The notes below the pieces were generated by a model. That model did not search any database. It was not told the DNA's origin and was given only the letters and a program-made list of their open reading frames with translations. This document shows, piece after piece, positions 1-57,087 of a stretch of DNA of 57,087 nt. Made by a program: the position numbers and the translations under genes. The stretch lies in NCBI GenBank assembly GCA_021621525.1, contig JAJVUU010000001.1:1-57087 (forward strand). Reading direction: 5' to 3'. The DNA comes from Bacillales bacterium (lineage in GTDB: Bacteria; Bacillota_I; Bacilli_A; RFN20; CAG-288). Each line of letters begins with the position of its first letter. The first letter of the stretch is position 1.

Positions 1-161
1 AGCTACGCCTATTGGGACTTTCACCCTAGAGCAATGGCATGCCCATCATACAGAAAAAAGCCACCGATTAAGGTGACTTGATATGAGCAAACTACTTTAA
101 AGATAGTTTGCCTTCCAATGCGACAAACTCTCTACAGATATAGAAAGTTCGCATGAAATTA

Positions 162-174
162 CGATGGCGGAGCA
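162..174 (-). repeat. tRNA-Ser 3'-end fragment, copy A (att-like direct repeat)
   Basis: The + strand reads CGATGGCGGAGCA, identical to 809..821 and 2314..2326. This is the acceptor 3' strand plus CCA of the intact tRNA-Ser at 2317..2408. The flanking bases no longer fold as a T-arm. Confidence 0.6.
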
Positions 175-214
175 AAACAGGATTTATTCGAACCCCTTAT
201 CGCTCCTAATGTGA

Positions 215-460
215 TCACATGGAATGAACGATTACGATATGCTTTTGAGAATCGACACGATAAACAAGCCGATGCTGAATATTGATTCTACGAGAATAGT
301 ATCCGTTCAAATCTCCAACAAGTTTTTCATAAGAAGGAGGTGTCTGAAACGGGTTTTCGGATAGCAATGTCAGCAAAATCTTGGTTTTCTTCTCTAAACC
401 GGTTGCTTTTAATTTCGGTTTGTCTTTTTCAGCATTTTTGGTAAAAAGGACAGTCCACAT
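215..460 (-). CDS. yoeB: YoeB/Txe-family toxin (RelE fold) of a type II TA pair
   Basis: 81 aa. The segment ...GYYSRRINIQHRLVYRVD...IVIVHSM matches the YoeB signature. The start codon directly abuts the antitoxin stop (TAAATG). Confidence 0.8.
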   Translation of the reverse strand: MWTVLFTKNAEKDKPKLKATGLEKKTKILLTLLSENPFQTPPSYEKLVGDLNGYYSRRINIQHRLVYRVDSQKHIVIVHSM

Positions 461-712
461 TTACCATTCCTCATTCGGACTGAATTTAGCCATTTCGGAT
501 GTTTTTTCCCTTTCCCCTTCCTTGATCTTAGAAACCAATCCAGGCTGAGACATCAAGCAAACCGTCTCCAAAAGTGCATTGTAATCTTCTTCACTTAAAA
601 GAACTGCATTTCCATTTTTTGTAGTCACTTGGACCGGCTCGTTGTATTTAATAACGGAATCAATGGTATTGAACAGGTTCTTTCTTAATTCAGTAACATT
701 TGTTGTTCCCAT
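461..712 (-). CDS. yefM: Phd/YefM-family antitoxin
   Basis: 83 aa counted from ATG 712, with an AGAGGTGG SD about 7 nt upstream. The track's GTG at 721 touches the SD and is unlikely. The N-terminus VTELRKNLFNTIDSV..PVQVTTKNGNAVLLSEEDYNALLET is typical YefM. Confidence 0.8.
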   Translation of the reverse strand: MGTTNVTELRKNLFNTIDSVIKYNEPVQVTTKNGNAVLLSEEDYNALLETVCLMSQPGLVSKIKEGEREKTSEMAKFSPNEEW

Positions 713-730
713 ACTTTCCACCTCTTTATG

Positions 731-765
731 ATTATACAGGAAAGAACGTACATTATCAAGTACGT
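731..765 (-). promoter_or_regulatory. TA promoter with overlapping palindromic operator
   Basis: Read on the minus strand: -35 TTGATA (754..759), a 17-nt spacer, and -10 TATAAT (731..736). The inverted repeat ACGTAC-N8-GTACGT (746..765) overlaps the -35. Confidence 0.55.
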
Positions 766-775
766 CAAATGATTG

Positions 776-822
776 AAAAAGAAAACACGGATTTCTCCGT
801 GCTATTTTCGATGGCGGAGCAG
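776..822 (-). repeat. tRNA-Ser 3' end plus terminator, copy B (att-like direct repeat)
   Basis: This ~47-nt stretch aligns with 2281..2327. It has the same CACGGA..TCCGTG hairpin (786..801 versus 2291..2306) and the same CGATGGCGGAGCAG core (809..822 versus 2314..2327). Confidence 0.65.
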
Positions 823-923
823 TAGTGTATTTTTCCGAACTGTCTTAAAAACTTCATAACTATGAAAAGTCCGTAATGTCGTAATGTGGTGTTTTCCCTT
901 TTAATTCTTGTTTAAACCCACTC

Positions 924-2165
924 TCAGATATCCAGGCTGTTCTTATTCAAGAGGAATTCCTTTATTCCGATAACAGAAATTCCTTCTTCCGTTATCCACG
1001 GCTTAATACTATCCTTGACCACGATTATTTTCTTGAAATTATCCGGTACATTCAGCAGTGGTCTTTCTTCCTGAATTGTCTTCTCTCTTGTGTCTAGCGA
1101 CAATGATGACTGTATGTAATACCGCTTATTGAACTGGTTGCACACAAAATCGATTTCCACCTGTTTCTTGTCGTTTCCTTCCCGGATTGGCAAAACACCT
1201 ACATCCACATTGTATCCGCGGAATAAGAGTTCGTTGAATAGGATGTTTTCCATGATATGATTTTCTTCCTGCTGTCTGAAATTCAATCTTGAATTTCTTA
1301 ACCCGATATCAGAAAAATAAAACTTAAAGGGAGTATGAATGTACTTTTTCCCTTTGATGTCATAGCGTTCCGATTTTTCAATCAAGAAAGAATCGAGCAG
1401 ATAACCCAGATATTTATTTATTGTATTTATGGATATATCTTTCACTCCGCTGCTGACATATGTGTTCAATAGTTTGTTGGGATTAGTAAGAGAACCGATG
1501 GAAGAAGATAGAATATTGACAAGGGAATCCAGGATGTCCGTTCTTTGAACCTTGTTTCTTTCAATGATGTCGGAGATGTATGTTTTTTCAAACAGCTGTT
1601 TTAGATAATGGCTTTTTTCGGCTTCGTCCGCACAAAAAACAATTCTAGGCATACCTCCGTAAGTGACGTATTGTTGCCACGCTTCGTCTGTCGTCCCGTT
1701 AAAGGCGGAAGTGAATTCCGAAAAAGACAAAGGAAACACTCTGATCTCATCACCTCTTCCTCTAAACTCCGTAACAATATCAGAAGACAGGAATTTAGAA
1801 TTGCTTCCTGTCACATAAACATCCAGATTCCGAATATGCAGGAACCCATTCAAAACGGACTCGAAGTCATCAACTTTCTGAACTTCATCCAACAAAAGAT
1901 AATACATTCGATCATCCTGGATTAGATTTCTGACATATTCATCTAATACATCAGGATTCCGGTACTTTTCGTTTCTTCTTTCATCCAGGTCCAATTTAAT
2001 GATATGGTCTTCTTGTACCTTTTCCCCTATCAAATAATCTTTAAGCAAAGGATCAAGCAAGAAAGATTTTCCACATCTTCTTATACCCGTAACAATTTTG
2101 ACAAGACCATTGCCTCTTTTATTAATCAGTTTCTGTAAATAGGAATCTCTTTCTATGATTTGCAT
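924..2165 (-). CDS. AAA-type ATPase (AAA_14 N-domain with a DUF4143-like C-domain)
   Basis: 413 aa. Walker A is GIRRCGKSFLL and Walker B is YLLLDEVQ. Size and layout are typical of the widespread DUF4143 ATPases. Confidence 0.7.
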   Translation of the reverse strand: MQIIERDSYLQKLINKRGNGLVKIVTGIRRCGKSFLLDPLLKDYLIGEKVQEDHIIKLDLDERRNEKYRNPDVLDEYVRNLIQDDRMYYLLLDEVQKVDDFESVLNGFLHIRNLDVYVTGSNSKFLSSDIVTEFRGRGDEIRVFPLSFSEFTSAFNGTTDEAWQQYVTYGGMPRIVFCADEAEKSHYLKQLFEKTYISDIIERNKVQRTDILDSLVNILSSSIGSLTNPNKLLNTYVSSGVKDISINTINKYLGYLLDSFLIEKSERYDIKGKKYIHTPFKFYFSDIGLRNSRLNFRQQEENHIMENILFNELLFRGYNVDVGVLPIREGNDKKQVEIDFVCNQFNKRYYIQSSLSLDTREKTIQEERPLLNVPDNFKKIIVVKDSIKPWITEEGISVIGIKEFLLNKNSLDI

Positions 2166-2215
2166 AAAGCCTCCACTGAATATTTATTCCGCATACGTAA
2201 GAATTTTTCAATAGC

Positions 2216-2245
2216 ATTATAATTAAACTTACCTATTTTTATCAA
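2216..2245 (-). promoter_or_regulatory. Sigma-A-type promoter of the ATPase gene
   Basis: On the minus strand: -35 TTGATA (2240..2245), an 18-nt spacer, and -10 TATAAT (2216..2221). A GGAGG SD precedes ATG 2165. Confidence 0.55.
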
Positions 2246-2280
2246 GAAAACTCCATATAAAGTCGTTTATGTGAGTGAAA

Positions 2281-2306
2281 AAATAAAAAACACGGATTCC
2301 TCCGTG
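2281..2306 (-). terminator. Intrinsic terminator after tRNA-Ser
   Basis: On the minus strand the hairpin CACGGAGGAATCCGTG is followed by TTTTTTATTT. Confidence 0.7.
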
Positions 2307-2316
2307 TGATTTACGA

Positions 2317-2408
2317 TGGCGGAGCAGGGGAGATTTGAACTCCCGCCAGGTTATTCGCCTGCTGACGGTTTTCAAGACCGTTCTCTTCAGCCGCTTGAGT
2401 ACTGCTCC
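2317..2408 (-). tRNA. tRNA-Ser (anticodon UGA), type II with long variable arm, CCA encoded
   Basis: Hand-folded. The acceptor stem is GGAGCAG/CTGCTCC. The anticodon stem is ACGGT/ACCGT with loop CT-TGA-AA. There is a long variable arm, a T-arm GGGAG-TTCAAAT-CTCCC, discriminator G and CCA. Confidence 0.85.
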
Positions 2409-2410
2409 GT

Positions 2411-2442
2411 AAACAAAAATCTCCCAAGAACATCTTGGGAGA
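2411..2442 (-). terminator. Terminator-like hairpin between tRNA-Val and tRNA-Ser
   Basis: On the minus strand the stem TCTCCCAAG / CTTGGGAGA (5-nt loop) is followed by TTTTTGTTT. It ends 2 nt before the tRNA-Ser 5' end. Confidence 0.55.
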
Positions 2443-2457
2443 ATTTCATGCTTTGAA

Positions 2458-2533
2458 TGGTGGGCACTACAGGGCTCGAACCTGTGACCTTCCGCACGTC
2501 AAGCGGATGCTCTCCCAGCTGAGCTAAATGCCC
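2458..2533 (-). tRNA. tRNA-Val (anticodon GAC), CCA encoded
   Basis: Hand-folded 76 nt. The acceptor stem is GGGCATT/AGTGCCC and the D-arm is GCTC-AGCTGGGA-GAGC. The anticodon stem is TCCGC/GCGGA with loop TT-GAC-GT. The T-arm is ACAGG-TTCGAGC-CCTGT. Confidence 0.85.
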
Positions 2534-2544
2534 AAAGCTTGAAT

Positions 2545-2573
2545 ATTCTACCGAAGGGCAAGGCTGATGTCAA
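2545..2573 (-). promoter_or_regulatory. Near-consensus promoter of the tRNA-Val/tRNA-Ser unit
   Basis: On the minus strand: -35 TTGACA (2568..2573), a 17-nt spacer, and -10 TAGAAT (2545..2550). It lies 11 nt upstream of the tRNA-Val 5' end. Confidence 0.7.
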
Positions 2574-2665
2574 CAGATTTTTTCACTTTTCGAAAAAACC
2601 TCATCCAAGCAAAGGGCAGGCCTACCTCCATGACAACCTTATACCAACACAAATCCATTGTTTTT

Positions 2666-2674
2666 TGCTATAGT
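2666..2674 (+). promoter_or_regulatory. Extended -10 promoter of the atp operon, positioned for a leaderless transcript
   Basis: The element is TGcTATAGT (2666..2674). ATG 2681 starts 7 nt after the -10, and there is no SD in between. Confidence 0.4.
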
Positions 2675-2680
2675 ATTGGT

Positions 2681-3091
2681 ATGGACAGACAGAAAAGAAA
2701 CCTCATCATCACATTCTCTTCCTTATATATGGTATTACTCATCGCCGTCATCGTTTTATGTTGCCTGAGGCTATTCGGATATGCCATACTCACGATCGTA
2801 CCGGCTCCTTTCCTGATTCCTATATTCCTTACCTTCTATAAAGTACCGAAGAAAACCAACAGGCATGTCTTCCTTCTGGTTCTTTCCATCATCGGAAGAT
2901 ATCTGTTGGACATCCTTGCCATCCTCATACCGGCCCTGCTTTGGTATTACATTCCGTACCTAAAGGAAAATGTCGCGTCGATTTTTCTTCTTATCCCTTT
3001 TCTTGAAGTGATTTTTATCTATAATATTGTTGCTGTTTTGTATATTATCCAATCCAAAGCCGATATCAAGAGGACGAATAAAAAAGAATGA
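2681..3091 (+). CDS. Small polytopic membrane protein in the AtpI position (ATP synthase protein I-like)
   Basis: 136 aa from ATG 2681 with about four hydrophobic helices. Its stop overlaps the atpB start. The longer track ORF starting at 2567 would run through the tRNA promoter. Confidence 0.5.
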   Translation: MDRQKRNLIITFSSLYMVLLIAVIVLCCLRLFGYAILTIVPAPFLIPIFLTFYKVPKKTNRHVFLLVLSIIGRYLLDILAILIPALLWYYIPYLKENVASIFLLIPFLEVIFIYNIVAVLYIIQSKADIKRTNKKE

Positions 3092-3903
3092 ACTTCGATA
3101 ACGTCTTAAATCCAGAATTTGCCAAGATGATTTCTCCCGAATTCCTCGTGAGCATGGTGACGATGCTTATCATCATCATTCTTTCGTTTGTCATCTATTT
3201 CAAGCAAAAGAATGTCGATCCCCTTGAAAAGCCAAAAGGTATCGTCAATATCGCAGAGACCGTCATCGACTGGGCAGACAAACAGGTCAACGGCCTGATG
3301 CATTGTCCTAGATGGTTTGGCAACTTTGCCGGATATATCATGCCTTTGTTCATGTATATCTTCATCGGATTCTTCATCGGTATGATGGGCATTCCGAATT
3401 TCTTCTTCATCGGAAGCAAGGCGGATGGTTACATCTACAATGAAACCAGATTGTTCACTGCCCTTCCCAATCCGTTTACGAACCTTGCCTTCACCCTCTC
3501 CATCAGCTTCATCACCGTCGTGATGATCGAAGCTACCAAATTGAGGGCTCAGAAGTTCAACTATTGGAAGCAGTTCGTCTTCACCTTCCCTCCTCTCATT
3601 CCTCTTGTCACGAACTTCTCACCGATGATTTCCTTAGGAATCAGGTTGTTCGGCAACTCCTTTGCCGGATACTGCATCATGACTCTTCTCTATAACGCAT
3701 TGGCAAACATCGGTGGAGGATTCGGTCTCATTGCCGGTCCTGTCATCATGCCTTTCATGCATGCTTACTTCGACGCTTTCAGCGGTTTCATACAGTCGTT
3801 GGTCTTCGTGATGATCACCATGATGGACATAGCACAGGAAGCACCATCAGAGGAATCTCAGGAAGAGATGGCCAAAGCTACCACTCTCAAAGCATCAATG
3901 TAA
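3088..3903 (+). CDS. atpB: F0F1 ATP synthase subunit a
   Basis: 271 aa and polytopic. It carries the conserved LGIRLFGNSFAG motif (essential Arg) and sits in the expected operon position. Confidence 0.9.
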   Translation: MNFDNVLNPEFAKMISPEFLVSMVTMLIIIILSFVIYFKQKNVDPLEKPKGIVNIAETVIDWADKQVNGLMHCPRWFGNFAGYIMPLFMYIFIGFFIGMMGIPNFFFIGSKADGYIYNETRLFTALPNPFTNLAFTLSISFITVVMIEATKLRAQKFNYWKQFVFTFPPLIPLVTNFSPMISLGIRLFGNSFAGYCIMTLLYNALANIGGGFGLIAGPVIMPFMHAYFDAFSGFIQSLVFVMITMMDIAQEAPSEESQEEMAKATTLKASM

Positions 3904-3932
3904 GAAGCCAGTGAATCTAAAGGAGGCTTATC

Positions 3933-4235
3933 ATGAATTTATTGAATCAGTTGGTCGTATTAGCGGAAGGCGCAGCCGATAACGCCTACACTGCAGCCGG
4001 ATTTCTCTATCTCGGCGTCGGCATCATCCTTATCGGTATGTCTATGTCTTCCATCGCCGAAGGCCTTGTCTGCTCTTCTGCATTGAAGGGTATGGCCAGA
4101 AACCCGGAAGCATCCGGAACCCTCCGTTCCAGTATGATTTTGGGCGTTTCCCTCTGCGAGACCGTCGCCATCTACGGCTTGGTCTTAGCCATTCTTCTCA
4201 TCTTCGTTGCAGGTCCTGGTTCTTTCGGCGCCTAA
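3933..4235 (+). CDS. atpE: F0F1 ATP synthase subunit c
   Basis: 100 aa forming a helical hairpin. It has the loop motif ARNPE and the carboxylate in LCETVAIYGLV. A GGAGG SD precedes it. Confidence 0.9.
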   Translation: MNLLNQLVVLAEGAADNAYTAAGFLYLGVGIILIGMSMSSIAEGLVCSSALKGMARNPEASGTLRSSMILGVSLCETVAIYGLVLAILLIFVAGPGSFGA

Positions 4236-4248
4236 AGAAAGGAACAAG

Positions 4249-4842
4249 ATGAAGAAGAAGTTCAAAGCTTCGTTACTTTTCATCGCTTCCACCCTGGTAT
4301 TGACTTCCTGCGATACCTCCGGCATTACGGGGTCCATTTCCGATGCTGTCGCAAATGCACTTCCCAATCTTTGGATTACCCTGACCCAGCTTGGCGCATT
4401 CCTGGTCATGGTATTCGTCTTCTTTAAGTTTGCCTTCAAACCGATCAAGGCAAAGCTCAAGGCAAGACAGGATGCCGTCGAAAAGAACATCCAGGATGCA
4501 GCGTGCGCAAAACGATACGCCGATGCCGACAGAGAGACGGCTGCACAGAACATCAAGAACAGCCGTGTCCAGGCTCAGCAGATTGTCGATGATGCTTCCA
4601 AGGAAGCCACTGTCAAAGCAGATGCCATCCTTGCCAAAGCCAATGCCGATGCCGATAACATCCGCGCACAAGGCGAAAAGGATGCTGCCGAAAGGCAGAA
4701 GCAGATTGACCGTCAGGCTCACAACCTCATCGTCAACACCGCCATCGATGCTTCCAAGCAGATCTTGGGCCGTGAAATCAACGAAGAAGATAACGAAAAG
4801 GTAGTCAATGACTTCCTTAACCAGATGAAGAAAGAAGATTAA
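4249..4842 (+). CDS. atpF: F0F1 ATP synthase subunit b with a lipoprotein-type signal peptide
   Basis: 197 aa from ATG 4249. It begins MKKKFKASLLFIASTLVLTSC (lipobox LTSC), followed by a TM helix and a long charged A/K/D/Q-rich helix typical of subunit b. Confidence 0.85.
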   Translation: MKKKFKASLLFIASTLVLTSCDTSGITGSISDAVANALPNLWITLTQLGAFLVMVFVFFKFAFKPIKAKLKARQDAVEKNIQDAACAKRYADADRETAAQNIKNSRVQAQQIVDDASKEATVKADAILAKANADADNIRAQGEKDAAERQKQIDRQAHNLIVNTAIDASKQILGREINEEDNEKVVNDFLNQMKKED

Positions 4843-4846
4843 TCCT

Positions 4847-5386
4847 ATGAATCATTCCCTTCTGAAACATTATGCCGCTGCTTTTTTCTCCCTTGGCAAG
4901 GAGAAGGACAGGATTCAGACCTTCCAGAAAGATCTGACATTCTTTTCCGATGTCTTCAGAAAGGAACCTGAGACAGTCAAATTCCTTTCCTCTCCGATGG
5001 TGACCAAGGATGAGAAGGACAAGCTTCTTGATGAAGCCATCAAGCCCTATGTCGATATTGCATCCTATGGTTTCCTTCAGGTCATCATCAAGAAGAAGGT
5101 CATCTCATACTTCCAGGAGATAAAAGAGAATTTCGACCACCTCTTCCACGAAGATCAGGGAATCCTCGAAGGAAGGGTCTATACGCCTTTTGAATTATCG
5201 GAAGAGACACTATCAAAACTATCCGATGTGTTCTCAAAGAAATATCAGAAGAAAGTCGTCTTCAAGGTCTTGATCGACAAAAAAGTCCTCGGTGGCATGA
5301 AAGTCTATGTCAACGACACTCTCTATGATTACTCCTTGGACAGCAAACTGAATCAGATACGTCAAAGACTCGTCGTGCAGGATTAG
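4847..5386 (+). CDS. atpH: F0F1 ATP synthase subunit delta (OSCP)
   Basis: 179 aa located between atpF and atpA. The N-terminus ..[12 protein letters not shown].. and the segment [14 protein letters not shown] are OSCP-like. Confidence 0.85.
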
Positions 5387-5397
5387 GAGGCAAAGCC

Positions 5398-6900
5398 ATG
5401 GCAGATATTGATCAAATCAGCAATCTCATCAAGAAAGAAATCAGTTCCTACGAAGACAAGATTGAAACAAGCGATGTCGGAACCGTCGTTTCCGTCGGCG
5501 ATGGTATCGCCACCATCTATGGTCTTGACAAAGCCATGTACGGTGAGCTTCTCGAGTTCCCGAACCATGTCTACGGCATGGTCATGAACCTGAATGAAGA
5601 CAGCGTAGGATGCGTCTTGCTTGGCAAAGATACAAGCGTATTCGAAGGTGATCCTGTCAAACTCACCGGAAAAGTCGTCTCCGTTCCTGTCGGTGATGCC
5701 CTTTTGGGAAGAGTCGTCAACGCCCTCGGTGAACCGATTGACGGCAAAGGCGAAATCAACGCCGCCGATCATTTCCCCATCGAGGCTCCTGCTCCGAGCA
5801 TCATGTCCCGTGAGTCGGTCAACGAACCTTTAGAGACCGGCATCAAGGCCATCGATTCCATGATTCCGATTGGAAAGGGACAAAGAGAGCTTATCATCGG
5901 CGACAGACAGACTGGAAAGACTGCCATCGCCATCGATACCATCATCAATCAAAAAGGAAAAGATGTCATCTGCATCTATTGTGCCATCGGTCAGAAGAAT
6001 TCCACCATCGCACAGATTGTCTCCAAGCTGAAGGACCATGATGCCTTCGACTATACCGTGATTGTCAACGCCTCGGCCAGCGAATCCGCTCCTATGCTTT
6101 ATGTTGCACCTTATGCAGCAACCAGCATGGGTGAATACTGGGAGAAACAGGGCAAGGATGTCCTCATCATCTATGATGATTTAAGCAAACACGCCGTCAG
6201 CTATCGTGCCCTTTCCCTCCTTTTGAAGAGATCCCCGGGCCGTGAAGCCTATCCTGGCGACATCTTCTACCTCCATTCCAGACTTTTGGAAAGATCCTGC
6301 AAGCTCAACAAGGAGCACGGCGGAGGCTCTATGACCGCCCTTCCTATCGTCGAGACCCAGGCAGGTGATATTTCTGCTTATATTCCGACCAACGTCATTT
6401 CCATCACCGATGGTCAGATTTTCCTTACGACCGACTTGTTCAACCAAGGTCAGAGACCGGCCGTCGATTCCGGTCTTTCCGTTTCCCGTGTCGGTTCCTC
6501 TGCTCAAATCAAGGCAATGAAGAAGGTTGCCTCATCTTTGAAGATTGAGCTTGCCAACTATACCGAAATGCTGGACTTCTCCAGATTCGGTTCTGACCTT
6601 GACAGTACCACCAAAGGCATCCTCCAGCATGGTTCCATCCTTATGGAAGTTCTCAAGCAGAAGCAATATGCTCCTCTTTCCATGGAAGATGAAGTCATCG
6701 AAATCTATATTGCCCAGTCCCACAACATCGACAATTTGGAACTGAAGGAAGTCAATACCGCTCTTGAGAAGATTCGTTCTTTCATCCACGCCAACTTCCC
6801 GGATGTCTATACTTCCATCCATGACACCAAGCTTTTGAGCGAAGAAACCAAAAAGCATATCGATGATGCTACAAAGGCTGTTCTTGAAGGGCTTCATTAA
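5398..6900 (+). CDS. atpA: F0F1 ATP synthase subunit alpha
   Basis: 500 aa. It has the P-loop GDRQTGKTA and the conserved segment [27 protein letters not shown]. Confidence 0.95.
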
Positions 6901-7778
6901 TGTCTGAATCCTTAGTCAATACCAAACGACGAATTGCCACCATCCGTTCCACCAAGAAGATCACCAAGGCGATGAAGCTTGTTGCCAGCGTGAAATATCA
7001 AAGATGGAAGAAAATGTACGAAGACAACTTCGCCTATGCCAACGCCATGAAGGAAACGATGAGCCGGACCATCTCCGGAATCGATTTTTCCGATTCCAAA
7101 AAACCGGAAGCCATGGTTTCCTACGAAACAGGGAAGAGCCTCTACATCGTCGTCTCCTCATCCCTGGGTCTTTGCGGAGCATACAACTACAACCTCTTCA
7201 AAGCTCTCGACCCTGTCTTGAAAGATGAAGATGAAATCATGTACATCGGTCAGAAGGCAGCCACCCATTTTGCCAATTCCGCCCATAAGACCTATGATGA
7301 CTTCCAGAATCTTCTTGATTCGTTTTCCTATTCCGCCGTCAGAAGGCTGAGACATCTTCTTGTCAGGATGTATAAGACAGGCAATTATTCAAAAGTCGTC
7401 CTCGTCTATACCCAATATAAGAACTCATTGACCTTCCTGACGACCTTCCATACCCTCTTGCCGCTCATACCGGAAGAAGAAGGCATCGATGCCAAAAAGG
7501 AAGAAAGCCTTGAGACACCGCTCTTCGAACCAAATCTGGATGCCATACTCAATCAGATTCTTCCCCATTATCTGGATGCTTCCATCTATCAGAAATTGAT
7601 GGAATCTGAAATCAGCGAGCTGGCCAGCCGAAGAAACGCCATGGAAACCGCAACGGATTCCGCAGACAAGATCCAGGCTAAGCTACAGCTTGAATACAAC
7701 AAGGCTCGTCAGAACGCCATCACCCAGGAAATCACCGAGGTGGTCGCCGGCGCCAACGCCAGCAAAGAAGAAGAATAA
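6900..7778 (+). CDS. atpG: F0F1 ATP synthase subunit gamma
   Basis: 292 aa. The N-terminus is IRSTKKITKAMKLVA and the C-terminus is RQNAITQEITEVVAGA. Confidence 0.9.
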   Translation: MSESLVNTKRRIATIRSTKKITKAMKLVASVKYQRWKKMYEDNFAYANAMKETMSRTISGIDFSDSKKPEAMVSYETGKSLYIVVSSSLGLCGAYNYNLFKALDPVLKDEDEIMYIGQKAATHFANSAHKTYDDFQNLLDSFSYSAVRRLRHLLVRMYKTGNYSKVVLVYTQYKNSLTFLTTFHTLLPLIPEEEGIDAKKEESLETPLFEPNLDAILNQILPHYLDASIYQKLMESEISELASRRNAMETATDSADKIQAKLQLEYNKARQNAITQEITEVVAGANASKEEE

Positions 7779-7787
7779 GGAGGATAA

Positions 7788-9616
<1,829 letters not shown>

Positions 9617-9636
9617 TCCTATTTCAGTACATTTTC

Positions 9637-9680
9637 GGAAACGGATGAAACCTGAAAGCGTAATCCGTTTCCTTTTATTT
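9637..9680 (+). terminator. Intrinsic terminator of the atp operon
   Basis: A 10-bp stem GGAAACGGAT / ATCCGTTTCC is followed by TTTTATTT. Confidence 0.75.
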
Positions 9681-9721
9681 GAAAAGTGTTTATAATATGC
9701 TAGCAATTCAGGAGGTATCTT

Positions 9722-10207
9722 ATGAATTTTGACAACATCAGCTGGGATGAGTATTTTATGTCGATTGCCGTACTTTCCAGCCTGCGCAGCAAAGACCCTC
9801 ACACCAAAGTCGGTGCATGCATCGTCTCTGACAGACATAAGGTTCTCTCCCTAGGATATAACGGGATGCCTATCGGTGTGGATGACCACTGCATCCCATG
9901 GGAAGGAAAAGACTCCGGAAAGCCGGAGCTTGAGACAAAATACCCCTATGTATGCCATGCCGAACTCAATGCCATCCTCAATTCCAACCACGACCTGGAA
10001 GGTTCCACCCTCTATGTCACCCTCTTCCCCTGCAATGAATGCACAAAGGCTCTCATCCAGGCAGGCATCAAGAAGGTCATCTACCTGTCTGACAAATACC
10101 ACAACTGCGATGACGAAATCGCAGCAAGAAAAATGATGGATATGGCAAAGATCGAATACGTTCCCTACAAAGGGAAGGTACCCCATATCGAATTCAGGGA
10201 AGAATAA
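9722..10207 (+). CDS. comEB: Deoxycytidylate (dCMP) deaminase, ComEB family
   Basis: 161 aa. The zinc motifs are CHAELNAI and PCNECTKALIQAGIKKV. An AGGAGG SD is present, and a TATAAT lies at 9691..9696. Confidence 0.85.
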   Translation: MNFDNISWDEYFMSIAVLSSLRSKDPHTKVGACIVSDRHKVLSLGYNGMPIGVDDHCIPWEGKDSGKPELETKYPYVCHAELNAILNSNHDLEGSTLYVTLFPCNECTKALIQAGIKKVIYLSDKYHNCDDEIAARKMMDMAKIEYVPYKGKVPHIEFREE

Positions 10208-10249
10208 AGAAAAAATTGGATTCCTATAGACGAAACATCATGACAAGAT

Positions 10250-11125
10250 ATGAAAAGAAGTAAGAAGAAAGAACTTGAACTGACACCGATCGATGAAAAG
10301 ATTCCCAAGGATTCTGCCATATACCTGGAGAATCTTTCTTTCGGATACGAGGAAGGAACCCTCAACATCAAGAAGGTCAACGTCGATATCAAGAAAGGTC
10401 AGTCCATCGCCTTCATCGGCCACAACGGATCTGGCAAGTCCACCCTTGCCAAGCTCATCGATGGCATCCTCGTCCAGAACGAAGGTGACATCTATCTTTT
10501 CGGTGTCAAGATGACCGATGAGAATGCCTTGATCCTGAGGAAAAACATCGGCCTGGTCTTTCAAAATCCGGATTCGCAGTTCATCGGTGCAACCGTCCGG
10601 GATGATATCGCCTTCGGATTGGAAAACGAATGTGTCGATCCAAAGAAGATGAATGACATCATCTTGGATTGTGCCAAAAAAGTTGGTATGGAAGACTTTT
10701 TGGATAAAGAACCGACTCATCTTTCCGGAGGGCAGAAGCAGAGAGTTGCCATCGCCGGAGCCATTGCCCGGAATCCGAAGATCCTGATTCTCGATGAGGC
10801 CGGTGCCATGCTCGATCCGAAAGGAAAGAGGCAGATCCGTGAAATCATCAAGCAACGCAAGAAGGAGAACCCGGACCTTACCATCATCAACATCACCCAT
10901 GAGATCGATGAAGCCTATGATTCTGACAGGGTACTGGTCATGAACGAAGGAAATCTCATCATGGATGGTACGCCTGATGTCGTCTTCCAGCAGGGTGAGC
11001 TTCTGAAGAAGATTCATCTCGACATCCCCTTTGCCCACAAGCTTGCCAAGGAGTTGAGTGCTCTCGGCCTGGATATGGAGGGCATCAAGAACGATGAGGA
11101 GCTTTACGATAGATTATGTCGATAA
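10250..11125 (+). CDS. ecfA1: ECF transporter ATPase component EcfA1
   Basis: 291 aa. Walker A is GHNGSGKST, the signature is LSGGQKQRVAIA, and Walker B is ILILDEA. It is followed by a second ATPase, ecfT and truA. Confidence 0.85.
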   Translation: MKRSKKKELELTPIDEKIPKDSAIYLENLSFGYEEGTLNIKKVNVDIKKGQSIAFIGHNGSGKSTLAKLIDGILVQNEGDIYLFGVKMTDENALILRKNIGLVFQNPDSQFIGATVRDDIAFGLENECVDPKKMNDIILDCAKKVGMEDFLDKEPTHLSGGQKQRVAIAGAIARNPKILILDEAGAMLDPKGKRQIREIIKQRKKENPDLTIINITHEIDEAYDSDRVLVMNEGNLIMDGTPDVVFQQGELLKKIHLDIPFAHKLAKELSALGLDMEGIKNDEELYDRLCR

Positions 11126-12036
11126 AACTTGAGAATGTCTGCTATACCTATAATCCACACAGACCAGGTGAAGTCCATGCCCTTGATGATATCAATCTTC
11201 TTTTTGAAGACCACTGCTTCACTGCCCTGATCGGCAAGACCGGTTCTGGAAAATCAACCCTGATCCAACAGCTCAACGGTCTTCTTTTGCCGACCACAGG
11301 GAAGATCACCATTCAGGACTACCTCATCGACATGTCCATCATCTATAAAAAGAATGGAAAAGTCAATGTCCGTCAGATGAAGAAGAAGCACAAAAAGAAG
11401 CTAAAGGACGTCAAGTTGCTTCGCAAACGTGTCGGCATCGTCTTCCAGTTCCCGGAATACCAGATTTTTGAAGAGACCGTCCTGAAGGATGTTGCCTTCG
11501 GTCCGAAGAACTTCGGTCTTTCCGAAGAGGAAAGCATCCGCCAGGCCAAGGAAGCTCTCAGCCTGACCGGTCTATCCGAAAGCTATTATGAAAGAAGTCC
11601 GTTCGAGCTTTCCGGTGGCGAAAAAAGAAGAGTTGCCATCGCCGGCATTTTGGCCATGAAGCCTGATGTCCTCGTCCTTGATGAACCGACCGTAGGTCTC
11701 GATGCAGCAGGAGAAGAGAACCTCATGTCTCTTGTGACAAAGCTCTATGAGTCAGGGACTTCCATCATCCTAGCCACCCACAACATGGATGTCGTCTTGA
11801 AATATGCAACCCGTGCCATCGTCCTTGAAAAAGGAAAAGTCATTTTGGATTCCACACCGCTCAAATTGTTCCAGGATCAGAAATTCCTTGAAACATCCTC
11901 CATTGAACCTCCAAAGGTGTTTCGTTTTGCCATTGACCTTGTCAAAGGTGGACTGCCTCTTGATTTGAATCATGTCTTCGACTGTCATTCTCTTGCTCGG
12001 GAGATTGTCAAAGTCAAGAAAGGAGGCGTGAAATGA
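11116..12036 (+). CDS. ecfA2: ECF transporter ATPase component EcfA2
   Basis: 306 aa. Walker A is GKTGSGKST, the signature is LSGGEKRRVAIA, and Walker B is VLVLDEP. A Lys-rich insertion lies after Walker A. Confidence 0.85.
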   Translation: MSIKLENVCYTYNPHRPGEVHALDDINLLFEDHCFTALIGKTGSGKSTLIQQLNGLLLPTTGKITIQDYLIDMSIIYKKNGKVNVRQMKKKHKKKLKDVKLLRKRVGIVFQFPEYQIFEETVLKDVAFGPKNFGLSEEESIRQAKEALSLTGLSESYYERSPFELSGGEKRRVAIAGILAMKPDVLVLDEPTVGLDAAGEENLMSLVTKLYESGTSIILATHNMDVVLKYATRAIVLEKGKVILDSTPLKLFQDQKFLETSSIEPPKVFRFAIDLVKGGLPLDLNHVFDCHSLAREIVKVKKGGVK

Positions 12037-12905
12037 ACACTTCCCTAGGCAAATACCAGGCTTACGACACCTTTGTCCACAGGCTTGATGCAAGAGTCAA
12101 GCTTGTCACCATGATTGTTCTCATGGTCGCAAGCTTCATGACCTATGTCAGCAATCCTTTCATGAACCTGACCATCTATCTAGGTCTTCTTGTCATCCTG
12201 ATTCTTCTTTCTTTCCTCTCCAAGGTCTCCTTCTTATCCGTCTTCCGTTCCCTTTTAGGCATCTGGGTGATGATTCTCTTTGTCCTGATATTGAACGTCT
12301 TCTTCATGAAGCCGAGTGATCCGAGCGTCGGCATCGCCTTCAGCATCGGCTCTCTTCACATCTATTGGATGGCCATCATCAACATGCTCTATGTCTTAAG
12401 CAGGCTGGTCCTCGTCATCGTCATCACCAACATCTTCACTTCGACGACAAAGCCGATGGAAATGACCAATGCACTGGAATGGCTCTTCTATCCGCTTTCC
12501 CTGATCCATGTTCCGATTCACAAGTTTGCCATGGCCATCTCTTTGGCTCTTCGCTTCATCCCGACGCTCCAGGAAGAGACCTCCAGGATCATGAAGGCTC
12601 AGGCCAGCCGTGGTGTCGACTTTGAACAGGGAAAACTCAAGGACAAGGTCAAGTCCCTGATATCCCTCATCATTCCTTTGTTCATGTCTGCCTTTACGAC
12701 ATCCGGTCAGCTTGCCGATGCCATGGAAGCCAGGGGATATGATCCAAACAGCAGAAGAACCAAGTACAAGACCAACAAATGGTCTATCCGAGATGTGATC
12801 GGATGTCTCTTCTGTGCCCTTCTCATATCTGCCATCGTCCTCCTTTGCGTCTTCAAGCCCGACCTCTATCTCTACTTCAACATTCCGCTTCCGAGGATTT
12901 CCTGA
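12033..12905 (+). CDS. ecfT: ECF transporter transmembrane component EcfT
   Basis: 290 aa and polytopic. It has the CbiQ/EcfT-like ARG motifs (MKAQASRGVD, AMEARGYD). Confidence 0.8.
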   Translation: MNTSLGKYQAYDTFVHRLDARVKLVTMIVLMVASFMTYVSNPFMNLTIYLGLLVILILLSFLSKVSFLSVFRSLLGIWVMILFVLILNVFFMKPSDPSVGIAFSIGSLHIYWMAIINMLYVLSRLVLVIVITNIFTSTTKPMEMTNALEWLFYPLSLIHVPIHKFAMAISLALRFIPTLQEETSRIMKAQASRGVDFEQGKLKDKVKSLISLIIPLFMSAFTTSGQLADAMEARGYDPNSRRTKYKTNKWSIRDVIGCLFCALLISAIVLLCVFKPDLYLYFNIPLPRIS

Positions 12906-13672
12906 TGAAGGTCTTCATCCGAATCGCCTTTTGCGGCACTGCCTTTTATGGAACGCAGAAGCTTCCCGGGAACGAAACCATCCAAGGCCTTTTTGAGAAC
13001 CTTCTCTCCCGTATCTATGACCATCCTGTCAAGGTCACCATATCATCCAGGCTTGACAGAGGCGTCCATGCCCTTGACTTCGGAATGTCCTTCGACATCG
13101 ACAGCGATTCCATCGGGACCGAGCATCTTCAATACTATCTGAGAAGGAGCGTCGGAAAAGACGTTCTCATCAAATCCGTCTGCTATGCAAAGGATGACTT
13201 CTCTCCCCGCTATTCCATGAATAGCAAGACTTACCTCTATCTGATACAGAACGAAAAGAACTACAATCCGCTCCTCATTCCATATACCTGCGTTCCAAAG
13301 GAACCATTGGATGTCATGAAGGCAAGGGAAGCTCTCTTCCTCTTTGTCGGGAAACATGATTTCCGGTTCTTTTCCACTCCGGAAGGAGATGAGAACACCA
13401 TTCTGGAAATCGAAGATGCCTTGCTTTCTGAAAAAGACGGTCTTCTTCAGATCCGCTTTGTCGGCAAGGCTTTCTTAAGATATCAGGTCCGCTTCATGGT
13501 CGGCGCCATCCTCAGCCATTGCCAGGGAAGAATGAGTCTTATGGAAATCAAGTCAGCCTTGGAAGGAAGCAAGTGTACTCATTTCAAATACAAGGCTGAA
13601 CCTCAGGGACTGATTCTTCAAAGCATCGACTATCCGGATTTCCCAGACAGTTCCCCCATAAGGCTCCTATGA
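12905..13672 (+). CDS. truA: tRNA pseudouridine(38-40) synthase TruA
   Basis: 255 aa from ATG 12905 (TGATG overlap with ecfT). The catalytic-Asp motif is SRLDRGVHA, and the ecfT-truA synteny is conserved. The track's start at 12779 lies inside ecfT. Confidence 0.8.
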   Translation: MKVFIRIAFCGTAFYGTQKLPGNETIQGLFENLLSRIYDHPVKVTISSRLDRGVHALDFGMSFDIDSDSIGTEHLQYYLRRSVGKDVLIKSVCYAKDDFSPRYSMNSKTYLYLIQNEKNYNPLLIPYTCVPKEPLDVMKAREALFLFVGKHDFRFFSTPEGDENTILEIEDALLSEKDGLLQIRFVGKAFLRYQVRFMVGAILSHCQGRMSLMEIKSALEGSKCTHFKYKAEPQGLILQSIDYPDFPDSSPIRLL

Positions 13673-13744
13673 GTCTGAAGAAGGGATGGCTTTCTTCAAA
13701 AAAACGGATAATTTCGAAAACCAAAGGAATATTACATCTGTAAA

Positions 13745-13753
13745 TGATATAAT
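13745..13753 (+). promoter_or_regulatory. Extended -10 promoter (TGATATAAT)
   Basis: TGaTATAAT lies 22 nt upstream of ATG 13775, with an AGGAG SD in between. Confidence 0.45.
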
Positions 13754-13774
13754 GTTTCCGCTTAGGAGCACATC

Positions 13775-14485
13775 ATGTCAAAACAAAAAGGCAACAGCAC
13801 CAACTTCAAGAACGTCTGTCATCAGTTCTTCAGAAAAGAAGACATCTTTTTGGTTCCCAACATCCTGTGCTACATCCGTGTGCTGCTGATTGCCGGCTTC
13901 ATGGCCTGCTATCTGATACCTTTCTCCATCAACGGAAACAGCCTTGCCCATATCTATATCGCCACAGGCATCATGATGTTAGCTGCCTATAGCGACTTCA
14001 TCGATGGTTTCATCGCCAGGACGTTCGACCAGAAATCGGAGTTGGGGAAATTCTTGGATCCCGTCGCCGATAAGCTATTGCAGCTTGCCATCATCGTGGT
14101 CATCCTGATCCACAAGCATTCCTCTGCCTTCGTCAACGTCATGTTCGGTGTCTTCATTGCCAAGGAAATCACCCTCTTCTTTGAAGACTTCTTCCTAGCC
14201 AGGCACAACACGGCCATGAACGGTGCAAAATGGTATGGCAAGCTTTCATCCTTCGTCTTCTACGTCATGACGGCATTCATCCTGATCGGCATTCCGATCA
14301 TAAATGCCTATGTCGAGCTGCCGACGACCGAACATATGGTCAACGTCATGATTGATGTCAGCTGTATCGTCGTCATATTCTGTCTTGTATTGGCCTGGGT
14401 CCTCTATTTCAGGCTGTTTGTCATATTGATGAAGAAAGCCCAACAAAAAGGCAATGCTTCACCAAGGGAGGAAAAACATGATTAA
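13775..14485 (+). CDS. CDP-alcohol phosphatidyltransferase (PgsA-like)
   Basis: 236 aa and polytopic. It carries the motif DFIDGFIARTFDQKSELGKFLDPVADK, which fits D-x2-DG-x2-AR-x8-G-x3-D-x3-D. Confidence 0.8.
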   Translation: MSKQKGNSTNFKNVCHQFFRKEDIFLVPNILCYIRVLLIAGFMACYLIPFSINGNSLAHIYIATGIMMLAAYSDFIDGFIARTFDQKSELGKFLDPVADKLLQLAIIVVILIHKHSSAFVNVMFGVFIAKEITLFFEDFFLARHNTAMNGAKWYGKLSSFVFYVMTAFILIGIPIINAYVELPTTEHMVNVMIDVSCIVVIFCLVLAWVLYFRLFVILMKKAQQKGNASPREEKHD

Positions 14486-14981
14486 GATTTATTCTTCACC
14501 GAGCTGCTCGAGCTGCAGGAAGGTCAAAGCCTGGTTTGACAACGAACATATCCCCTATATCGAAATCAACATCCTGAAAGAAAAGCTGACGGAAGATGAT
14601 CTCAAGGAGATGCTTGAGAAGTCATTGGACGGAACCGATGAGATCATCTCGACCAGAAGCAAGATATTCAAGGAACAGCATATCGATGTCGACAAGATGT
14701 CAGTCAGGCAGCTTCTTAGCTTCATCCAGGAAAATCCAAGCATCCTCAAGCGTCCCATCATCGTCGATGATTCCAAGATCCAGGTCGGATACAATTCCGA
14801 TGAGATTGAAATCTTCGAACGCGAGAAGAGGAATATCGAGAAAGCCAAGGCTCTTGCCAAGGCTACCTGCCAGGCCTGTCAGCACAGGGCAGGATGCATG
14901 CATCTCTTCGATGATACAAAAGACAAGCTTGCTTCCGTCAAGCCTGCCAAGACTGAATTCTGCGACGGAAACTGTGATTGA
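14478..14981 (+). CDS. spx: Spx/ArsC-family redox regulator with a 37-aa Cys-rich C-terminal extension
   Basis: 167 aa from ATG 14478 (GGGAGG SD). The N-terminus MIKIYSSPSCSSCRKVKAWF has the CxxC motif. The segments DGTDEIISTRSK and RPIIVDD..IQVGYN are Spx-like. The tail is TCQACQHRAGCMH...FCDGNCD. Confidence 0.8.
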   Translation: MIKIYSSPSCSSCRKVKAWFDNEHIPYIEINILKEKLTEDDLKEMLEKSLDGTDEIISTRSKIFKEQHIDVDKMSVRQLLSFIQENPSILKRPIIVDDSKIQVGYNSDEIEIFEREKRNIEKAKALAKATCQACQHRAGCMHLFDDTKDKLASVKPAKTEFCDGNCD

Positions 14982-15008
14982 GCACCTGCGGGTGCTTTTC
15001 TTCTTTCA
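14981..15008 (+). terminator. Intrinsic terminator after spx
   Basis: The stem AGCACC / GGTGCT (4-nt loop) is followed by a T-rich run, TTTTCTTCTTT. Confidence 0.6.
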
Positions 15009-15095
15009 CAGAGCTTCCTGTTTTTTATATTTTTGGTACTATTGTTTTATATTGATACATAGTATAATTATTGCAACATAATTTAGGAGACATAC

Positions 15096-15683
15096 ATGAA
15101 CGAAACATCCATCAAAGAGGACTCCCGCGTACTCAGGTCCAAGAGAGATCTCGCCAATGCCTTAGAAGAGCTGCTCCAGGAAAAGAACCTGGACGATATT
15201 TCCATCACCGAGATCACCAAGCGTGCCATGGTCAGCAAAAACACATTCTATAACAATTTCGAAGACAAGAGCAGCCTTCTGAATTTCCTGTTCAGAAGAT
15301 ATGCCATCCAGCTCGACCAGACCATCAAGAAAATCCTTGACAACAAGACCGACGACAAGGAAGCAAACCTCTACGAATGTGCCAAGGCCATCGTCCACTT
15401 CTTCTATTCTTCCAAGCTGTCCTTTGAGAAGATTGTCAAATCAGACAAATCAAAGAACCTCTATTGGGCCGTCAACGCCTTCATCAAGGATATCGTCGAA
15501 GAGATCATCAACCGCTATTCCGAATACTTCAATCAGAACCTTCCGCAGAATCTGATCGGATATGTCTATGCCGGTGCCATTTCCAATATGATCTACTATA
15601 TGTATAACGAAGAGACATCGGTCAGTGAGGATGAATGCATCCAATACATCTACAATCTTCTCACCAGACCTGTTCTGAAATAA
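15096..15683 (+). CDS. TetR/AcrR-family transcriptional regulator
   Basis: 195 aa. The N-terminal HTH is ISITEITKRAMVSKNTFYNNFEDK. Confidence 0.8.
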   Translation: MNETSIKEDSRVLRSKRDLANALEELLQEKNLDDISITEITKRAMVSKNTFYNNFEDKSSLLNFLFRRYAIQLDQTIKKILDNKTDDKEANLYECAKAIVHFFYSSKLSFEKIVKSDKSKNLYWAVNAFIKDIVEEIINRYSEYFNQNLPQNLIGYVYAGAISNMIYYMYNEETSVSEDECIQYIYNLLTRPVLK

Positions 15684-15685
15684 CC

Positions 15686-16147
15686 ATGAAAGAGAAAATA
15701 CTTGTATCCGCCTGCCTTGTCGGTGAGAACTGCCGATATGACGGAAAGAATCAAAAAAGCAGCGACATATTGAAACTGACCAAATACTATGACCTCATCC
15801 CGATGTGTCCGGAAGTGAGCGGAGGTCTGAAGACTCCCCGCAGGCCGAGCGAAATCCAGGGGACGAAGGTCGTCATGGACAACGGGAGGGATGTCACGGA
15901 CAACTATCATGACGGAGCCTATTGGGCCAGTCAGATCGTACGCATGTATCACATCCGCCTTGCCATATTGAAAGAAAAGTCACCCAGCTGCGGAGTCCAT
16001 CTCATCTATGACGGAACCTTTTCCGGAAAGACCATCGAAGGGAAAGGTATCACGACGAGGAAGCTGGAATCCATGGGCGTAAAAGTCATCAACGAGGATG
16101 AAGCCAGACAGCTGCTTTCCCAGCTGGAAGCAAATCAGACAAAATAA
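15686..16147 (+). CDS. DUF523-family protein (TudS-like Cys-rich fold)
   Basis: 153 aa from ATG 15686. It has ILVSACLVGENCRYDG.. and ..PMCPEV.GGL.TPR, which are typical of DUF523. Confidence 0.6.
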   Translation: MKEKILVSACLVGENCRYDGKNQKSSDILKLTKYYDLIPMCPEVSGGLKTPRRPSEIQGTKVVMDNGRDVTDNYHDGAYWASQIVRMYHIRLAILKEKSPSCGVHLIYDGTFSGKTIEGKGITTRKLESMGVKVINEDEARQLLSQLEANQTK

Positions 16148-16202
16148 GAAGCATGCCAAAAAGGAGGTTCTCTCTTTCTTGGCATTTTTTGGAGGAACAC
16201 CA

Positions 16203-17186
16203 ATGAAGACATTCAAGATAGCGGGCATCGAAATCAAATCCAGATACGTCCTTGCTCCTCTTGCAGGGTACACCGACTACTCCTTAAGGAAACTAGCCAG
16301 CGACAACGGGGCCGGACTTGTCTATACCGAGATGGAATCCTGCGAATCCCTGTACTACAATTCAAAGCAGACAAAGCAGGATCTGAAGGATACCCATCTT
16401 GACAGAAAGACAGAGCCTGGCACAAAGCTTGCCCTTCAGATCTTCGGTGGAAAGAAAGACATCATCCTGAAATCAATCCCGATGTTCGAAAACCTGGGAG
16501 AATATGACTTCCTTGACTTCAACTGCGGATGTCCGGTCCCCAAGGTCATCCGCCAGAATGCCGGTTCAGCCTGGCTCAACAGACCAGATGAACTGATCGA
16601 CCTGATGAAGGATATCGTCAGAATATCCAACAAACCGGTCATCATCAAGATCCGCATCGGTTTTTCCGAAATCATGGACATCGTTTACTTATGCAAGAAG
16701 CTTGAGGAAGTCGGTGTCAAGGCTATCGCCGTACACGGAAGGACAAGAAGCGAAATGTTCTCTTCCCCTGTCCATTACGACGTCATCCATGACATCAAGA
16801 GGAATGTCGGAATTCCGGTCATCGCAAACGGACTGATTGACAGCAACAATTTCCAGGACATATTTGACAAGACAAAGGCCGATGCCGTGATGATCGGGCA
16901 GAAAGCCGTCGGATATCCGAAGATCTTCGAAAACATGACCAGGATTGAAGAAGGGTTGAAAGAAAATCCGGATACACTGAAAAGACAGATCGATGATTTA
17001 AAGAAACAGATGGATCTTCTCTATCAAATCAAGGACGAACACCAGGCATCCGGCATCCTGCGCTCCGTTTCCGTCCACTATATGAAGGGATTTGACAACA
17101 TCAAGAAGTATCGCATCGCCTTGGTCCACTGCGAAACACACCAGCAATACCTGGATGTTCTCAATAATATGCAAAATGAGCAATAG
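16203..17186 (+). CDS. dus: tRNA-dihydrouridine synthase
   Basis: 327 aa from ATG 16203 (GGAGGA SD). It has LAPLAGYTDYSLRKL, NCGCP and AVHGRTR motifs. Confidence 0.85.
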   Translation: MKTFKIAGIEIKSRYVLAPLAGYTDYSLRKLASDNGAGLVYTEMESCESLYYNSKQTKQDLKDTHLDRKTEPGTKLALQIFGGKKDIILKSIPMFENLGEYDFLDFNCGCPVPKVIRQNAGSAWLNRPDELIDLMKDIVRISNKPVIIKIRIGFSEIMDIVYLCKKLEEVGVKAIAVHGRTRSEMFSSPVHYDVIHDIKRNVGIPVIANGLIDSNNFQDIFDKTKADAVMIGQKAVGYPKIFENMTRIEEGLKENPDTLKRQIDDLKKQMDLLYQIKDEHQASGILRSVSVHYMKGFDNIKKYRIALVHCETHQQYLDVLNNMQNEQ

Positions 17187-17252
17187 CATGCTCAAAACTC
17201 TATACTTTGCACATTTTGAATGCTAAAATAGTTCCGTTAACGGAGATTCTAT

Positions 17253-18032
17253 ATGGGACAGAAAACAAGAGATGAAGAAATACTGAGGATTTTGGAAGAA
17301 AGCCCAAGTCAATTCGTATCCGTAGAATCCCTCGCCGAGTACTTCAAGACGAGTGAATCTACCATCCGCAGGGATCTGCAGAGGATGGGCCAGGAGCACC
17401 GGCTCCTTCGTGTCCATGGCGGAGCTGCCAGTCTGCACTTCTCCGGAAACTTCAAATTCGACAGGGTCGACAAGGAATACCTTGAAAGAGAGCGGTCCGA
17501 ACCGGAGGTCAAGAAGACCATCGCCAAAAGAGCTGCCCAGTTCATCAAGGATGGTTCCTGCGTCTACATGGATGCATCCACGACGGTCGCAAGCATGATT
17601 CCTTTCCTTCCCCAGACGAAGAACACCTATTACGTCACCAATTCGCCTCTTCTTGCCCAGAAACTGGCTGAAAGAGGTCTTCCCTGCTATGTCACCGGAG
17701 GAGAGCTGAAGATATCCACCAACGCCTTCATCGGAAGCTATGCCTTGGATTTCCTGAAGAGATTCAACTTCGATGTCGGCTTCTTTGGAACCAACGGCAT
17801 CCATCCACAGGCCAAGTTCACGACACCTGACCCACAGGAATGTGCCATCAAATCCACCGTCATCACCAAATGCTATTCCGTCTACATTCTCGCCGACAAT
17901 ACTAAGTTTGACAATATCGCTACTGCTACCTTCTGTGATTTCACCAGGCCGATTCTCATCACGGATCACTGCGATGACAAATATCGTTCCCTGATCAAGA
18001 CAATCGAAGTCTGTCCGATAGTCAGAAAATAA
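17253..18032 (+). CDS. fruR: DeoR-family transcriptional repressor (FruR-like)
   Basis: 259 aa. The N-terminal wHTH is VSVESLAEYFKTSESTIRRDLQ, followed by a DeoR C-terminal sugar-binding domain. It sits directly upstream of fruK. Confidence 0.75.
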   Translation: MGQKTRDEEILRILEESPSQFVSVESLAEYFKTSESTIRRDLQRMGQEHRLLRVHGGAASLHFSGNFKFDRVDKEYLERERSEPEVKKTIAKRAAQFIKDGSCVYMDASTTVASMIPFLPQTKNTYYVTNSPLLAQKLAERGLPCYVTGGELKISTNAFIGSYALDFLKRFNFDVGFFGTNGIHPQAKFTTPDPQECAIKSTVITKCYSVYILADNTKFDNIATATFCDFTRPILITDHCDDKYRSLIKTIEVCPIVRK

Positions 18033-18048
18033 AAAGGAGCCTTATCAA

Positions 18049-18978
18049 ATGATTTATTCACTTACTGTTGCACCGGCAATCGACTATTCCCTGTCCATGG
18101 GTGACAACCCGATCAAAATCGATGGTGTCAACCGTCCAAGGAACGACGGCATGTCCTTGGGAGGAAAAGGCGTCACCGTCTCCAAGATGCTCAAGAACCT
18201 GAAGATTGAATCCATTCCGGTCGTTGCCATCGGCGGCAAGGTCGGCAATGATATCAAGGAGCTTGTCGATGCTGATTTCGACAAAGCCGTCTATCTTCCG
18301 ACAATCGGAGATTCCAGAATCGATGTCGTCATCACCGGTTCCATCCATGATCTGAGATTTGATCCTTCTGCCCCCAAGATCTCAAACGAAGGTCTTGACA
18401 AAATGTTCGACTTCTTCCGTCAGAACCTGAAGAAGGACGACATCGTCATCCTTTCCGGTTCCCTCGGGCAGGAAAAGAAAGACCTTTATCAGGTCCTGAT
18501 GAGAGACTATATCAATCCTGTCGGTGCCATCACGATTCTCGATACGGTCGGTCAGTGCCTGAACAATGCCTTAAGCGAGCATCCATTCATGATCAAACCG
18601 AACGAAGAAGAGCTTGCCGAACTTGTCGGAAGAGAAATGAAGAATGATGAAGACATCCTTCTTGGTGGCGAAGAGATGAAGCTCAAGGGTCCTAAGACCG
18701 TCCTTGTCACCCTCGGAAAGAAGGGTGCCTACTACTTTGCCGAAGACGGACACATCTATCACTGCTCCAATGCCCACGGAACACAGGTCTCTGCCGTCGG
18801 TGCAGGAGACTCCTCCATCGCAGGATTCATCAAGGGTCTTGCCGAAGGGAAGTCCATCGAAGAACGTCTCCAGTACTCCATGGCTGCCGGAGGAGCCACG
18901 GCATTCAGCGAACATCTGGGTTCCTATGAACTCTGGAAATCGCTTCTTCCGCAGATCAAGGTCACCAAAATCAAATAG
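18049..18978 (+). CDS. fruK: 1-phosphofructokinase / tagatose-6-phosphate kinase (PfkB family)
   Basis: 309 aa. It has the PfkB motifs GGKG and VSAVGAGDSSIAGF. Confidence 0.8.
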   Translation: MIYSLTVAPAIDYSLSMGDNPIKIDGVNRPRNDGMSLGGKGVTVSKMLKNLKIESIPVVAIGGKVGNDIKELVDADFDKAVYLPTIGDSRIDVVITGSIHDLRFDPSAPKISNEGLDKMFDFFRQNLKKDDIVILSGSLGQEKKDLYQVLMRDYINPVGAITILDTVGQCLNNALSEHPFMIKPNEEELAELVGREMKNDEDILLGGEEMKLKGPKTVLVTLGKKGAYYFAEDGHIYHCSNAHGTQVSAVGAGDSSIAGFIKGLAEGKSIEERLQYSMAAGGATAFSEHLGSYELWKSLLPQIKVTKIK

Positions 18979-18984
18979 AAAAAA

Positions 18985-19028
18985 ATCCCCGATGAGGTTT
19001 CTAAGAAGCCCGTCGGGGATTTTATTTT
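18985..19028. terminator. Bidirectional intrinsic terminator between the convergent fruK and mutarotase genes
   Basis: An 8-bp stem ATCCCCGA / TCGGGGAT is flanked by an A-run upstream and TTTATTTT downstream. Confidence 0.7.
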
Positions 19029-19032
19029 GCCG

Positions 19033-19905
19033 TCACTTGATTTCCAAGGAATAGGAGAAGGTGGTCTCTTGCTTCGGAGATAGGATGTTCATACCGATCT
19101 TCCTATCAAGCTCTGGATCCGCATCCTGATAATCTGGAATGCCGTTCCATGGTTCGATGGCGACGAAGTTGCCATAGCTGTTTCCAGACCACAGGGCAAG
19201 ATACTTGCTCTTCTTTCTCATGGTGATGCTGGAGGCATCGCTTTTTTCAAGCCTGATGGTGTCAAAGCCATCCGCTTTGAAGATATAGGTATTGATTTTT
19301 TCAAACAGCTTCTTGGAAAGAGGAATCTCCTTGACCGTTCCATAGTCTTCCACACCCGTATTGAAGGAGCAGGTCTCCTCCTGGGTGATTCTGACAAGAC
19401 CGGTCTTCTTTTCAAAGACGATTTTGTTTCCGGAAATATCAAATTCCTTATCCGTCCTTGTGCCAGGAAGAAGGAAAGCCGGATGTCCGCCTACCATATA
19501 GGGCATGTCTTCCTCCGATTCGTTTCTGATGACATAGGATACCAAAAGGACGTTTCCCTTCAGTTCATAGCGAGAAGAAGCGAAGAAGGAAAAGGGATAG
19601 TGAAGAAGCGTATCCTCATCCGAATGGAAATCCACATGCAGGGAAGTCCTGTCGCTTTCACCCTTTCCCGTCATATAGCGGATCAAGCCGTGATTCTTCA
19701 TCGAATAGCTTTTCCCTCTATAGGTATAGGTTTGGTCGACAAGCCTTGCAACAAAAGGAAAGATGAAGACATCCTGTCCCTTCCAGGAATCCTCTATCGG
19801 CTGATAGAGAAGCTCCTTTCCTCTCTTCTTGTCATAGATGGATGTCATGCTTCCACCTTTTTCATTGACTGCAACTTTCAGAAATTCATTTTCGATCGTT
19901 AACAT
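19033..19905 (-). CDS. Aldose 1-epimerase-family protein (mutarotase-like)
   Basis: 290 aa. The N-terminus LTIENEFLKVAVNEKGGSMTSIYDKKRGKELLY and the GGHPAF motif are typical of the family. Confidence 0.7.
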   Translation of the reverse strand: MLTIENEFLKVAVNEKGGSMTSIYDKKRGKELLYQPIEDSWKGQDVFIFPFVARLVDQTYTYRGKSYSMKNHGLIRYMTGKGESDRTSLHVDFHSDEDTLLHYPFSFFASSRYELKGNVLLVSYVIRNESEEDMPYMVGGHPAFLLPGTRTDKEFDISGNKIVFEKKTGLVRITQEETCSFNTGVEDYGTVKEIPLSKKLFEKINTYIFKADGFDTIRLEKSDASSITMRKKSKYLALWSGNSYGNFVAIEPWNGIPDYQDADPELDRKIGMNILSPKQETTFSYSLEIK

Positions 19906-19916
19906 GTTGATTCTCC

Positions 19917-20861
19917 TTAATTGGTCTTTCTTGAAAGTTCCTTCTTGAACGACTCGTATTCCATAAATATGACATCCTTATGGAATTCAGCAAGATTGGC
20001 ATGATGTTTCAAATCTTTTACGATCACAATCTGACATATACATGGATTCTTTGTCAGGATGATTCCGTGTTTTTCCATGATCTCCTTCTGTTTCAGAAGG
20101 TCATCGATATATAGGAAGACGACCTCCGGATCCAGGAAGAATACCTTCTGATACAGATTTGGATTATACAGGTTGATATCAAACCTGGCATGGGGTGGAG
20201 CAAAGAACATCTCCGTCTTCTTGGCATGCTGCCTCTTGATTTCCTTTTGCTTCTTCCGAAGGATTTCTTCTTCCTGGAAATGGATGGAATCATCCATGCA
20301 ATCTTTATATTTCTTCAACAGCTCTTCCATACCTAGCTTTGACCGCTTCAGCAGTTCCCTGAAGACTTCCATCGTCATCATGGCATCATCATCGCTTCGA
20401 TGGTATGTATAAGAGGTCAGCCCATATTCCTCGATCAGAGAATCCAATCCCGAAAAGTTGTTCCTTTGATTCAGCTTTTTTTCAAACCTTTGAATGTCAA
20501 AGAAGGAAAAGTCGATGATTGGAAGACCATATCTTCGACAGGAATAGGAAATATAGGAGACATCCTGGAAAACAGCAAAACCGAAGCAAAGCGTATCCTC
20601 ATCTTCGAGGAGGTTCTTGATTTCCTTATAATAATGAGGAAACGTGAATGCCCGCTGGAACTTGAAGAGAGGATAGGCAAGCTTGATTCCCTTACCGACC
20701 CTGGCATTGCCAAGCATGAACTTCGCAGCAGGATCGACCAGGATGTCCTTCTTCTTCAAGACCTTGAAGCTCTCATCGGTAAGGACATAGCCGAACGAAC
20801 AGATCTTTCCTTCTCCGTTCTGGCAGTTTGCACACTCAACATCAAAGAATAGGTATTTCAT
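19917..20861 (-). CDS. DEDDh 3'-5' exonuclease-domain protein
   Basis: 314 aa. The Exo I motif is FFDVECAN and the Exo III-like motif is YHRSDDDAMMT. A basic C-terminal extension follows. Confidence 0.65.
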   Translation of the reverse strand: MKYLFFDVECANCQNGEGKICSFGYVLTDESFKVLKKKDILVDPAAKFMLGNARVGKGIKLAYPLFKFQRAFTFPHYYKEIKNLLEDEDTLCFGFAVFQDVSYISYSCRRYGLPIIDFSFFDIQRFEKKLNQRNNFSGLDSLIEEYGLTSYTYHRSDDDAMMTMEVFRELLKRSKLGMEELLKKYKDCMDDSIHFQEEEILRKKQKEIKRQHAKKTEMFFAPPHARFDINLYNPNLYQKVFFLDPEVVFLYIDDLLKQKEIMEKHGIILTKNPCICQIVIVKDLKHHANLAEFHKDVIFMEYESFKKELSRKTN

Positions 20862-20955
20862 ATCACTTCATTTAAAACCTTAAAAATAGGAATAGCAAGA
20901 GAAAAACAAATATGTTCGCTCTCACCCTTCAGGCAGGCATGCTATAATCATTGCC

Positions 20956-21633
20956 ATGAAGCTCATAGAACGGATTAATCAGGCCAAGGCATGCATCTTC
21001 GACATGGACGGAACGCTTGTCGATTCCCTCTCCATATGGAATGACATCGACGAAACCTTTTTCCATGAGAGAGGCATGGAAGTCCCGAAGGATTATGACA
21101 AGACGATTTCCCATATGTCCTTCATGGAGATGGCAATCTATACCAAAGAGACCTATGGCATCAAGGAAAGTCCCGAGCAAATCTGTCAGATATGGTCAGA
21201 CATGTCAAAGAAAGCCTACCAGGAAACCATAAAGGTCAAGGACGGAGTCATCCCTTTTCTGGAATACCTGAAAAAGAGAGACATGCCTATGTCCTTGGCG
21301 ACGACAAACAAGGAAGAGCTCTACCTCCCCTGCCTGAAAAGGAATCATGTTGATATCTATTTCGACCATATCGAAAACGTCAACCGCCTGAACACCACCA
21401 AAAGAGAACCGAAGATTTATCTTGAACTTTCCAGACGAATGGAAGCAAAGCCAGAGGAAACCCTTGTCTTTGAAGACATCCTGACAGCCATAAAGACGGC
21501 AAAGTCTGCCTCCTTCAAGGTCATCGGCGTCTATGACAGGCAAAACCAGGCCGATTGGAATGAAATCAAAAGCATTTCCGATGACACCATCGACGATTAC
21601 CGGAAACTCATTCTTTCAGATCAATCCATCTAA
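20956..21633 (+). CDS. HAD-superfamily hydrolase (beta-phosphoglucomutase/phosphatase-like)
   Basis: 225 aa. Motif I is CIFDMDGTLVDS, and a later LATT.. motif and a ..FEDI.. motif are present. Confidence 0.75.
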   Translation: MKLIERINQAKACIFDMDGTLVDSLSIWNDIDETFFHERGMEVPKDYDKTISHMSFMEMAIYTKETYGIKESPEQICQIWSDMSKKAYQETIKVKDGVIPFLEYLKKRDMPMSLATTNKEELYLPCLKRNHVDIYFDHIENVNRLNTTKREPKIYLELSRRMEAKPEETLVFEDILTAIKTAKSASFKVIGVYDRQNQADWNEIKSISDDTIDDYRKLILSDQSI

Positions 21634-21686
21634 CATCCTCGAAAATCCTTGATTGGAATCTCAGGACTGATGAAATAAAAACAAAT

Positions 21687-21941
21687 CTACGCCTGTTCAT
21701 CATACTTCCTCATGGTCAGACCTTTTTGCTCATAATCAAAGAAGGTCTGCTTTTTTATTCCGATGAACTCATCGAAATGCATGTAGTAAAAGCCGACCGA
21801 GTCTGGATTTTCGACATCGACATCAAGATAACCGAAGCTAAAATGATATCTTGCTTCATCCGTATATATTTCTGTCTTTGTCGAGCTTATGCATTTATAA
21901 GTATATGACCCATAGGAAGTCTTGCAACCGGTATTTATATG
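21687..21941 (-). pseudogene. Start-less 84-codon open frame beginning HINTGC (probable 5'-truncated or nonsense-split lipoprotein remnant)
   Basis: It lies in frame directly after the TAG (21942..21944) of the upstream ORF. There is no ATG/GTG/TTG until codon 52, which is an ATG. The translation (..TGCKTSYGSYTYKC..DEARYHFSFGYLDVDVENPDSVGFYYMHFDEF..) looks protein-like. Confidence 0.4.
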
Positions 21942-22188
21942 CTAATCATCAACGTACTGAATCGTACCTTTGAAGAAATCAAGCAAATCCAAAATACCAT
22001 CCTTCAGACTTGGAACAGCTTCTTTGGTCTCGACGGAAAACACTTCATATATTTTATCGACATCCCTGTCCTTAGTATAATCACCTGATTGCTGAATTTT
22101 TTCCGCCATCACAGATTCATCCGTCCTGAGGATGCTGCATCCGGTCAAAGACAGGATGATAGGAAATAGAAAAATTACTTTTTTTCAT
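21942..22188 (-). pseudogene. Small lipoprotein gene interrupted by a frameshift in an A7 tract right after the start codon
   Basis: A GAGGAGGA SD and ATG (22186..22188) are followed by A7 (22179..22185). With 6 or 9 A's the frame would read MKKVIFLFPIILSLTGCSILRTDES... (signal peptide plus lipobox LTGC). As sequenced, the ATG frame stops after 23 codons. Confidence 0.55.
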
Positions 22189-22436
22189 GATTCCTCCTCA
22201 AAGATATGAATGCCGTCCAACCACTCATTATCGTACCAATCCACTGGTTCAGGTTCTTCACCATCAAACTTCCAAACTTTGAAAGACCAGATTCCTTCAT
22301 TGTCAGCATCAAACCCGTCCAACAAAGAAACATAATAGGCAATATGATAATTTGCAAATAAGCAGTCATCTTTTTTGGATTCACCGAAGCAACTTCTTTC
22401 ATTCTTCGCAGCAATTAAACATTTCCCGTTGATTAT
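22185..22436 (-). pseudogene. Start-less 83-codon open frame (acidic and Trp-rich) coupled by ATGA to the lipoprotein start
   Basis: The frame reads IINGKCLIAAKNERSC...EGIWSFKVWKFDGEEPEPVDWYDNEWLDGIHIFEEES*. It opens right after a TAG (22437..22439). The first canonical start is a TTG at codon 38. Its TGA overlaps ATG 22188. Confidence 0.35.
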
Positions 22437-22632
22437 CTAAAAAAAGAATATCACTTTCAAAATTGGTGTTCGACAAAAACATAAAATCTGTATCTTTCCT
22501 TATTTGCTAGCCAGAAAAGTTCAGTATCTCACCATGTTTCTCAATAAAACACATGATGGATATTTTATTTCATAAAATAAAACTCAGGGCAAACAAAAAC
22601 GCATACATCAGGAATCAATGTTTCAATTTTGA

Positions 22633-22661
22633 TTGACTAAGTCTTCAAAAAACATTAAACT
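22633..22661 (+). promoter_or_regulatory. Sigma-A-type promoter driving riboswitch 1
   Basis: -35 TTGACT (22633..22638), a 17-nt spacer, and -10 TAAACT (22656..22661). Confidence 0.6.
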
Positions 22662-22766
22662 AAACTCGCTTGGGGGAGTAGTTGTCGCCAAAAGCGAGGC
22701 TATGTCAACAACATGGTGTCCAAGGTTCAGGGCATCTGGCAAGTCATAAATAACGAGACTTAAGCA
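22662..22766 (+). promoter_or_regulatory. yybP-ykoY (Mn2+) riboswitch-like aptamer, copy 1
   Basis: It has the conserved GGGGAGTAG box (22673..22681) and a distal ATAAnnnGAGAC box (GAGAC at 22755..22759). The closing helix is GCTT (22668..22671) / AAGC (22762..22765), with internal helices in between. Confidence 0.6.
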
Positions 22767-22813
22767 GAATTACCAAAGTCAGTTTTGGTTTTTCTGCTTT
22801 GGTCTCGTTTTTT
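22753..22813 (+). terminator. Riboswitch 1 expression platform: long intrinsic terminator that sequesters the GAGAC box
   Basis: Nested stems are ACGAGAC/GTCTCGT, GCAGA/TCTGC and ACCAAA/TTTGGT, followed by TTTTTT. The 5' arm overlaps the 3' part of the aptamer, so the two folds are mutually exclusive. Confidence 0.7.
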
Positions 22814-22843
22814 CTCTCTCAGACCACAACGGAGGTTATCTAT

Positions 22844-23884
22844 ATGGGTTGGTGGGTTATTCCGGTTTACGCTCTGGACTTGGCTGCAATGGTTTTCTTG
22901 TCCTTCTTCCTTGGCAATCTGGTCGATATGCTGGACAAGAAGACAAAAATCTCAGGCGCATTCATCGGCGGCGTGCTTCTTGCAGCCGTCACGTCTCTTC
23001 CTGAGCTGTTCACGGCTCTTTCAAGCATCTTCTTGGTCAACGAGCCTGAATATGTCGTCGGAGACTTGCTAGGTTCCATCGTCTTCGACATCGTCTGCCT
23101 TGCCTTGGAGACATTCATCTTCGTCAAAAACTTCAAAAATGCCAAAATCCAGAAATTTCACCTTATCAACGGTGTTGCCTGTCTGATAATGTACGGTTTC
23201 GCTGCCTATGCCTTCTTTGCTCCAAAAGAAGCACAGCTGATGCTTGGCGACATCAATGCCATGTCCATCCTCATCTTTGCCTTATATATCCTGACAGTCA
23301 TCTTCCAGCCCAAGGAGGAAGATAAGCATGACGACAACGTAGATATAAAATGGTCTTTGAAGAAGATTGTCATCCTCTTTGTCATTTCCTCCATCGCATT
23401 GATCGGTTCATCCATTGCCCTTACCTATCTCACCAAGGGAATCCAGAATCTTGCCCCTGTCCTCAGCGGTTCTGTTGCCGGTGCCTTGCTTCTTGGTATC
23501 GGAACATCCATTCCGGAAATCATCTCCACTGCACAGCTCTTCCACAAGAAAAATTATGATGCAGGTATCGGAAACATGATTGGTTCCTGCACCTTCGATT
23601 TTGCCATCTTCGCCCTGTCTGACTTCCTTTCCTGGCATCAATACAACGATCATGTCGATGCATCCACTGGCGAATTCATCATCTCCCAGAGAGGCCTTTT
23701 TATCGCCACACCAGATGCCATACAGTTTGAACTCTTCGGCATCGGCATCTGCGCCTTGATCGTCGCCTTCCTAGCCTTGAAGTGTTTCACCAAACTCTTC
23801 GACAACAAGAAATTCTGCTACATTGCCACCGGCTTCACAGCCATCGCATCCTTGACCATGTATCTTCTCATCTTCATTCTCTAA
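22844..23884 (+). CDS. CaCA-family cation antiporter (Na+/Ca2+ exchanger-like membrane protein)
   Basis: 346 aa from ATG 22844 (GGAGG SD 8 nt upstream). It has two alpha-repeats, GGVLLAAVTSLPELFT and LLLGIGTSIPEIIST. Confidence 0.75.
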   Translation: MGWWVIPVYALDLAAMVFLSFFLGNLVDMLDKKTKISGAFIGGVLLAAVTSLPELFTALSSIFLVNEPEYVVGDLLGSIVFDIVCLALETFIFVKNFKNAKIQKFHLINGVACLIMYGFAAYAFFAPKEAQLMLGDINAMSILIFALYILTVIFQPKEEDKHDDNVDIKWSLKKIVILFVISSIALIGSSIALTYLTKGIQNLAPVLSGSVAGALLLGIGTSIPEIISTAQLFHKKNYDAGIGNMIGSCTFDFAIFALSDFLSWHQYNDHVDASTGEFIISQRGLFIATPDAIQFELFGIGICALIVAFLALKCFTKLFDNKKFCYIATGFTAIASLTMYLLIFIL

Positions 23885-23908
23885 ATATCAGAAAAGCAAA
23901 AGAAAGAC

Positions 23909-23993
23909 TCAGGGGAGTAATTTATCTTCATCATCCGTCAGCACGCAGAGAGAACTCTGCCGGATGATGACCCATAGCGGTAATGAGACCTGA
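23909..23993 (+). promoter_or_regulatory. yybP-ykoY (Mn2+) riboswitch-like aptamer, copy 2
   Basis: It has GGGGAGTAA (23912..23920) and GGTAATGAGAC (GAGAC at 23985..23989). The closing helix is TCAGG (23909..23913) / CCTGA (23989..23993). An internal 10-bp helix is TCATCATCCG / CGGATGATGA. No terminator is visible downstream. Confidence 0.55.
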
Positions 23994-24012
23994 CAAGAAA
24001 GGAACATCATTC

Positions 24013-26865
24013 ATGAAAAAGAATGAAACAAGGTCCGATAGGACCATAACTTCTTTTCCCTGCCACGCTCAAACCGCTTTTATTGTGGCTGAGGAATATC
24101 AAAGCAATCCCACAGATGGACTGAGTGAGGAAGAAGCCAAGCGAAGACTGAAAGAATACGGCCCGAACAAAATAGAAGAAAAGAAGAAAGCACCTTTCTT
24201 CATCAAGTTTTTAAGACAGTTCAAAGAACCGATGGTCATCGTTCTTCTTCTGGCTTCATTCATCTCTTTTGGTATCTTCCTTGTCAATGGCTTCATCAAT
24301 ATCAGTCAGGGTGCTTCCTTCTTCCTTTCAAAAGACGGAAGGGAAAACACGGAATACATCGATGGAATCGTCATCCTTGCCATCATCTTCCTCAATGCCA
24401 TCATCGGTGCCATCGAAGAGCAGAAATCCGAGCAGTCCCTGAACGCCCTGAAGAAGCTGTCTTCTCCCATCTGCAAGGTAAAAAGAGAAGGAAAGACGCT
24501 TCTTATCAAATCCGAGGATGTCGTCATAGGCGATATCGTGATACTGGAGGAGGGAGACATCCCTCCTGCAGATATAAGACTGTCCTTTTCCCTTGGCCTG
24601 AAATCAGATGAATCCTCATTGACAGGAGAATCTCTTCCCGTAGAAAAGGATGCTGAAATCGTCCTAAAGGAAGATACCTTGATCGCCGAAAGAAGCAACA
24701 TCGTCTACTCCGGCTGTCCGATATCCCAGGGAAGAGGGCAGGGCATCGTCATCCATACCGGTATGGAAAGCGAAGTAGGAAAGATTGCCAGCATGCTAAA
24801 TGATGGCAAAGATGATGAGACACCACTGCAGAAGAAACTATCAAGACTATCAAGACAGCTTGGTCTCATCTGCCTTGGCATCGTCATCATCACATTCCTC
24901 TCAGGACTCCTATGGATCCTTGTCAAAGCCAATCGAAATGGATATGAAAACTTATCCAAAGAAATCCTGTCCCTCTTTGAAGAGGCGATTGCCCTGGCTG
25001 TGGCAGCCATTCCCGAAGGACTTTCAGCCATCGTCACCATCGCCTTGGCCTTGGGTGTCACCAAGATGGTCAAAGCAAACACCATCGTAAGAAAGCTGCC
25101 ATCGGTAGAGACTCTTGGAAGCGTCAACGTCGTCTGCAGTGACAAGACCGGGACACTGACACAGAACAGGATGACGGTAAGAAAAATCTATCTCGACGGA
25201 AAGATAATCGATGCCGAGGATGTCGATAATAAAGAGTCTCTCTTCCTTGCCAAGGGTATGATGCTATGCACGAACGCTTCCATCAAGGATGACAGGATAG
25301 GAGATCCAACGGAAATCGCCCTCCTAGACTTTGCCAGAGCCTTTGGTATGGGAAAGGAAGAGACGGAAAAGCAGGAAAGACGGTTGGATGAACTGCCTTT
25401 CGATTCCGTAAGAAAGATGATGTCGGTCGAAAACGAATGCCAAGGAAGAAAAATCATCTACACCAAAGGTGCACTTGATTCGGTTCTGAAGCATACCACA
25501 AGAATCCAGGAAAAAGGTGTCATCCGTAAAATCACTGCCGAAGACATCAACAGAATCAATATTGCAAACAAAAAACTGGCAGGTAGCGGCTATAGAATCC
25601 TTGCTTTCGGCTATCGCTTTCATGACACCGACGAAAAGATGAAGGAAGAAGACATCATCTTCGTCGGATTTGTCTCCTTGATCGATCCAGAGAGAAAGGA
25701 AGCTGCTCCCGCCGTAAAGAAACTACGTGAAGCAGGAATCCGTACCGTCATGATAACAGGCGACCATCAGGACACTGCCTTTGCCATTGCAAAGAACCTA
25801 GATATTGCAAATGACATCTCCGAGTGCTGCAGCGGAGATGAGCTATCCTCGATGACCCAGGAAGACCTCCGTAGACGGGTCCAGACAGCAAACGTCTTCA
25901 GCAGAGTCTCCCCTCAGGACAAGGTCAATATCGTAAAAGCGCTCAAGGAAGAAGGCAATATCGTCAGCATGACCGGTGATGGCGTCAATGATGCTCCCTC
26001 CCTGAAGGCTGCCGACATCGGCATCGCCATGGGCATCAACGGAACAGATGTAGCCAAAAGTGCAGCCGACATGGTCTTAAGCGATGATAACTTTGCCTCC
26101 ATCGAAAAAGCCGTCGAAGAAGGAAGAAGCATCTACAGCAATATCAAGAAGACCATCTTCTATCTTCTTTCTTCCAACTTCGGGGAAGTCCTGGTCATGT
26201 TCTTCACCTTGCTCCTTGGTTTCCCGACACCGCTTGAAACGTTGCAGATTCTTTGGATCAACCTGATCACGGACTCGCTTCCTGCCATTTCCCTTTGTAT
26301 GTCAGCCAAGGAAAAAGACATCATGAAGCAACAGCCACGGAATCCAAAAGACGGTATCTTCTCCCATGGCGGATTCATATTCACTCTAGGCTATGGTACC
26401 CTCATCTTCTTGATCACATTCGCAGCCTACTTGATTCCCGGTATCCTTGCCTTCAGTGGCTCCAAGGCCTCTTTTGCTTTACAGATAAATGAAAGCTTTG
26501 AAAGAAGCTACCAAGGGTTCATCGCCTGTCTTGAAAACGAAGCCGTCCACAGGCAATGCACGACCTTTGCCTTCTGTGCCTTAGGCCTGTCACAGATTTT
26601 CCATATGCTCGGCATGTGCGACATCAAACAAAGCTTTCTTCATCTCTTCAAAGAAAGGAACATCATGGTTTATATCAGCTTCTTCCTTGGCCTGGCCTTA
26701 CAGATATTCGTTACGGAAGTGCCAGGAATCACGGATGTCTTCTCAACCATATCGCTAAGCTTCTTGGAATGGATGATTTTGATTTCGCTGTCTGTCATTC
26801 CTCTTGTCGTCCATGAAATGTTGGTGCCGTTCTTCAAGAAGCATGACCACCTACGGATCATATGA
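24013..26865 (+). CDS. P-type cation-transporting ATPase, type IIA (Ca2+/Mn2+ pump-like)
   Basis: 950 aa from ATG 24013 (AAAGGAA SD). The motifs are TGES, DKTGTLTQN, MITGDH, TGDGVNDAPSLK and PEGL. The track's ATG at 23983 lies inside the riboswitch. Confidence 0.9.
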   Translation: MKKNETRSDRTITSFPCHAQTAFIVAEEYQSNPTDGLSEEEAKRRLKEYGPNKIEEKKKAPFFIKFLRQFKEPMVIVLLLASFISFGIFLVNGFINISQGASFFLSKDGRENTEYIDGIVILAIIFLNAIIGAIEEQKSEQSLNALKKLSSPICKVKREGKTLLIKSEDVVIGDIVILEEGDIPPADIRLSFSLGLKSDESSLTGESLPVEKDAEIVLKEDTLIAERSNIVYSGCPISQGRGQGIVIHTGMESEVGKIASMLNDGKDDETPLQKKLSRLSRQLGLICLGIVIITFLSGLLWILVKANRNGYENLSKEILSLFEEAIALAVAAIPEGLSAIVTIALALGVTKMVKANTIVRKLPSVETLGSVNVVCSDKTGTLTQNRMTVRKIYLDGKIIDAEDVDNKESLFLAKGMMLCTNASIKDDRIGDPTEIALLDFARAFGMGKEETEKQERRLDELPFDSVRKMMSVENECQGRKIIYTKGALDSVLKHTTRIQEKGVIRKITAEDINRINIANKKLAGSGYRILAFGYRFHDTDEKMKEEDIIFVGFVSLIDPERKEAAPAVKKLREAGIRTVMITGDHQDTAFAIAKNLDIANDISECCSGDELSSMTQEDLRRRVQTANVFSRVSPQDKVNIVKALKEEGNIVSMTGDGVNDAPSLKAADIGIAMGINGTDVAKSAADMVLSDDNFASIEKAVEEGRSIYSNIKKTIFYLLSSNFGEVLVMFFTLLLGFPTPLETLQILWINLITDSLPAISLCMSAKEKDIMKQQPRNPKDGIFSHGGFIFTLGYGTLIFLITFAAYLIPGILAFSGSKASFALQINESFERSYQGFIACLENEAVHRQCTTFAFCALGLSQIFHMLGMCDIKQSFLHLFKERNIMVYISFFLGLALQIFVTEVPGITDVFSTISLSFLEWMILISLSVIPLVVHEMLVPFFKKHDHLRII

Positions 26866-26884
26866 CGATTTCGATTGTAAAAGA

Positions 26885-27133
26885 TCATTTCCGATATTTT
26901 TCAAGCAATTCGTCCCTTTCGTCTATGTCCTCCACTTCCTTGTAGCCACACTTCAGGAAGTCATGATAACGATCTGAACTTCTTATAAGCCTTCTCTTCT
27001 TCCTAGTCACATAACAGTGAGCTTCAAGAACATTGCCTGAAGGTTTCTTGTATTTGAAGTGCATCTTTGTGAAACGCTTGTGATAGCCCATGCATTCTTC
27101 TTCAAGTTTCCGGTAACATTCAAAAGCTATCAT
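26885..27133 (-). CDS. Hypothetical 82-aa basic Cys/His-rich protein (last gene of the cassette)
   Basis: ATG 27133 has an AAAGGAA SD 6 nt upstream. The sequence is MIAFECYRKLEEECMGYHKRF...EAHCYVTRKKRRLIRSSDRYHDFLKCGY.. with an acidic tail. I recognise no family. Confidence 0.5.
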   Translation of the reverse strand: MIAFECYRKLEEECMGYHKRFTKMHFKYKKPSGNVLEAHCYVTRKKRRLIRSSDRYHDFLKCGYKEVEDIDERDELLEKYRK

Positions 27134-27155
27134 AAAGATTCCTTTCAAAAAGATG

Positions 27156-30100
27156 TCAGCTTCTTGCAACCTGATATACCATCATCTTCCGTTCCAAATA
27201 TAGGGAAAAGAGAACGGTGAACGTCAAAAGGATGAAGTCATCCTGTCTTCCTTTCCTAGGATAATGCTTATGGAATCCATTGGCCATGGAATCGAAGAAG
27301 GTATCACTGAGATTTCCCTGATGTCCCTGATACGTATTGATGAAACGAATGAAGAAACCATCATCCGTATGATAGGCATAGATCAAAAACGCCATCACCA
27401 TCATCAGATTATCCTTGGAAAAGGCAGGATTGTCATCATATTTTTTCAAAAAACGTTTGATATAGACATGCATCGTTGCTTCATTCGGAAGCATCGTTTC
27501 CTTGACAATTCCAATCGGTTTTTTAAAGACGGAACATTCTTGCGAAAGGAGCGAAACCACGGCAGGGCCACTTTCTCCTAAGAAGGACACGATGTCATTG
27601 TATTTTTCATCAAAGAGATTTGTATTCGGATAGACATAGAATCCCTGTGAAAGAAGCCTGCGGCGGTTTTTGCTTTTGTCATATAGACCGGTATAGTTTT
27701 GCTTCTCTACCGAGAACAGATTCACAAAATCCGGAAGCTCATCTTCCAGGAAAGGAAGCTTTCCTTCATAGACGGGGATGTCTTCCTTCTTCAGATCCAT
27801 CTTTCTTTCAAAGAGATACTCATAGAAGGGTTTTCTCATGGCAACAGGAACACCTAGGCAATAGACGACATTCCTGCAACGGATCTTCAAGTCGTAATTA
27901 TGAAGACTCTTGCTCTTAAGCATCTCAAACAAAGCATAGAAATCATCGACATGGTCCTTCAAAATACCAAATCTTCCATCCTTTGTATCGCAAAAGCCGT
28001 AGAAGGAACTTCCCGGAGAAACATAGACCCCCTGATATTCGAAAGAAGAGATATAGGACACGACTTGCTTCCGATGGAACAGATTCTGATCATAGATATG
28101 ATAAAGAGCACAGAGCATCTGCCCGGCAAAGTTGAGAGGAACGTCCATCTCATCATCTTCAAAAATCGTCGAACCATCGACGATGCAGGAAAGGAGGGCA
28201 TTGTTGAACTCCTTCTTATAGATATGATAATAAGGGTTCTCCTTGGCATCGGGAAGACTCGGGCCCAGTCTTCCATCCATTTCCATGGCAAGGAAATCAT
28301 AGTCAAGATACTGCATATAATCTCTCTGATTGTGGGCAGTAAGGATATAAGTCGGACATTCAAGGGATGACTTCAATGTCAGATAGACATCGTTTCTGAA
28401 TCCTTCCTGGAAGACAAAGAGAGAGGAGAGACTCTCATCTTCTGACAGCATCTCGAAATGCCTCGGTTCATCATAAAGAGAGATTCCTTCCTCAAAGGAT
28501 ATATGTTTCAGACATTCCCTCAAAGTCTTTGGATGGTCATCTTGGGAAAAGACATCCGGAAGACCAAGGAAACGGAATTCCGTGGAGTCCTTCGGCAGGG
28601 CAAACCACATCAATTCCTCTCCCATATAATGGACAGGAAACGGGAAGGCTTCCGAAGCAGGGAAGTGCTTCTTATAGATCTTCTGGAGTTCCTTAAGTGC
28701 CTCCAAGTCCCTCTTCTCCATATGAAAAGAGCCATTCTCATCTTCATAGATATAGAAGAATCTTCCTTTATGGACGATAGGATACTTCAGATACGGATCA
28801 TAGAAGACTTCATGGCAATAGGAAAAATACCTGTCAGAATGACATCTTATGCCGCTGACATGATCCTCTGCCTTTTTGGAAAGAGTGACATCCGTACCAA
28901 GGCAAGCCAGAAAGCGCAAGGCAGCAACATCCACGAGAGGATAATTCTCACGGACCTTGATGATACTTTCCCTGGAAGAATAGCCTTCGTTCAGCAAGGC
29001 AAAATAATCTCTGACAGGAAGAAGGATGCCACCTTTTTCCTGCTGGAGGATGAATTTCCTGACAAGGGATAGATAGGGATGACCTTGAAACATCGGGTTG
29101 TTCTTTGCCGCATAGTCTTCCATCTTGGAAAGAGATTCTTCAAAAAGGGAGCACTTACCCTGAACAACAGAAGCATACTTCAATTCCTTCTTCGATGAGA
29201 AATGGAAGAGGAAATCATTGTCGCTAGCTGTGACGATGCATGAAAAGTCAGAAAGGAAGAAGTGATCTTCCTCCATCTTTCTAAGCAGGAAAGGAACCGC
29301 ATAATCAGCATCATCGCATCCTATCGTCGATCCATCCGTCCTGGCAATGGGAAGAAGAAGGCCGATATGTTCGTAATTGACACCATGTTCGAACGAAAAC
29401 AGGCTTAAAAAGGATTTGACGTCTCCGTTTTCAAAGTCAAAATACCTTGCCTTTTCAAAGGCAGGATAAGGAAGGCCGAGAATCTTGAGGAAGACACTCG
29501 GAAGGAAGGCGAATTCAGCATGCCGTTTGAAATATCTCTGAGTGACATCAAAGGCACAGGCTAGCTTTGCCTTTTCGGATACATCCAGAACATAGTCTCT
29601 TGGGAAACTGATTTCTTTGACTTCGTCATCTTCCAAGACGAAAGTACGGTAAGACTTCGCATACATGTCATGGTGCGTTCCAAGATAGACCATCCTATAT
29701 TTCGTCTGGTCTGCCTGGAAGTCATGGTCAAGGACGGTGTGACCAAGTCCGCTTTGAGGACCGAACCTTTCCGTAAAGAAACGGCCAAGGACAATTCTTG
29801 CCAAAGCATAGAAATATCTTCTCAAGGCCATCTTCAGATTCAGTTCGACCCTGTCGATATCCATGGAATTCACTTTGCAAAAGGCATAGGCTGCTTTTTC
29901 TTCAAGGCTCATGGAATCGAGCTTGGCATAGTATTTCTTATAGGCGGCCCTTGTGACGAGGAAGGGATCATCGACAAAGTCCATGATCAGCTTATGAGAG
30001 GTTTCCTTCATCGCCCTTAGATCGACAGGAATCTTATCCTCATGGATATAGAAAGGATAATCGTCGTCATCGACTCTTGGTGATGGATCGACGATTTTTT

Positions 30101-30584
30101 CGATGTTCATCAGATAGAAACCATTTGCCATCAGGTAGTTGACGGCCATGTTCATGAAAGGAGCATTCGACTTGATGTCTTCCTTGCTGATATGCAGGAC
30201 TTCCTTTGTTTCATTCAGGCTTTCCTCGAAGGAAAGCATGGAAAGGATGTCGTCAAAGGAACGGAGCATTTCATTTCCGTTTTGCTTTTCAAAGCAGATT
30301 TCTCTTGGAAGAGATAGAACCTGAAGAACCCTCTCCTCTGAATTCCTACCCTCCATCCACAATCCGATGTTCTTCAGATAGACCGGATATTTTTCTTCCT
30401 TGGCGATATCATTCTGATAGAAGTACATCCTCTCCCGGATGGATTCATATTCTTCCTTGGCGATATGGTATCGTCCGTCATCGGAAACATAGACTGCATA
30501 AAACGGTGTCATGATGACCTTTCCATAGATGCAATCGGTATGTGTCAGGACCTGTTCCTCAAAGAAATCAGAATTATAGTTCAT
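27156..30584 (-). CDS. Hypothetical 1,142-aa protein, giant paralog A (four-module, Cys-poor)
   Basis: The ORF is uninterrupted and its start lies 1 nt after the stop of paralog B. It is collinear with B (shared ESI.E...FYQ, YPVY, VLQVL.LP, DILS.L.F). Core motifs are LSLP 90, LGLP 369, LGLP 673 and LGVP 910. I saw no signal peptide, P-loop or HExxH. Confidence 0.7.
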   Translation of the reverse strand: MNYNSDFFEEQVLTHTDCIYGKVIMTPFYAVYVSDDGRYHIAKEEYESIRERMYFYQNDIAKEEKYPVYLKNIGLWMEGRNSEERVLQVLSLPREICFEKQNGNEMLRSFDDILSMLSFEESLNETKEVLHISKEDIKSNAPFMNMAVNYLMANGFYLMNIEKIVDPSPRVDDDDYPFYIHEDKIPVDLRAMKETSHKLIMDFVDDPFLVTRAAYKKYYAKLDSMSLEEKAAYAFCKVNSMDIDRVELNLKMALRRYFYALARIVLGRFFTERFGPQSGLGHTVLDHDFQADQTKYRMVYLGTHHDMYAKSYRTFVLEDDEVKEISFPRDYVLDVSEKAKLACAFDVTQRYFKRHAEFAFLPSVFLKILGLPYPAFEKARYFDFENGDVKSFLSLFSFEHGVNYEHIGLLLPIARTDGSTIGCDDADYAVPFLLRKMEEDHFFLSDFSCIVTASDNDFLFHFSSKKELKYASVVQGKCSLFEESLSKMEDYAAKNNPMFQGHPYLSLVRKFILQQEKGGILLPVRDYFALLNEGYSSRESIIKVRENYPLVDVAALRFLACLGTDVTLSKKAEDHVSGIRCHSDRYFSYCHEVFYDPYLKYPIVHKGRFFYIYEDENGSFHMEKRDLEALKELQKIYKKHFPASEAFPFPVHYMGEELMWFALPKDSTEFRFLGLPDVFSQDDHPKTLRECLKHISFEEGISLYDEPRHFEMLSEDESLSSLFVFQEGFRNDVYLTLKSSLECPTYILTAHNQRDYMQYLDYDFLAMEMDGRLGPSLPDAKENPYYHIYKKEFNNALLSCIVDGSTIFEDDEMDVPLNFAGQMLCALYHIYDQNLFHRKQVVSYISSFEYQGVYVSPGSSFYGFCDTKDGRFGILKDHVDDFYALFEMLKSKSLHNYDLKIRCRNVVYCLGVPVAMRKPFYEYLFERKMDLKKEDIPVYEGKLPFLEDELPDFVNLFSVEKQNYTGLYDKSKNRRRLLSQGFYVYPNTNLFDEKYNDIVSFLGESGPAVVSLLSQECSVFKKPIGIVKETMLPNEATMHVYIKRFLKKYDDNPAFSKDNLMMVMAFLIYAYHTDDGFFIRFINTYQGHQGNLSDTFFDSMANGFHKHYPRKGRQDDFILLTFTVLFSLYLERKMMVYQVARS

Positions 30585-30585
30585 A

Positions 30586-33500
30586 TTACCTCCCGATGTG
30601 CTTTTCCATCAGCACATATCGTTCTATCAGCTTCTGGCAAAGATATGTCATGAAACCAAGGATCTGCTGTATGACGGCATCCATGAATTCTTTGCGGATT
30701 CTTTTTGTCTGTGGGAAGCAGGCAAGGACTCTGTCCAAGAGACTTCCGTCAGGTTCTTCCGGGAAATAGAAGTTCAGAAACACCCTGTCGTTTTCAAAAT
30801 AGGTATCCATGATGATGCCGCTGGCATAGGCGTTCGCCTCTTCCCTTCCCTTGTTGAGAAGAGAGAAGTCATATAAGAAGTCCTTAAGCTTATCCTTGCC
30901 CATCACAAAGTAGGTGAAGATGGATTCCGGAACCCTTTCGGTAGGATAATCGATGACCGGAAGGTGGTCATCGCCATCCATGTCGAGAGGATAGACATAT
31001 TCCGGATCAAAATGAATGTTCTTCAACGGGAGATTGGACAGGATCAGGAAAGAATCATGCATCATTCCATTGATGGCAAAATCATATTCCGCATCCAGGT
31101 CGGACTGGAAAGGATAAGACTTTTCGAAAGGACGGTGATAGCTTGCTATGGCAGCAGAAGCATCCTTGCGACAGATTCCGTTTTCAAAATCCATCTTGTC
31201 CAAAAGCGGTTCGATGTGATGGTTTTCCAAGGAATAGCCAGAGTATTTCAAGACGACAAGATACGGGAGTCCCAACAGGCCTAAAATCAAAGCCGTCTTG
31301 CAGTCTTCGGAGAAATGCTTCTTCTCATATAGTTCAAGATATTTGTTTCCGAACTCCGCCAGGCTCTTCTTGTCGCAGGAGCAGAGATAGTATTTCCCAT
31401 CGCATGGATTGTCGCTGTAGGCACAATAGGAATGTCCGAGATGGACAAAGGGATGCTTCAAGGCTCCGTTGTAATCAAGATTCATGCTGTATCCGGTCTC
31501 ATCGGGACTGACGATATCCTGGGATACATAAAGGGAATAGGCAAGTTCAAGCCTGCGATAGATATAGACAAGCCTTGTGAAGATCATCAGATTCTGATAA
31601 ATCAGAGGATAATCCTTCTTGTCACATTCAAAGAGAAGTCTGCGGATGGTCTCATCCCCAAGGGAAAGGAATCTCTCCAAGGCAAAATAGAACTCATCAT
31701 ATCCACAGGAATCCGGGAAGAAGGAAGCGATGAGGGATGCGATCATCCTTCTTGAGACATTGATATAGGGAAGGAGGATCGGATCGATTCTCTTGCGGTC
31801 AAAATGAAGGATGCAATGATAGTCTTCAGCCTTGAGGTCGTCAAAGAACATGGTCAAAGCCGAATCCGGATTATCAGCTCCATCATAGAAGAGACCCTTC
31901 AAGGCTGCATTGGAACGGATATAGGTAAGAAAGACCTTCTCCGGGATATCTTCCTGTCCTTCTCCATAATAGGATGGCGTGGCATGGTTGCAGATATGGC
32001 AGACATGGTCCTTGAAAGGAATCTGAGGAAGAATATCCTTGGACAAGTCGATAAGATCCTCGATATCCTCAGGAAGTTCAAGGAAGTCCAGGATATAACG
32101 GTTCTTTTCTTCCGGCGTACCATTCGTATGGAATCTGTCATAGAGAGAAGCAAAATAACCGATCCTTGCAGAAACAGCTTCCTTCTGACAGGAACAGAGA
32201 CACGGCTTTGAAAAATAGTCCTTGCGGAAGGAATATGCTCCCCAATAGAAGGTGACATAAGGAGAGGGGAGGCAAGGTTCATAGGTTTCTTCATTCCTAT
32301 AAAGATTGTCAAGGGCGACAAGGGTGAGCTTATCAGAGTGAAGGATGGCATCGACCCTGGTCTTTTCCTCAGCAATCCTGAAAGGAAAATTCAAAGTATA
32401 GAAAAGGAAATCCTCAAGTTCCTGGCTGGATGATTCCTGGATGTCATATTCCTTGAGGAATCTGTCATAGGCTTCAAGGAAGGTCTTTTTTTGGCTGAAC
32501 AGGGAGTAGAAGAAAAGGAGAGCGGATGAAGAAGACATCTCATCGATCTTCTTAAGCAGCTTTCTCAAGGAATCACCGCTTCCATGAACCATCTCATAGG
32601 AAGGAAGAATCTCTTCCTGCAGGTTCCTTTTCTCATCGAAAAGGGAAAACATGGAATCCCTGCTTCTTTCTTCAACCTTCAATGTAAGGGGAATGTCCTT
32701 CCTCAGATAGACAGGATCCAATGATTCATAGATGATACCCTGGTCGAAGAGGACTCTCCTATCAAAGCAATAGGCATGCTGGCTGCTGGAAGAAAGATAG
32801 GAATAGAAACCATCAAAACGTTTGCAGGAAAGATAGATTTCCTCCATCGGGAAATCACCAAATGGAAGCCTTGAAAGCACATCTTCCTTTGTAAAATCCT
32901 TCAAGTCGGAGATAGAGGCAAAGCCTTCAAAAGGAAGACCCAACCTCGCATAAAAAGATAGGATGCTTTCTTTTGGATTCCGTTCATATTCCTCGGAAAT
33001 AAGTTGAATGATTCTCTCCTTCTCAAGATTAGCAAAAAAGAAGTGTTCGTTGTCAAGCGAATACATATCCGCCTGATAGGAAGACAAGGAATAGACCTTC
33101 CTCTTGACACGGATTTTGTTATACGTCAAAAAAGAAAGCTTCCCGGTGGATATGCCGATGACGTTCAATGAGAAGTCATCATACAAGCAGTTGATGAGAC
33201 TGGCAACATACTTTCTTAAGACCGATTCATATCTCTTCTTGAATCCGGCATCCAACATCAAATCAGAGATTTCCCTGTCGGATGTATGGTTGACAAAATA
33301 AGCGATTCTTCTATCCAGAGAGAAGGAATCCAGACGCTTCATCTCTTGATTGAAGGCTTCGTCATCTTCCTTGCCAAGGATATCGATGGCAAAGCGGGAG
33401 CTATCAGCACTCTGATATAGCTTCAGATAGATACCGGAAAGTTTCTCCTCGTCGATGAATACGGGAAGAGGGATGCCTCTTTCTTCCATAAACGGTTTGG

Positions 33501-33957
33501 TCTCGTCATAAAGGAAGAAGAATCCTTTGGCAAGACAAAAGAGTCGGAACTCATCGGAAAACCATTTCTTTCCTGTCTTTTTGGCAAGAATATGATAGCA
33601 CCTATCCTTTAATTTGGCCGTTCCTCCGACAAAGGGAAGCTGAGAAAGGATATCCTTGGAAAGATCCAGGGTAGAGAAAATCCTTTCCGGAATGCCTAAG
33701 ACCTGGAAGAGGACCTTCGTATCCGTGGCATCCCTGTAAGAGAAAGACTTCCCGTCATAGACAGGATAGGTATGTCCTAGGATTCTCTGCTGATAGAACT
33801 TCAAAGCCTCCTTGATGCTCTCCTTGTCCTCCATAGGAAGATAGGCATGGTCATTCCTATCGATATAGGCAACATGAAAAAGAGAAAAGACAGCCTTCTG
33901 ATAATCGGAGCGGAAGGGAATATCAATGACTTCTTCCTCCAAAGAAGCGATGCTCAT
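30586..33957 (-). CDS. Hypothetical 1,123-aa protein, giant paralog B (four-module, with Cys/His clusters)
   Basis: The ORF is uninterrupted and its start overlaps the M6 gene stop (TGATG). Core motifs are LGIP 87, LGLP 339, LELP 627 and LGLP 895. Cys clusters are C586-x-C588-x-C590 ... C653-x2-C656-x-H658, and C845/C852/C859-x-C861. I saw no signal peptide, P-loop or HExxH. Confidence 0.7.
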   Translation of the reverse strand: MSIASLEEEVIDIPFRSDYQKAVFSLFHVAYIDRNDHAYLPMEDKESIKEALKFYQQRILGHTYPVYDGKSFSYRDATDTKVLFQVLGIPERIFSTLDLSKDILSQLPFVGGTAKLKDRCYHILAKKTGKKWFSDEFRLFCLAKGFFFLYDETKPFMEERGIPLPVFIDEEKLSGIYLKLYQSADSSRFAIDILGKEDDEAFNQEMKRLDSFSLDRRIAYFVNHTSDREISDLMLDAGFKKRYESVLRKYVASLINCLYDDFSLNVIGISTGKLSFLTYNKIRVKRKVYSLSSYQADMYSLDNEHFFFANLEKERIIQLISEEYERNPKESILSFYARLGLPFEGFASISDLKDFTKEDVLSRLPFGDFPMEEIYLSCKRFDGFYSYLSSSSQHAYCFDRRVLFDQGIIYESLDPVYLRKDIPLTLKVEERSRDSMFSLFDEKRNLQEEILPSYEMVHGSGDSLRKLLKKIDEMSSSSALLFFYSLFSQKKTFLEAYDRFLKEYDIQESSSQELEDFLFYTLNFPFRIAEEKTRVDAILHSDKLTLVALDNLYRNEETYEPCLPSPYVTFYWGAYSFRKDYFSKPCLCSCQKEAVSARIGYFASLYDRFHTNGTPEEKNRYILDFLELPEDIEDLIDLSKDILPQIPFKDHVCHICNHATPSYYGEGQEDIPEKVFLTYIRSNAALKGLFYDGADNPDSALTMFFDDLKAEDYHCILHFDRKRIDPILLPYINVSRRMIASLIASFFPDSCGYDEFYFALERFLSLGDETIRRLLFECDKKDYPLIYQNLMIFTRLVYIYRRLELAYSLYVSQDIVSPDETGYSMNLDYNGALKHPFVHLGHSYCAYSDNPCDGKYYLCSCDKKSLAEFGNKYLELYEKKHFSEDCKTALILGLLGLPYLVVLKYSGYSLENHHIEPLLDKMDFENGICRKDASAAIASYHRPFEKSYPFQSDLDAEYDFAINGMMHDSFLILSNLPLKNIHFDPEYVYPLDMDGDDHLPVIDYPTERVPESIFTYFVMGKDKLKDFLYDFSLLNKGREEANAYASGIIMDTYFENDRVFLNFYFPEEPDGSLLDRVLACFPQTKRIRKEFMDAVIQQILGFMTYLCQKLIERYVLMEKHIGR

Positions 33958-35600
33958 CAGAACTCCATGAACTTCAGGCTGCAGCTTGTCGATGTGCTGC
34001 TGACCTGGAAACCGAACTGCGGGAGGCTTCCATCATCGAACATGAAGAAATCATATTTCTGACTGGTGAAGGCATTGCCGCTGCGATAGAGGCATCGGTC
34101 AGAAGAATAACCCGTCTTGCTGCCTTCGACCTTCTTCCCATTGGAAGGGAGAAGAGAGATGAGTCTTCCACGATAGAAACTGAGACCGGAATCGCTCAAT
34201 GACTGGTCATAGCAATAGGTCTTGGTGTTGCTATAGATATAAGAATAGGTATAGGTACGTCCCCAGTTCCTGTCGCTTCCGGGGCTGGGAAGCTTATCAT
34301 AGGCATTGCCATCCCACGAAGCATTGCCCTTGCTATCAGCAACAAGCTTTCCGACTCTTGCATCGACATGATAGACAAGCACACCAGGCTGGGTATACGT
34401 CTTCTGCCTGGAGATTCCATATCCCGTGACGTCCTTCTGGTTGAGGGAAGTCGGTGTATAGAATTCGACGATGAGATACTCATCGAAGGGAGTGCCGTTG
34501 AAATCCATGTTCCCATCCTTATAGCGAGGGATGAGAAGGCTGTCGCCCGTCTCGACAAGAGAGGACAGCGTGATGGTATAGTTGTTTTCCTGAAGATATT
34601 CTTCCGTGACCAGAGTGGGTGTCTTCCAGCCCAAGAGATACTTAGAGAAGGCACAATGGTCTCCGATGTTGAAATCCATCATGTCGATGCCACCGACAGG
34701 GGTATCGGCATTGCCATTGGGCTTGCTTGCAGAATAGTCATAGTCATAGGAATAATAATCATCCAAGCCAAGGATATGTCCCGTCTCATGGATGAATGTG
34801 TGGGCATCGGAATAATTGGCATAGGAAGTGGTCCCCTTCGGACGATAATCCATTTCAGTCAGGAATTTGAAGCTCGCCCAGGAATAGCAGCAAGGCGTGA
34901 CACCATCATAGGAAGAAGCGTCCTGTGCCCAGGTCGTATAAGCCCAGAAAAGCTGGCTTGTCTGACGATAAGGAACGGAATAGACAAGCCATACGGCATC
35001 GATGAAGCCATCCTTGTCCGTATCATAATCGGCAAAATTGATATCCGTATCCTTGTTCAGGGTATTGATGACCTCATCCAAAAGGATATCGGTATAGTTC
35101 ATACCCTTTTCAGAATAGGAATCATTGAGGCTGGAGAGCTTTGAAGAAGTGACGTTTAGATTGATGACGGGAGTGACTTCGCCGCTGACATGAAGTTTCC
35201 CATAGGAAGACTTCTCATAGAAAGAAGAGACGCTCTCCCATCCAGTATCGGAAGAATCACCGAAGAAGCCATGTTCCAAGGTGGTCCTCCAATCGCTTCC
35301 ATAGCTGTCAGAGAAAGTATAGTCCGTCGTTTCGACAGGAACGACCAGGATTTTCCTATCTCCGGTAGATGGCATGTATTTGTAGCCAAGTCCGTATCCG
35401 ACGGTATCCTTGTTGAGATTGTCCTTGCTGAAGGAAGAAGAATAGTCGGGAGTTCCATAGGAAACCTTATCCGTCGTCTTCGTCTCCGTCGAAGGATGGT
35501 TCCAGCTGATACGATAGTTCGGATTCATGAAATAGCAGGAAGAGAGACTGGCAAGAAGACCTAAGGCCGCAAGAACCGCAGTAAACTTTTTCTTTTTCAT
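33957..35600 (-). CDS. Lipoprotein zinc metalloprotease, M6 (immune inhibitor A)-like
   Basis: 547 aa. The signal peptide MKKKKFTAVLAALGLLASLSSC has a lipobox. The zinc motif FIHETGHILGLDDYY maps to codons at 34776..34790. The N-terminal region ..GDRKILVVPVE.. is M6-like. Confidence 0.7.
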   Translation of the reverse strand: MKKKKFTAVLAALGLLASLSSCYFMNPNYRISWNHPSTETKTTDKVSYGTPDYSSSFSKDNLNKDTVGYGLGYKYMPSTGDRKILVVPVETTDYTFSDSYGSDWRTTLEHGFFGDSSDTGWESVSSFYEKSSYGKLHVSGEVTPVINLNVTSSKLSSLNDSYSEKGMNYTDILLDEVINTLNKDTDINFADYDTDKDGFIDAVWLVYSVPYRQTSQLFWAYTTWAQDASSYDGVTPCCYSWASFKFLTEMDYRPKGTTSYANYSDAHTFIHETGHILGLDDYYSYDYDYSASKPNGNADTPVGGIDMMDFNIGDHCAFSKYLLGWKTPTLVTEEYLQENNYTITLSSLVETGDSLLIPRYKDGNMDFNGTPFDEYLIVEFYTPTSLNQKDVTGYGISRQKTYTQPGVLVYHVDARVGKLVADSKGNASWDGNAYDKLPSPGSDRNWGRTYTYSYIYSNTKTYCYDQSLSDSGLSFYRGRLISLLPSNGKKVEGSKTGYSSDRCLYRSGNAFTSQKYDFFMFDDGSLPQFGFQVSSTSTSCSLKFMEF

Positions 35601-35602
35601 CT

Positions 35603-35947
35603 TCAGTCCCCGTAATCAGAGCCACGGCTCTCCGGTTGGATCAGGACCCTGGCCTGATCGGCAACGTCCATGGCGGTGAGATAGATGGCATGTTCCGTCT
35701 CGACAAGAGGATTGTCCTCCATGCCGACAAAGACGACCTTCTTGTTCTTCTTGACGATTTCATCCATCTTTTTGAGCATATCGTCATAAGACTCCGGCCT
35801 TTGCATCTTATATCCCTGAAGATAGGTATAGAACTGAGGCTCGATATAGAAGATAGATCCATCATCATTTTCATAGCATGTGGCAAAGCGATTGCGTAAG
35901 TCGATCAGGATCTTGCGATCCGACCATTCAGGATATTGTTTCGGCAT
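35603..35947 (-). CDS. Hypothetical 114-aa protein (first gene of the cassette; resembles the N-terminal sub-motif of the giant modules)
   Basis: A GGAGG SD lies 8 nt upstream of ATG 35947. The segment CYENDDGSIFYIEPQFYTYLQGY resembles VYVSDDGRYHIAKEEYESI (A) and YIYEDENGSFHMEK (A). The gene ends 2 nt before the M6 gene. Confidence 0.55.
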   Translation of the reverse strand: MPKQYPEWSDRKILIDLRNRFATCYENDDGSIFYIEPQFYTYLQGYKMQRPESYDDMLKKMDEIVKKNKKVVFVGMEDNPLVETEHAIYLTAMDVADQARVLIQPESRGSDYGD

Positions 35948-35973
35948 AGGAATTTCCTCCTTTGTTGTTCATC

Positions 35974-35982
35974 ATTATATCA
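35974..35982 (-). promoter_or_regulatory. Extended -10 promoter (TGATATAAT) internal to the gene string, upstream of the 114-aa gene
   Basis: On the minus strand TGaTATAAT lies about 26 nt upstream of ATG 35947. Just upstream is the hairpin ATGTTTTC / GAAAACAT, which follows the stop of the 124-aa gene. Confidence 0.45.
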
Positions 35983-36022
35983 CCATAAGCATGTTTTCCA
36001 TCGAAAGAAAACATCCTCTTTT

Positions 36023-36397
36023 TCAAATGACAAGAAAACGGCTGATTTCAGCAAACATATCAGAAAGATAGACGAAGTCTCCCTTAAGGCTCTCAAGCCT
36101 CGTTTCTTCCTTCGCCAAAGAAGCAATTTCAGCGATAGACATCAGATCCTCTTTGATGGTATCGTCGATCGTCAAAGTCTTGGAAACATCAAGAATCTTA
36201 TTCTCCGTCTTTTTTATTTCTTCCATCTTGGAAGAAAAATCAAAGGACATGGAATATGGCTTCTTTCCGTTCTGCTTTCTGATAAGCAGTTTCTGAAGCA
36301 TCGATAGAAGAGGCAAAGCAGAAAGAAGAGCCGTATATTTCTCAGACTCCTGAGCTTTCCTTCTCTTTTTCAAGCTGGCATCCAATCCTTTATTCAT
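36023..36397 (-). CDS. Hypothetical 124-aa helical / coiled-coil protein
   Basis: Its start overlaps the stop of the upstream gene by 8 nt. The composition is charged and heptad-like. I recognise no family. Confidence 0.5.
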   Translation of the reverse strand: MNKGLDASLKKRRKAQESEKYTALLSALPLLSMLQKLLIRKQNGKKPYSMSFDFSSKMEEIKKTENKILDVSKTLTIDDTIKEDLMSIAEIASLAKEETRLESLKGDFVYLSDMFAEISRFLVI

Positions 36398-36869
36398 AGG
36401 TGTCTTTCCTTTCCATCGACGAAAGAACGTCGTTTCTCATCCGATAGAAGGATTCTATGACATCCTTTCGTTCGGATAAGACATTCAGATTGTCCTTGGC
36501 AAGAGAAGAGAGAAAAGAGAGATGTCTTTCCAGAAGAGGCAGGAACCTTTCCTTATGAGTAGACTGACAAAGCAAAATAAGCTGTCCAAGATCATCAATC
36601 ACTTCCTCATAGAGATAGAGGATATCATTGATTTCCTTCCATTCTTCATCACTCAACAAGTCCTTTTTTCCAGAAAGGGAAAACAAGTCTCCGTCTTTCT
36701 CACATAAGGAAAGGACATTCTTTTCAAAATCCGGAAAGGCCTTGTCAAAATCACTAATCCCATCCTTGATGGTGCCAAGAAGGACAGACAATGAAAGAAG
36801 ACAGGCGGATCCACAATAATAGTCTGAAGAAGGATCCTTCAGAAGTTGGTTTTTCTGTTCAAGATTCAT
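36390..36869 (-). CDS. Hypothetical 159-aa helical protein
   Basis: It overlaps the sirtuin stop by ATGA. The N-terminal ..YYCGSACLLSLSVLLGT.. faintly recalls the GGSA..L motif of cyclodeaminase/cyclohydrolase (FTCD_C) proteins. That similarity is unverified. Confidence 0.5.
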   Translation of the reverse strand: MNLEQKNQLLKDPSSDYYCGSACLLSLSVLLGTIKDGISDFDKAFPDFEKNVLSLCEKDGDLFSLSGKKDLLSDEEWKEINDILYLYEEVIDDLGQLILLCQSTHKERFLPLLERHLSFLSSLAKDNLNVLSERKDVIESFYRMRNDVLSSMERKDTYE

Positions 36870-37603
36870 ACGTGCAATAGCTCAAAGAGCTCTCCTATTT
36901 TCTGATGGATGACCAGATCGGCATTCAAATCGGCACTGCTGGGATCCTTGTTGATGACAACAAGGTGTTTTCCATGGAAATACTTCACAAAACCAGCAGC
37001 AGGATAGACGACAAGGGAAGTCCCTGCGACAATGAGGACTTCTGCACTTTCAATCAGGACAAGAGCCTTGGTCACATCCATGTCGTTGAGGGCTTCACCA
37101 TAGAGGACCACATCCGGTTTGATGATACCTCCGCAGGAAGGACAATGGGGAACATCCTCCTTATCTTCCTTGATAGCCTTGGCATCAAACATCCTTCCAC
37201 AGTTCTGACAGAAGTTGCGATGCACCGACCCGTGGAGTTCGACGACATTCTTGCTCCCCGCCATCTGATGAAGGCCATCGATATTCTGTGTGATGATGCC
37301 TTTGAGCCTTCTTGCCTTCTCAAGTTCGGCAAGATATAAATGGGCTGCATTGGGTTTTGCATCCAGATTGATCATCCTATCCTTATAGAAACGATAGAAT
37401 TCCTTGGGATTCTGATAAAAGAAAGGAGCCGAGACAATCTCTTCCGGGTCATATCGGTATTCCTGATGATAGAGTCCGTCCTTGCTCCTGAAATCAGGAA
37501 TGCCGGATTCCGTCGACACTCCTGCCCCACCGAAAAAGACGATGTTGTGGCTAGAAGAGATGATGGACTGAAGCTGAAAAGCGTCTTCCTTGATATCTGA
37601 CAT
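36866..37603 (-). CDS. cobB: NAD-dependent protein deacylase (canonical bacterial sirtuin)
   Basis: 245 aa from ATG 37603 (GGAGGG SD). The motifs are GAGVSTESGIPDFRS, TQNIDGLH and the catalytic ELHGS. The Zn ribbon is CQNCG...CPSCGG. Confidence 0.85.
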   Translation of the reverse strand: MSDIKEDAFQLQSIISSSHNIVFFGGAGVSTESGIPDFRSKDGLYHQEYRYDPEEIVSAPFFYQNPKEFYRFYKDRMINLDAKPNAAHLYLAELEKARRLKGIITQNIDGLHQMAGSKNVVELHGSVHRNFCQNCGRMFDAKAIKEDKEDVPHCPSCGGIIKPDVVLYGEALNDMDVTKALVLIESAEVLIVAGTSLVVYPAAGFVKYFHGKHLVVINKDPSSADLNADLVIHQKIGELFELLHV

Positions 37604-37627
37604 GATGTCCCTCCAAAAACTACATTT

Positions 37628-37633
37628 ATTATA
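37628..37633 (-). promoter_or_regulatory. -10 box (TATAAT) upstream of the sirtuin gene
   Basis: On the minus strand TATAAT lies 24 nt upstream of ATG 37603. I saw no convincing -35. Confidence 0.35.
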
Positions 37634-37854
37634 GTTTTTTTCATGTCGGATATCGACATTCAATAGGATTTTCAAGTCAAATCATGTTTTAGAATCTCAA
37701 AAGGTTTCAGTCCATTCCAAGACAAGACCTGCTTTTTCATTTCGATCAATAAAGCAAAGAAACAGAAGTCCTGCCATATCACATGCCTGTGAAGCGATGA
37801 TTTTTCTATGGATATCGACAGCCGGGCAGAATTTTGTGATAAGATAATACCGGT

Positions 37855-38100
37855 ATGAGATTGGATAAATATTTAAAGGTCAGCCGCCTCATCAAAAGAA
37901 GAGAGGCTGCCAAGGAATTCATCGACAAAGGCTTCGTCAGGCTCAACGGAAAGATTGCCAAGCCTTCCGTGGAAGTCAAGGTGGATGACACCATCGAGAT
38001 TTCATCTCCTCTTGGAAAAGTCGTCAGAGCCAGAATCAAGGAAGTCAGGATGATTTCAACCATCCAGGATGCCTCTGAGATGTATGAATTATTGAACTGA
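37855..38100 (+). CDS. S4-domain RNA-binding protein (YabO/Hsp15-like)
   Basis: 81 aa. MRLDKYLKVSRLIKRREAAKEFIDKGFVRLNGKIAKPS is a typical S4 motif. Confidence 0.8.
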   Translation: MRLDKYLKVSRLIKRREAAKEFIDKGFVRLNGKIAKPSVEVKVDDTIEISSPLGKVVRARIKEVRMISTIQDASEMYELLN

Positions 38101-38101
38101 T

Positions 38102-38377
38102 ATGAAAAAGGCCGTCAACAAGAAATTTATCACCATCATCTATGTCTCTTTGATCACCTTCTGTGTGAGTCTTTTGACGTTGCTTCTTGTCTTCACCATC
38201 ATCCGTGTATGCAAGAATGCCCAGCTGAAGAAGGAAGCTGATGCCATCGTCGAAAGATATCGTACGGAAGCCAGCCAGCACAACAACAAGAAGGATCCCG
38301 ATTATGCAGAGATCTTCTTTGACAACAACGTCGTCTATATTCCAAACGAAGACATCGTCATGGAATATCATCCATGA
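38102..38377 (+). CDS. Small bitopic membrane protein, possibly a DivIC/FtsB-like septation protein
   Basis: 91 aa with one N-terminal TM helix, then a charged helix and a DPDYAEIFF..VYIPNEDIV tail. Its position after the S4 gene matches the yabO...divIC neighbourhood of Bacillus. Confidence 0.4.
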   Translation: MKKAVNKKFITIIYVSLITFCVSLLTLLLVFTIIRVCKNAQLKKEADAIVERYRTEASQHNNKKDPDYAEIFFDNNVVYIPNEDIVMEYHP

Positions 38378-39615
38378 GCCTCTCCCTGGAAATGAGGCGA
38401 CACTTTGATTCCCTGAATCTGGATCAAGGACATTATCTTCTCGCCTTCAGCGGAGGTCCTGACAGCGTCTATCTCCTATGGATGCTGTCTTTTTATTATG
38501 GCGAATCCTTGAAGGAACACATCACCCTCTGTTATATCAATTACCATGATTCCGCCTTCGTCGACAAGGAAGAAAGCATCGTCGATGACTATATTTCCCT
38601 TTTCCATCTGAATGCAATCAAGAACGACATCTCCTTCCCGGGAGAAGGAAACTTCGAAGACTGGGCAAGGAACTATCGTTATTCCTTATTTGAAGACATC
38701 ATCCTGAAAGAAGGCCTTGACGGTCTCCTTGTCGCCCATCAGAAGACCGATGTCGTCGAAACCTATCTTCTTCAGAAGCAGAGAAAGAACTACCCGACCT
38801 ACTATGGGCTAAGACAAATCAGTCCGTATTCCCATATCAGAATCATCCGTCCGATCCTGAATATATCAAAGAAGGAACTGACCGACATCCTTGACAAAGA
38901 AAACAAGCCATACTACTTCGACATCACCAATACCAATCCAAAGAAGCAGAGAAACAGGATTCGCATTCAACTGAAGGAAGAAGAACTGGATTCCTACCTG
39001 AAAGAGATTCAGAAGAAAAACGAAACCCTTCAAGCAATGGATGCGGAATTCAAAACCCATGAGAACGGAATGTATTTTGATGACTATGACAGCCGAAGCG
39101 AAGAATACCAGAAAAGATATATCTTTTTCCTCTTGGATGAATATAAAATAAAAAACAGGGAATCCATGGGAAAACAACTTTTCTATTTCCTAAGAAAACA
39201 TACATCCATGGAAATGAAGCTTGATGAAAGCCATAGCCTTTATCGATATAAGGGTTTCTTTTTCATCCACGAATCCTATTCCAACATCGCTTATTCATAC
39301 ACCTATGAGAAGGAAGGAATCTATGAGAACGGACATTTCAGAATCGATTTGACCAATCCAAGGAAATTCAATTTCTCTGCCTTCCCCATCACCATAAGAA
39401 GCTGTCATAAAGGAGATAGGATCGCAACAGACCTTCCTACCAAGGATGTCCATAAGTCCCTTCAGAAACAGAGCGTTCCCTTCTACTATCATTCCTGCTA
39501 TCCCGTCATGCAGCAGAACGATGACATCATCTGTCTACCCTTTTACAAGGATATCCTTTCCAAGAAGGTTCCTCTTACCTTGAAATTCATGAAGGAACCC
39601 GTCATAATCCATTGA
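38374..39615 (+). CDS. tilS: tRNA(Ile)-lysidine synthase
   Basis: 413 aa. The PP-loop is LLAFSGGPDSVYL, and the gene sits in the expected neighbourhood. Confidence 0.85.
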   Translation: MSLSLEMRRHFDSLNLDQGHYLLAFSGGPDSVYLLWMLSFYYGESLKEHITLCYINYHDSAFVDKEESIVDDYISLFHLNAIKNDISFPGEGNFEDWARNYRYSLFEDIILKEGLDGLLVAHQKTDVVETYLLQKQRKNYPTYYGLRQISPYSHIRIIRPILNISKKELTDILDKENKPYYFDITNTNPKKQRNRIRIQLKEEELDSYLKEIQKKNETLQAMDAEFKTHENGMYFDDYDSRSEEYQKRYIFFLLDEYKIKNRESMGKQLFYFLRKHTSMEMKLDESHSLYRYKGFFFIHESYSNIAYSYTYEKEGIYENGHFRIDLTNPRKFNFSAFPITIRSCHKGDRIATDLPTKDVHKSLQKQSVPFYYHSCYPVMQQNDDIICLPFYKDILSKKVPLTLKFMKEPVIIH

Positions 39616-39616
39616 T

Positions 39617-40186
39617 ATGAAACACAAAGCGCTTCTTCTGTCATCCTTCCTCCTTCTTGCTTCCTGCAGCCAGAACAACATCAAGCCATGCTATCAGTGC
39701 TATCTGGGAAGAATGTATCTTTCCGGTGGAACAAAAAAGGAAGAAGACATCTCTTCCTCCCTCATCCTGGATAAGGTCACATCCAGAAAGAACGAACCCC
39801 ATTATGGGGAAAGCCATATCCTGATAGGCAAGGATGAAAAGCAGAGCTTCTATGAAGAAAATCCCGGTTTCCCGGAAAAAGAGAAGAACGGCAATATCGA
39901 AAGCGATGACATCATCATCCAGTTCTTTGTCCAGATTCCCAAAGGCTATACCGGATTCAAGAGAAACAACGTCCAAGGCTACATCCATAAAGACAGTCAG
40001 ATCATGCTGACGGACAACCTATATTACTATGAGAACCAGAACAAGCTTTTCTTCTGTGACATCGACATCAAAAAGGAAGAGACGTCCATCTCTTCCAGCG
40101 TATTTTCATTCTACTTCGCCATATCATCCGACCTTGAATATATCGTAAAAGATGCTTCAATCAGACTGATATATCAGCTGAGCTGA
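39617..40186 (+). CDS. Hypothetical lipoprotein
   Basis: 189 aa. The signal peptide MKHKALLLSSFLLLASC has a lipobox. Confidence 0.6.
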   Translation: MKHKALLLSSFLLLASCSQNNIKPCYQCYLGRMYLSGGTKKEEDISSSLILDKVTSRKNEPHYGESHILIGKDEKQSFYEENPGFPEKEKNGNIESDDIIIQFFVQIPKGYTGFKRNNVQGYIHKDSQIMLTDNLYYYENQNKLFFCDIDIKKEETSISSSVFSFYFAISSDLEYIVKDASIRLIYQLS

Positions 40187-43100
40187 TATATCTCATCCAG
40201 ATTTTCGCAAAGGAAGAGAAGATCAGCAAGATAGTCCTTGGTCTTCGTCAAGATGAACTCAAAGAGATGTTCTCCGTTGACGCGTAGCCTGAGCTTCACG
40301 GCAAGCGGTTTTAACCTGTCATCAAGCTGACGATAGATGGAAGCCTTCGCACAGAACTGTCTGCTCATGGTGACTTGATAGCTTCCCAAAGCTTCGACAA
40401 AGTTGGCGTAGAGAGAGGAGTTGAGATAATTCTCTATCTTCTTTTTGACAAGGAGGTTTCCGACCTCATCCGGATAGGGACCATAGACATCCCTGATCTT
40501 CTTGGAGAACTGCGCAAGTTCCTTATCATTGCCACAATCGGAGAGTTCCTTGTACATCGTGATGCGCTGAGCCTCGGAACCATAGTCGCTCGGAATATGG
40601 GCATCCAAAGAGAAGGAAAGCTCAAACTGAGGATGGCTGGCTTCTTCACTTGCACTGGAGGCAAGCTTCTTTTCCTTGACGACGGTGGCAAGGAGGTCCA
40701 TATAGGCATCATAGCCAAGCGTATCGACAAAGCCGGCCTGCTCGCTTCCTAGAATATCCCCTGCGCCACGGATATTGAGATCCTGCATGGCGATCTTATA
40801 ACCGGAACCAAGCTGGGTAAAGTCCTTGAGAGCCTTCAGTCTCTTCTTTCCTTCATCCGTCATCTTGCTTGCATCCTTGAAGAAGAAGTAGGCATAGGCA
40901 AGCCTGTCGCTCCTTCCGACCCTGCCTTTGATCTGATAGAGCTGGGCAAGGCCGAAATGATCGGCATCCTCGACGATGATGGTGTTGACATTGGGAATGT
41001 CAAGGCCGGATTCGATGATGGATGTGCATACCAGGATATCGATCCTGCACTGATAGAAGTCGTTCATGACCTCTTCGATCTCATCCTGATTCATCCTGGC
41101 ATGGACGACGGCAACCTTATGGTCTGGGAATTTCTTCTGCAACCTGTCAGAGAGAGCCTGGATAGACGAGATGTTGTTATGAAGATAGTAGACCTGGCCT
41201 TTCCGCTGAAGTTCCTTGTCGATGACCTCATAGATAAGTTCGTTGTCCTGCCTTGCGACATAAGTCTTGACCGGCATCCTGTTAAGAGGAGGTTCACAAA
41301 GAAGAGACATGCTTCTTACGCCAAGCAGGGACATCTGCATGGTCCTTGGAATCGGTGTAGCCGTCAAAGTCAGACAATCGACATTCTTTGCCTTCTCCTT
41401 GATTTTTTCCTTATGGGCGACACCAAACTTCTGTTCCTCGTCGATGATGAGAAGCCCGAGGTCCTTGAACTTCACGCCATCAGCCAGAAGCCCATGCGTA
41501 CCGATGACAAAATCCACCTTCCCGTCCTGAAGGCCTTGGATGATCTCAGCCTGCTTCTTCTTGCTGACGAAACGGTTATATACTTCGATATGCACGCCAA
41601 AGCCGTCAAATCTCTTCAAGGCAACCTTATAGTGCTGATTCGACAAGATGGTCGTAGGGCATAAGAGAACAGCCTGCTTATGATTCAGAATCGCCTTGAA
41701 GGCAGCATTGAAGGCAATTTCAGTCTTTCCAAATCCGACATCCCCGGCGATGAGACGGTCCATCGGACGGGGCGCCTCCATATCATCAAAGACATCCTGG
41801 ATGGCAGCCTTCTGGCTTTCCGTATAGGGATAAGAGAAGGATTCCATGAATGATTTCTCCAGTTCTTCCTCCCTGGCAAAGGCAAAGCCAGGTCGGTTCT
41901 GCCTTTCAGAATACAGGGCAAGAAGCTGGTCGGCAAGATAGGAAATACGGGAGCGGATCTTCGATTTCTTTCTAGACCAGGTCGATCCGCCAAGCCTGTC
42001 AAGGCTGGGAGCATAGCCTTCCCTGGAAGAGTATTTCCGGATGAGGCGGTATTGGGACAACGGAAGATAGAACATGGCATCATTTGCATATTCGACCTTC
42101 AGGTATTCCAAGCCATCCATGGTGACGACACCGAGATATTTTCCGACTCCATGGATTTCATGGACGACATAGTCACCGATTTTCAGATCTTCATATTTAC
42201 GGATGATCTTGGCCTGCTTGTATCTTGAAAGGAAGCGAGACTTCTGGTCGCTGACACCGAAGATTTCCTTGGCACTGAGATAGACATGCTTCTCCCTGAC
42301 GACTTCATAGCCATGCGTGATTCTTCCTTCTGCCAGCATGACCTGGGAGTGATCAGGATAAAGGGTATGCTGAATACCCTTTTCCGTCAGATAGCTGTCA
42401 TAGTTGGATAGATTCGGTTGGGGAAGGACGATACGTATCTTGTCTCCTTCCTTCAGGTATTCACGAATCATGAAATCCGATTCTGCATAGGAAAGGGCCT
42501 TGAAGCTGTTCTCACGTATGGCAAATCCGTCTTCATTCAAGTCTGCTCTTTGATAGGAAGATAAGTCCATCCTTTCTTTGACATAGACAGACTCTCCTAG
42601 GATGGATGTCCCGTCTAAGACAGCCTTACTGAAATAACCGGTTTCCTTTTTATGGATTTCTTTGTCTTCATCGATACAGGATGGGGCATCAAAGACATAT
42701 TTCTCATAATCAGTGAGATAATCCTCCAATGAAGACTCTTCCTTTTTGAAGAGAGGATAGAAACGGGCATCGACTTCACCTAAGTATCCATTCCTGGCTT
42801 CTTGAAGAAGATTGGAAAGCCTTGAAAGAAGATCGTCATAAGCCAACCTGTCCTTGACCTTGTCAGACTCCGTCTTGATGATTTCTTCGATATTCCTGTT
42901 TCCATATTCAATCTCTTCGTCAGAAAGAAGTCTCAGGCTTCCAGGATGAAGCATGAAAGACTTGACATGTTCAAAGGAAAGCTCATCGCTGACCTTGAAG
43001 AAACGGATGTCATCGATTTCATCTCCGAAGAATTCGATACGGACCGGATTGGAATAACTTGCATCATAGATATCAAGGATTCCGCCCCGATGGGCAAACT

Positions 43101-43611
43101 GGTTGCATGAGGTGACACTGTCGACATTCTGATAGCCAAACCTGACAAGCTTCTCCGTCAGTTTGCTGACAGATACCATGTCACCGACATGTACCGAAAA
43201 AAGATTCTTCTGATAGTCTTCTTTGGAAAGAAGGGAAATCTGCTTGGATGACACATGTCCGACCAGGATGGAAGGCTTGTCGGAAAAGACGGAAGCGATG
43301 GATAGAAGTCTCTCCTCAGCCATCTCAGGGGAAGCACCGATGGCGCTGGTGCGGAAGATTTCATCATAAGGGAAGAAATAGGCATCCTCTTCCTTGACAT
43401 AGTCTAACAGGAACTGAGAGAAGTGTTCTGCCTCATAGATGGTCGGAAAAAGGAAGAACATTTTTCTTGGATGTTCTTGAAATGACAAAGCAGTCAAAAG
43501 GGCAAGAGCCTCGACAGAAGAGACAGATACATGCTCATGGCTGTCCAGATGTTCTTTTTCCTTGTCCTTCCTTAGATAATCAAACAAGGTGATTTTATCC
43601 AGCAATGCCAT
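40174..43611 (-). CDS. mfd: Transcription-repair coupling factor
   Basis: 1,145 aa. The helicase motifs are GDVGFGKTEIA, DEEQKFGV and QLYQIKGRVGRS. The gene follows pth. Confidence 0.95.
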   Translation of the reverse strand: MALLDKITLFDYLRKDKEKEHLDSHEHVSVSSVEALALLTALSFQEHPRKMFFLFPTIYEAEHFSQFLLDYVKEEDAYFFPYDEIFRTSAIGASPEMAEERLLSIASVFSDKPSILVGHVSSKQISLLSKEDYQKNLFSVHVGDMVSVSKLTEKLVRFGYQNVDSVTSCNQFAHRGGILDIYDASYSNPVRIEFFGDEIDDIRFFKVSDELSFEHVKSFMLHPGSLRLLSDEEIEYGNRNIEEIIKTESDKVKDRLAYDDLLSRLSNLLQEARNGYLGEVDARFYPLFKKEESSLEDYLTDYEKYVFDAPSCIDEDKEIHKKETGYFSKAVLDGTSILGESVYVKERMDLSSYQRADLNEDGFAIRENSFKALSYAESDFMIREYLKEGDKIRIVLPQPNLSNYDSYLTEKGIQHTLYPDHSQVMLAEGRITHGYEVVREKHVYLSAKEIFGVSDQKSRFLSRYKQAKIIRKYEDLKIGDYVVHEIHGVGKYLGVVTMDGLEYLKVEYANDAMFYLPLSQYRLIRKYSSREGYAPSLDRLGGSTWSRKKSKIRSRISYLADQLLALYSERQNRPGFAFAREEELEKSFMESFSYPYTESQKAAIQDVFDDMEAPRPMDRLIAGDVGFGKTEIAFNAAFKAILNHKQAVLLCPTTILSNQHYKVALKRFDGFGVHIEVYNRFVSKKKQAEIIQGLQDGKVDFVIGTHGLLADGVKFKDLGLLIIDEEQKFGVAHKEKIKEKAKNVDCLTLTATPIPRTMQMSLLGVRSMSLLCEPPLNRMPVKTYVARQDNELIYEVIDKELQRKGQVYYLHNNISSIQALSDRLQKKFPDHKVAVVHARMNQDEIEEVMNDFYQCRIDILVCTSIIESGLDIPNVNTIIVEDADHFGLAQLYQIKGRVGRSDRLAYAYFFFKDASKMTDEGKKRLKALKDFTQLGSGYKIAMQDLNIRGAGDILGSEQAGFVDTLGYDAYMDLLATVVKEKKLASSASEEASHPQFELSFSLDAHIPSDYGSEAQRITMYKELSDCGNDKELAQFSKKIRDVYGPYPDEVGNLLVKKKIENYLNSSLYANFVEALGSYQVTMSRQFCAKASIYRQLDDRLKPLAVKLRLRVNGEHLFEFILTKTKDYLADLLFLCENLDEIYQLS

Positions 43612-43612
43612 A

Positions 43613-44203
43613 TCACTTCTTCATATGATCTTCGGCATTGAACTTGGTCATGGCCTTGTCAAAGCCGTACTTCAAAGCAAATTCCGTTGCTGCACAGGCC
43701 TTGCTGATACCATCCTTCCAGGCATCATAGACCTCCTTCTCCTTCGGACAGGAGAGGACATAATCAGGAATGCGATTCGGATTGTTGCTCATGGCCGGTC
43801 TTCCGATACCGATACGGATACGATCAAAGACATCCGTCCCCAAAAGGGAAATGATGTTCTTAAGCCCGTTATGACCAGCAGAAGAGCCTTTCTTCTTGAG
43901 CCTGACAAATCCAGGTTCCGTATCCATGTCATCGACAAGAACGAGAATGTCGCTGATATCGATCTTGAAAAAACTCTTTACGGCAACCAAGGCTTCCCCG
44001 CTGAGATTGACATAGGTCTGAGGTTTGACAAGGATGACATCCTCATCAAATATCTTTCCCTTTCCATAGAGAGATTTGAAATCTCTCTTTTTGATATCGA
44101 TGTCAAAATCCTCGGCCAGAAGGTCAAGAGCCTGAAATCCGGAATTATGCCTGGTATCCTCATAGATATCACCATAATTTCCGATGCCTAAAATCAATTT
44201 CAT
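43613..44203 (-). CDS. pth: Peptidyl-tRNA hydrolase
   Basis: 196 aa. It has MKLILGIGNYG..Y..TRHNSGF and GHNGLKNI motifs. Confidence 0.9.
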   Translation of the reverse strand: MKLILGIGNYGDIYEDTRHNSGFQALDLLAEDFDIDIKKRDFKSLYGKGKIFDEDVILVKPQTYVNLSGEALVAVKSFFKIDISDILVLVDDMDTEPGFVRLKKKGSSAGHNGLKNIISLLGTDVFDRIRIGIGRPAMSNNPNRIPDYVLSCPKEKEVYDAWKDGISKACAATEFALKYGFDKAMTKFNAEDHMKK

Positions 44204-44206
44204 ATG

Positions 44207-45079
44207 TCACTTCCTTTTCTTGGAACAGTTTTTGACGGATTCTTCCAGAAAATCATTTGCTTTCATATCATTATTCTTATGCACCATCAGGATCACCGGT
44301 ATGTTCCTAGTGTTGAAGATGAAGAAATAATAATCCTTGTATTTTGTGGCGTCCTTGCATGAAGAGAAGGAACAGAACAGTTTCTTTGTCGTAATCCCAT
44401 TCTTATTCTTGATTTCAGTGGTCACATCAAATCCGTCGGGATAGAATCCGGTGGTATTCGAAAGAACATGCTTCTTCAGGGATTTATACTGAATCACGAT
44501 CATCAAAGGCAACGACACGAGGAAGACAAAGAAGAAAAGACAGGCTATGACGATGGCGACAACGGATTTCAGGAAGATGCCAATGCCTAGCAGCAGGCAT
44601 GAAAGAATGAAAAGAAGGACATAGACCACGGCCTGTGGCTTCAGGGTGAACAGCTGGGCTACGAACATGATTTTGAAAGGAACATCGTATCCTTTGCCCT
44701 TATCCATGTAAATCAAATCATCCCTCTGAGCGTACTTCAGGCTTGCTCCGCAATGCTCGCAGAAGTTGGCCGTGGACGGATTTGCCTCATGGCAGGAAGG
44801 ACATACAACGGTGTGTTCACTCATCTTGTCATGGACTCCTTCCCGCTTCTCGAAGACAGGATGTCTTGCCCTATAGATACCCATGATGAGAAAGATGATC
44901 ATCAATATGACGGAGACAAACATCATCATGAAACACAACATGAAGATGACGGACTCCGGCGTCTCCATCACTTCGCCTTTATGGTTCACCGCAAATCCCA
45001 CCAAGATTGCCGCACATATGCAGAAAACCACGACACAGACAATGAAGGCGACACCGAATGGATTGTTTTTTCTTTTCAT
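44207..45079 (-). CDS. Zinc-ribbon membrane protein, paralog 2
   Basis: 290 aa with two N-terminal TM helices. The ribbon is CPSCHEANPSTANFCEHCG. More TM helices and a C-terminal soluble domain follow. Confidence 0.6.
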   Translation of the reverse strand: MKRKNNPFGVAFIVCVVVFCICAAILVGFAVNHKGEVMETPESVIFMLCFMMMFVSVILMIIFLIMGIYRARHPVFEKREGVHDKMSEHTVVCPSCHEANPSTANFCEHCGASLKYAQRDDLIYMDKGKGYDVPFKIMFVAQLFTLKPQAVVYVLLFILSCLLLGIGIFLKSVVAIVIACLFFFVFLVSLPLMIVIQYKSLKKHVLSNTTGFYPDGFDVTTEIKNKNGITTKKLFCSFSSCKDATKYKDYYFFIFNTRNIPVILMVHKNNDMKANDFLEESVKNCSKKRK

Positions 45080-45957
45080 GACTGCATTTTCCCTTTCTTG
45101 ATCAGATTATCCAAAGTCATATTCACCTGATAGGACGGTGTCTTTTTGAAAGCCACATAGGATGACCTCCTATGGCCCCGGGAGAACATCAGATAATACC
45201 AGTCGCCTTTCATCTTTCCCTTCAAAAACGAAGAATAGGAATAGAAAACCCTTGCCACTTCCGCATCATTCTTCTTATTATATACGACGACTTCGATGCC
45301 ATCCTGGAAGAAACGTTCCTTCAGATAACGACCGTTTCCGAAGGAAGAAAACACCACAGGCATCACAATCATCAATACAAGGGCAAAAAGACATACGCCA
45401 AGAACAATGTAGCCGGCAATGGCCGAATCCGGTTTCAGCCGCAGCGAAATATAGACAACGGCACCGATGACATAAAAAAGAAAGAAAGGAAGAATGATAA
45501 GATACCATTTCATCAGATACCAGAAGCTCTTCAAGCGGATGGAAAATGGAATTCCGCTCTTATCGGTAGATTCATAAAGAGGCAGCCCTCGTCCTCCGGC
45601 ATGCAGCACAGCTCCGCAACGGGAACAGAACTGACTTGTGGAAGGATTGGCGGTGTTGCAATTCGGACAGATTACGGAGTCTGACGTCTCACTTCCCGTA
45701 AATCCATGCTGATTCATGCTGTCGGGGTTGTTTTTTTTACGTTTTATGATTTTGGTTGCAATCAGTATCCATACCACCATACTTAGGACAATGAAGGCAA
45801 AGACAAATATTGCAATCATATGGAAATTGTCGGCAAGATGATTCATATCTCCTCCATTTCGTGCCGTCTGAATGAAAAAGACGACAAAGGCAGAAAAATA
45901 AAGAACAAAGCCTATGGCAAAGAGAATTTTGAAAACTATTGGATTCCTTTGTCTCAT
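45076..45957 (-). CDS. Zinc-ribbon membrane protein, paralog 1
   Basis: 293 aa with the same architecture. The ribbon is CPNCNTANPSTSQFCSRCG. Its stop overlaps the start of the paralog by 4 nt. Confidence 0.6.
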   Translation of the reverse strand: MRQRNPIVFKILFAIGFVLYFSAFVVFFIQTARNGGDMNHLADNFHMIAIFVFAFIVLSMVVWILIATKIIKRKKNNPDSMNQHGFTGSETSDSVICPNCNTANPSTSQFCSRCGAVLHAGGRGLPLYESTDKSGIPFSIRLKSFWYLMKWYLIILPFFLFYVIGAVVYISLRLKPDSAIAGYIVLGVCLFALVLMIVMPVVFSSFGNGRYLKERFFQDGIEVVVYNKKNDAEVARVFYSYSSFLKGKMKGDWYYLMFSRGHRRSSYVAFKKTPSYQVNMTLDNLIKKGKMQS

Positions 45958-45960
45958 GAG

Positions 45961-46578
45961 CTACATCCCTTTCAGAAAATCGACCACTTTGAAGAGAGCC
46001 TTGCCACGATGGGATACGGCATCCTTCTCCTCGGGAGTCGCTTCCGAAAAACGCTTATGAAGATCATAGGAATAGAAGATGGGATCATATCCAAAGCCAT
46101 GGAGCGGATGAAGGTCGCGGGTAAGGGAAATCTCTCCGGCATTTTCACCGGAAAAACACTTTTCGATACCATTTTTCCTATCGATATAGGTCATGACGGT
46201 AAAATAGGAAGCCTTGCGGTTTTCCTTTCCTTCCATCATCTTCAGAATGGCATCATTCTTTTCCTCGTAAGGATGTCCTTCCATGAAGCGGGCAGAATGG
46301 ACGCCCGGAAAGCCATTCAAGGCATCGATGGAAAGTCCGGAGTCATCACTCAATACCGGATAGGAACACTTTCCAGCGATATCTTCCGCCTTGATTCTGG
46401 AATTTCCTTCGAAGGTCTCGGCATCTTCAGGATGGCTGACTTCAAGATGAAGGTCCTTCAAAGAAAGCACCTCATATCCGAGAGGTTCAAGCATTTCCCT
46501 GACTTCCCTGACTTTATCGGCATTTCCGGATGCAAAGACAATGGTCTTCATACGATATTGCTCCTTTTGATTTACCAC
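45961..46578 (-). CDS. rdgB: dITP/XTP pyrophosphatase (RdgB/HAM1 family)
   Basis: 205 aa. It has IVFASGNADKVREV.., ..DDSGLSIDALNGFPGV.SARF and ..GFGYDPIF motifs. Confidence 0.85.
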   Translation of the reverse strand: MVNQKEQYRMKTIVFASGNADKVREVREMLEPLGYEVLSLKDLHLEVSHPEDAETFEGNSRIKAEDIAGKCSYPVLSDDSGLSIDALNGFPGVHSARFMEGHPYEEKNDAILKMMEGKENRKASYFTVMTYIDRKNGIEKCFSGENAGEISLTRDLHPLHGFGYDPIFYSYDLHKRFSEATPEEKDAVSHRGKALFKVVDFLKGM

Positions 46579-47687
46579 TCGTCGTAATAGAACGTACGCC
46601 TTCTCTTCCTGGCAGCCCTGGCAGCAAGCTTCCTTGCATCATCCGGTGAAATGGATGAGCCATCTTCTCTGGGCTTGTCTCTTGAGAAACCATATCCAAG
46701 GATCTCCGTGGTCGATATGACGGTAACGAAGGCATTCGGATCAATCTGATAGATGGATTCCTTGATGAGAAGATAGTCCTGCTTGTCAAAGCAGGCTTCG
46801 ACGACCGTGGTATCTTTTTGGGTATACCCACCCGTTCCATAGAGAAGCGTCGTTCCCCTGCCTAGGTCCTTGTTGATGAAATCGTTGATCTCCTTCCATT
46901 TGGTGGAGATGATCTGGGCAAGATAGTACCGGTTGTTCCCTAGGAAGACCTTGTCTATCATATAGGAACAGATGAATGCACCCATGAAACCGACAAGAGT
47001 CGGAAGGAAATTCATGCCGTTGACAAAGAAACCACCGGAGATGATGATGACATCCATAAGGAAGCTTGAGGTTCCGATACGGATACCGAAATATTTGTTG
47101 TTGAGGATGTTGATGACATCCGTTCCACCGCTGCTTCCTCCTCCGATGAAGGTCAATCCGACGCCTGCTCCGCAGATGGCGCTGCCAAAGATGGCTCCGA
47201 CAAGATACGCCAAAGCCTGCATGCCGGAAGAACCGGCATGAATGACACCATTGGAGAATTCGATATTCTTGGCAACCTGGGAGATATCAAAGATGGCGAT
47301 GCCATCGACGACACAGGCTCCGATCAGCCACTGGAAGAAGAAGTCGAAGAGAGGATAGGCAATGGTAAAGACAATCTGCTTCAAGGAATATTTCAATCCG
47401 ATCAAGACAAGACCGAGAGCGAAGAACATCCATGAGATGATAAGGACATAGGTCTGGACAGACATGAAGTCAAATCCCGGAAGGGAATGAAAGATCAGTG
47501 AAAGCGAAGTAACCCCGCCAAAGATGACATTCATCGGAATCAGGAAGAAGGAATCACCGGCGGAATAGACAAAAGCCCCCAAAAGAACCATCAGGATGTT
47601 CCTGATGATCTTCTTGGGTGGCTCACTGGTGAATTCCCTGATGATGATTCTCTTTTCCTTTGCAATCCAGTTCTTGAAAAAGTTCAT
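46572..47687 (-). CDS. YitT-family membrane protein (with C-terminal DUF2179 domain)
   Basis: 371 aa. A polytopic N-terminal part is followed by a soluble C-domain (..GRGTTLLYGTGGYT..). A basic tail is present. Confidence 0.65.
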   Translation of the reverse strand: MNFFKNWIAKEKRIIIREFTSEPPKKIIRNILMVLLGAFVYSAGDSFFLIPMNVIFGGVTSLSLIFHSLPGFDFMSVQTYVLIISWMFFALGLVLIGLKYSLKQIVFTIAYPLFDFFFQWLIGACVVDGIAIFDISQVAKNIEFSNGVIHAGSSGMQALAYLVGAIFGSAICGAGVGLTFIGGGSSGGTDVINILNNKYFGIRIGTSSFLMDVIIISGGFFVNGMNFLPTLVGFMGAFICSYMIDKVFLGNNRYYLAQIISTKWKEINDFINKDLGRGTTLLYGTGGYTQKDTTVVEACFDKQDYLLIKESIYQIDPNAFVTVISTTEILGYGFSRDKPREDGSSISPDDARKLAARAARKRRRTFYYDEW

Positions 47688-47691
47688 TGTC

Positions 47692-48820
47692 TCAGTCCTT
47701 TTTGACAGGATGGAGTCTTCTGAAATCCCATTTCAGATAATGATCGATGAAGCCTTGGATGTTGCCGTCCATGACAGACTGGACATTGACTTCGGAATAT
47801 TCGCTGCGATGGTCCTTGACCAAAGTATACGGGCAGAAGACATAAGAACGAATCTGGCTGGAGAAGGAAATATCCTTCTTGACACCACCGATTTTATCCT
47901 TCTCTTCCTGCCTCTTCTTTTCTTCAAGCTGGAAGAGCTTGGACTTGAGCATCTCCATGCAGAATTCCTTGTTGGCAAGCTGATCTCTTTCAATCTGGCA
48001 TGAGACGACGATGCCGGTAGGAAGATGCGTGATACGGACGGCAGATTCTGTCTTGTTGACGTTCTGTCCGCCGGCTCCGGAAGAATGATACGTATCGATT
48101 CTTAAATCCTTGGGGTCAATCTGGATATCCACGTTTTGATCCATCTCAGGAAGGACATTGACGGAAGCAAAAGAGGTATGTCTGCTTCCACCAGAATCAA
48201 ACGGAGAAATTCTGACAAGACGATGGACTCCGTTTTCACTACGTAAATTGCCAAAAGCATTTTTCCCTTCGACTACCATAGTGGCACTGGAAATACCAGC
48301 TTCCTCACCTTCGAGGACATCGACGATGCGATACTTGAATCCGGCGATTTCGCAATACCTTTGATACATTCTGAAAAGCATGCTTGCCCAGTCATGGGCC
48401 TCGGTTCCACCGGCACCCGGATGGAATTCCAGAATGGCATTATTGGCATCATACTTGCCGGAATAGAAGATCTTCTTTTGGAAGACATCAAAGTCTTTGT
48501 CAAGCTTTGAAAGCTCCTTGTCGGCATCATCAAAGATATCCTTATCCATCTCCATTTTCAGGAATTCCAAGGATTCAGAAATTGATGAAAGCCTCTTGGT
48601 GAAGTCTCCAATCGTATTGATTTTGTCATTGACATCGGAAATCTCTTTGTTGATTTCCTTTGCCGCAGCGGGGTTCTTCCAGAAATCAGGAGTCTCCGTC
48701 TTGGCGGAAAGCTCCTTTGCTCGTTCTATCAGTGCAGGGATGTCAAAGACAGCCTTGCAAATCAAGAATCTGGTCATTGAGCGATGAATATAGATTGTTC
48801 AATTCGAATAATTCTTTCAT
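47692..48820 (-). CDS. prfB: Peptide chain release factor 2, expressed through a programmed +1 frameshift
   Basis: ORF0 runs from ATG 48820 (AAGGAG SD) for 25 codons and ends ..GGC TGT CTT TGA C. A +1 shift at CTT-TGA-C (48742..48748) joins it to the 47692..48744 frame. RF2 hallmarks SPF and GGQ are present. Confidence 0.9.
48742..48748 (-). promoter_or_regulatory. RF2 autoregulatory +1 frameshift site CTTTGAC
   Basis: The minus strand reads CTT TGA C, with an upstream AAGG SD-like element (TTGCAAGGCTGT). Confidence 0.85.
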
Positions 48821-48877
48821 TGTTCGGCACTCCTTATAATATGAATTTTATCAAAATACGTCTTCTTCAGAATATCA

Positions 48878-51376
48878 TCAGTTGATTTTAGCCGTCGGAT
48901 TGCTTCTGTCGATTCCGTCATCATCCGGAGTGATGTTGCTGACCGTCTCCGGGTTGAATTTGACTTTGTCGTTGGCGGCAGCTGGAGTCGTCCGGTTGAT
49001 CGGAGCACGCTGGATGTTCTGATCAGCCTGTTTGGCTTCCTGTCTGAAAGCGACATGGAGAAGAGTACGGACGACATCAGAGGAGATGTTGTTGTTCATC
49101 TGATCGAACATGGCAAAGCCTTCATTGGTATAAGCCTGAAGCGGGTCGGTCTGGGCATAGGATCTAAGCCAGATGGCATCTCTTAATTTAGCCATCTGAT
49201 CGATATGTTTCGTCCATCTTCTATCGATGCAATCGAGAGTGACGGTCTTTTCAGCGAAGTTCCTCATCTCCTCGGACCAATCCTTGGAATGTTCCTTATA
49301 GGCACGCTGAAGTCTGGCAGAAAGGAATTCAACGGCATCGGCAAGGGAGACACCGTCAAACTTGTCGGCAGGGCATACCTTCGGATCGATGGAAAGCTCC
49401 TTGACCATGATTTCCTGAAGCTTCTGACCATTTACGACAGTCTCCTGATCCTTGACATAGGTAGCCTTGTTGGCAATGGCCTTGGCTGCCATATCGAAAT
49501 AGGATGGAATGGTATCCGTAACGGACTTGGAATAGAGAATATGGTCTCTTCTTTCGTACATCTGTTTTCTTTGACGGGAAAGGACGTCATCATAGTTAAG
49601 CAACTGCTTACGGGTATCGAAGTTCTGTCCTTCGACTCTCTTCTGGGCAGAGGTGATGGCATTGGACATCATTCTGGATTCGAAGGCTTCATCACCAAGC
49701 TTTTCATAGAGGTTCTTTGTCGACTGCGGAGCAAAACGGATGAAGAGTTCATCCTGAAGGGAAACATAGAATCTGGAATATCCAGGGTCACCCTGACGAC
49801 CGGAACGGCCCTTGAGCTGGTTATCGATACGTCTGGATTCGTTTCTTTCCGTAGCAAGGACAGCAAGACCACCAAGTTCCTTGACTCCTTCGCCGAGTTT
49901 GATATCGGTACCACGGCCAGCCATATTGGTTGCGATGGTGACCGCACCCTTCTGACCTGCCTGGGCGATGATGGCAGCCTCCCTGGCATGGTTCTTGGCA
50001 TTGAGGACTTCATGCGGAATGGAAAGCTTGTTGAGGAGATTGTCGACGATTTCAGATTTTTCGACAGAAGGCGTACCGATAAGGATAGGCTGTCCGAGAT
50101 TATGTCTCTTCTGTACTTCGGCGACAAGGGCATTGTATTTTGCCTTCTCGGTTCCGAAGATGAGATCCCTGTCATCAACTCTTTGAATCGGCCTGTTGGT
50201 CGGGATGGTGATGACACGCATGTTATAAACCTTACGGAATTCTTCTTCCTCGGTCTTGGCCGTACCGGTCATACCGGAAATCTTGTCATAGAGACGGAAG
50301 AAGTTCTGATAGGTGATGGTGGCAAGGGTGACGGTTTCCGGCTTGATTTCGACATGTTCCTTGGCCTGAAGAGCCTGCTGGAGGCCATCGGAATATTCTC
50401 TTCCCTTCATGACACGTCCGGTGAAGGAGTCGATGAGAAGGATTTCGTTGTCGGCAACCATGTATTCCGTATCACGCTTCATGATATAGTTGGCCTTGAG
50501 AGCCTGGGTGATACGATGGGTAAGATCAGCCCACTGGGCATCATAAAGGTTGTCGATGGAGAACATCTTTTCGACCAGGGCAACGCCCTTGTCGGTAAGA
50601 GAAGCAACCTTCTTTTCGACATCAATGGTATAGTCCCTGTCTTTTCTCATCATCTTGCAGACACGGTCAGCCGTGACATAGGAAGAAGCGGTGATGCCGC
50701 TTCCGCCTGAGATGATAAGCGGCGTTCTGGATTCATCGATAAGAATGGAGTCAGCTTCATCGATGACGCAGAAATGAAGTCCGCGGAGAACTCTGTTCTG
50801 GACAGATTTTGCCATGTTGTCTCTCAGATAATCGAAGCCAAGTTCGGAGTTGGTGGAATAGGTGATGTCGCACTTATAGGCATCCTGCTTTTCCTTGGTG
50901 GATTTTTCTCTGAGGTTGACACCGACGGAAAGGCCTAAGAAACGATAGATGTTGCCCATCCAATCAGCATCACGGCTGGCAAGATATTCGTTGACGGTGA
51001 CGACGTGGGTTCCCTTTCCTTCCAAGGCATTCAGATAGACAGCCATGGTAGCGGTAAGAGTCTTACCTTCGCCGGTTCTCATTTCAGCGACATCGCCTTC
51101 ATTGAGAACGGTGGAACCGAAGACCTGAACAGGATACGGGAACTGTCCCAGGACACGCCTTCCGGCTTCTCTGGCCGTAGCAAAAGCTTCCGGAAGAATA
51201 TCATCGACAGTCTGACCGGCTGCCAATTTCTTCTTCAGGTAAGGAGTCATGCTCTTAAGTTGATCGTCAGTGAATTTAGAGTAGGCATCTTCATACTGGA
51301 AGACCCTTTTTGCCTTCTTTTCAATCTTCTTGAAGGAACGCTCGTCAATTCGGAATAATTTGTCAAGAAAACTCAT
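48878..51376 (-). CDS. secA: Preprotein translocase ATPase SecA
   Basis: 832 aa. It has MRTGEGKTLTA (Walker A), DEADSILIDE, TNMAGRGTDI and other conserved segments. Confidence 0.95.
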   Translation of the reverse strand: MSFLDKLFRIDERSFKKIEKKAKRVFQYEDAYSKFTDDQLKSMTPYLKKKLAAGQTVDDILPEAFATAREAGRRVLGQFPYPVQVFGSTVLNEGDVAEMRTGEGKTLTATMAVYLNALEGKGTHVVTVNEYLASRDADWMGNIYRFLGLSVGVNLREKSTKEKQDAYKCDITYSTNSELGFDYLRDNMAKSVQNRVLRGLHFCVIDEADSILIDESRTPLIISGGSGITASSYVTADRVCKMMRKDRDYTIDVEKKVASLTDKGVALVEKMFSIDNLYDAQWADLTHRITQALKANYIMKRDTEYMVADNEILLIDSFTGRVMKGREYSDGLQQALQAKEHVEIKPETVTLATITYQNFFRLYDKISGMTGTAKTEEEEFRKVYNMRVITIPTNRPIQRVDDRDLIFGTEKAKYNALVAEVQKRHNLGQPILIGTPSVEKSEIVDNLLNKLSIPHEVLNAKNHAREAAIIAQAGQKGAVTIATNMAGRGTDIKLGEGVKELGGLAVLATERNESRRIDNQLKGRSGRQGDPGYSRFYVSLQDELFIRFAPQSTKNLYEKLGDEAFESRMMSNAITSAQKRVEGQNFDTRKQLLNYDDVLSRQRKQMYERRDHILYSKSVTDTIPSYFDMAAKAIANKATYVKDQETVVNGQKLQEIMVKELSIDPKVCPADKFDGVSLADAVEFLSARLQRAYKEHSKDWSEEMRNFAEKTVTLDCIDRRWTKHIDQMAKLRDAIWLRSYAQTDPLQAYTNEGFAMFDQMNNNISSDVVRTLLHVAFRQEAKQADQNIQRAPINRTTPAAANDKVKFNPETVSNITPDDDGIDRSNPTAKIN

Positions 51377-51672
51377 ATTGTTCTCCTTTATGAGGTAAAA
51401 AGCACACAGAGATACCTATTCTCAGGCAATAAAAAAAGCTAAGAATAAAATCACTCGCATTAAAATATACCATTTTCCGAAAAAAACATAAAGAGAGAAT
51501 GACAAATATATATAGAAGATAAGAGAAATATAGAATTCTATGCTTATTTGGCTATGTTTCATTGTGATTTCATGCTTGCCGAAAACGAAAAGAACAAACC
51601 AATCTGTATACCCGAAGCATCCGAAAACAGTTGGGCTGAAACAACAAAAAAGGTCAATATCAGCAAAAAGCA

Positions 51673-51701
51673 TTGAACTAAGTAGAAAATATTCTTAAAA
51701 T
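51673..51701 (+). promoter_or_regulatory. Sigma-A-type promoter of the lipoprotein gene
   Basis: -35 TTGAAC (51673..51678), a 17-nt spacer, and -10 TAAAAT (51696..51701). Confidence 0.55.
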
Positions 51702-51762
51702 ACACCTAGCGAAAGTGACGTAACGTTCCTTTTGCAATTCCATGAAGGGGGAATTATTTTAT

Positions 51763-52224
51763 ATGAAAAAGTCTATCCGTTCCGTTTTGGCTTTCGGCGT
51801 TTCTGCCATTGCTCTCACTTCCTGCACGAGCAAAGTCACATTTGCTGAATTCCAGGAAGCCGTCAAGAAGATCAGCGACAACAAGGTTGATTACACCAGT
51901 GTCGAGTTCTCTGGCAAGTATACCAGCAAAGGTGCCACTCTCGATTTCAACGACATCAAGTTCACCTACAAGGATGGCAAAGTCAGTCTGAGCGAGGCTG
52001 CCGCTGACAAGTTGCTCCTTTCTGCTGCCGCAGGCATTCTCGTCGGCATCACCGCTAGCACATATGCCATCACAGAAGATACTTCTCTTACCTATTTTGC
52101 AGGCGATGGCTTCAAAGTCGAAAAGACCGACAACACCAAAGAATACAAGACCTGGAACGAGTCCGGTTTGATTACCGCTCTCTCCGATGGCACCAATACC
52201 ATCAAGGCTTCCTGGTCCAAGTAA
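51763..52224 (+). CDS. Hypothetical lipoprotein
   Basis: 153 aa from ATG 51763. The signal peptide MKKSIRSVLAFGVSAIALTSC has a lipobox. Confidence 0.65.
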   Translation: MKKSIRSVLAFGVSAIALTSCTSKVTFAEFQEAVKKISDNKVDYTSVEFSGKYTSKGATLDFNDIKFTYKDGKVSLSEAAADKLLLSAAAGILVGITASTYAITEDTSLTYFAGDGFKVEKTDNTKEYKTWNESGLITALSDGTNTIKASWSK

Positions 52225-52244
52225 GCCAGTCTATATCAAATCCA

Positions 52245-52280
52245 GATCGAGATGCATCTGCATCTCGATTTTTGTTTTTT
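52245..52280 (+). terminator. Intrinsic terminator
   Basis: A 10-bp stem ATCGAGATGC / GCATCTCGAT (loop ATCT) is followed by TTTTTGTTTTTT. Confidence 0.8.
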
Positions 52281-52298
52281 AAATTCGAAAACAACCTT

Positions 52299-52307
52299 AT
52301 GATAGAA
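52299..52307 (+). promoter_or_regulatory. Extended -10 promoter (TGATAGAAT) of the GH13 gene
   Basis: TGaTAGAAT lies 25 nt upstream of ATG 52332, with an AAGGAG SD in between. Confidence 0.45.
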
Positions 52308-52331
52308 TATGACCTAAGGAGCATTTCAACC

Positions 52332-53981
52332 ATGCACGACAAGAATTTTCTGAAGGAACATGCCGTCTATCAGATTTATCCCGTCTCTTTCTGCGATTCA
52401 AACGGAGATGGCATAGGTGACTTAAGAGGAATCATCTCAAAGCTTGATTATCTTTATGGAATCGGCATAAAAACCATCTGGCTTTCACCGATCTACGCTT
52501 CACCGATGGTCGATTTTGGATATGATATCTCCGACTACAGAAAAATCAATCCCCTTTTCGGCACCATGGAAGATTTCGATGTCCTCATGGAAGAAACCAA
52601 AAAGAGAGGGATGAAAGTCATCATGGACCTGGTCGTCAACCACACTTCCGACCAGCATGAATGGTTCCAAGAAGCCCTGAAGGACAAAGATTCCCCCTAT
52701 CGTGATTATTATTACTTCAGGAAAGGCAAGATAGACAAAAACGGAAAATATACCTATCCAAACAATTGGACAAGCAACTTCATGGGTCCTGCCTGGGAGA
52801 AGGTTCCAGGAGAAGAAGGCATGTACTATCTCCATATCTTCACCAAACAGCAGCCTGATCTGAACTGGCATAATCCAAGCGTCTTAAAAGAAGTTGAAGA
52901 CATCATTCGTTTTTGGATGGACAAAGGAATCTATGGATTCCGCTGTGGCGTCATTTCGGAAATCTACAAGGAATCCATGGAGGATGGCTCGGCCAAGAAT
53001 CATACATCCCAGCCTATCGGCATAGAACACTATCTGGCAACAGAAGGAAATCATAAAATTCTCAAGACGATTCAAAAAGATGTCATCTCTGGATATGGTG
53101 GTGTCCTCATCGGAGAATGCGGTGGAAACATCACCATCGAAGACGGAAGAAAATTCCTGGACAAGGAGTTGGATACCTTCTTTGAATTCGACATTGCCAA
53201 CTGTTATAAGGGACTCTTTTCCAATCGCATCGATATGAAGCTCTTCAAGAAGACACTCATCTCCTGGATAGAAGGAGTCGACTGGCATGGCAACTACCTT
53301 GAAAACCATGACCAGAGAAGAGTCTTCCAAAGATATGTCGATGGAAAATATGGTGACTTCGGTGCCAAGATGCTGCTTGTCCTTCAATATACCTTAAGAG
53401 GTACGCCCTTTATCTATATGGGTCAGGAATATGGTGCCCACAACTATCCAAAGCCCCTTGCCATCGATGAATGCAAGGACATCGTCACAAACAACATCTA
53501 TCAGATGGCAAAGGGATACCATGCCCCAAGGTTCTTGGCAGAAAAGGTTGCCCATAAATTCGGAAGAGATGACGAACGTGCTCCGATGGCCTATGACGAT
53601 ACTCCGACACACGGGTTTACATCTTCCAACACAAAACCATGGCAGAGATTCAATCCGTATAGCGATACATACAATGCCAAGACACAGCTTGAAAAAGAAG
53701 ATGGTATCTTAAGGTTCTTCAAGGAAATCAACCAATTAAGGGAAGACAACAAAGTCCTCAGTCATGGTTCAATCGACTTTTCTGTCGATGACGCATCACT
53801 CAAAGATGTTCTATGTTATACCAGGGCGGATGAGGAAAACACCATCCTTGTCATCCTCAACCTAAGCAACCATCCAAGAAGGATGCCCTCCTGCTATCAC
53901 AATCAAAGACTGCTTTTATCCAACTATAAGACGAGAGAAGGAAAGCTTCGGCCCTATGAGGCCTTGGTCTTGGAAGCATGA
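52332..53981 (+). CDS. GH13 oligo-1,6-glucosidase/alpha-glucosidase homolog with Gly at the catalytic nucleophile position
   Basis: 549 aa from ATG 52332. Region I DLVVNH, region III LIGECGG and region IV YLENHDQRR are conserved. Region II reads GIYGFRCGVISEIYK where the family has G.DGFR.DV. Confidence 0.8.
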   Translation: MHDKNFLKEHAVYQIYPVSFCDSNGDGIGDLRGIISKLDYLYGIGIKTIWLSPIYASPMVDFGYDISDYRKINPLFGTMEDFDVLMEETKKRGMKVIMDLVVNHTSDQHEWFQEALKDKDSPYRDYYYFRKGKIDKNGKYTYPNNWTSNFMGPAWEKVPGEEGMYYLHIFTKQQPDLNWHNPSVLKEVEDIIRFWMDKGIYGFRCGVISEIYKESMEDGSAKNHTSQPIGIEHYLATEGNHKILKTIQKDVISGYGGVLIGECGGNITIEDGRKFLDKELDTFFEFDIANCYKGLFSNRIDMKLFKKTLISWIEGVDWHGNYLENHDQRRVFQRYVDGKYGDFGAKMLLVLQYTLRGTPFIYMGQEYGAHNYPKPLAIDECKDIVTNNIYQMAKGYHAPRFLAEKVAHKFGRDDERAPMAYDDTPTHGFTSSNTKPWQRFNPYSDTYNAKTQLEKEDGILRFFKEINQLREDNKVLSHGSIDFSVDDASLKDVLCYTRADEENTILVILNLSNHPRRMPSCYHNQRLLLSNYKTREGKLRPYEALVLEA

Positions 53982-54436
53982 AGCTTCCTTATGATCAACA
54001 AGCCAATCTGATACATCGTATCCAGGGATGCGATGATCGTCTGGACATAGAAACCGAATTCAAGATAGATGTTCATCCTGCCACACTTGGAAAACAAGAC
54101 CATTGAGGCAATCAGAAGACCCATACGGAACAAGTCCAAAGAAAGCGAGACAGCCTTGATTGTCTTCAGATATTCTTCCTTGACGAAAAAGGAAAACAGA
54201 TTTGCCAAGGCAATGATTCCGCTAAATATGAGACAGGCCAAGACAAAGACGGATCCGTTGTGAAGATAGGGTATCGTATCCTCCATAAAGACAAAAAGAG
54301 AAAAGCCGTTTACGAATGATACGTTATGCTGATTCAGGGTATATAGGAAAGGCATAAAATAGCAAAGCACAAGAATCAAGGAGATTCCAAAATCCACATA
54401 ATATGGAATCCGTTCTTTTTTCAGCTGAAATTTCAT
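53954..54436 (-). CDS. Hypothetical polytopic membrane protein
   Basis: 160 aa from ATG 54436 with about five hydrophobic helices. Its 3' end overlaps the GH13 3' end by 28 nt (convergent). Confidence 0.5.
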   Translation of the reverse strand: MKFQLKKERIPYYVDFGISLILVLCYFMPFLYTLNQHNVSFVNGFSLFVFMEDTIPYLHNGSVFVLACLIFSGIIALANLFSFFVKEEYLKTIKAVSLSLDLFRMGLLIASMVLFSKCGRMNIYLEFGFYVQTIIASLDTMYQIGLLIIRKLHASKTKAS

Positions 54437-54527
54437 GAAACATCCTCCAGGAGTCTTCATTGTACCACAATCTTCCGAATTCGTTTCACCATTTCAAAAG
54501 CAATGCAAACACGATATAATAAGGCAT

Positions 54528-55490
54528 ATGAAAAACAGACAGAACAACGACAAAATCACCTTCTCAAACTATCTCGTCTCCTTGATTGAAGGACTGTTCA
54601 TCGGATTTGCAAACGGGCTCCCTTTCTTTCAATGTGATGATTTGAAGGAAACCATGGGGCTGATCAACCCTGAAAAGGAGAAGGAGATACAAAAGAAGAA
54701 CATCCTTACCTCCGGCATGAAGGGAAACAATGCCTTTATGGATTTCTTGTCCATGCTTCTTCATAAGTGGGTCTACATCCTAGGAGCCATCATCGGCTTT
54801 GCCCTTTTCTTCTTCATCCCGGTCTGGCAGCTGAAGAGCCAGTATCCTCTTGCCTATTATGGAAGCAGTGTCCTTCTATGCTTTGGTTTCCTGATATATG
54901 AAGCCTATCGTTTCTTCACTGACAAGAAGGAGAAAAAACACCTTGGCATATCCATTCTTGTATTCGCCTTATCCTTCATCGCCTGCTATCTTCTTTTTCA
55001 TTTCTTCTACGAACAGAAAGAAGTCCTTCCTGATGGATTCAAGGGATATCTGTTCTTCCTTCTTGCCTTCTTTATTGGCTCCTTCCTCTCTTCCTATGGC
55101 GGAGTCTCCCTTACGACGCTCTTCATCCTCATCGGAAGCTATCTTCCTTTATGCAACATGCTCAAGACATTCCTATATGCAAAGGAAGGCTTGATATATG
55201 TCCTCTTCGCATTGATAGGTGCATTGCTCGGTCTGACATTCTCCTTCTTCCTGAAAAGAAAAGTACTACTGAATGATGAAAAAAGATCATTCCGTATGGC
55301 TCTATATCTTTCAGCCATCCTCTATCTATCCATGAACCACATCAAGGAGCCTTTCATCAGTGACGTATCCACCACCATGGCTTCATGGTTTACGACCGGA
55401 AGCGTTCTTTTCGTCTCCTTGCTTATGCCTGTAGCATTGACGATGCACGGATATCGCTTTTTGAAGGACAAGGATGAGGTGAGAAGATGA
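54528..55490 (+). CDS. Polytopic membrane protein, possibly a diverged DUF368 member
   Basis: 320 aa from ATG 54528. The segments FIGFANGLPFF and FIGSFLSSYGGVSLTTLFILIG loosely resemble the duplicated PGVSGG motif of DUF368. This is a weak call. Confidence 0.4.
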   Translation: MKNRQNNDKITFSNYLVSLIEGLFIGFANGLPFFQCDDLKETMGLINPEKEKEIQKKNILTSGMKGNNAFMDFLSMLLHKWVYILGAIIGFALFFFIPVWQLKSQYPLAYYGSSVLLCFGFLIYEAYRFFTDKKEKKHLGISILVFALSFIACYLLFHFFYEQKEVLPDGFKGYLFFLLAFFIGSFLSSYGGVSLTTLFILIGSYLPLCNMLKTFLYAKEGLIYVLFALIGALLGLTFSFFLKRKVLLNDEKRSFRMALYLSAILYLSMNHIKEPFISDVSTTMASWFTTGSVLFVSLLMPVALTMHGYRFLKDKDEVRR

Positions 55491-56206
55491 GGTTAGACAA
55501 ATTCCTTTCCGTCCATGGTTTCGGCTCAAGACGTTCCAGCAAGAAGGTGCTGAAAAACAATTCCATCACCGTCAATGGTGAAATCGTCAAGGACTATACG
55601 ATGCAGATCAAGGGTAGCGATGTCATCATGGTCAACGGAAAGATGATTGCCAACACCCCTTATGTCGCCATGATTCTGAACAAACCATCCGGATACATGT
55701 GCTCGATGAAGGATGAAAATTACCCTTCCTGCATGAATCTGATTCCTGAAGAATACAGGGAAAGGATGCGTATGGTAGGAAGACTCGACCAGGATACCAC
55801 CGGTCTTCTGATCCTGACGGACAACGGGGTGCTCAACGCAAGGCTAGCCCATCCAAAGACACAAGTCAAAAAGACCTATCTTGCTACGGTCAACCATATC
55901 CTGAGACCGACACTGGTGGAACTCTGCAATCAGGAAATCGACATCGGCAGGGGTGAAACCGCAAGTCCATCCCAACTTGAAATCATCGATGAATACCACG
56001 GCTATCTCACTGTTTCCGAAGGGAAATACCATGAAGTGAAGCGAATTTTCGGTCACTTCAATTATGATGTCGTAGAATTGAAGAGGGTGAAATTCGGGCC
56101 TCTGGAATTAGGAGACCTCGAAGAAGGAAAGACAAAGATTCTTTCTGAAGAAGAATATGACGCTCTTCTTGACATCACCCGTCTGAAAAAGGAGGAACAA
56201 CTATGA
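55487..56206 (+). CDS. rRNA pseudouridine synthase (RsuA/RluB family) with N-terminal S4 domain
   Basis: 239 aa. The N-terminus is MRLDKFLSVHGFGSRR. The catalytic motif is GRLDQDTTGLLILTDNG, and KxY..V is present. Confidence 0.85.
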   Translation: MRLDKFLSVHGFGSRRSSKKVLKNNSITVNGEIVKDYTMQIKGSDVIMVNGKMIANTPYVAMILNKPSGYMCSMKDENYPSCMNLIPEEYRERMRMVGRLDQDTTGLLILTDNGVLNARLAHPKTQVKKTYLATVNHILRPTLVELCNQEIDIGRGETASPSQLEIIDEYHGYLTVSEGKYHEVKRIFGHFNYDVVELKRVKFGPLELGDLEEGKTKILSEEEYDALLDITRLKKEEQL

Positions 56207-56718
56207 ATATCATCTGTCCGAGATGCGGAAAGGACAACACAATTCCCTTTTCCGACATCAAAGATCATACCCATGGCTATGAATGCCAGGACTGCAAGAA
56301 GGATTTCGGTGTCGACGATGGAAAGAAACTCAAGGAATGGGAGGATGAGCTTACAGCCTTCTCCTATGAAAGAACCTTCAAGGATGGCAGCAAGAAAAAG
56401 CTGGTGATCAAGGATGACGGAAACGGAAAGATTCTTCTTTCACCATCCATCATCTATCCTGACAAAATAATGCAACCTATCCAACCACAGGATATCACGG
56501 CCAACTATCCAAACCTGAAGGAACTATTCTTCAAGAAGATCTTCATCCTCGATTGGAACAGAATCGGTGTAGGACTGCTCTTGGGAAAAGATGAGTCCTA
56601 TGAAATCCGCATGAAGTTCAAGACAAAGCCTGAGCTTTCCTTCTCCGGAACCAATTCCTTCCCACCCTATCTGAAGGTCCTGGATCAGCTTTTCGAACCA
56701 TTCTTTGAACTTCAGTGA
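56203..56718 (+). CDS. Hypothetical protein with N-terminal zinc ribbon
   Basis: 171 aa. The ribbon is CPRCGKDN...CQDCKKDF. The gene overlaps the rsuA-like stop by ATGA. Confidence 0.5.
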   Translation: MNIICPRCGKDNTIPFSDIKDHTHGYECQDCKKDFGVDDGKKLKEWEDELTAFSYERTFKDGSKKKLVIKDDGNGKILLSPSIIYPDKIMQPIQPQDITANYPNLKELFFKKIFILDWNRIGVGLLLGKDESYEIRMKFKTKPELSFSGTNSFPPYLKVLDQLFEPFFELQ

Positions 56719-56722
56719 CAAC

Positions 56723-57082
56723 ATGGATATCAATCAAAGCAAGATTCTCTCTGTCTACTTCTGGAAAAGAAGCCCGTCTTCCGTCGAAGAGATCGATGAG
56801 GTAAAAATCACCAGGGAAAAGAATACGTTCTCCTTCCACTGTGCACATGTTCCTGATAAAAAGGAGCAGGATTGTTTCTTTGCCAGGCTTGCTGAAATCA
56901 TCGATGACACCGAAGAAGAATATCGTGGAATGAAATACGAGGATGACAAATCCGACTTCAATCTGAAGTTTTATCTGGAAATCACCTTCAAGGATCATAC
57001 CTATCTTGCCATCAAAGGACTCTATCCCTTCGGCCAACCACATTTCAAAGACATCATCGACCTGTTCTCTTCCTTGATTTAG
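56723..57082 (+). CDS. Hypothetical protein sharing a C-terminal motif with the preceding gene
   Basis: 119 aa from ATG 56723 (alternative ATG at 56705). Its C-terminus ..ITFKDHTYLAIKGLYPFGQPHFKDIIDLFSSL parallels ..MKFKTKPELSFSGTNSFPPYLKVLDQLFEPFF in the preceding gene. Confidence 0.45.
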   Translation: MDINQSKILSVYFWKRSPSSVEEIDEVKITREKNTFSFHCAHVPDKKEQDCFFARLAEIIDDTEEEYRGMKYEDDKSDFNLKFYLEITFKDHTYLAIKGLYPFGQPHFKDIIDLFSSLI

Positions 57083-57087
57083 ACAAC

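Follow-up and report, generated by a model that had tools for sequence, protein, structure and literature searches.

The locus described here raises the question of whether two separate metal sensors stand in series in one bacterial operon, each before a different class of cation exporter. It lies in a 57,087-nucleotide stretch of DNA (the window) from an uncultured RFN20-type gut bacterium. A preliminary description, made from the letters alone, had proposed two yybP-ykoY-type leaders there and called the arrangement unusual. Features at both leaders are far beyond chance, and the assignment stands: both are conserved across many genomes, where base changes compensate each other, and are real yybP-ykoY members, each in a known three-helix form. 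We consider it highly probable that they are two three-way-junction Mn riboswitches, with copy 1 acting by anti-termination and copy 2 making ATPase expression subject to metal a second time.

Layout of the locus

The main features are as follows; R1 is a model built from copy-1 relatives only.

22633..22661, + strand: promoter-like site TTGACT-17 nt-TAAACT, 9/12 consensus matches
22668..22765, + strand: copy 1 aptamer, three-way junction without P4 (35 instances)
22752..22813, + strand: intrinsic terminator, hairpin 22752-22809 plus U-run (dG -32.1 kcal/mol, z -6.6)
22844..23884, + strand: gene for a CaCA-family transporter (Na_Ca_ex, two alpha-repeats), 346 aa (Pfam PF01699, E 1.3e-23)
23909..23993, + strand: copy 2 aptamer, three-way junction without P2 (R1 match 20.2 bits, rough E 0.011)
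23998..24026, + strand: ATPase ribosome-binding region, with Shine-Dalgarno (SD) sequence AAAGGAA at 23998-24004 and start codon at 24013
24007-24012 with 24021-24026, + strand: small hairpin UCAUUC/GAAUGA with the AUG in its loop
24013..26865, + strand: gene for a type IIA P-type ATPase, 950 aa (Pfam E1-E2 ATPase domains)

The preliminary description was accurate on this layout. The promoter-like TTGACT-17-TAAACT that it placed before copy 1 is present at 22633-22661, the CaCA gene with its Pfam Na_Ca_ex domain follows at 22844-23884, and copy 2 lies in a gap of exactly 128 nt before the ATPase start at 24013. The ATPase had been called type IIA, which agrees with its best NCBIfam model (a PMR1-type Ca ATPase) and its best solved relatives (Listeria LMCA1, followed by human SPCA1). 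The predicted transcript start falls at about the first base of copy 1 P1.1, and TTGACTAA with TAAACT or TAGACT boxes occurs upstream of the copy 1 leader in most relatives.

Copy 1, a P4-less aptamer before the CaCA gene

Copy 1 is composed of the following elements.

22668-22674/22759-22765, + strand: P1.1
22675-22680, + strand: L1 5' strand, GGAGUA
22681-22684/22751-22754, + strand: P1.2
22685-22697, + strand: P2 hairpin
22698-22707/22737-22745, + strand: P3.1
22708-22714, + strand: L3, ACAACAU
22715-22736, + strand: P3.2 hairpin
22746-22750, + strand: linker AUAAA standing in for P4
22755-22758, + strand: L1 3' strand, GAGA

The element was found in 35 loci with strong covariation. Pairing was retained in 93.2% of cells across the 35 sequences, compared with 80.8% after shuffling (0/500) and 22-44% after sliding, and changes on both sides were observed for 22 of 29 pairs. 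The seven pairs of P1.1 were 97% paired, six of them with changes on both sides, and P1.1, P1.2, and some of P2 and P3.1 were recovered by RNAalifold without guidance. The conserved L1 5' strand of the family, GGGGAGUA, including its two metal-binding Gs, is found in both copies; these Gs have been shown to be required for metal binding (PMC8546581, PMC6649816). Among the copy 1 relatives, there is no variation in GGAGU or the next G, and 34/35 have the A of GGAGUA. The AGA reported as invariant in the L1 3' strand just before the P1.1 3' strand (PMC6649816) is likewise invariant here (34-sequence alignment), with the full GAGAC box in 32/35. In L3, CAACA is invariant and the adjoining C-G pair is present in 35/35. 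The boxes named in the preliminary description, GGGGAGTAG and GAGAC, are located at 22673-22681 and 22755-22759, respectively.

The preliminary description had placed the GAGAC box, together with the 3' strand of the closing helix, in the 5' arm of the terminator, and this was confirmed for the hairpin at 22752-22809, which is followed by a U-run. As this arm contains the L1 3' GAGA and the entire P1.1 3' strand, the copy 1 aptamer and the terminator would be mutually exclusive. An equivalent hairpin with a U-tract occurs in 35/35 copy 1 relatives (dG -16 to -35) and takes up 7-12 of the 12 bases that make up the box and P1.1. Judged from these pairings, a terminator overlapping P1.1 is the geometry of an anti-termination ON switch, as had been proposed, and the same layout is seen in all 35 relatives.

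In the proposed mechanism, copy 1 would be transcribed from its own promoter. In both copies, L1 (GGGGAGUA ... GAGA) and L3 (CAACA or CAGCAC), the latter adjoining the invariant C-G pair of P3.1, would dock round a metal ion and thereby stabilize P1.1. In the absence of metal, the copy 1 P1.1 3' strand and GAGA would be drawn into the terminator and transcription would end at about 22813. Under excess Mn2+, P1.1 would hold, the terminator would not form, and RNA polymerase would enter the CaCA gene.

An aptamer of this form has been described previously. The Streptococcus pneumoniae mgtA riboswitch is a P4-less yybP-ykoY three-way junction that has a linker of 5 nt and is followed by a terminator (Martin et al. 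2019, PMC6649816), and we dropped our initial candidate of copy 1 as a new P4-less variant, since mgtA has exactly that form. By the published description, both comprise P1.1-L1-P1.2-P2 and P3.1-L3-P3.2, and in both a terminator competes with P1.1 to give an ON switch. The two traits of the mgtA-type subtype, P4 replaced by a short strand and a P1.1-competing terminator, are thus found in copy 1. The linker replacing P4 is UNAAA in mgtA and AUAAA in copy 1; of the 35 sequences, 30 have a 5-nt linker, 4 have one of 6 nt, and 1 has one of 7 nt. Relatives differ from the window at the first linker base, and, unlike mgtA, their linkers are only loosely UNAAA-like (AUAAA, UUAAU, UUCAU, AGAUA). The mgtA riboswitch controls an Mn2+/Ca2+ ATPase of PII type, a class to which the product of the second gene of the window also belongs, whereas copy 1 would directly control the CaCA antiporter. 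The hosts also differ, S. pneumoniae in one case and an RFN20-type gut bacterium in the other.

Family membership of the two leaders

The preliminary description had proposed Rfam model RF00080 as a check, and here its expectation failed: both elements were below threshold, with no match at E<=10 for either of them in targeted scans (191 nt and 141 nt). RF00080 was also unmatched in the whole window, the 1.5-kb region, each leader, 14 related loci, and 8 metagenome loci. However, the validated E. coli mntP riboswitch reached only 41.6 bits, short of the cut-off (45), and alx, a validated three-helix riboswitch of E. coli, was not matched. Because these validated controls fail too, the RF00080 score was not treated as defining, and the model was dropped as arbiter.

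When R1 was run with filters off on 9 kb of E. coli DNA, mntP ranked first (19.6 bits, E 0.0024) and alx second (14.0 bits, E 0.056), with E-values that are rough owing to a shortened calibration; the next-best match scored 7.6 bits. R1 aligned end to end with the mntP aptamer, and copy 2 was its second-best match in the 57-kb window. The four-way-junction riboswitches (Lactococcus lactis yoaB, Xanthomonas oryzae, E. coli mntP) share with the window elements the L1 and L3 sequences, the P1.1 switch helix, and the two-leg docking predicted here, while each window element is one helix short of the canonical four and is unseen by RF00080. Alternatively, the leaders could be other structured RNAs, either a protein-binding leader or plain attenuators, that carry yybP-ykoY motifs by chance. 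The lack of an RF00080 match would agree with this, but a model made from copy-1 leaders would then hardly pick out both validated E. coli riboswitches, and the gene partners are all metal exporters. We regard this explanation as extremely improbable and retain both leaders as yybP-ykoY members.

Copy 2, a P2-less aptamer before the ATPase gene

Copy 2 is composed of the following elements.

23909-23913/23989-23993, + strand: P1.1
23914-23919, + strand: L1 5' strand, GGAGUA
23920-23922/23982-23984, + strand: P1.2
23923-23927, + strand: 5-nt joiner
23928-23937/23961-23970, + strand: P3.1
23938-23944, + strand: L3, UCAGCAC
23945-23960, + strand: P3.2 hairpin
23971-23980, + strand: weak P4 remnant CC..GG
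23985-23988, + strand: L1 3' strand, GAGA

The boxes attributed to copy 2 in the preliminary description, GGGGAGTAA and GGTAATGAGAC, occur at 23912-23920 and 23979-23989, and the 10-bp internal helix noted there is formed by UCAUCAUCCG and CGGAUGAUGA (23928-23937 with 23961-23970). Ten sequences from about eight lineages, all before P-type ATPases, were compared, with pairs counted from box-anchored positions, as MAFFT misregisters L004 in P3. Pairing was 93.9%, compared with 79.5% after shuffling (0/1000) and 30-48% after sliding, and 11 of 18 anchored pairs had undergone compensatory change. The latter are illustrated by P1.1, with its five anchored pairs (e.g., CAGG/CCUG, UAGG/CCUA, UUGG/CCAA). 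GGGAGUAAU and AUGAGAC in L1 were each present in 10/10 sequences, as were the G-C and C-G pairs adjacent to L3 and an interval of 3-8 unpaired bases, with no P2, between P1.2 and P3.1. L3 reads UCAGCAC (UCAACAC in L059); with no 3' nucleotide, it departs from the canonical L3. The metal-coordinating adenine is ambiguous from sequence.

The layout resembles that of the E. coli alx riboswitch, a P2-less three-way junction (PMC12153347). Both lack P2 and retain a short P4, and in both P1.2 is joined to P3.1 by a few unpaired bases. Neither has an aptamer-overlapping terminator of the Gram-positive type, L3 is unlike the mntP type in both, and control is probably exerted after transcription initiation. 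However, alx-like aptamers have been described as limited to Enterobacterales; they couple Mn sensing to alkaline pH, have a termination site in P4, and control a TerC-family exporter (PMC12153347). Copy 2 differs in its Bacillota-type lineage, its P-type ATPase target, its L3 (UCAGCAC), and a P4 without a U-run. It therefore has the alx layout without being classed as an alx orthologue, and P2 may have been lost convergently in the two instead of the layout being inherited from a common ancestor.

The preliminary description saw no terminator after copy 2, and none was found 3' of the element in the window. Furthermore, no strong promoter is evident just upstream of it, and its P4 is down to 2 bp (CC..GG) in the window and in L001, compared with 3-7 bp in relatives. 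In seven modeled lineages, no alternative pairing was found that consistently connects copy 2 with the SD sequence. In the models with P1.1 forced or prevented, SD accessibility rose in three of the lineages, fell in one, and was flat in three, and these SD/AUG results conflict between lineages and vary with the amount of coding sequence included. The hairpin at the ATPase start codon recurs with other letters in L004 (CAAUC/GAUUG) and L092 (AUUGC/GCAAU).

Copy 2 could be viewed as a decaying remnant: a leader that worked while the ATPase had a promoter to itself and is now a passive part of an operon under the sole control of copy 1. The reduced P4, the lack of an evident strong promoter immediately 5' of it, and the lack of both a terminator and a coherent SD-sequestering alternative would all speak for this. 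However, L1, L3, the GAGA box, P1.1, and P1.2 are all intact in the window, where P3.1 is a perfect helix of 10 bp, and copy 2 is kept in 8/8 CaCA-ATPase loci whose CaCA proteins have identities of 70-93%. Moreover, validated members of the family can do without P2 or P4 (PMC12153347, PMC6649816). A passive remnant is therefore quite improbable, and a working copy 2 is the preferred reading. As there is no terminator, its read-out would most probably be translation initiation or RNA stability.

Transporters and the metal ligand

The families of both transporters usually take their names from Ca2+. The CaCA protein matches the NCBIfam calcium/sodium antiporter model below cut-off and NCX_Mj distantly. 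The riboswitch-linked CaCA genes form one clade (28/31), and riboswitch-less CaCA paralogues in the same genomes form a separate one. PMR1/SPCA-type pumps, to which the ATPase is related, also transport Mn2+. We predict that the CaCA protein is an exporter of Mn2+ (possibly also of Ca2+) and that the ATPase is an Mn2+/Ca2+ efflux pump.

Control of a CaCA antiporter had been put forward as unusual, and we dropped it as a novelty given a precedent in Bordetella pertussis. BP3410 is a CaCA-superfamily Mn exporter despite its calcium annotation and is controlled by a yybP-ykoY riboswitch, in which Mn2+ relieves premature termination; Mn induces the gene and Ca has no effect (PMC8546581). That aptamer is recognized by Rfam (E 8.5e-15; PMC8546581) and presumably has four helices, whereas copy 1 has three. 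BP3410 and the CaCA protein of the window are presumably only distant members of the family.

The same yybP-ykoY fold could nevertheless respond physiologically to Ca2+, or to Ca2+ and Mn2+ together, with both proteins acting as Ca2+ exporters. Matches of the CaCA protein to calcium/sodium antiporter models and of the ATPase to PMR1/SERCA/LMCA1-type Ca pumps point in this direction, as does the tighter binding of Ca2+ than of Mn2+ by the mgtA aptamer in vitro (PMC6649816). In S. pneumoniae, however, read-through was raised far more by Mn2+ than by Ca2+, and mgtA was upregulated under Mn stress (PMC6649816). The Bordetella CaCA riboswitch was unmoved by Ca2+, and its protein exports Mn (PMC8546581). 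Furthermore, the same P4-less aptamer as copy 1 precedes MntP genes in L079, L088, and L091/L095, and the capacity of PMR1/SPCA-type pumps for Mn2+ weakens the argument from pump family. A Ca2+ response is thus unlikely, and Mn2+ is probably the ligand of both aptamers, with Mn export being the likely function of the CaCA protein and the ATPase alike.

Two sensors in series

No terminator was found 3' of the CaCA gene, so polymerase would carry on into the ATPase gene, and the two genes are probably cotranscribed. Two metatranscriptomes from the same study yielded no contigs at the locus, and the sequencing runs that contain it are DNA metagenomes or of unknown kind. Copy 2 would ride on the read-through RNA and check the metal level once more before the ATPase is made, most likely through translation initiation or RNA stability. 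In related genomes it forms an independent 5' leader that has a promoter to itself; in L092 and L096, within the same gene neighborhood, it stands alone downstream of -10 boxes. The serial arrangement probably arose when a riboswitch-CaCA cassette landed upstream of a self-standing riboswitch-ATPase unit.

It is possible, though rather doubtful, that the wiring in series represents a designed circuit with two thresholds, in which CaCA is switched on at moderate metal levels and the ATPase needs both copies to be metal bound. If so, the proton- or sodium-driven CaCA protein would act first, and the ATP-consuming pump would come on only under a heavier load or respond more steeply. In a stronger form of this reading, the two aptamers (L3 AACAACAU versus UCAGCAC) would differ in affinity or in Mn2+/Ca2+ preference and make the operon a two-input sensor.

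The individual parts of the locus are already known, including a three-helix aptamer on a PII-type Mn/Ca ATPase (S. pneumoniae mgtA; PMC6649816), and the finding is correct and mostly ordinary. What is modestly new is the presence of two differently built sensors in series in one transcription unit, and on this point, that the serial arrangement is less usual, the preliminary description still holds. Two validated three-helix Mn riboswitch forms are missed by the current Rfam model. Because Rfam is blind to them, annotation of uncultured gut Bacillota would systematically miss such riboswitches, and with them a clue that certain "calcium" transporters export manganese. Riboswitch linkage marks one CaCA clade as likely Mn exporters and the paralogue in the same genome as something else, which offers a cheap annotation rule. 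The locus is also a natural case of two differently built sensors of the same family in series on one transcript, on which the shaping of a dose-response by serial riboswitches could be studied.

Layout of the locus

Gene order and the named features of both leaders were as the preliminary description had given them:

22633-22661, + strand: promoter-like TTGACT-17-TAAACT (sequence motif)
22668-22765, + strand: copy 1, a riboswitch-like leader downstream of the promoter-like site, with GGGGAGUAG and a distal GAGAC box (sequence)
22752-22813, + strand: long hairpin and U-run, incorporating the GAGAC box (folding)
22844-23884, + strand: Na_Ca_ex (CaCA) gene, 346 aa (domain match)
start 24013, + strand: type IIA P-type ATPase gene, 950 aa (domain and relatives)

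Folding of positions 22668-22815 gave a dG of -58 kcal/mol (z -6.6). The 128-nt gap reported between the end of the CaCA gene and the ATPase start is exact and contains copy 2 (23909-23993), in which GGGGAGUAA ... GGUAAUGAGAC flank a perfect 10-bp helix. As previously noted, no terminator was found downstream of this second leader. Elsewhere in the window, two tRNA genes (2320-2533, minus strand) scored 65.6 and 55.1 bits, the second having a long variable arm.

Conservation of the two leaders

Homologues of the CaCA protein occur commonly in uncultured gut Bacilli, the nearest genome record being Candidatus Enterosoma sp. (93% protein identity), and a copy-1-type leader was present upstream of the CaCA gene in 34 of 79 loci. 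In an Infernal alignment of 35 instances, which was fitted to the proposed structure and so favors it, 93.2% of cells were paired, compared with 80.8% after shuffling (0/500) and 22 to 44% with the partner slid, and both sides had changed in 22 of 29 pairs. The slid controls and RNAalifold, which recovered aptamer helices P1.1 and P1.2 and parts of P2 and P3.1 unaided, argue that the pairing signal is real. Copy 1 is a conserved structured RNA, ordered P1.1, conserved loop L1, P1.2, P2 hairpin, P3.1-L3-P3.2 hairpin, linker, and P1.2 closing. The linker comprises 5 to 7 unpaired bases across instances (AUAAA in the window), too short to hold P4, which is absent from copy 1.

A covariance model built from copy-1-type leaders only (R1) detected, in eight genomes including that of the window (23905-23997), an element directly 3' of the CaCA gene. 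With filters off, copy 2 was the second-best R1 match in the 57-kb window (20.2 bits, with a rough E-value of 0.011; next match, 11.8 bits). Three further lineages came from scanning metagenomes with a pattern in which the L1, L3, and GAGAC boxes alone were fixed; in each, the element lies 21 to 29 nt upstream of a 950- to 966-aa P-type ATPase. With the invariant boxes as anchors for counting pairs, pairing reached 93.9%, compared with 79.5% in shuffled (0/1000) and 30 to 48% in slid controls, and 11 of 18 pairs showed compensatory change. These counts are biased for P3.1, whose 3' register was picked by complementarity, and unbiased for P1.1 and P1.2. Copy 2, too, is a conserved structured RNA: P1.1, L1, P1.2, 3 to 8 unpaired bases, P3.1-L3(UCAGCAC)-P3.2, a short P4, P1.2, and P1.1. 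P2 is absent, and P4 (CC..GG) has 2 bp in the window and 3 to 7 bp in relatives.

Relationship to validated manganese riboswitches

Both leaders had been assigned, as riboswitch-like elements, to the yybP-ykoY (Mn2+) family. The corresponding Rfam model, RF00080, has 177 positions and a cut-off of 45 bits and now bears the name "Manganese". By this model, both are below threshold: there were no matches in the whole window, nor, at E<=10, in a 1.5-kb region or on either leader scanned singly. Under the criterion proposed with the preliminary description, this outcome would count against the assignment. The E. coli mntP leader is a textbook member of the family. As a positive control (L080:1962-2058), it scored 41.6 bits, also below the cut-off, and the E. 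coli alx leader (L081:1873-2002), a validated three-way junction, was unmatched at E<=10 on 301 nt. The test is therefore nondiscriminating and leaves the assignment standing; RF00080 was built for four helices, including a long P4, and its silence is uninformative on three-helix members. Because it scores mntP below cut-off and alx not at all, three-helix Mn riboswitches escape annotation with this Rfam release.

The reverse comparison supports the assignment. R1 was run with filters off on 9 kb of E. coli DNA surrounding mntP and alx. Its two top matches were exactly the two validated aptamers, with E-values that are again rough and a background starting at 7.6 bits:

L080:1963-2075: mntP aptamer, R1 19.6 bits, E 0.0024
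L081:1873-2002: alx aptamer, R1 14.0 bits, E 0.056

Both copies keep the functional core listed in the literature, namely, the L1 G residues, the invariant AGA of the L1 3' strand, the L3 C and A, and the P3.1 C-G receptor pair (PMC6649816). A short single-stranded segment can stand in for either P2 or P4, and the Streptococcus pneumoniae mgtA riboswitch is a three-way junction with UNAAA in place of P4, followed by a terminator (Martin et al., PMC6649816); copy 1 shares this P4-less, terminator-bearing layout. Copy 2 shares the P2-less layout of the E. coli alx aptamer (PMC12153347). As alx-like aptamers have been described as confined to Enterobacterales (PMC12153347), P2 was probably lost independently in copy 2.

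One P4-less leader of the Mn type, which precedes an MntP gene (L091:1621-1750, minus strand), gave a weak, sub-cut-off match (28.2 bits) to RF02617 (SSRC10), a Streptococcus "sRNA" in Rfam. The SSRC10 consensus resembles the streptococcal three-helix Mn riboswitch in its terminated form, classed as an sRNA.

Expression platforms

All 35 copy 1 instances have a hairpin with a U-tract (-16 to -35 kcal/mol) that starts inside the aptamer and engages 7 to 12 of the 12 bases of the GAGAC box and 3' strand of P1.1, the switch helix. Aptamer and terminator are predicted to be mutually exclusive, as in an ON switch activated by metal, in agreement with the antitermination proposed earlier.

Downstream of copy 2, a 5- to 6-bp hairpin carries the ATPase AUG in its loop (24007-24026), with equivalents in four related loci (L004, L006, L030, and L092) and compensating changes (UCAUUC/GAAUGA, CAAUC/GAUUG, and AUUGC/GCAAU); it lies partly within coding sequence. 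A link between this hairpin and the copy 2 aptamer was sought and none was established. Modelled accessibility of the ribosome-binding site conflicted in direction between lineages. The sequencing runs searched for this locus yielded no transcript data.

Probable ligand and targets

MntP genes, too, are preceded by the P4-less aptamer type (L079, L088, and L091/L095). Control of a CaCA antiporter had been considered less usual for this class; however, a yybP-ykoY riboswitch in Bordetella pertussis controls BP3410, a CaCA-superfamily Mn exporter for which Mn, but not Ca, acts as inducer (PMC8546581). The S. pneumoniae riboswitch targets a PII-type Mn/Ca ATPase, and its read-through is activated far more by Mn2+ than by Ca2+, although Ca2+ binds more tightly (PMC6649816). 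Given the MntP genes and these precedents, we infer that the signal at this locus is most likely Mn2+.

Two Mn-type leaders with terminators precede nonclassical targets: a 368-aa membrane protein whose N terminus resembles an OadB-type sodium-pump subunit (L094:878-967) and an ABC-transporter ATP-binding protein gene (L084:1372-1456, minus strand).

Serial arrangement and CaCA paralogues

Two loci (L092 and L096) have the neighborhood of the window, i.e., exonuclease (minus), HAD hydrolase, riboswitch-ATPase, and giant protein gene (minus), and lack the CaCA gene; their P2-less element lies downstream of its own -10 box. The riboswitch-ATPase is therefore a self-standing unit. In the window lineage, the riboswitch-CaCA cassette is directly upstream of it, with no terminator between. 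Most simply, the serial arrangement would be two independent units set side by side; the combination may or may not have been adapted to give a two-step response. The earlier interpretation is supported in substance, and both elements belong to a known riboswitch family, with known subforms and known target classes. The serial arrangement and the Rfam blind spot are noteworthy, yet unsurprising to a specialist.

A tree was built from 80 CaCA proteins. In one well-supported clade, 28 of 31 members were riboswitch linked; the other three comprise one truncated at a contig end and two whose leader has been lost. Linkage required 8 label changes on the tree, compared with 26 when shuffled (0/500). 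The 12 members of a sister clade lack a riboswitch and are second CaCA copies in the same genomes. Many of the genomes thus have a paralogue from each clade, and the riboswitch precedes only one of each pair (L010/L024, L015/L026, L058/L029, L040/L025, and L012/L031), suggesting that one paralogue exports Mn and the other transports a different cation. In the two leaderless members of the clade (L013 and L014), all that remains upstream of the CaCA gene is a TTGACTAAC promoter box with a short, AT-rich untranslated region, an arrangement that resembles a naturally occurring constitutive form.

One uncultured Bacillales genome has, close to its CaCA locus, matches to group II intron domains (L051:8371-8630, minus strand; RF02001, 96.6 bits; RF01998, 46.9 bits). 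Several "cleanbin" metagenome bins with the present Bacilli-type locus (L003, L007, L013, L016, L027, and L030) are labelled Bacteroides uniformis, Escherichia coli, Alistipes, Parasutterella, or Paludibacteraceae, and these taxonomic labels look unreliable.

Follow-up and report, generated by a model that had tools for sequence, protein, structure and literature searches.

The window analysed here, a stretch of 57,087 nucleotides from a Bacillales bacterium (GCA_021621525.1 JAJVUU010000001.1:1-57087), carries on its minus strand a run of closely packed genes that includes two very large proteins, giant B and giant A, together with a predicted lipoprotein protease, a sirtuin and several small proteins (Table 1). 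An earlier note on this DNA had described five minus-strand ORFs, from p114 to a terminal 82-aa ORF, linked by coupling-type junctions; its coordinates are all correct, and the gaps and overlaps agree with its description at all four places. The p114 gene is separated from the protease gene by 2 nt (TGAagATG), the protease stop and the giant B start have one base in common (TGATG), giant B and giant A lie 1 nt apart, and 22 nt separate giant A from the 82-aa ORF. Further upstream the stop of the sirtuin gene overlaps the start of p159 by 4 nt, and the stop of p159 overlaps the start of p124 by 8 nt. The longest ORF for the sirtuin has 269 aa and runs from a TTG at 37675.

Table 1. Genes, promoter and giant B head domains of the locus, in order of transcription (positions are those of the window).
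Feature	Position	Strand	Remarks
Sirtuin gene	36866-37603	minus	245 aa from the ATG that fits homolog lengths
p159 gene	36390-36869	minus	
p124 gene	36023-36397	minus	
Extended -10 promoter TGATATAAT	35974-35982	minus	26 nt upstream of the p114 ATG
p114 ORF	35603-35947	minus	114 aa
M6-like lipoprotein protease ORF	33957-35600	minus	547 aa
Giant B ORF	30586-33957	minus	1123 aa
Giant B head domain 1, Cys-less	33628-33939	minus	residues 7-110; module-3 HMM match B 37-111, 2e-9
Giant B head domain 2, degenerate	32857-33150	minus	residues 270-367; module-4 HMM match B 292-366, 2.4e-3
Giant B head domain 3, LGLP-type motif	31966-32301	minus	residues 553-664; phrog_19778 match 2.5e-5
Giant B head domain 4, second Cys site	31138-31491	minus	residues 823-940; module HMMs, conservation
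Giant A ORF	27156-30584	minus	1142 aa
82-aa ORF	26885-27133	minus	length from its ATG

Ahead of p114 stands the extended -10 promoter TGATATAAT, exactly where the earlier note had put it, with a GGAGG ribosome-binding site downstream. In 28 of 31 loci a perfect TGnTATAAT precedes p114 at a distance of 11-31 nt, where the background rate is 0.0067 per 120 nt, and this conservation backs the view that the string has a promoter of its own.

Comparison across loci points to a conserved core of p114, the M6-like lipoprotein protease, giant B and giant A, predicted from gene order to be one operon; the order p114-M6-B-A was found again in 26 of the 27 species-level loci. The conserved block reaches three genes further upstream, to the sirtuin, p159 and p124, a unit that stands ahead of the core in nearly all loci. 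Among the 27 species representatives, and in additional metagenome loci as well, the complete order SIR2-p159-p124-p114-M6-B-A is recurrent, with junctions that overlap or leave 1-4 nt, and in one locus (L041) the seven genes form a single continuous string without a gap. Order and tight coupling are retained down to about 30% giant identity, while the flanks rearrange. The sirtuin is missing in L024, L026 and L030, and L020 has an IS30-like insertion between the sirtuin unit and the core. The linkage of the giants to the protease and to p114 is seen almost everywhere, so the association is upheld; it is not obligatory for the protease, as L030 keeps p114-B-A without it, and the gene found most constantly with the giants is p114, not the protease.

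The 82-aa ORF was rejected as a member of the cassette. It gave zero tblastn matches in the related loci L001-L031 and no family match in Pfam or NCBIfam. In L033, whose giant A has 92% identity, frameshifting indels and an interruption of about 550 bp disrupt it. Probably it is peculiar to the strain, or else no gene at all. Because it is not conserved, the locus is not the five-gene cassette first proposed; what stands of that proposal is a tightly coupled, uncharacterised unit, now made up of the four-gene core and the nearly constant three-gene sirtuin unit. The cluster is genuine and matches no known system.

The giants had been called clearly homologous to each other, and this holds only at profile level, where alignment of the B and A families with hhalign gives a probability of 100% and an E value of 1e-40 over 1034 collinear columns; in pairwise BLASTP the N-terminal 270 aa align at 23% identity (E 1e-7). 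By profile comparison they are full-length collinear paralogs. Module HMMs divide giant B (net charge -44) into four tandem units, each about 280 aa long. Giant A (net charge -37) is the fastest-evolving gene in the cluster and has no conserved Cys; three units were detected, with head-domain copies at about 18-123, 293-402 and 590-699, and a fourth would be expected from its collinearity with B. The head domain of each unit is modelled as a beta-meander and a helix, and every copy is acidic. In giant B it is head domain 1 that BLASTP aligns with giant A, and head domain 2 has in the model the same secondary-structure pattern as the other copies. Head domain 3 contains a Cys-rich predicted zinc site (C588, C590, C653 and C656), of which C588, C653 and C656, as well as H654, are invariant or nearly invariant. 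In head domain 4 the predicted ligands are C859, C861 and C929, and at the fourth position the family consensus has C where the window has D932. Two Cys-rich zinc sites are kept in giant B, in units 3 and 4 only, and all have been lost from giant A.

The AF2 model of giant B, a confident one (pLDDT 90.1, pTM 0.81), gave no Foldseek match against the PDB or BFVD, and searches with the giants against Pfam, NCBIfam, PADLOC and PDB sequences returned no characterised family; on this model their fold is one not seen before. The description of the giants as cytoplasmic-looking repeat proteins is borne out. Both chains are strongly acidic. As the earlier note had judged by eye, neither has a P-loop, an HExxH, a TM-like segment, a signal peptide or a recognisable catalytic motif.

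The giant B profile recovers about 100 short proteins outside the giant family via residues 560-700, and residues 567-662 match phrog_19778 at 2.5e-5. Each unit's head domain is a homolog of the Cys4 zinc domain that stands at the N-terminus of the phage homing-endonuclease-like phrog_19778 proteins, and the two have in common a beta-meander, a CxC that opens a long helix, an LGLP motif and then a CxxC. Whereas phrog_19778-type proteins combine this domain with a C-terminal homing-endonuclease-like domain, the giants carry four copies per chain (the fourth in A being predicted), with additional helical regions in between, and have no nuclease-like domain; B, A and p114 all lack the homing-endonuclease-like C-terminal domain (ELDIYI...IEYQGxQH). 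The giants are also acidic and 3-4 times longer, are predicted to be chromosomal and vertically inherited, are absent from viral contigs, and in the case of A are without the Cys ligands. One short relative with a homing-endonuclease-like C-terminus adjoins a prophage terminase gene. Other relatives lie beside a Schlafen-type helicase or within a DEAD/AAA_5 operon, and fusions to TerB_N and to CpXC occur in one relative each.

Recognition of the protease as an M6-type lipoprotein stands, as both the lipobox LSSC and HETGHILGLDDYY are present with the catalytic residues intact and invariant across 21 homologs. The N-terminus MKKKKFTAVLAALGLLASLSSC has the look of a signal peptide that runs up to the lipobox Cys; in it S21 and C22 do not vary, and at least 90% of these homologs have L19. 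H271, E272, H275, G278 and D281 of the zinc motif (HExxHxxGxxD) are invariant. This motif, with Asp as third ligand, is shared with peptidases M6 (InhA) and M7 (snapalysin), and HETGHILGLDDYY aligns with the snapalysin HETGHVLGLPDHY. Like peptidase M6 the protein is predicted to be exported, and it partly matches the TIGR03296 M6 domain (7e-19, 68.8 bits), without reaching the curated cut-off of 110.8; nor does the match to PF05547 (7e-4, 19.3 bits) reach the cut-off of 22, and a search of PDB sequences found no relative. By these profiles the protease is M6-like and distant, not a curated M6 member. It differs from both M6 and M7 in its predicted lipoprotein anchor and in a C-terminal half of about 260 aa of no known family. 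Because the lipobox is invariant, it is placed outside the cell as a predicted bacterial lipoprotein.

The most conserved protein of the cluster is p114, which is far more constrained than its neighbours, with a mean pairwise identity of 0.76 compared with 0.40 for giant B and 0.32 for giant A; between-gene correlations of pairwise identity are moderate only (0.38 for M6 versus B). It is acidic, with an alpha/beta fold in the AF2 model (pLDDT 89.7) and an invariant C-terminal Asp, and its homologs form 72 clusters, every one at or above 60% identity and all from a single lineage. Foldseek against PDB folds gave no significant match. Assignment as a PD-(D/E)xK nuclease was rejected, the best matches being EcoO109I (E 0.14) and EndoMS (E 0.32), at a Foldseek probability of at most 0.2 and with no motif on the expected strands, and a homing-endonuclease-like domain was rejected at an hhalign probability of 0.1%. 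The most divergent homologs (L039, L040) are solitary, with no adjoining giants, and p114 may therefore work independently of them. Of the other small proteins, p159 is acidic, with 20-45% identity across most loci and no match in Pfam, NCBIfam or the PDB, and in seven loci (L017-L023) it is fused with p124 into one ORF. The small basic p124 has a motif, LLxRKQxGKKPY, that is also found in the C-terminal half of the fused proteins of 237-269 aa; neither p124 nor p114 matched a Pfam, NCBIfam or PDB family.

In 24 loci the cluster is preceded by a gene for what is by sequence a canonical sirtuin, a Sir2-family NAD-dependent protein deacylase. It matches PF02146 over its full length (192.9 bits, cut-off 24) as well as the PDB entries 1ma3 (Sir2Af2, 3e-51) and 1yc5 (Sir2Tm, 6e-49), and the CxxC...CxxC is visible in the sequence. 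It has in common with Sir2Af2, Sir2Tm and CobB a canonical Sir2 domain of full length and a Cys4 zinc ribbon; unlike them it is coupled to two lineage-specific small genes and fixed beside the p114-giant operon. We know of no described sirtuin operon of such sirtuin-p159-p124 and p114-giant composition. The SIR2 gene adjoins very large uncharacterised proteins, as in the defence systems Thoeris ThsA, DSR1/DSR2, SIR2-HerA and SIR2-pAgo, but here the SIR2 is of housekeeping type and a separate small protein, and the cluster is neither patchy nor mobile and persists without SIR2 in three loci. A defence-type SIR2 was rejected, the best PADLOC match being Aga_SIR2 (E 0.012, 11.7 bits), and none of the eight proteins, p114, M6, B and A included, matched PADLOC.

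The 27 species representatives that hold the cluster are all uncultured Bacilli MAGs. The only locus that could be placed by name belongs to Candidatus Enterosoma, of order RFN20 and family CAG-288, a group of gut bacteria that has been predicted to be peptidoglycan-deficient. Extended synteny takes in a HAD hydrolase (13 loci), an RNase T-like gene (12), a convergent P-type ATPase (11) and PFOR (10); downstream of the cluster in L001 lie AAA_21 and RloB genes. No relatives were found among 2.9 million viral contigs, and in a profile search of 1.84 billion representatives all matches of at least 900 aa were A-type or B-type, except for one unrelated 3445-aa protein. The locus is, on its sequence context, chromosomal and inherited vertically.

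Our preferred explanation, held tentatively and as less probable than not, is that this vertically inherited locus encodes an acidic, non-enzymatic cytoplasmic scaffold. From their co-inheritance and coupling, B and A would probably pair as a heterodimer and, probably with p114, form a large binding scaffold whose recognition domains would have been recruited from a mobile-element protein. As every head domain is acidic, naked nucleic acid would be a less likely ligand than a protein or basic partner. The lipoprotein protease would act outside the cell, merely co-expressed with the scaffold, and the sirtuin unit may regulate the scaffold through deacylation. Counting against an assembly of B, A and p114 are the moderate identity correlations and the presence of p114 without giants in L039 and L040. 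A rather unlikely alternative is that the genes have unrelated functions and share an operon by descent only. The giants would then be a structural or cytoskeletal pair peculiar to the lineage, the protease would serve in nutrition or host interaction and the sirtuin would be the general cellular deacetylase. The separate losses of sirtuin (L024, L026, L030), protease (L030) and giants beside p114 (L039, L040), the wide spread of evolutionary rates (mean identity from 0.76 to 0.32) and the tolerance of an insertion between the two units in L020 fit this, but order and coupling that persist to about 30% giant identity despite rearranged flanks, and the uninterrupted seven-gene string of L041, do not.

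A further alternative, which takes up possibilities raised in the earlier note, is a single system of protease and giants, in which the giants would serve the exported M6 protease as its substrates, pro-forms or regulators or as a metal-binding scaffold. The two are coupled and, by gene order, co-transcribed in 26 of 27 loci, with an overlap of protease stop and giant B start in the window, and giant B has conserved zinc-type Cys sites; yet the invariant lipobox puts the protease outside the cell, the giants have neither a signal peptide nor a TM segment, L030 dispenses with the protease, and the M6-B identity correlation is just 0.38. Nothing other than co-transcription speaks for a protease with its substrates or regulators, and we consider the single-system proposal very improbable. 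Unlikely too, to a slightly lesser degree, is an anti-phage or conflict system in which the giants would be multivalent sensors built from a phage-derived domain and the sirtuin (through NAD+ consumption), the protease or both would be effectors. The head-domain relatives are suggestive here, being phage homing-endonuclease-like proteins beside a terminase, neighbours of a Schlafen-type helicase, members of a DEAD/AAA_5 operon and fusions to TerB_N and CpXC, as are the almost constant SIR2 gene and the AAA_21 and RloB genes of L001. Against these stand the canonical, zinc-ribbon deacylase character of the sirtuin, with its similarity to Sir2Af2 and lack of a PADLOC SIR2 match, vertical inheritance with stable flanks in a single lineage, absence from viral contigs, the restriction of long giant B profile matches to A- and B-type proteins (the unrelated one apart), and loci that lack the sirtuin or, in L030, the protease as well.

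The nuclease, helicase and prophage contexts of the head-domain relatives count against a housekeeping role and point to nucleic-acid conflict. We lean towards a lineage-specific housekeeping or structural role in the cell, rather than one in defence.

The minus-strand cluster is genuine and conserved, and as a system it is entirely uncharacterised. It is a lineage-restricted, vertically inherited locus with a conserved promoter; its two giant proteins are full-length paralogs with internal repeats, share a head domain with a phage family and match no known fold. The earlier note had described a cassette of five genes, and all five ORFs lie where it placed them, with the junctions it reported: a 2-nt gap between p114 and the M6-like lipoprotein protease, a one-base overlap (TGATG) between the protease and giant B, a 1-nt gap between B and giant A, and 22 nt between A and the 82-aa ORF. 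The core of that cassette stands, but its limits do not: the last gene at the 3' end has to be dropped, and three genes have to be added at the 5' end. The 82-aa ORF lies outside the cassette: tblastn found no homolog of it in any related locus, and in L033, a relative with a 92% identical giant A, the ORF is broken by an insertion of ~550 bp and indels. The missing genes encode a sirtuin and two small proteins, p159 and p124. The longest sirtuin ORF starts at a TTG at 37675 (36866-37675, 269 aa); its homologs have 245 aa, and translation therefore probably begins at the ATG at 37603. A sigma-70-like site (10/12) lies just 5' of this ATG, at 37656-37628.

Genes of the cluster and the neighbouring 82-aa ORF in the window
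Feature	Position	Strand	Basis
Sirtuin	36866-37603	minus	PF02146, 192.9 bits; Sir2Af2 3e-51
p159	36390-36869	minus	upstream conserved gene
p124	36023-36397	minus	upstream conserved gene
p114	35603-35947	minus	ORF
Protease M6, 547 aa	33957-35600	minus	ORF
Giant B, 1123 aa	30586-33957	minus	ORF
Giant A, 1142 aa	27156-30584	minus	ORF
82-aa ORF	26885-27133	minus	ORF

Among 5.8 billion proteins, homologs of giant A fall into 14 clusters and those of giant B into 25, all of them unnamed proteins from MAGs, and 1.84 billion representatives searched exhaustively by profile gave 192 matches. A third giant family was sought and rejected: every match of at least 900 aa is A-type or B-type, save one unrelated protein of 3445 aa. 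Scanning 185,579 species-representative genomes yielded 27 loci, again all in MAGs, labelled Bacilli, Bacillales, Mollicutes, Erysipelotrichaceae or similar; one, with 96% identity to the window, is assigned to 'Candidatus Enterosoma sp.' Candidatus Enterosoma belongs to RFN20/CAG-288. Peptidoglycan deficiency has been predicted for CAG-288 (PMC10868615). A phage or plasmid origin of the locus was also discarded, relatives of B and p114 being absent from 2.9 million viral contigs.

Inspection of the gene neighbourhoods, together with tblastn searches of every locus with the window proteins, gives the conserved order sirtuin, p159, p124, p114, M6, B, A, a block of ~10.7 kb that is kept down to ~30% protein identity. 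In almost every locus the stop codon of the sirtuin gene overlaps the start of p159, and in seven loci p159 and p124 form one ORF (237 aa in L017, L018, L022 and L023; 268-269 aa in L019-L021), which indicates that the two small proteins work together. All seven genes form one unbroken string in L041, while the sirtuin is missing from L024 and the locus is reduced to p114-M6-B-A in L026 and to p114-B-A in L030. p114 varies least, with a mean pairwise identity of 0.76 across 22 loci, followed by the sirtuin (0.68), the protease (0.54), B (0.40) and A (0.32). The flanks recur as well, with a HAD hydrolase in 13 loci, an RNase T-like gene in 12, a convergent P-type ATPase in 11 (23983-26865 in the window) and PFOR in 10, pointing to a stable chromosomal neighbourhood and not a mobile island. 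Housekeeping genes (ATP synthase, SecA, Mfd, TilS, Dus) make up the remainder of the window.

Some neighbours vary between loci. In 12-13 other loci the RNase T-like and HAD genes are immediate neighbours of the sirtuin; in the window (19917-21633) and in L033 they lie beyond the P-type ATPase, which implies that this group of close relatives has undergone a local rearrangement. An AAA_14/DUF4143 ATPase (924-2165, minus strand) adjoins tRNA-Ser and tRNA-Val in the window, and a similar protein sits directly 5' of p114 in L026. Directly 3' of giant A in the UW_DM_BACIL1_1 genome only (L001:17068-18925) there is an AAA_21/AAA_15 ATPase and RloB pair that is OLD/abortive-infection-like.

AGG is read as methionine in a clade of genus UBA7642/Enterosoma (Shulgina and Eddy). 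An alternative code was rejected for the window, where AGG aligns with invariant arginine columns, so that table 11 is valid here. In L019-L021 (HGM10888, UBA4682 and UBA784) AGG is about 5-10 times commoner than in most other loci and aligns with columns where Met, Leu or Ile is conserved (for example 8 Met and 4-6 Leu). This pattern fits the published reassignment, and the cluster is present in the AGG-to-Met clade too.

The promoter proposed for the string, TGATATAAT at 35982-35974 followed by a GGAGG ribosome-binding site, is present and proves to be conserved: 28 of 31 loci have a perfect TGnTATAAT 11-31 nt 5' of the start of p114, against a background of 0.0067 per 120 nt, so that p114-M6-B-A forms a separate transcription unit. 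Between the p124 stop and this -10 box, a perfect 8-bp inverted repeat (35991-36014; ATGTTTTC, 8-nt spacer, GAAAACAT) spans the expected -35 position and recurs unaltered in L005, a relative with 96% identity; it may serve as an operator or weakly terminate transcription of the sirtuin unit. An Rfam scan of the window for a leader RNA gave two tRNAs only, and no convincing intrinsic terminator was found after giant A. L020 carries an IS30-like DDE transposase (6692-7822) between the p159/p124 gene and p114, just 5' of the conserved promoter, and L021 has a gap of ~570 bp at the same site with no long ORF.

BLASTP detects only 23% identity between B and A, over the N-terminal 270 aa, whereas hhalign of the two families gives 100% probability (E 1e-40) over 1034 collinear columns, establishing them as full-length paralogs. 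The AlphaFold2 model of B, built on a 25-sequence alignment (pLDDT 90.1, pTM 0.81), comprises four repeats, each opening with a head domain in which a beta-meander leads into a long helix plus short ones, and each trailed by a helical region. Head-domain HMMs cross-detect the copies in B at about 7-110, 270-367, 553-664 and 823-940, and find copies in A at about 18-123, 293-402 and 590-699; collinearity suggests a fourth in A. Unit 3 of B keeps a CxC and a CxxC motif (C588, C590, C653, C656), and unit 4 keeps C859, C861 and C929, with D932 as fourth ligand in the window; giant A has no conserved cysteine. Both giants are acidic (net charge -44 for B, -37 for A), as are all head domains. DNA binding by the head domains, suggested by an HTH-like LGLP motif and by homing-endonuclease relatives, is weakened by this acidity.

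The giants lack a P-loop, an HExxH motif and any TM-like segment, as the earlier note had held. Family and fold searches likewise left them without a family: Pfam, NCBIfam and PADLOC gave no match for the giants, p114 or the 82-aa ORF, and Foldseek against PDB and BFVD found nothing with E <0.6 for the B model. Of all eight proteins put through the family searches, only the protease and the sirtuin were recognised, apart from one weak PHROG match. Scanning all members of the B and p114 alignments with Pfam revealed no consistent weak match, and PDB sequence profile searches with B, A, p159/p124, the protease and the nuclease-like domain described below gave nothing useful. The 72 clusters of p114 homologs all share 60% identity or more with the window protein, whose AF2 model (pLDDT 89.7) is an alpha/beta fold; its best Foldseek matches in PDB, PD-(D/E)xK nucleases, are non-significant (E 0.14-0.3). 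By hhalign p114 is neither a detached nuclease domain nor an extra head domain. The most divergent p114 homologs (62% identity; L039:359-709 and L040:69-419) stand alone beside metallophosphoesterase and glucose-6-phosphate isomerase genes, with no adjacent protease or giants and no extended -10 box.

PHROGs gave one weak match for the eight proteins: residues 567-662 of B match phrog_19778 (2.5e-5), whose function is not assigned there. Roughly 100 short proteins also match the B profile, solely across residues 560-700, and of these ~38 carry a C-terminal domain of ~125 aa matching PHROGs annotated as homing, HNH or intron-encoded endonucleases; Pfam has no entry for this nuclease-like domain or for the head domain. 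One short protein, P0248, lies immediately 5' of the terminase genes in a Clostridium algidicarnis prophage, and another, P0258, is the final gene of a DEAD/DUF6998/AAA_5 operon. P0256 has 580 aa and two head-domain copies with no nuclease, and lies 4 nt 5' of a 615-aa Schlafen-group-3-type helicase in an Erysipelotrichales/Bacilli MAG (L034:4222-7815). The giants thus have the look of a mobile-element domain that was multiplied fourfold and lost its nuclease partner, and the two-copy protein may be an evolutionary intermediate between one-copy phage proteins and four-copy giants.

Both marks by which the protease had been recognised, the lipobox LSSC and HETGHILGLDDYY, are there, and the lipobox and H271, E272, H275, G278 and D281 are invariant in 21 homologs. 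Its motif aligns with the zinc motif of snapalysin, and its matches to TIGR03296 (M6 domain, 7e-19) and PF05547 (7e-4) both fall under the curated cut-offs. It is best described as an active-looking, probably surface-anchored metzincin of M6/M7 type that scores under the curated M6 thresholds. The sirtuin is canonical.

We tentatively favour a reading in which B and A, likely with p114, would form a large, acidic, non-enzymatic cytoplasmic scaffold, while the protease would act outside the cell and merely be co-expressed, and the sirtuin unit may regulate the scaffold. The suggestion of a protease with its substrates is very unlikely, given the topology and the protease-free locus L030. That the genes are functionally unrelated and held together by descent is unlikely, if less so. 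A conflict system, to which the contexts of the head-domain relatives lend some colour, is distinctly improbable, as the sirtuin is canonical, PADLOC found no matches, inheritance is vertical and SIR2 has been lost in three loci; were it true, a new defence architecture would be fixed across a whole bacterial family.

A bolder form of the scaffold reading, which we consider improbable, would make B, A and p114 an unprecedented intracellular assembly in RFN20/CAG-288, cytoskeleton-like or nucleoid- or membrane-organising, built from eight domesticated copies of a mobile-element recognition domain of homing-endonuclease type and tuned by the sirtuin, with the surface protease co-expressed. If true, it would represent a new fold and a new kind of cellular machine, in which a selfish-element domain was recruited and multiplied into a core structural protein of a reduced genome. 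The link to phrog_19778 offers a first way into a phage domain that is widespread and absent from Pfam, and would show duplication of a mobile-element domain into a giant cellular protein. All lineage-specific proteins of the cluster are unannotated, and the giants, with confident models but no fold match, are good structural targets. Candidatus Enterosoma and its relatives are common, uncultured, predicted wall-less bacteria with small genomes from human, chicken, ruminant and baboon guts; a block of ~10.7 kb that has outlasted genome reduction with its order kept, and that includes a very constrained small protein, likely matters for the biology of these bacteria.
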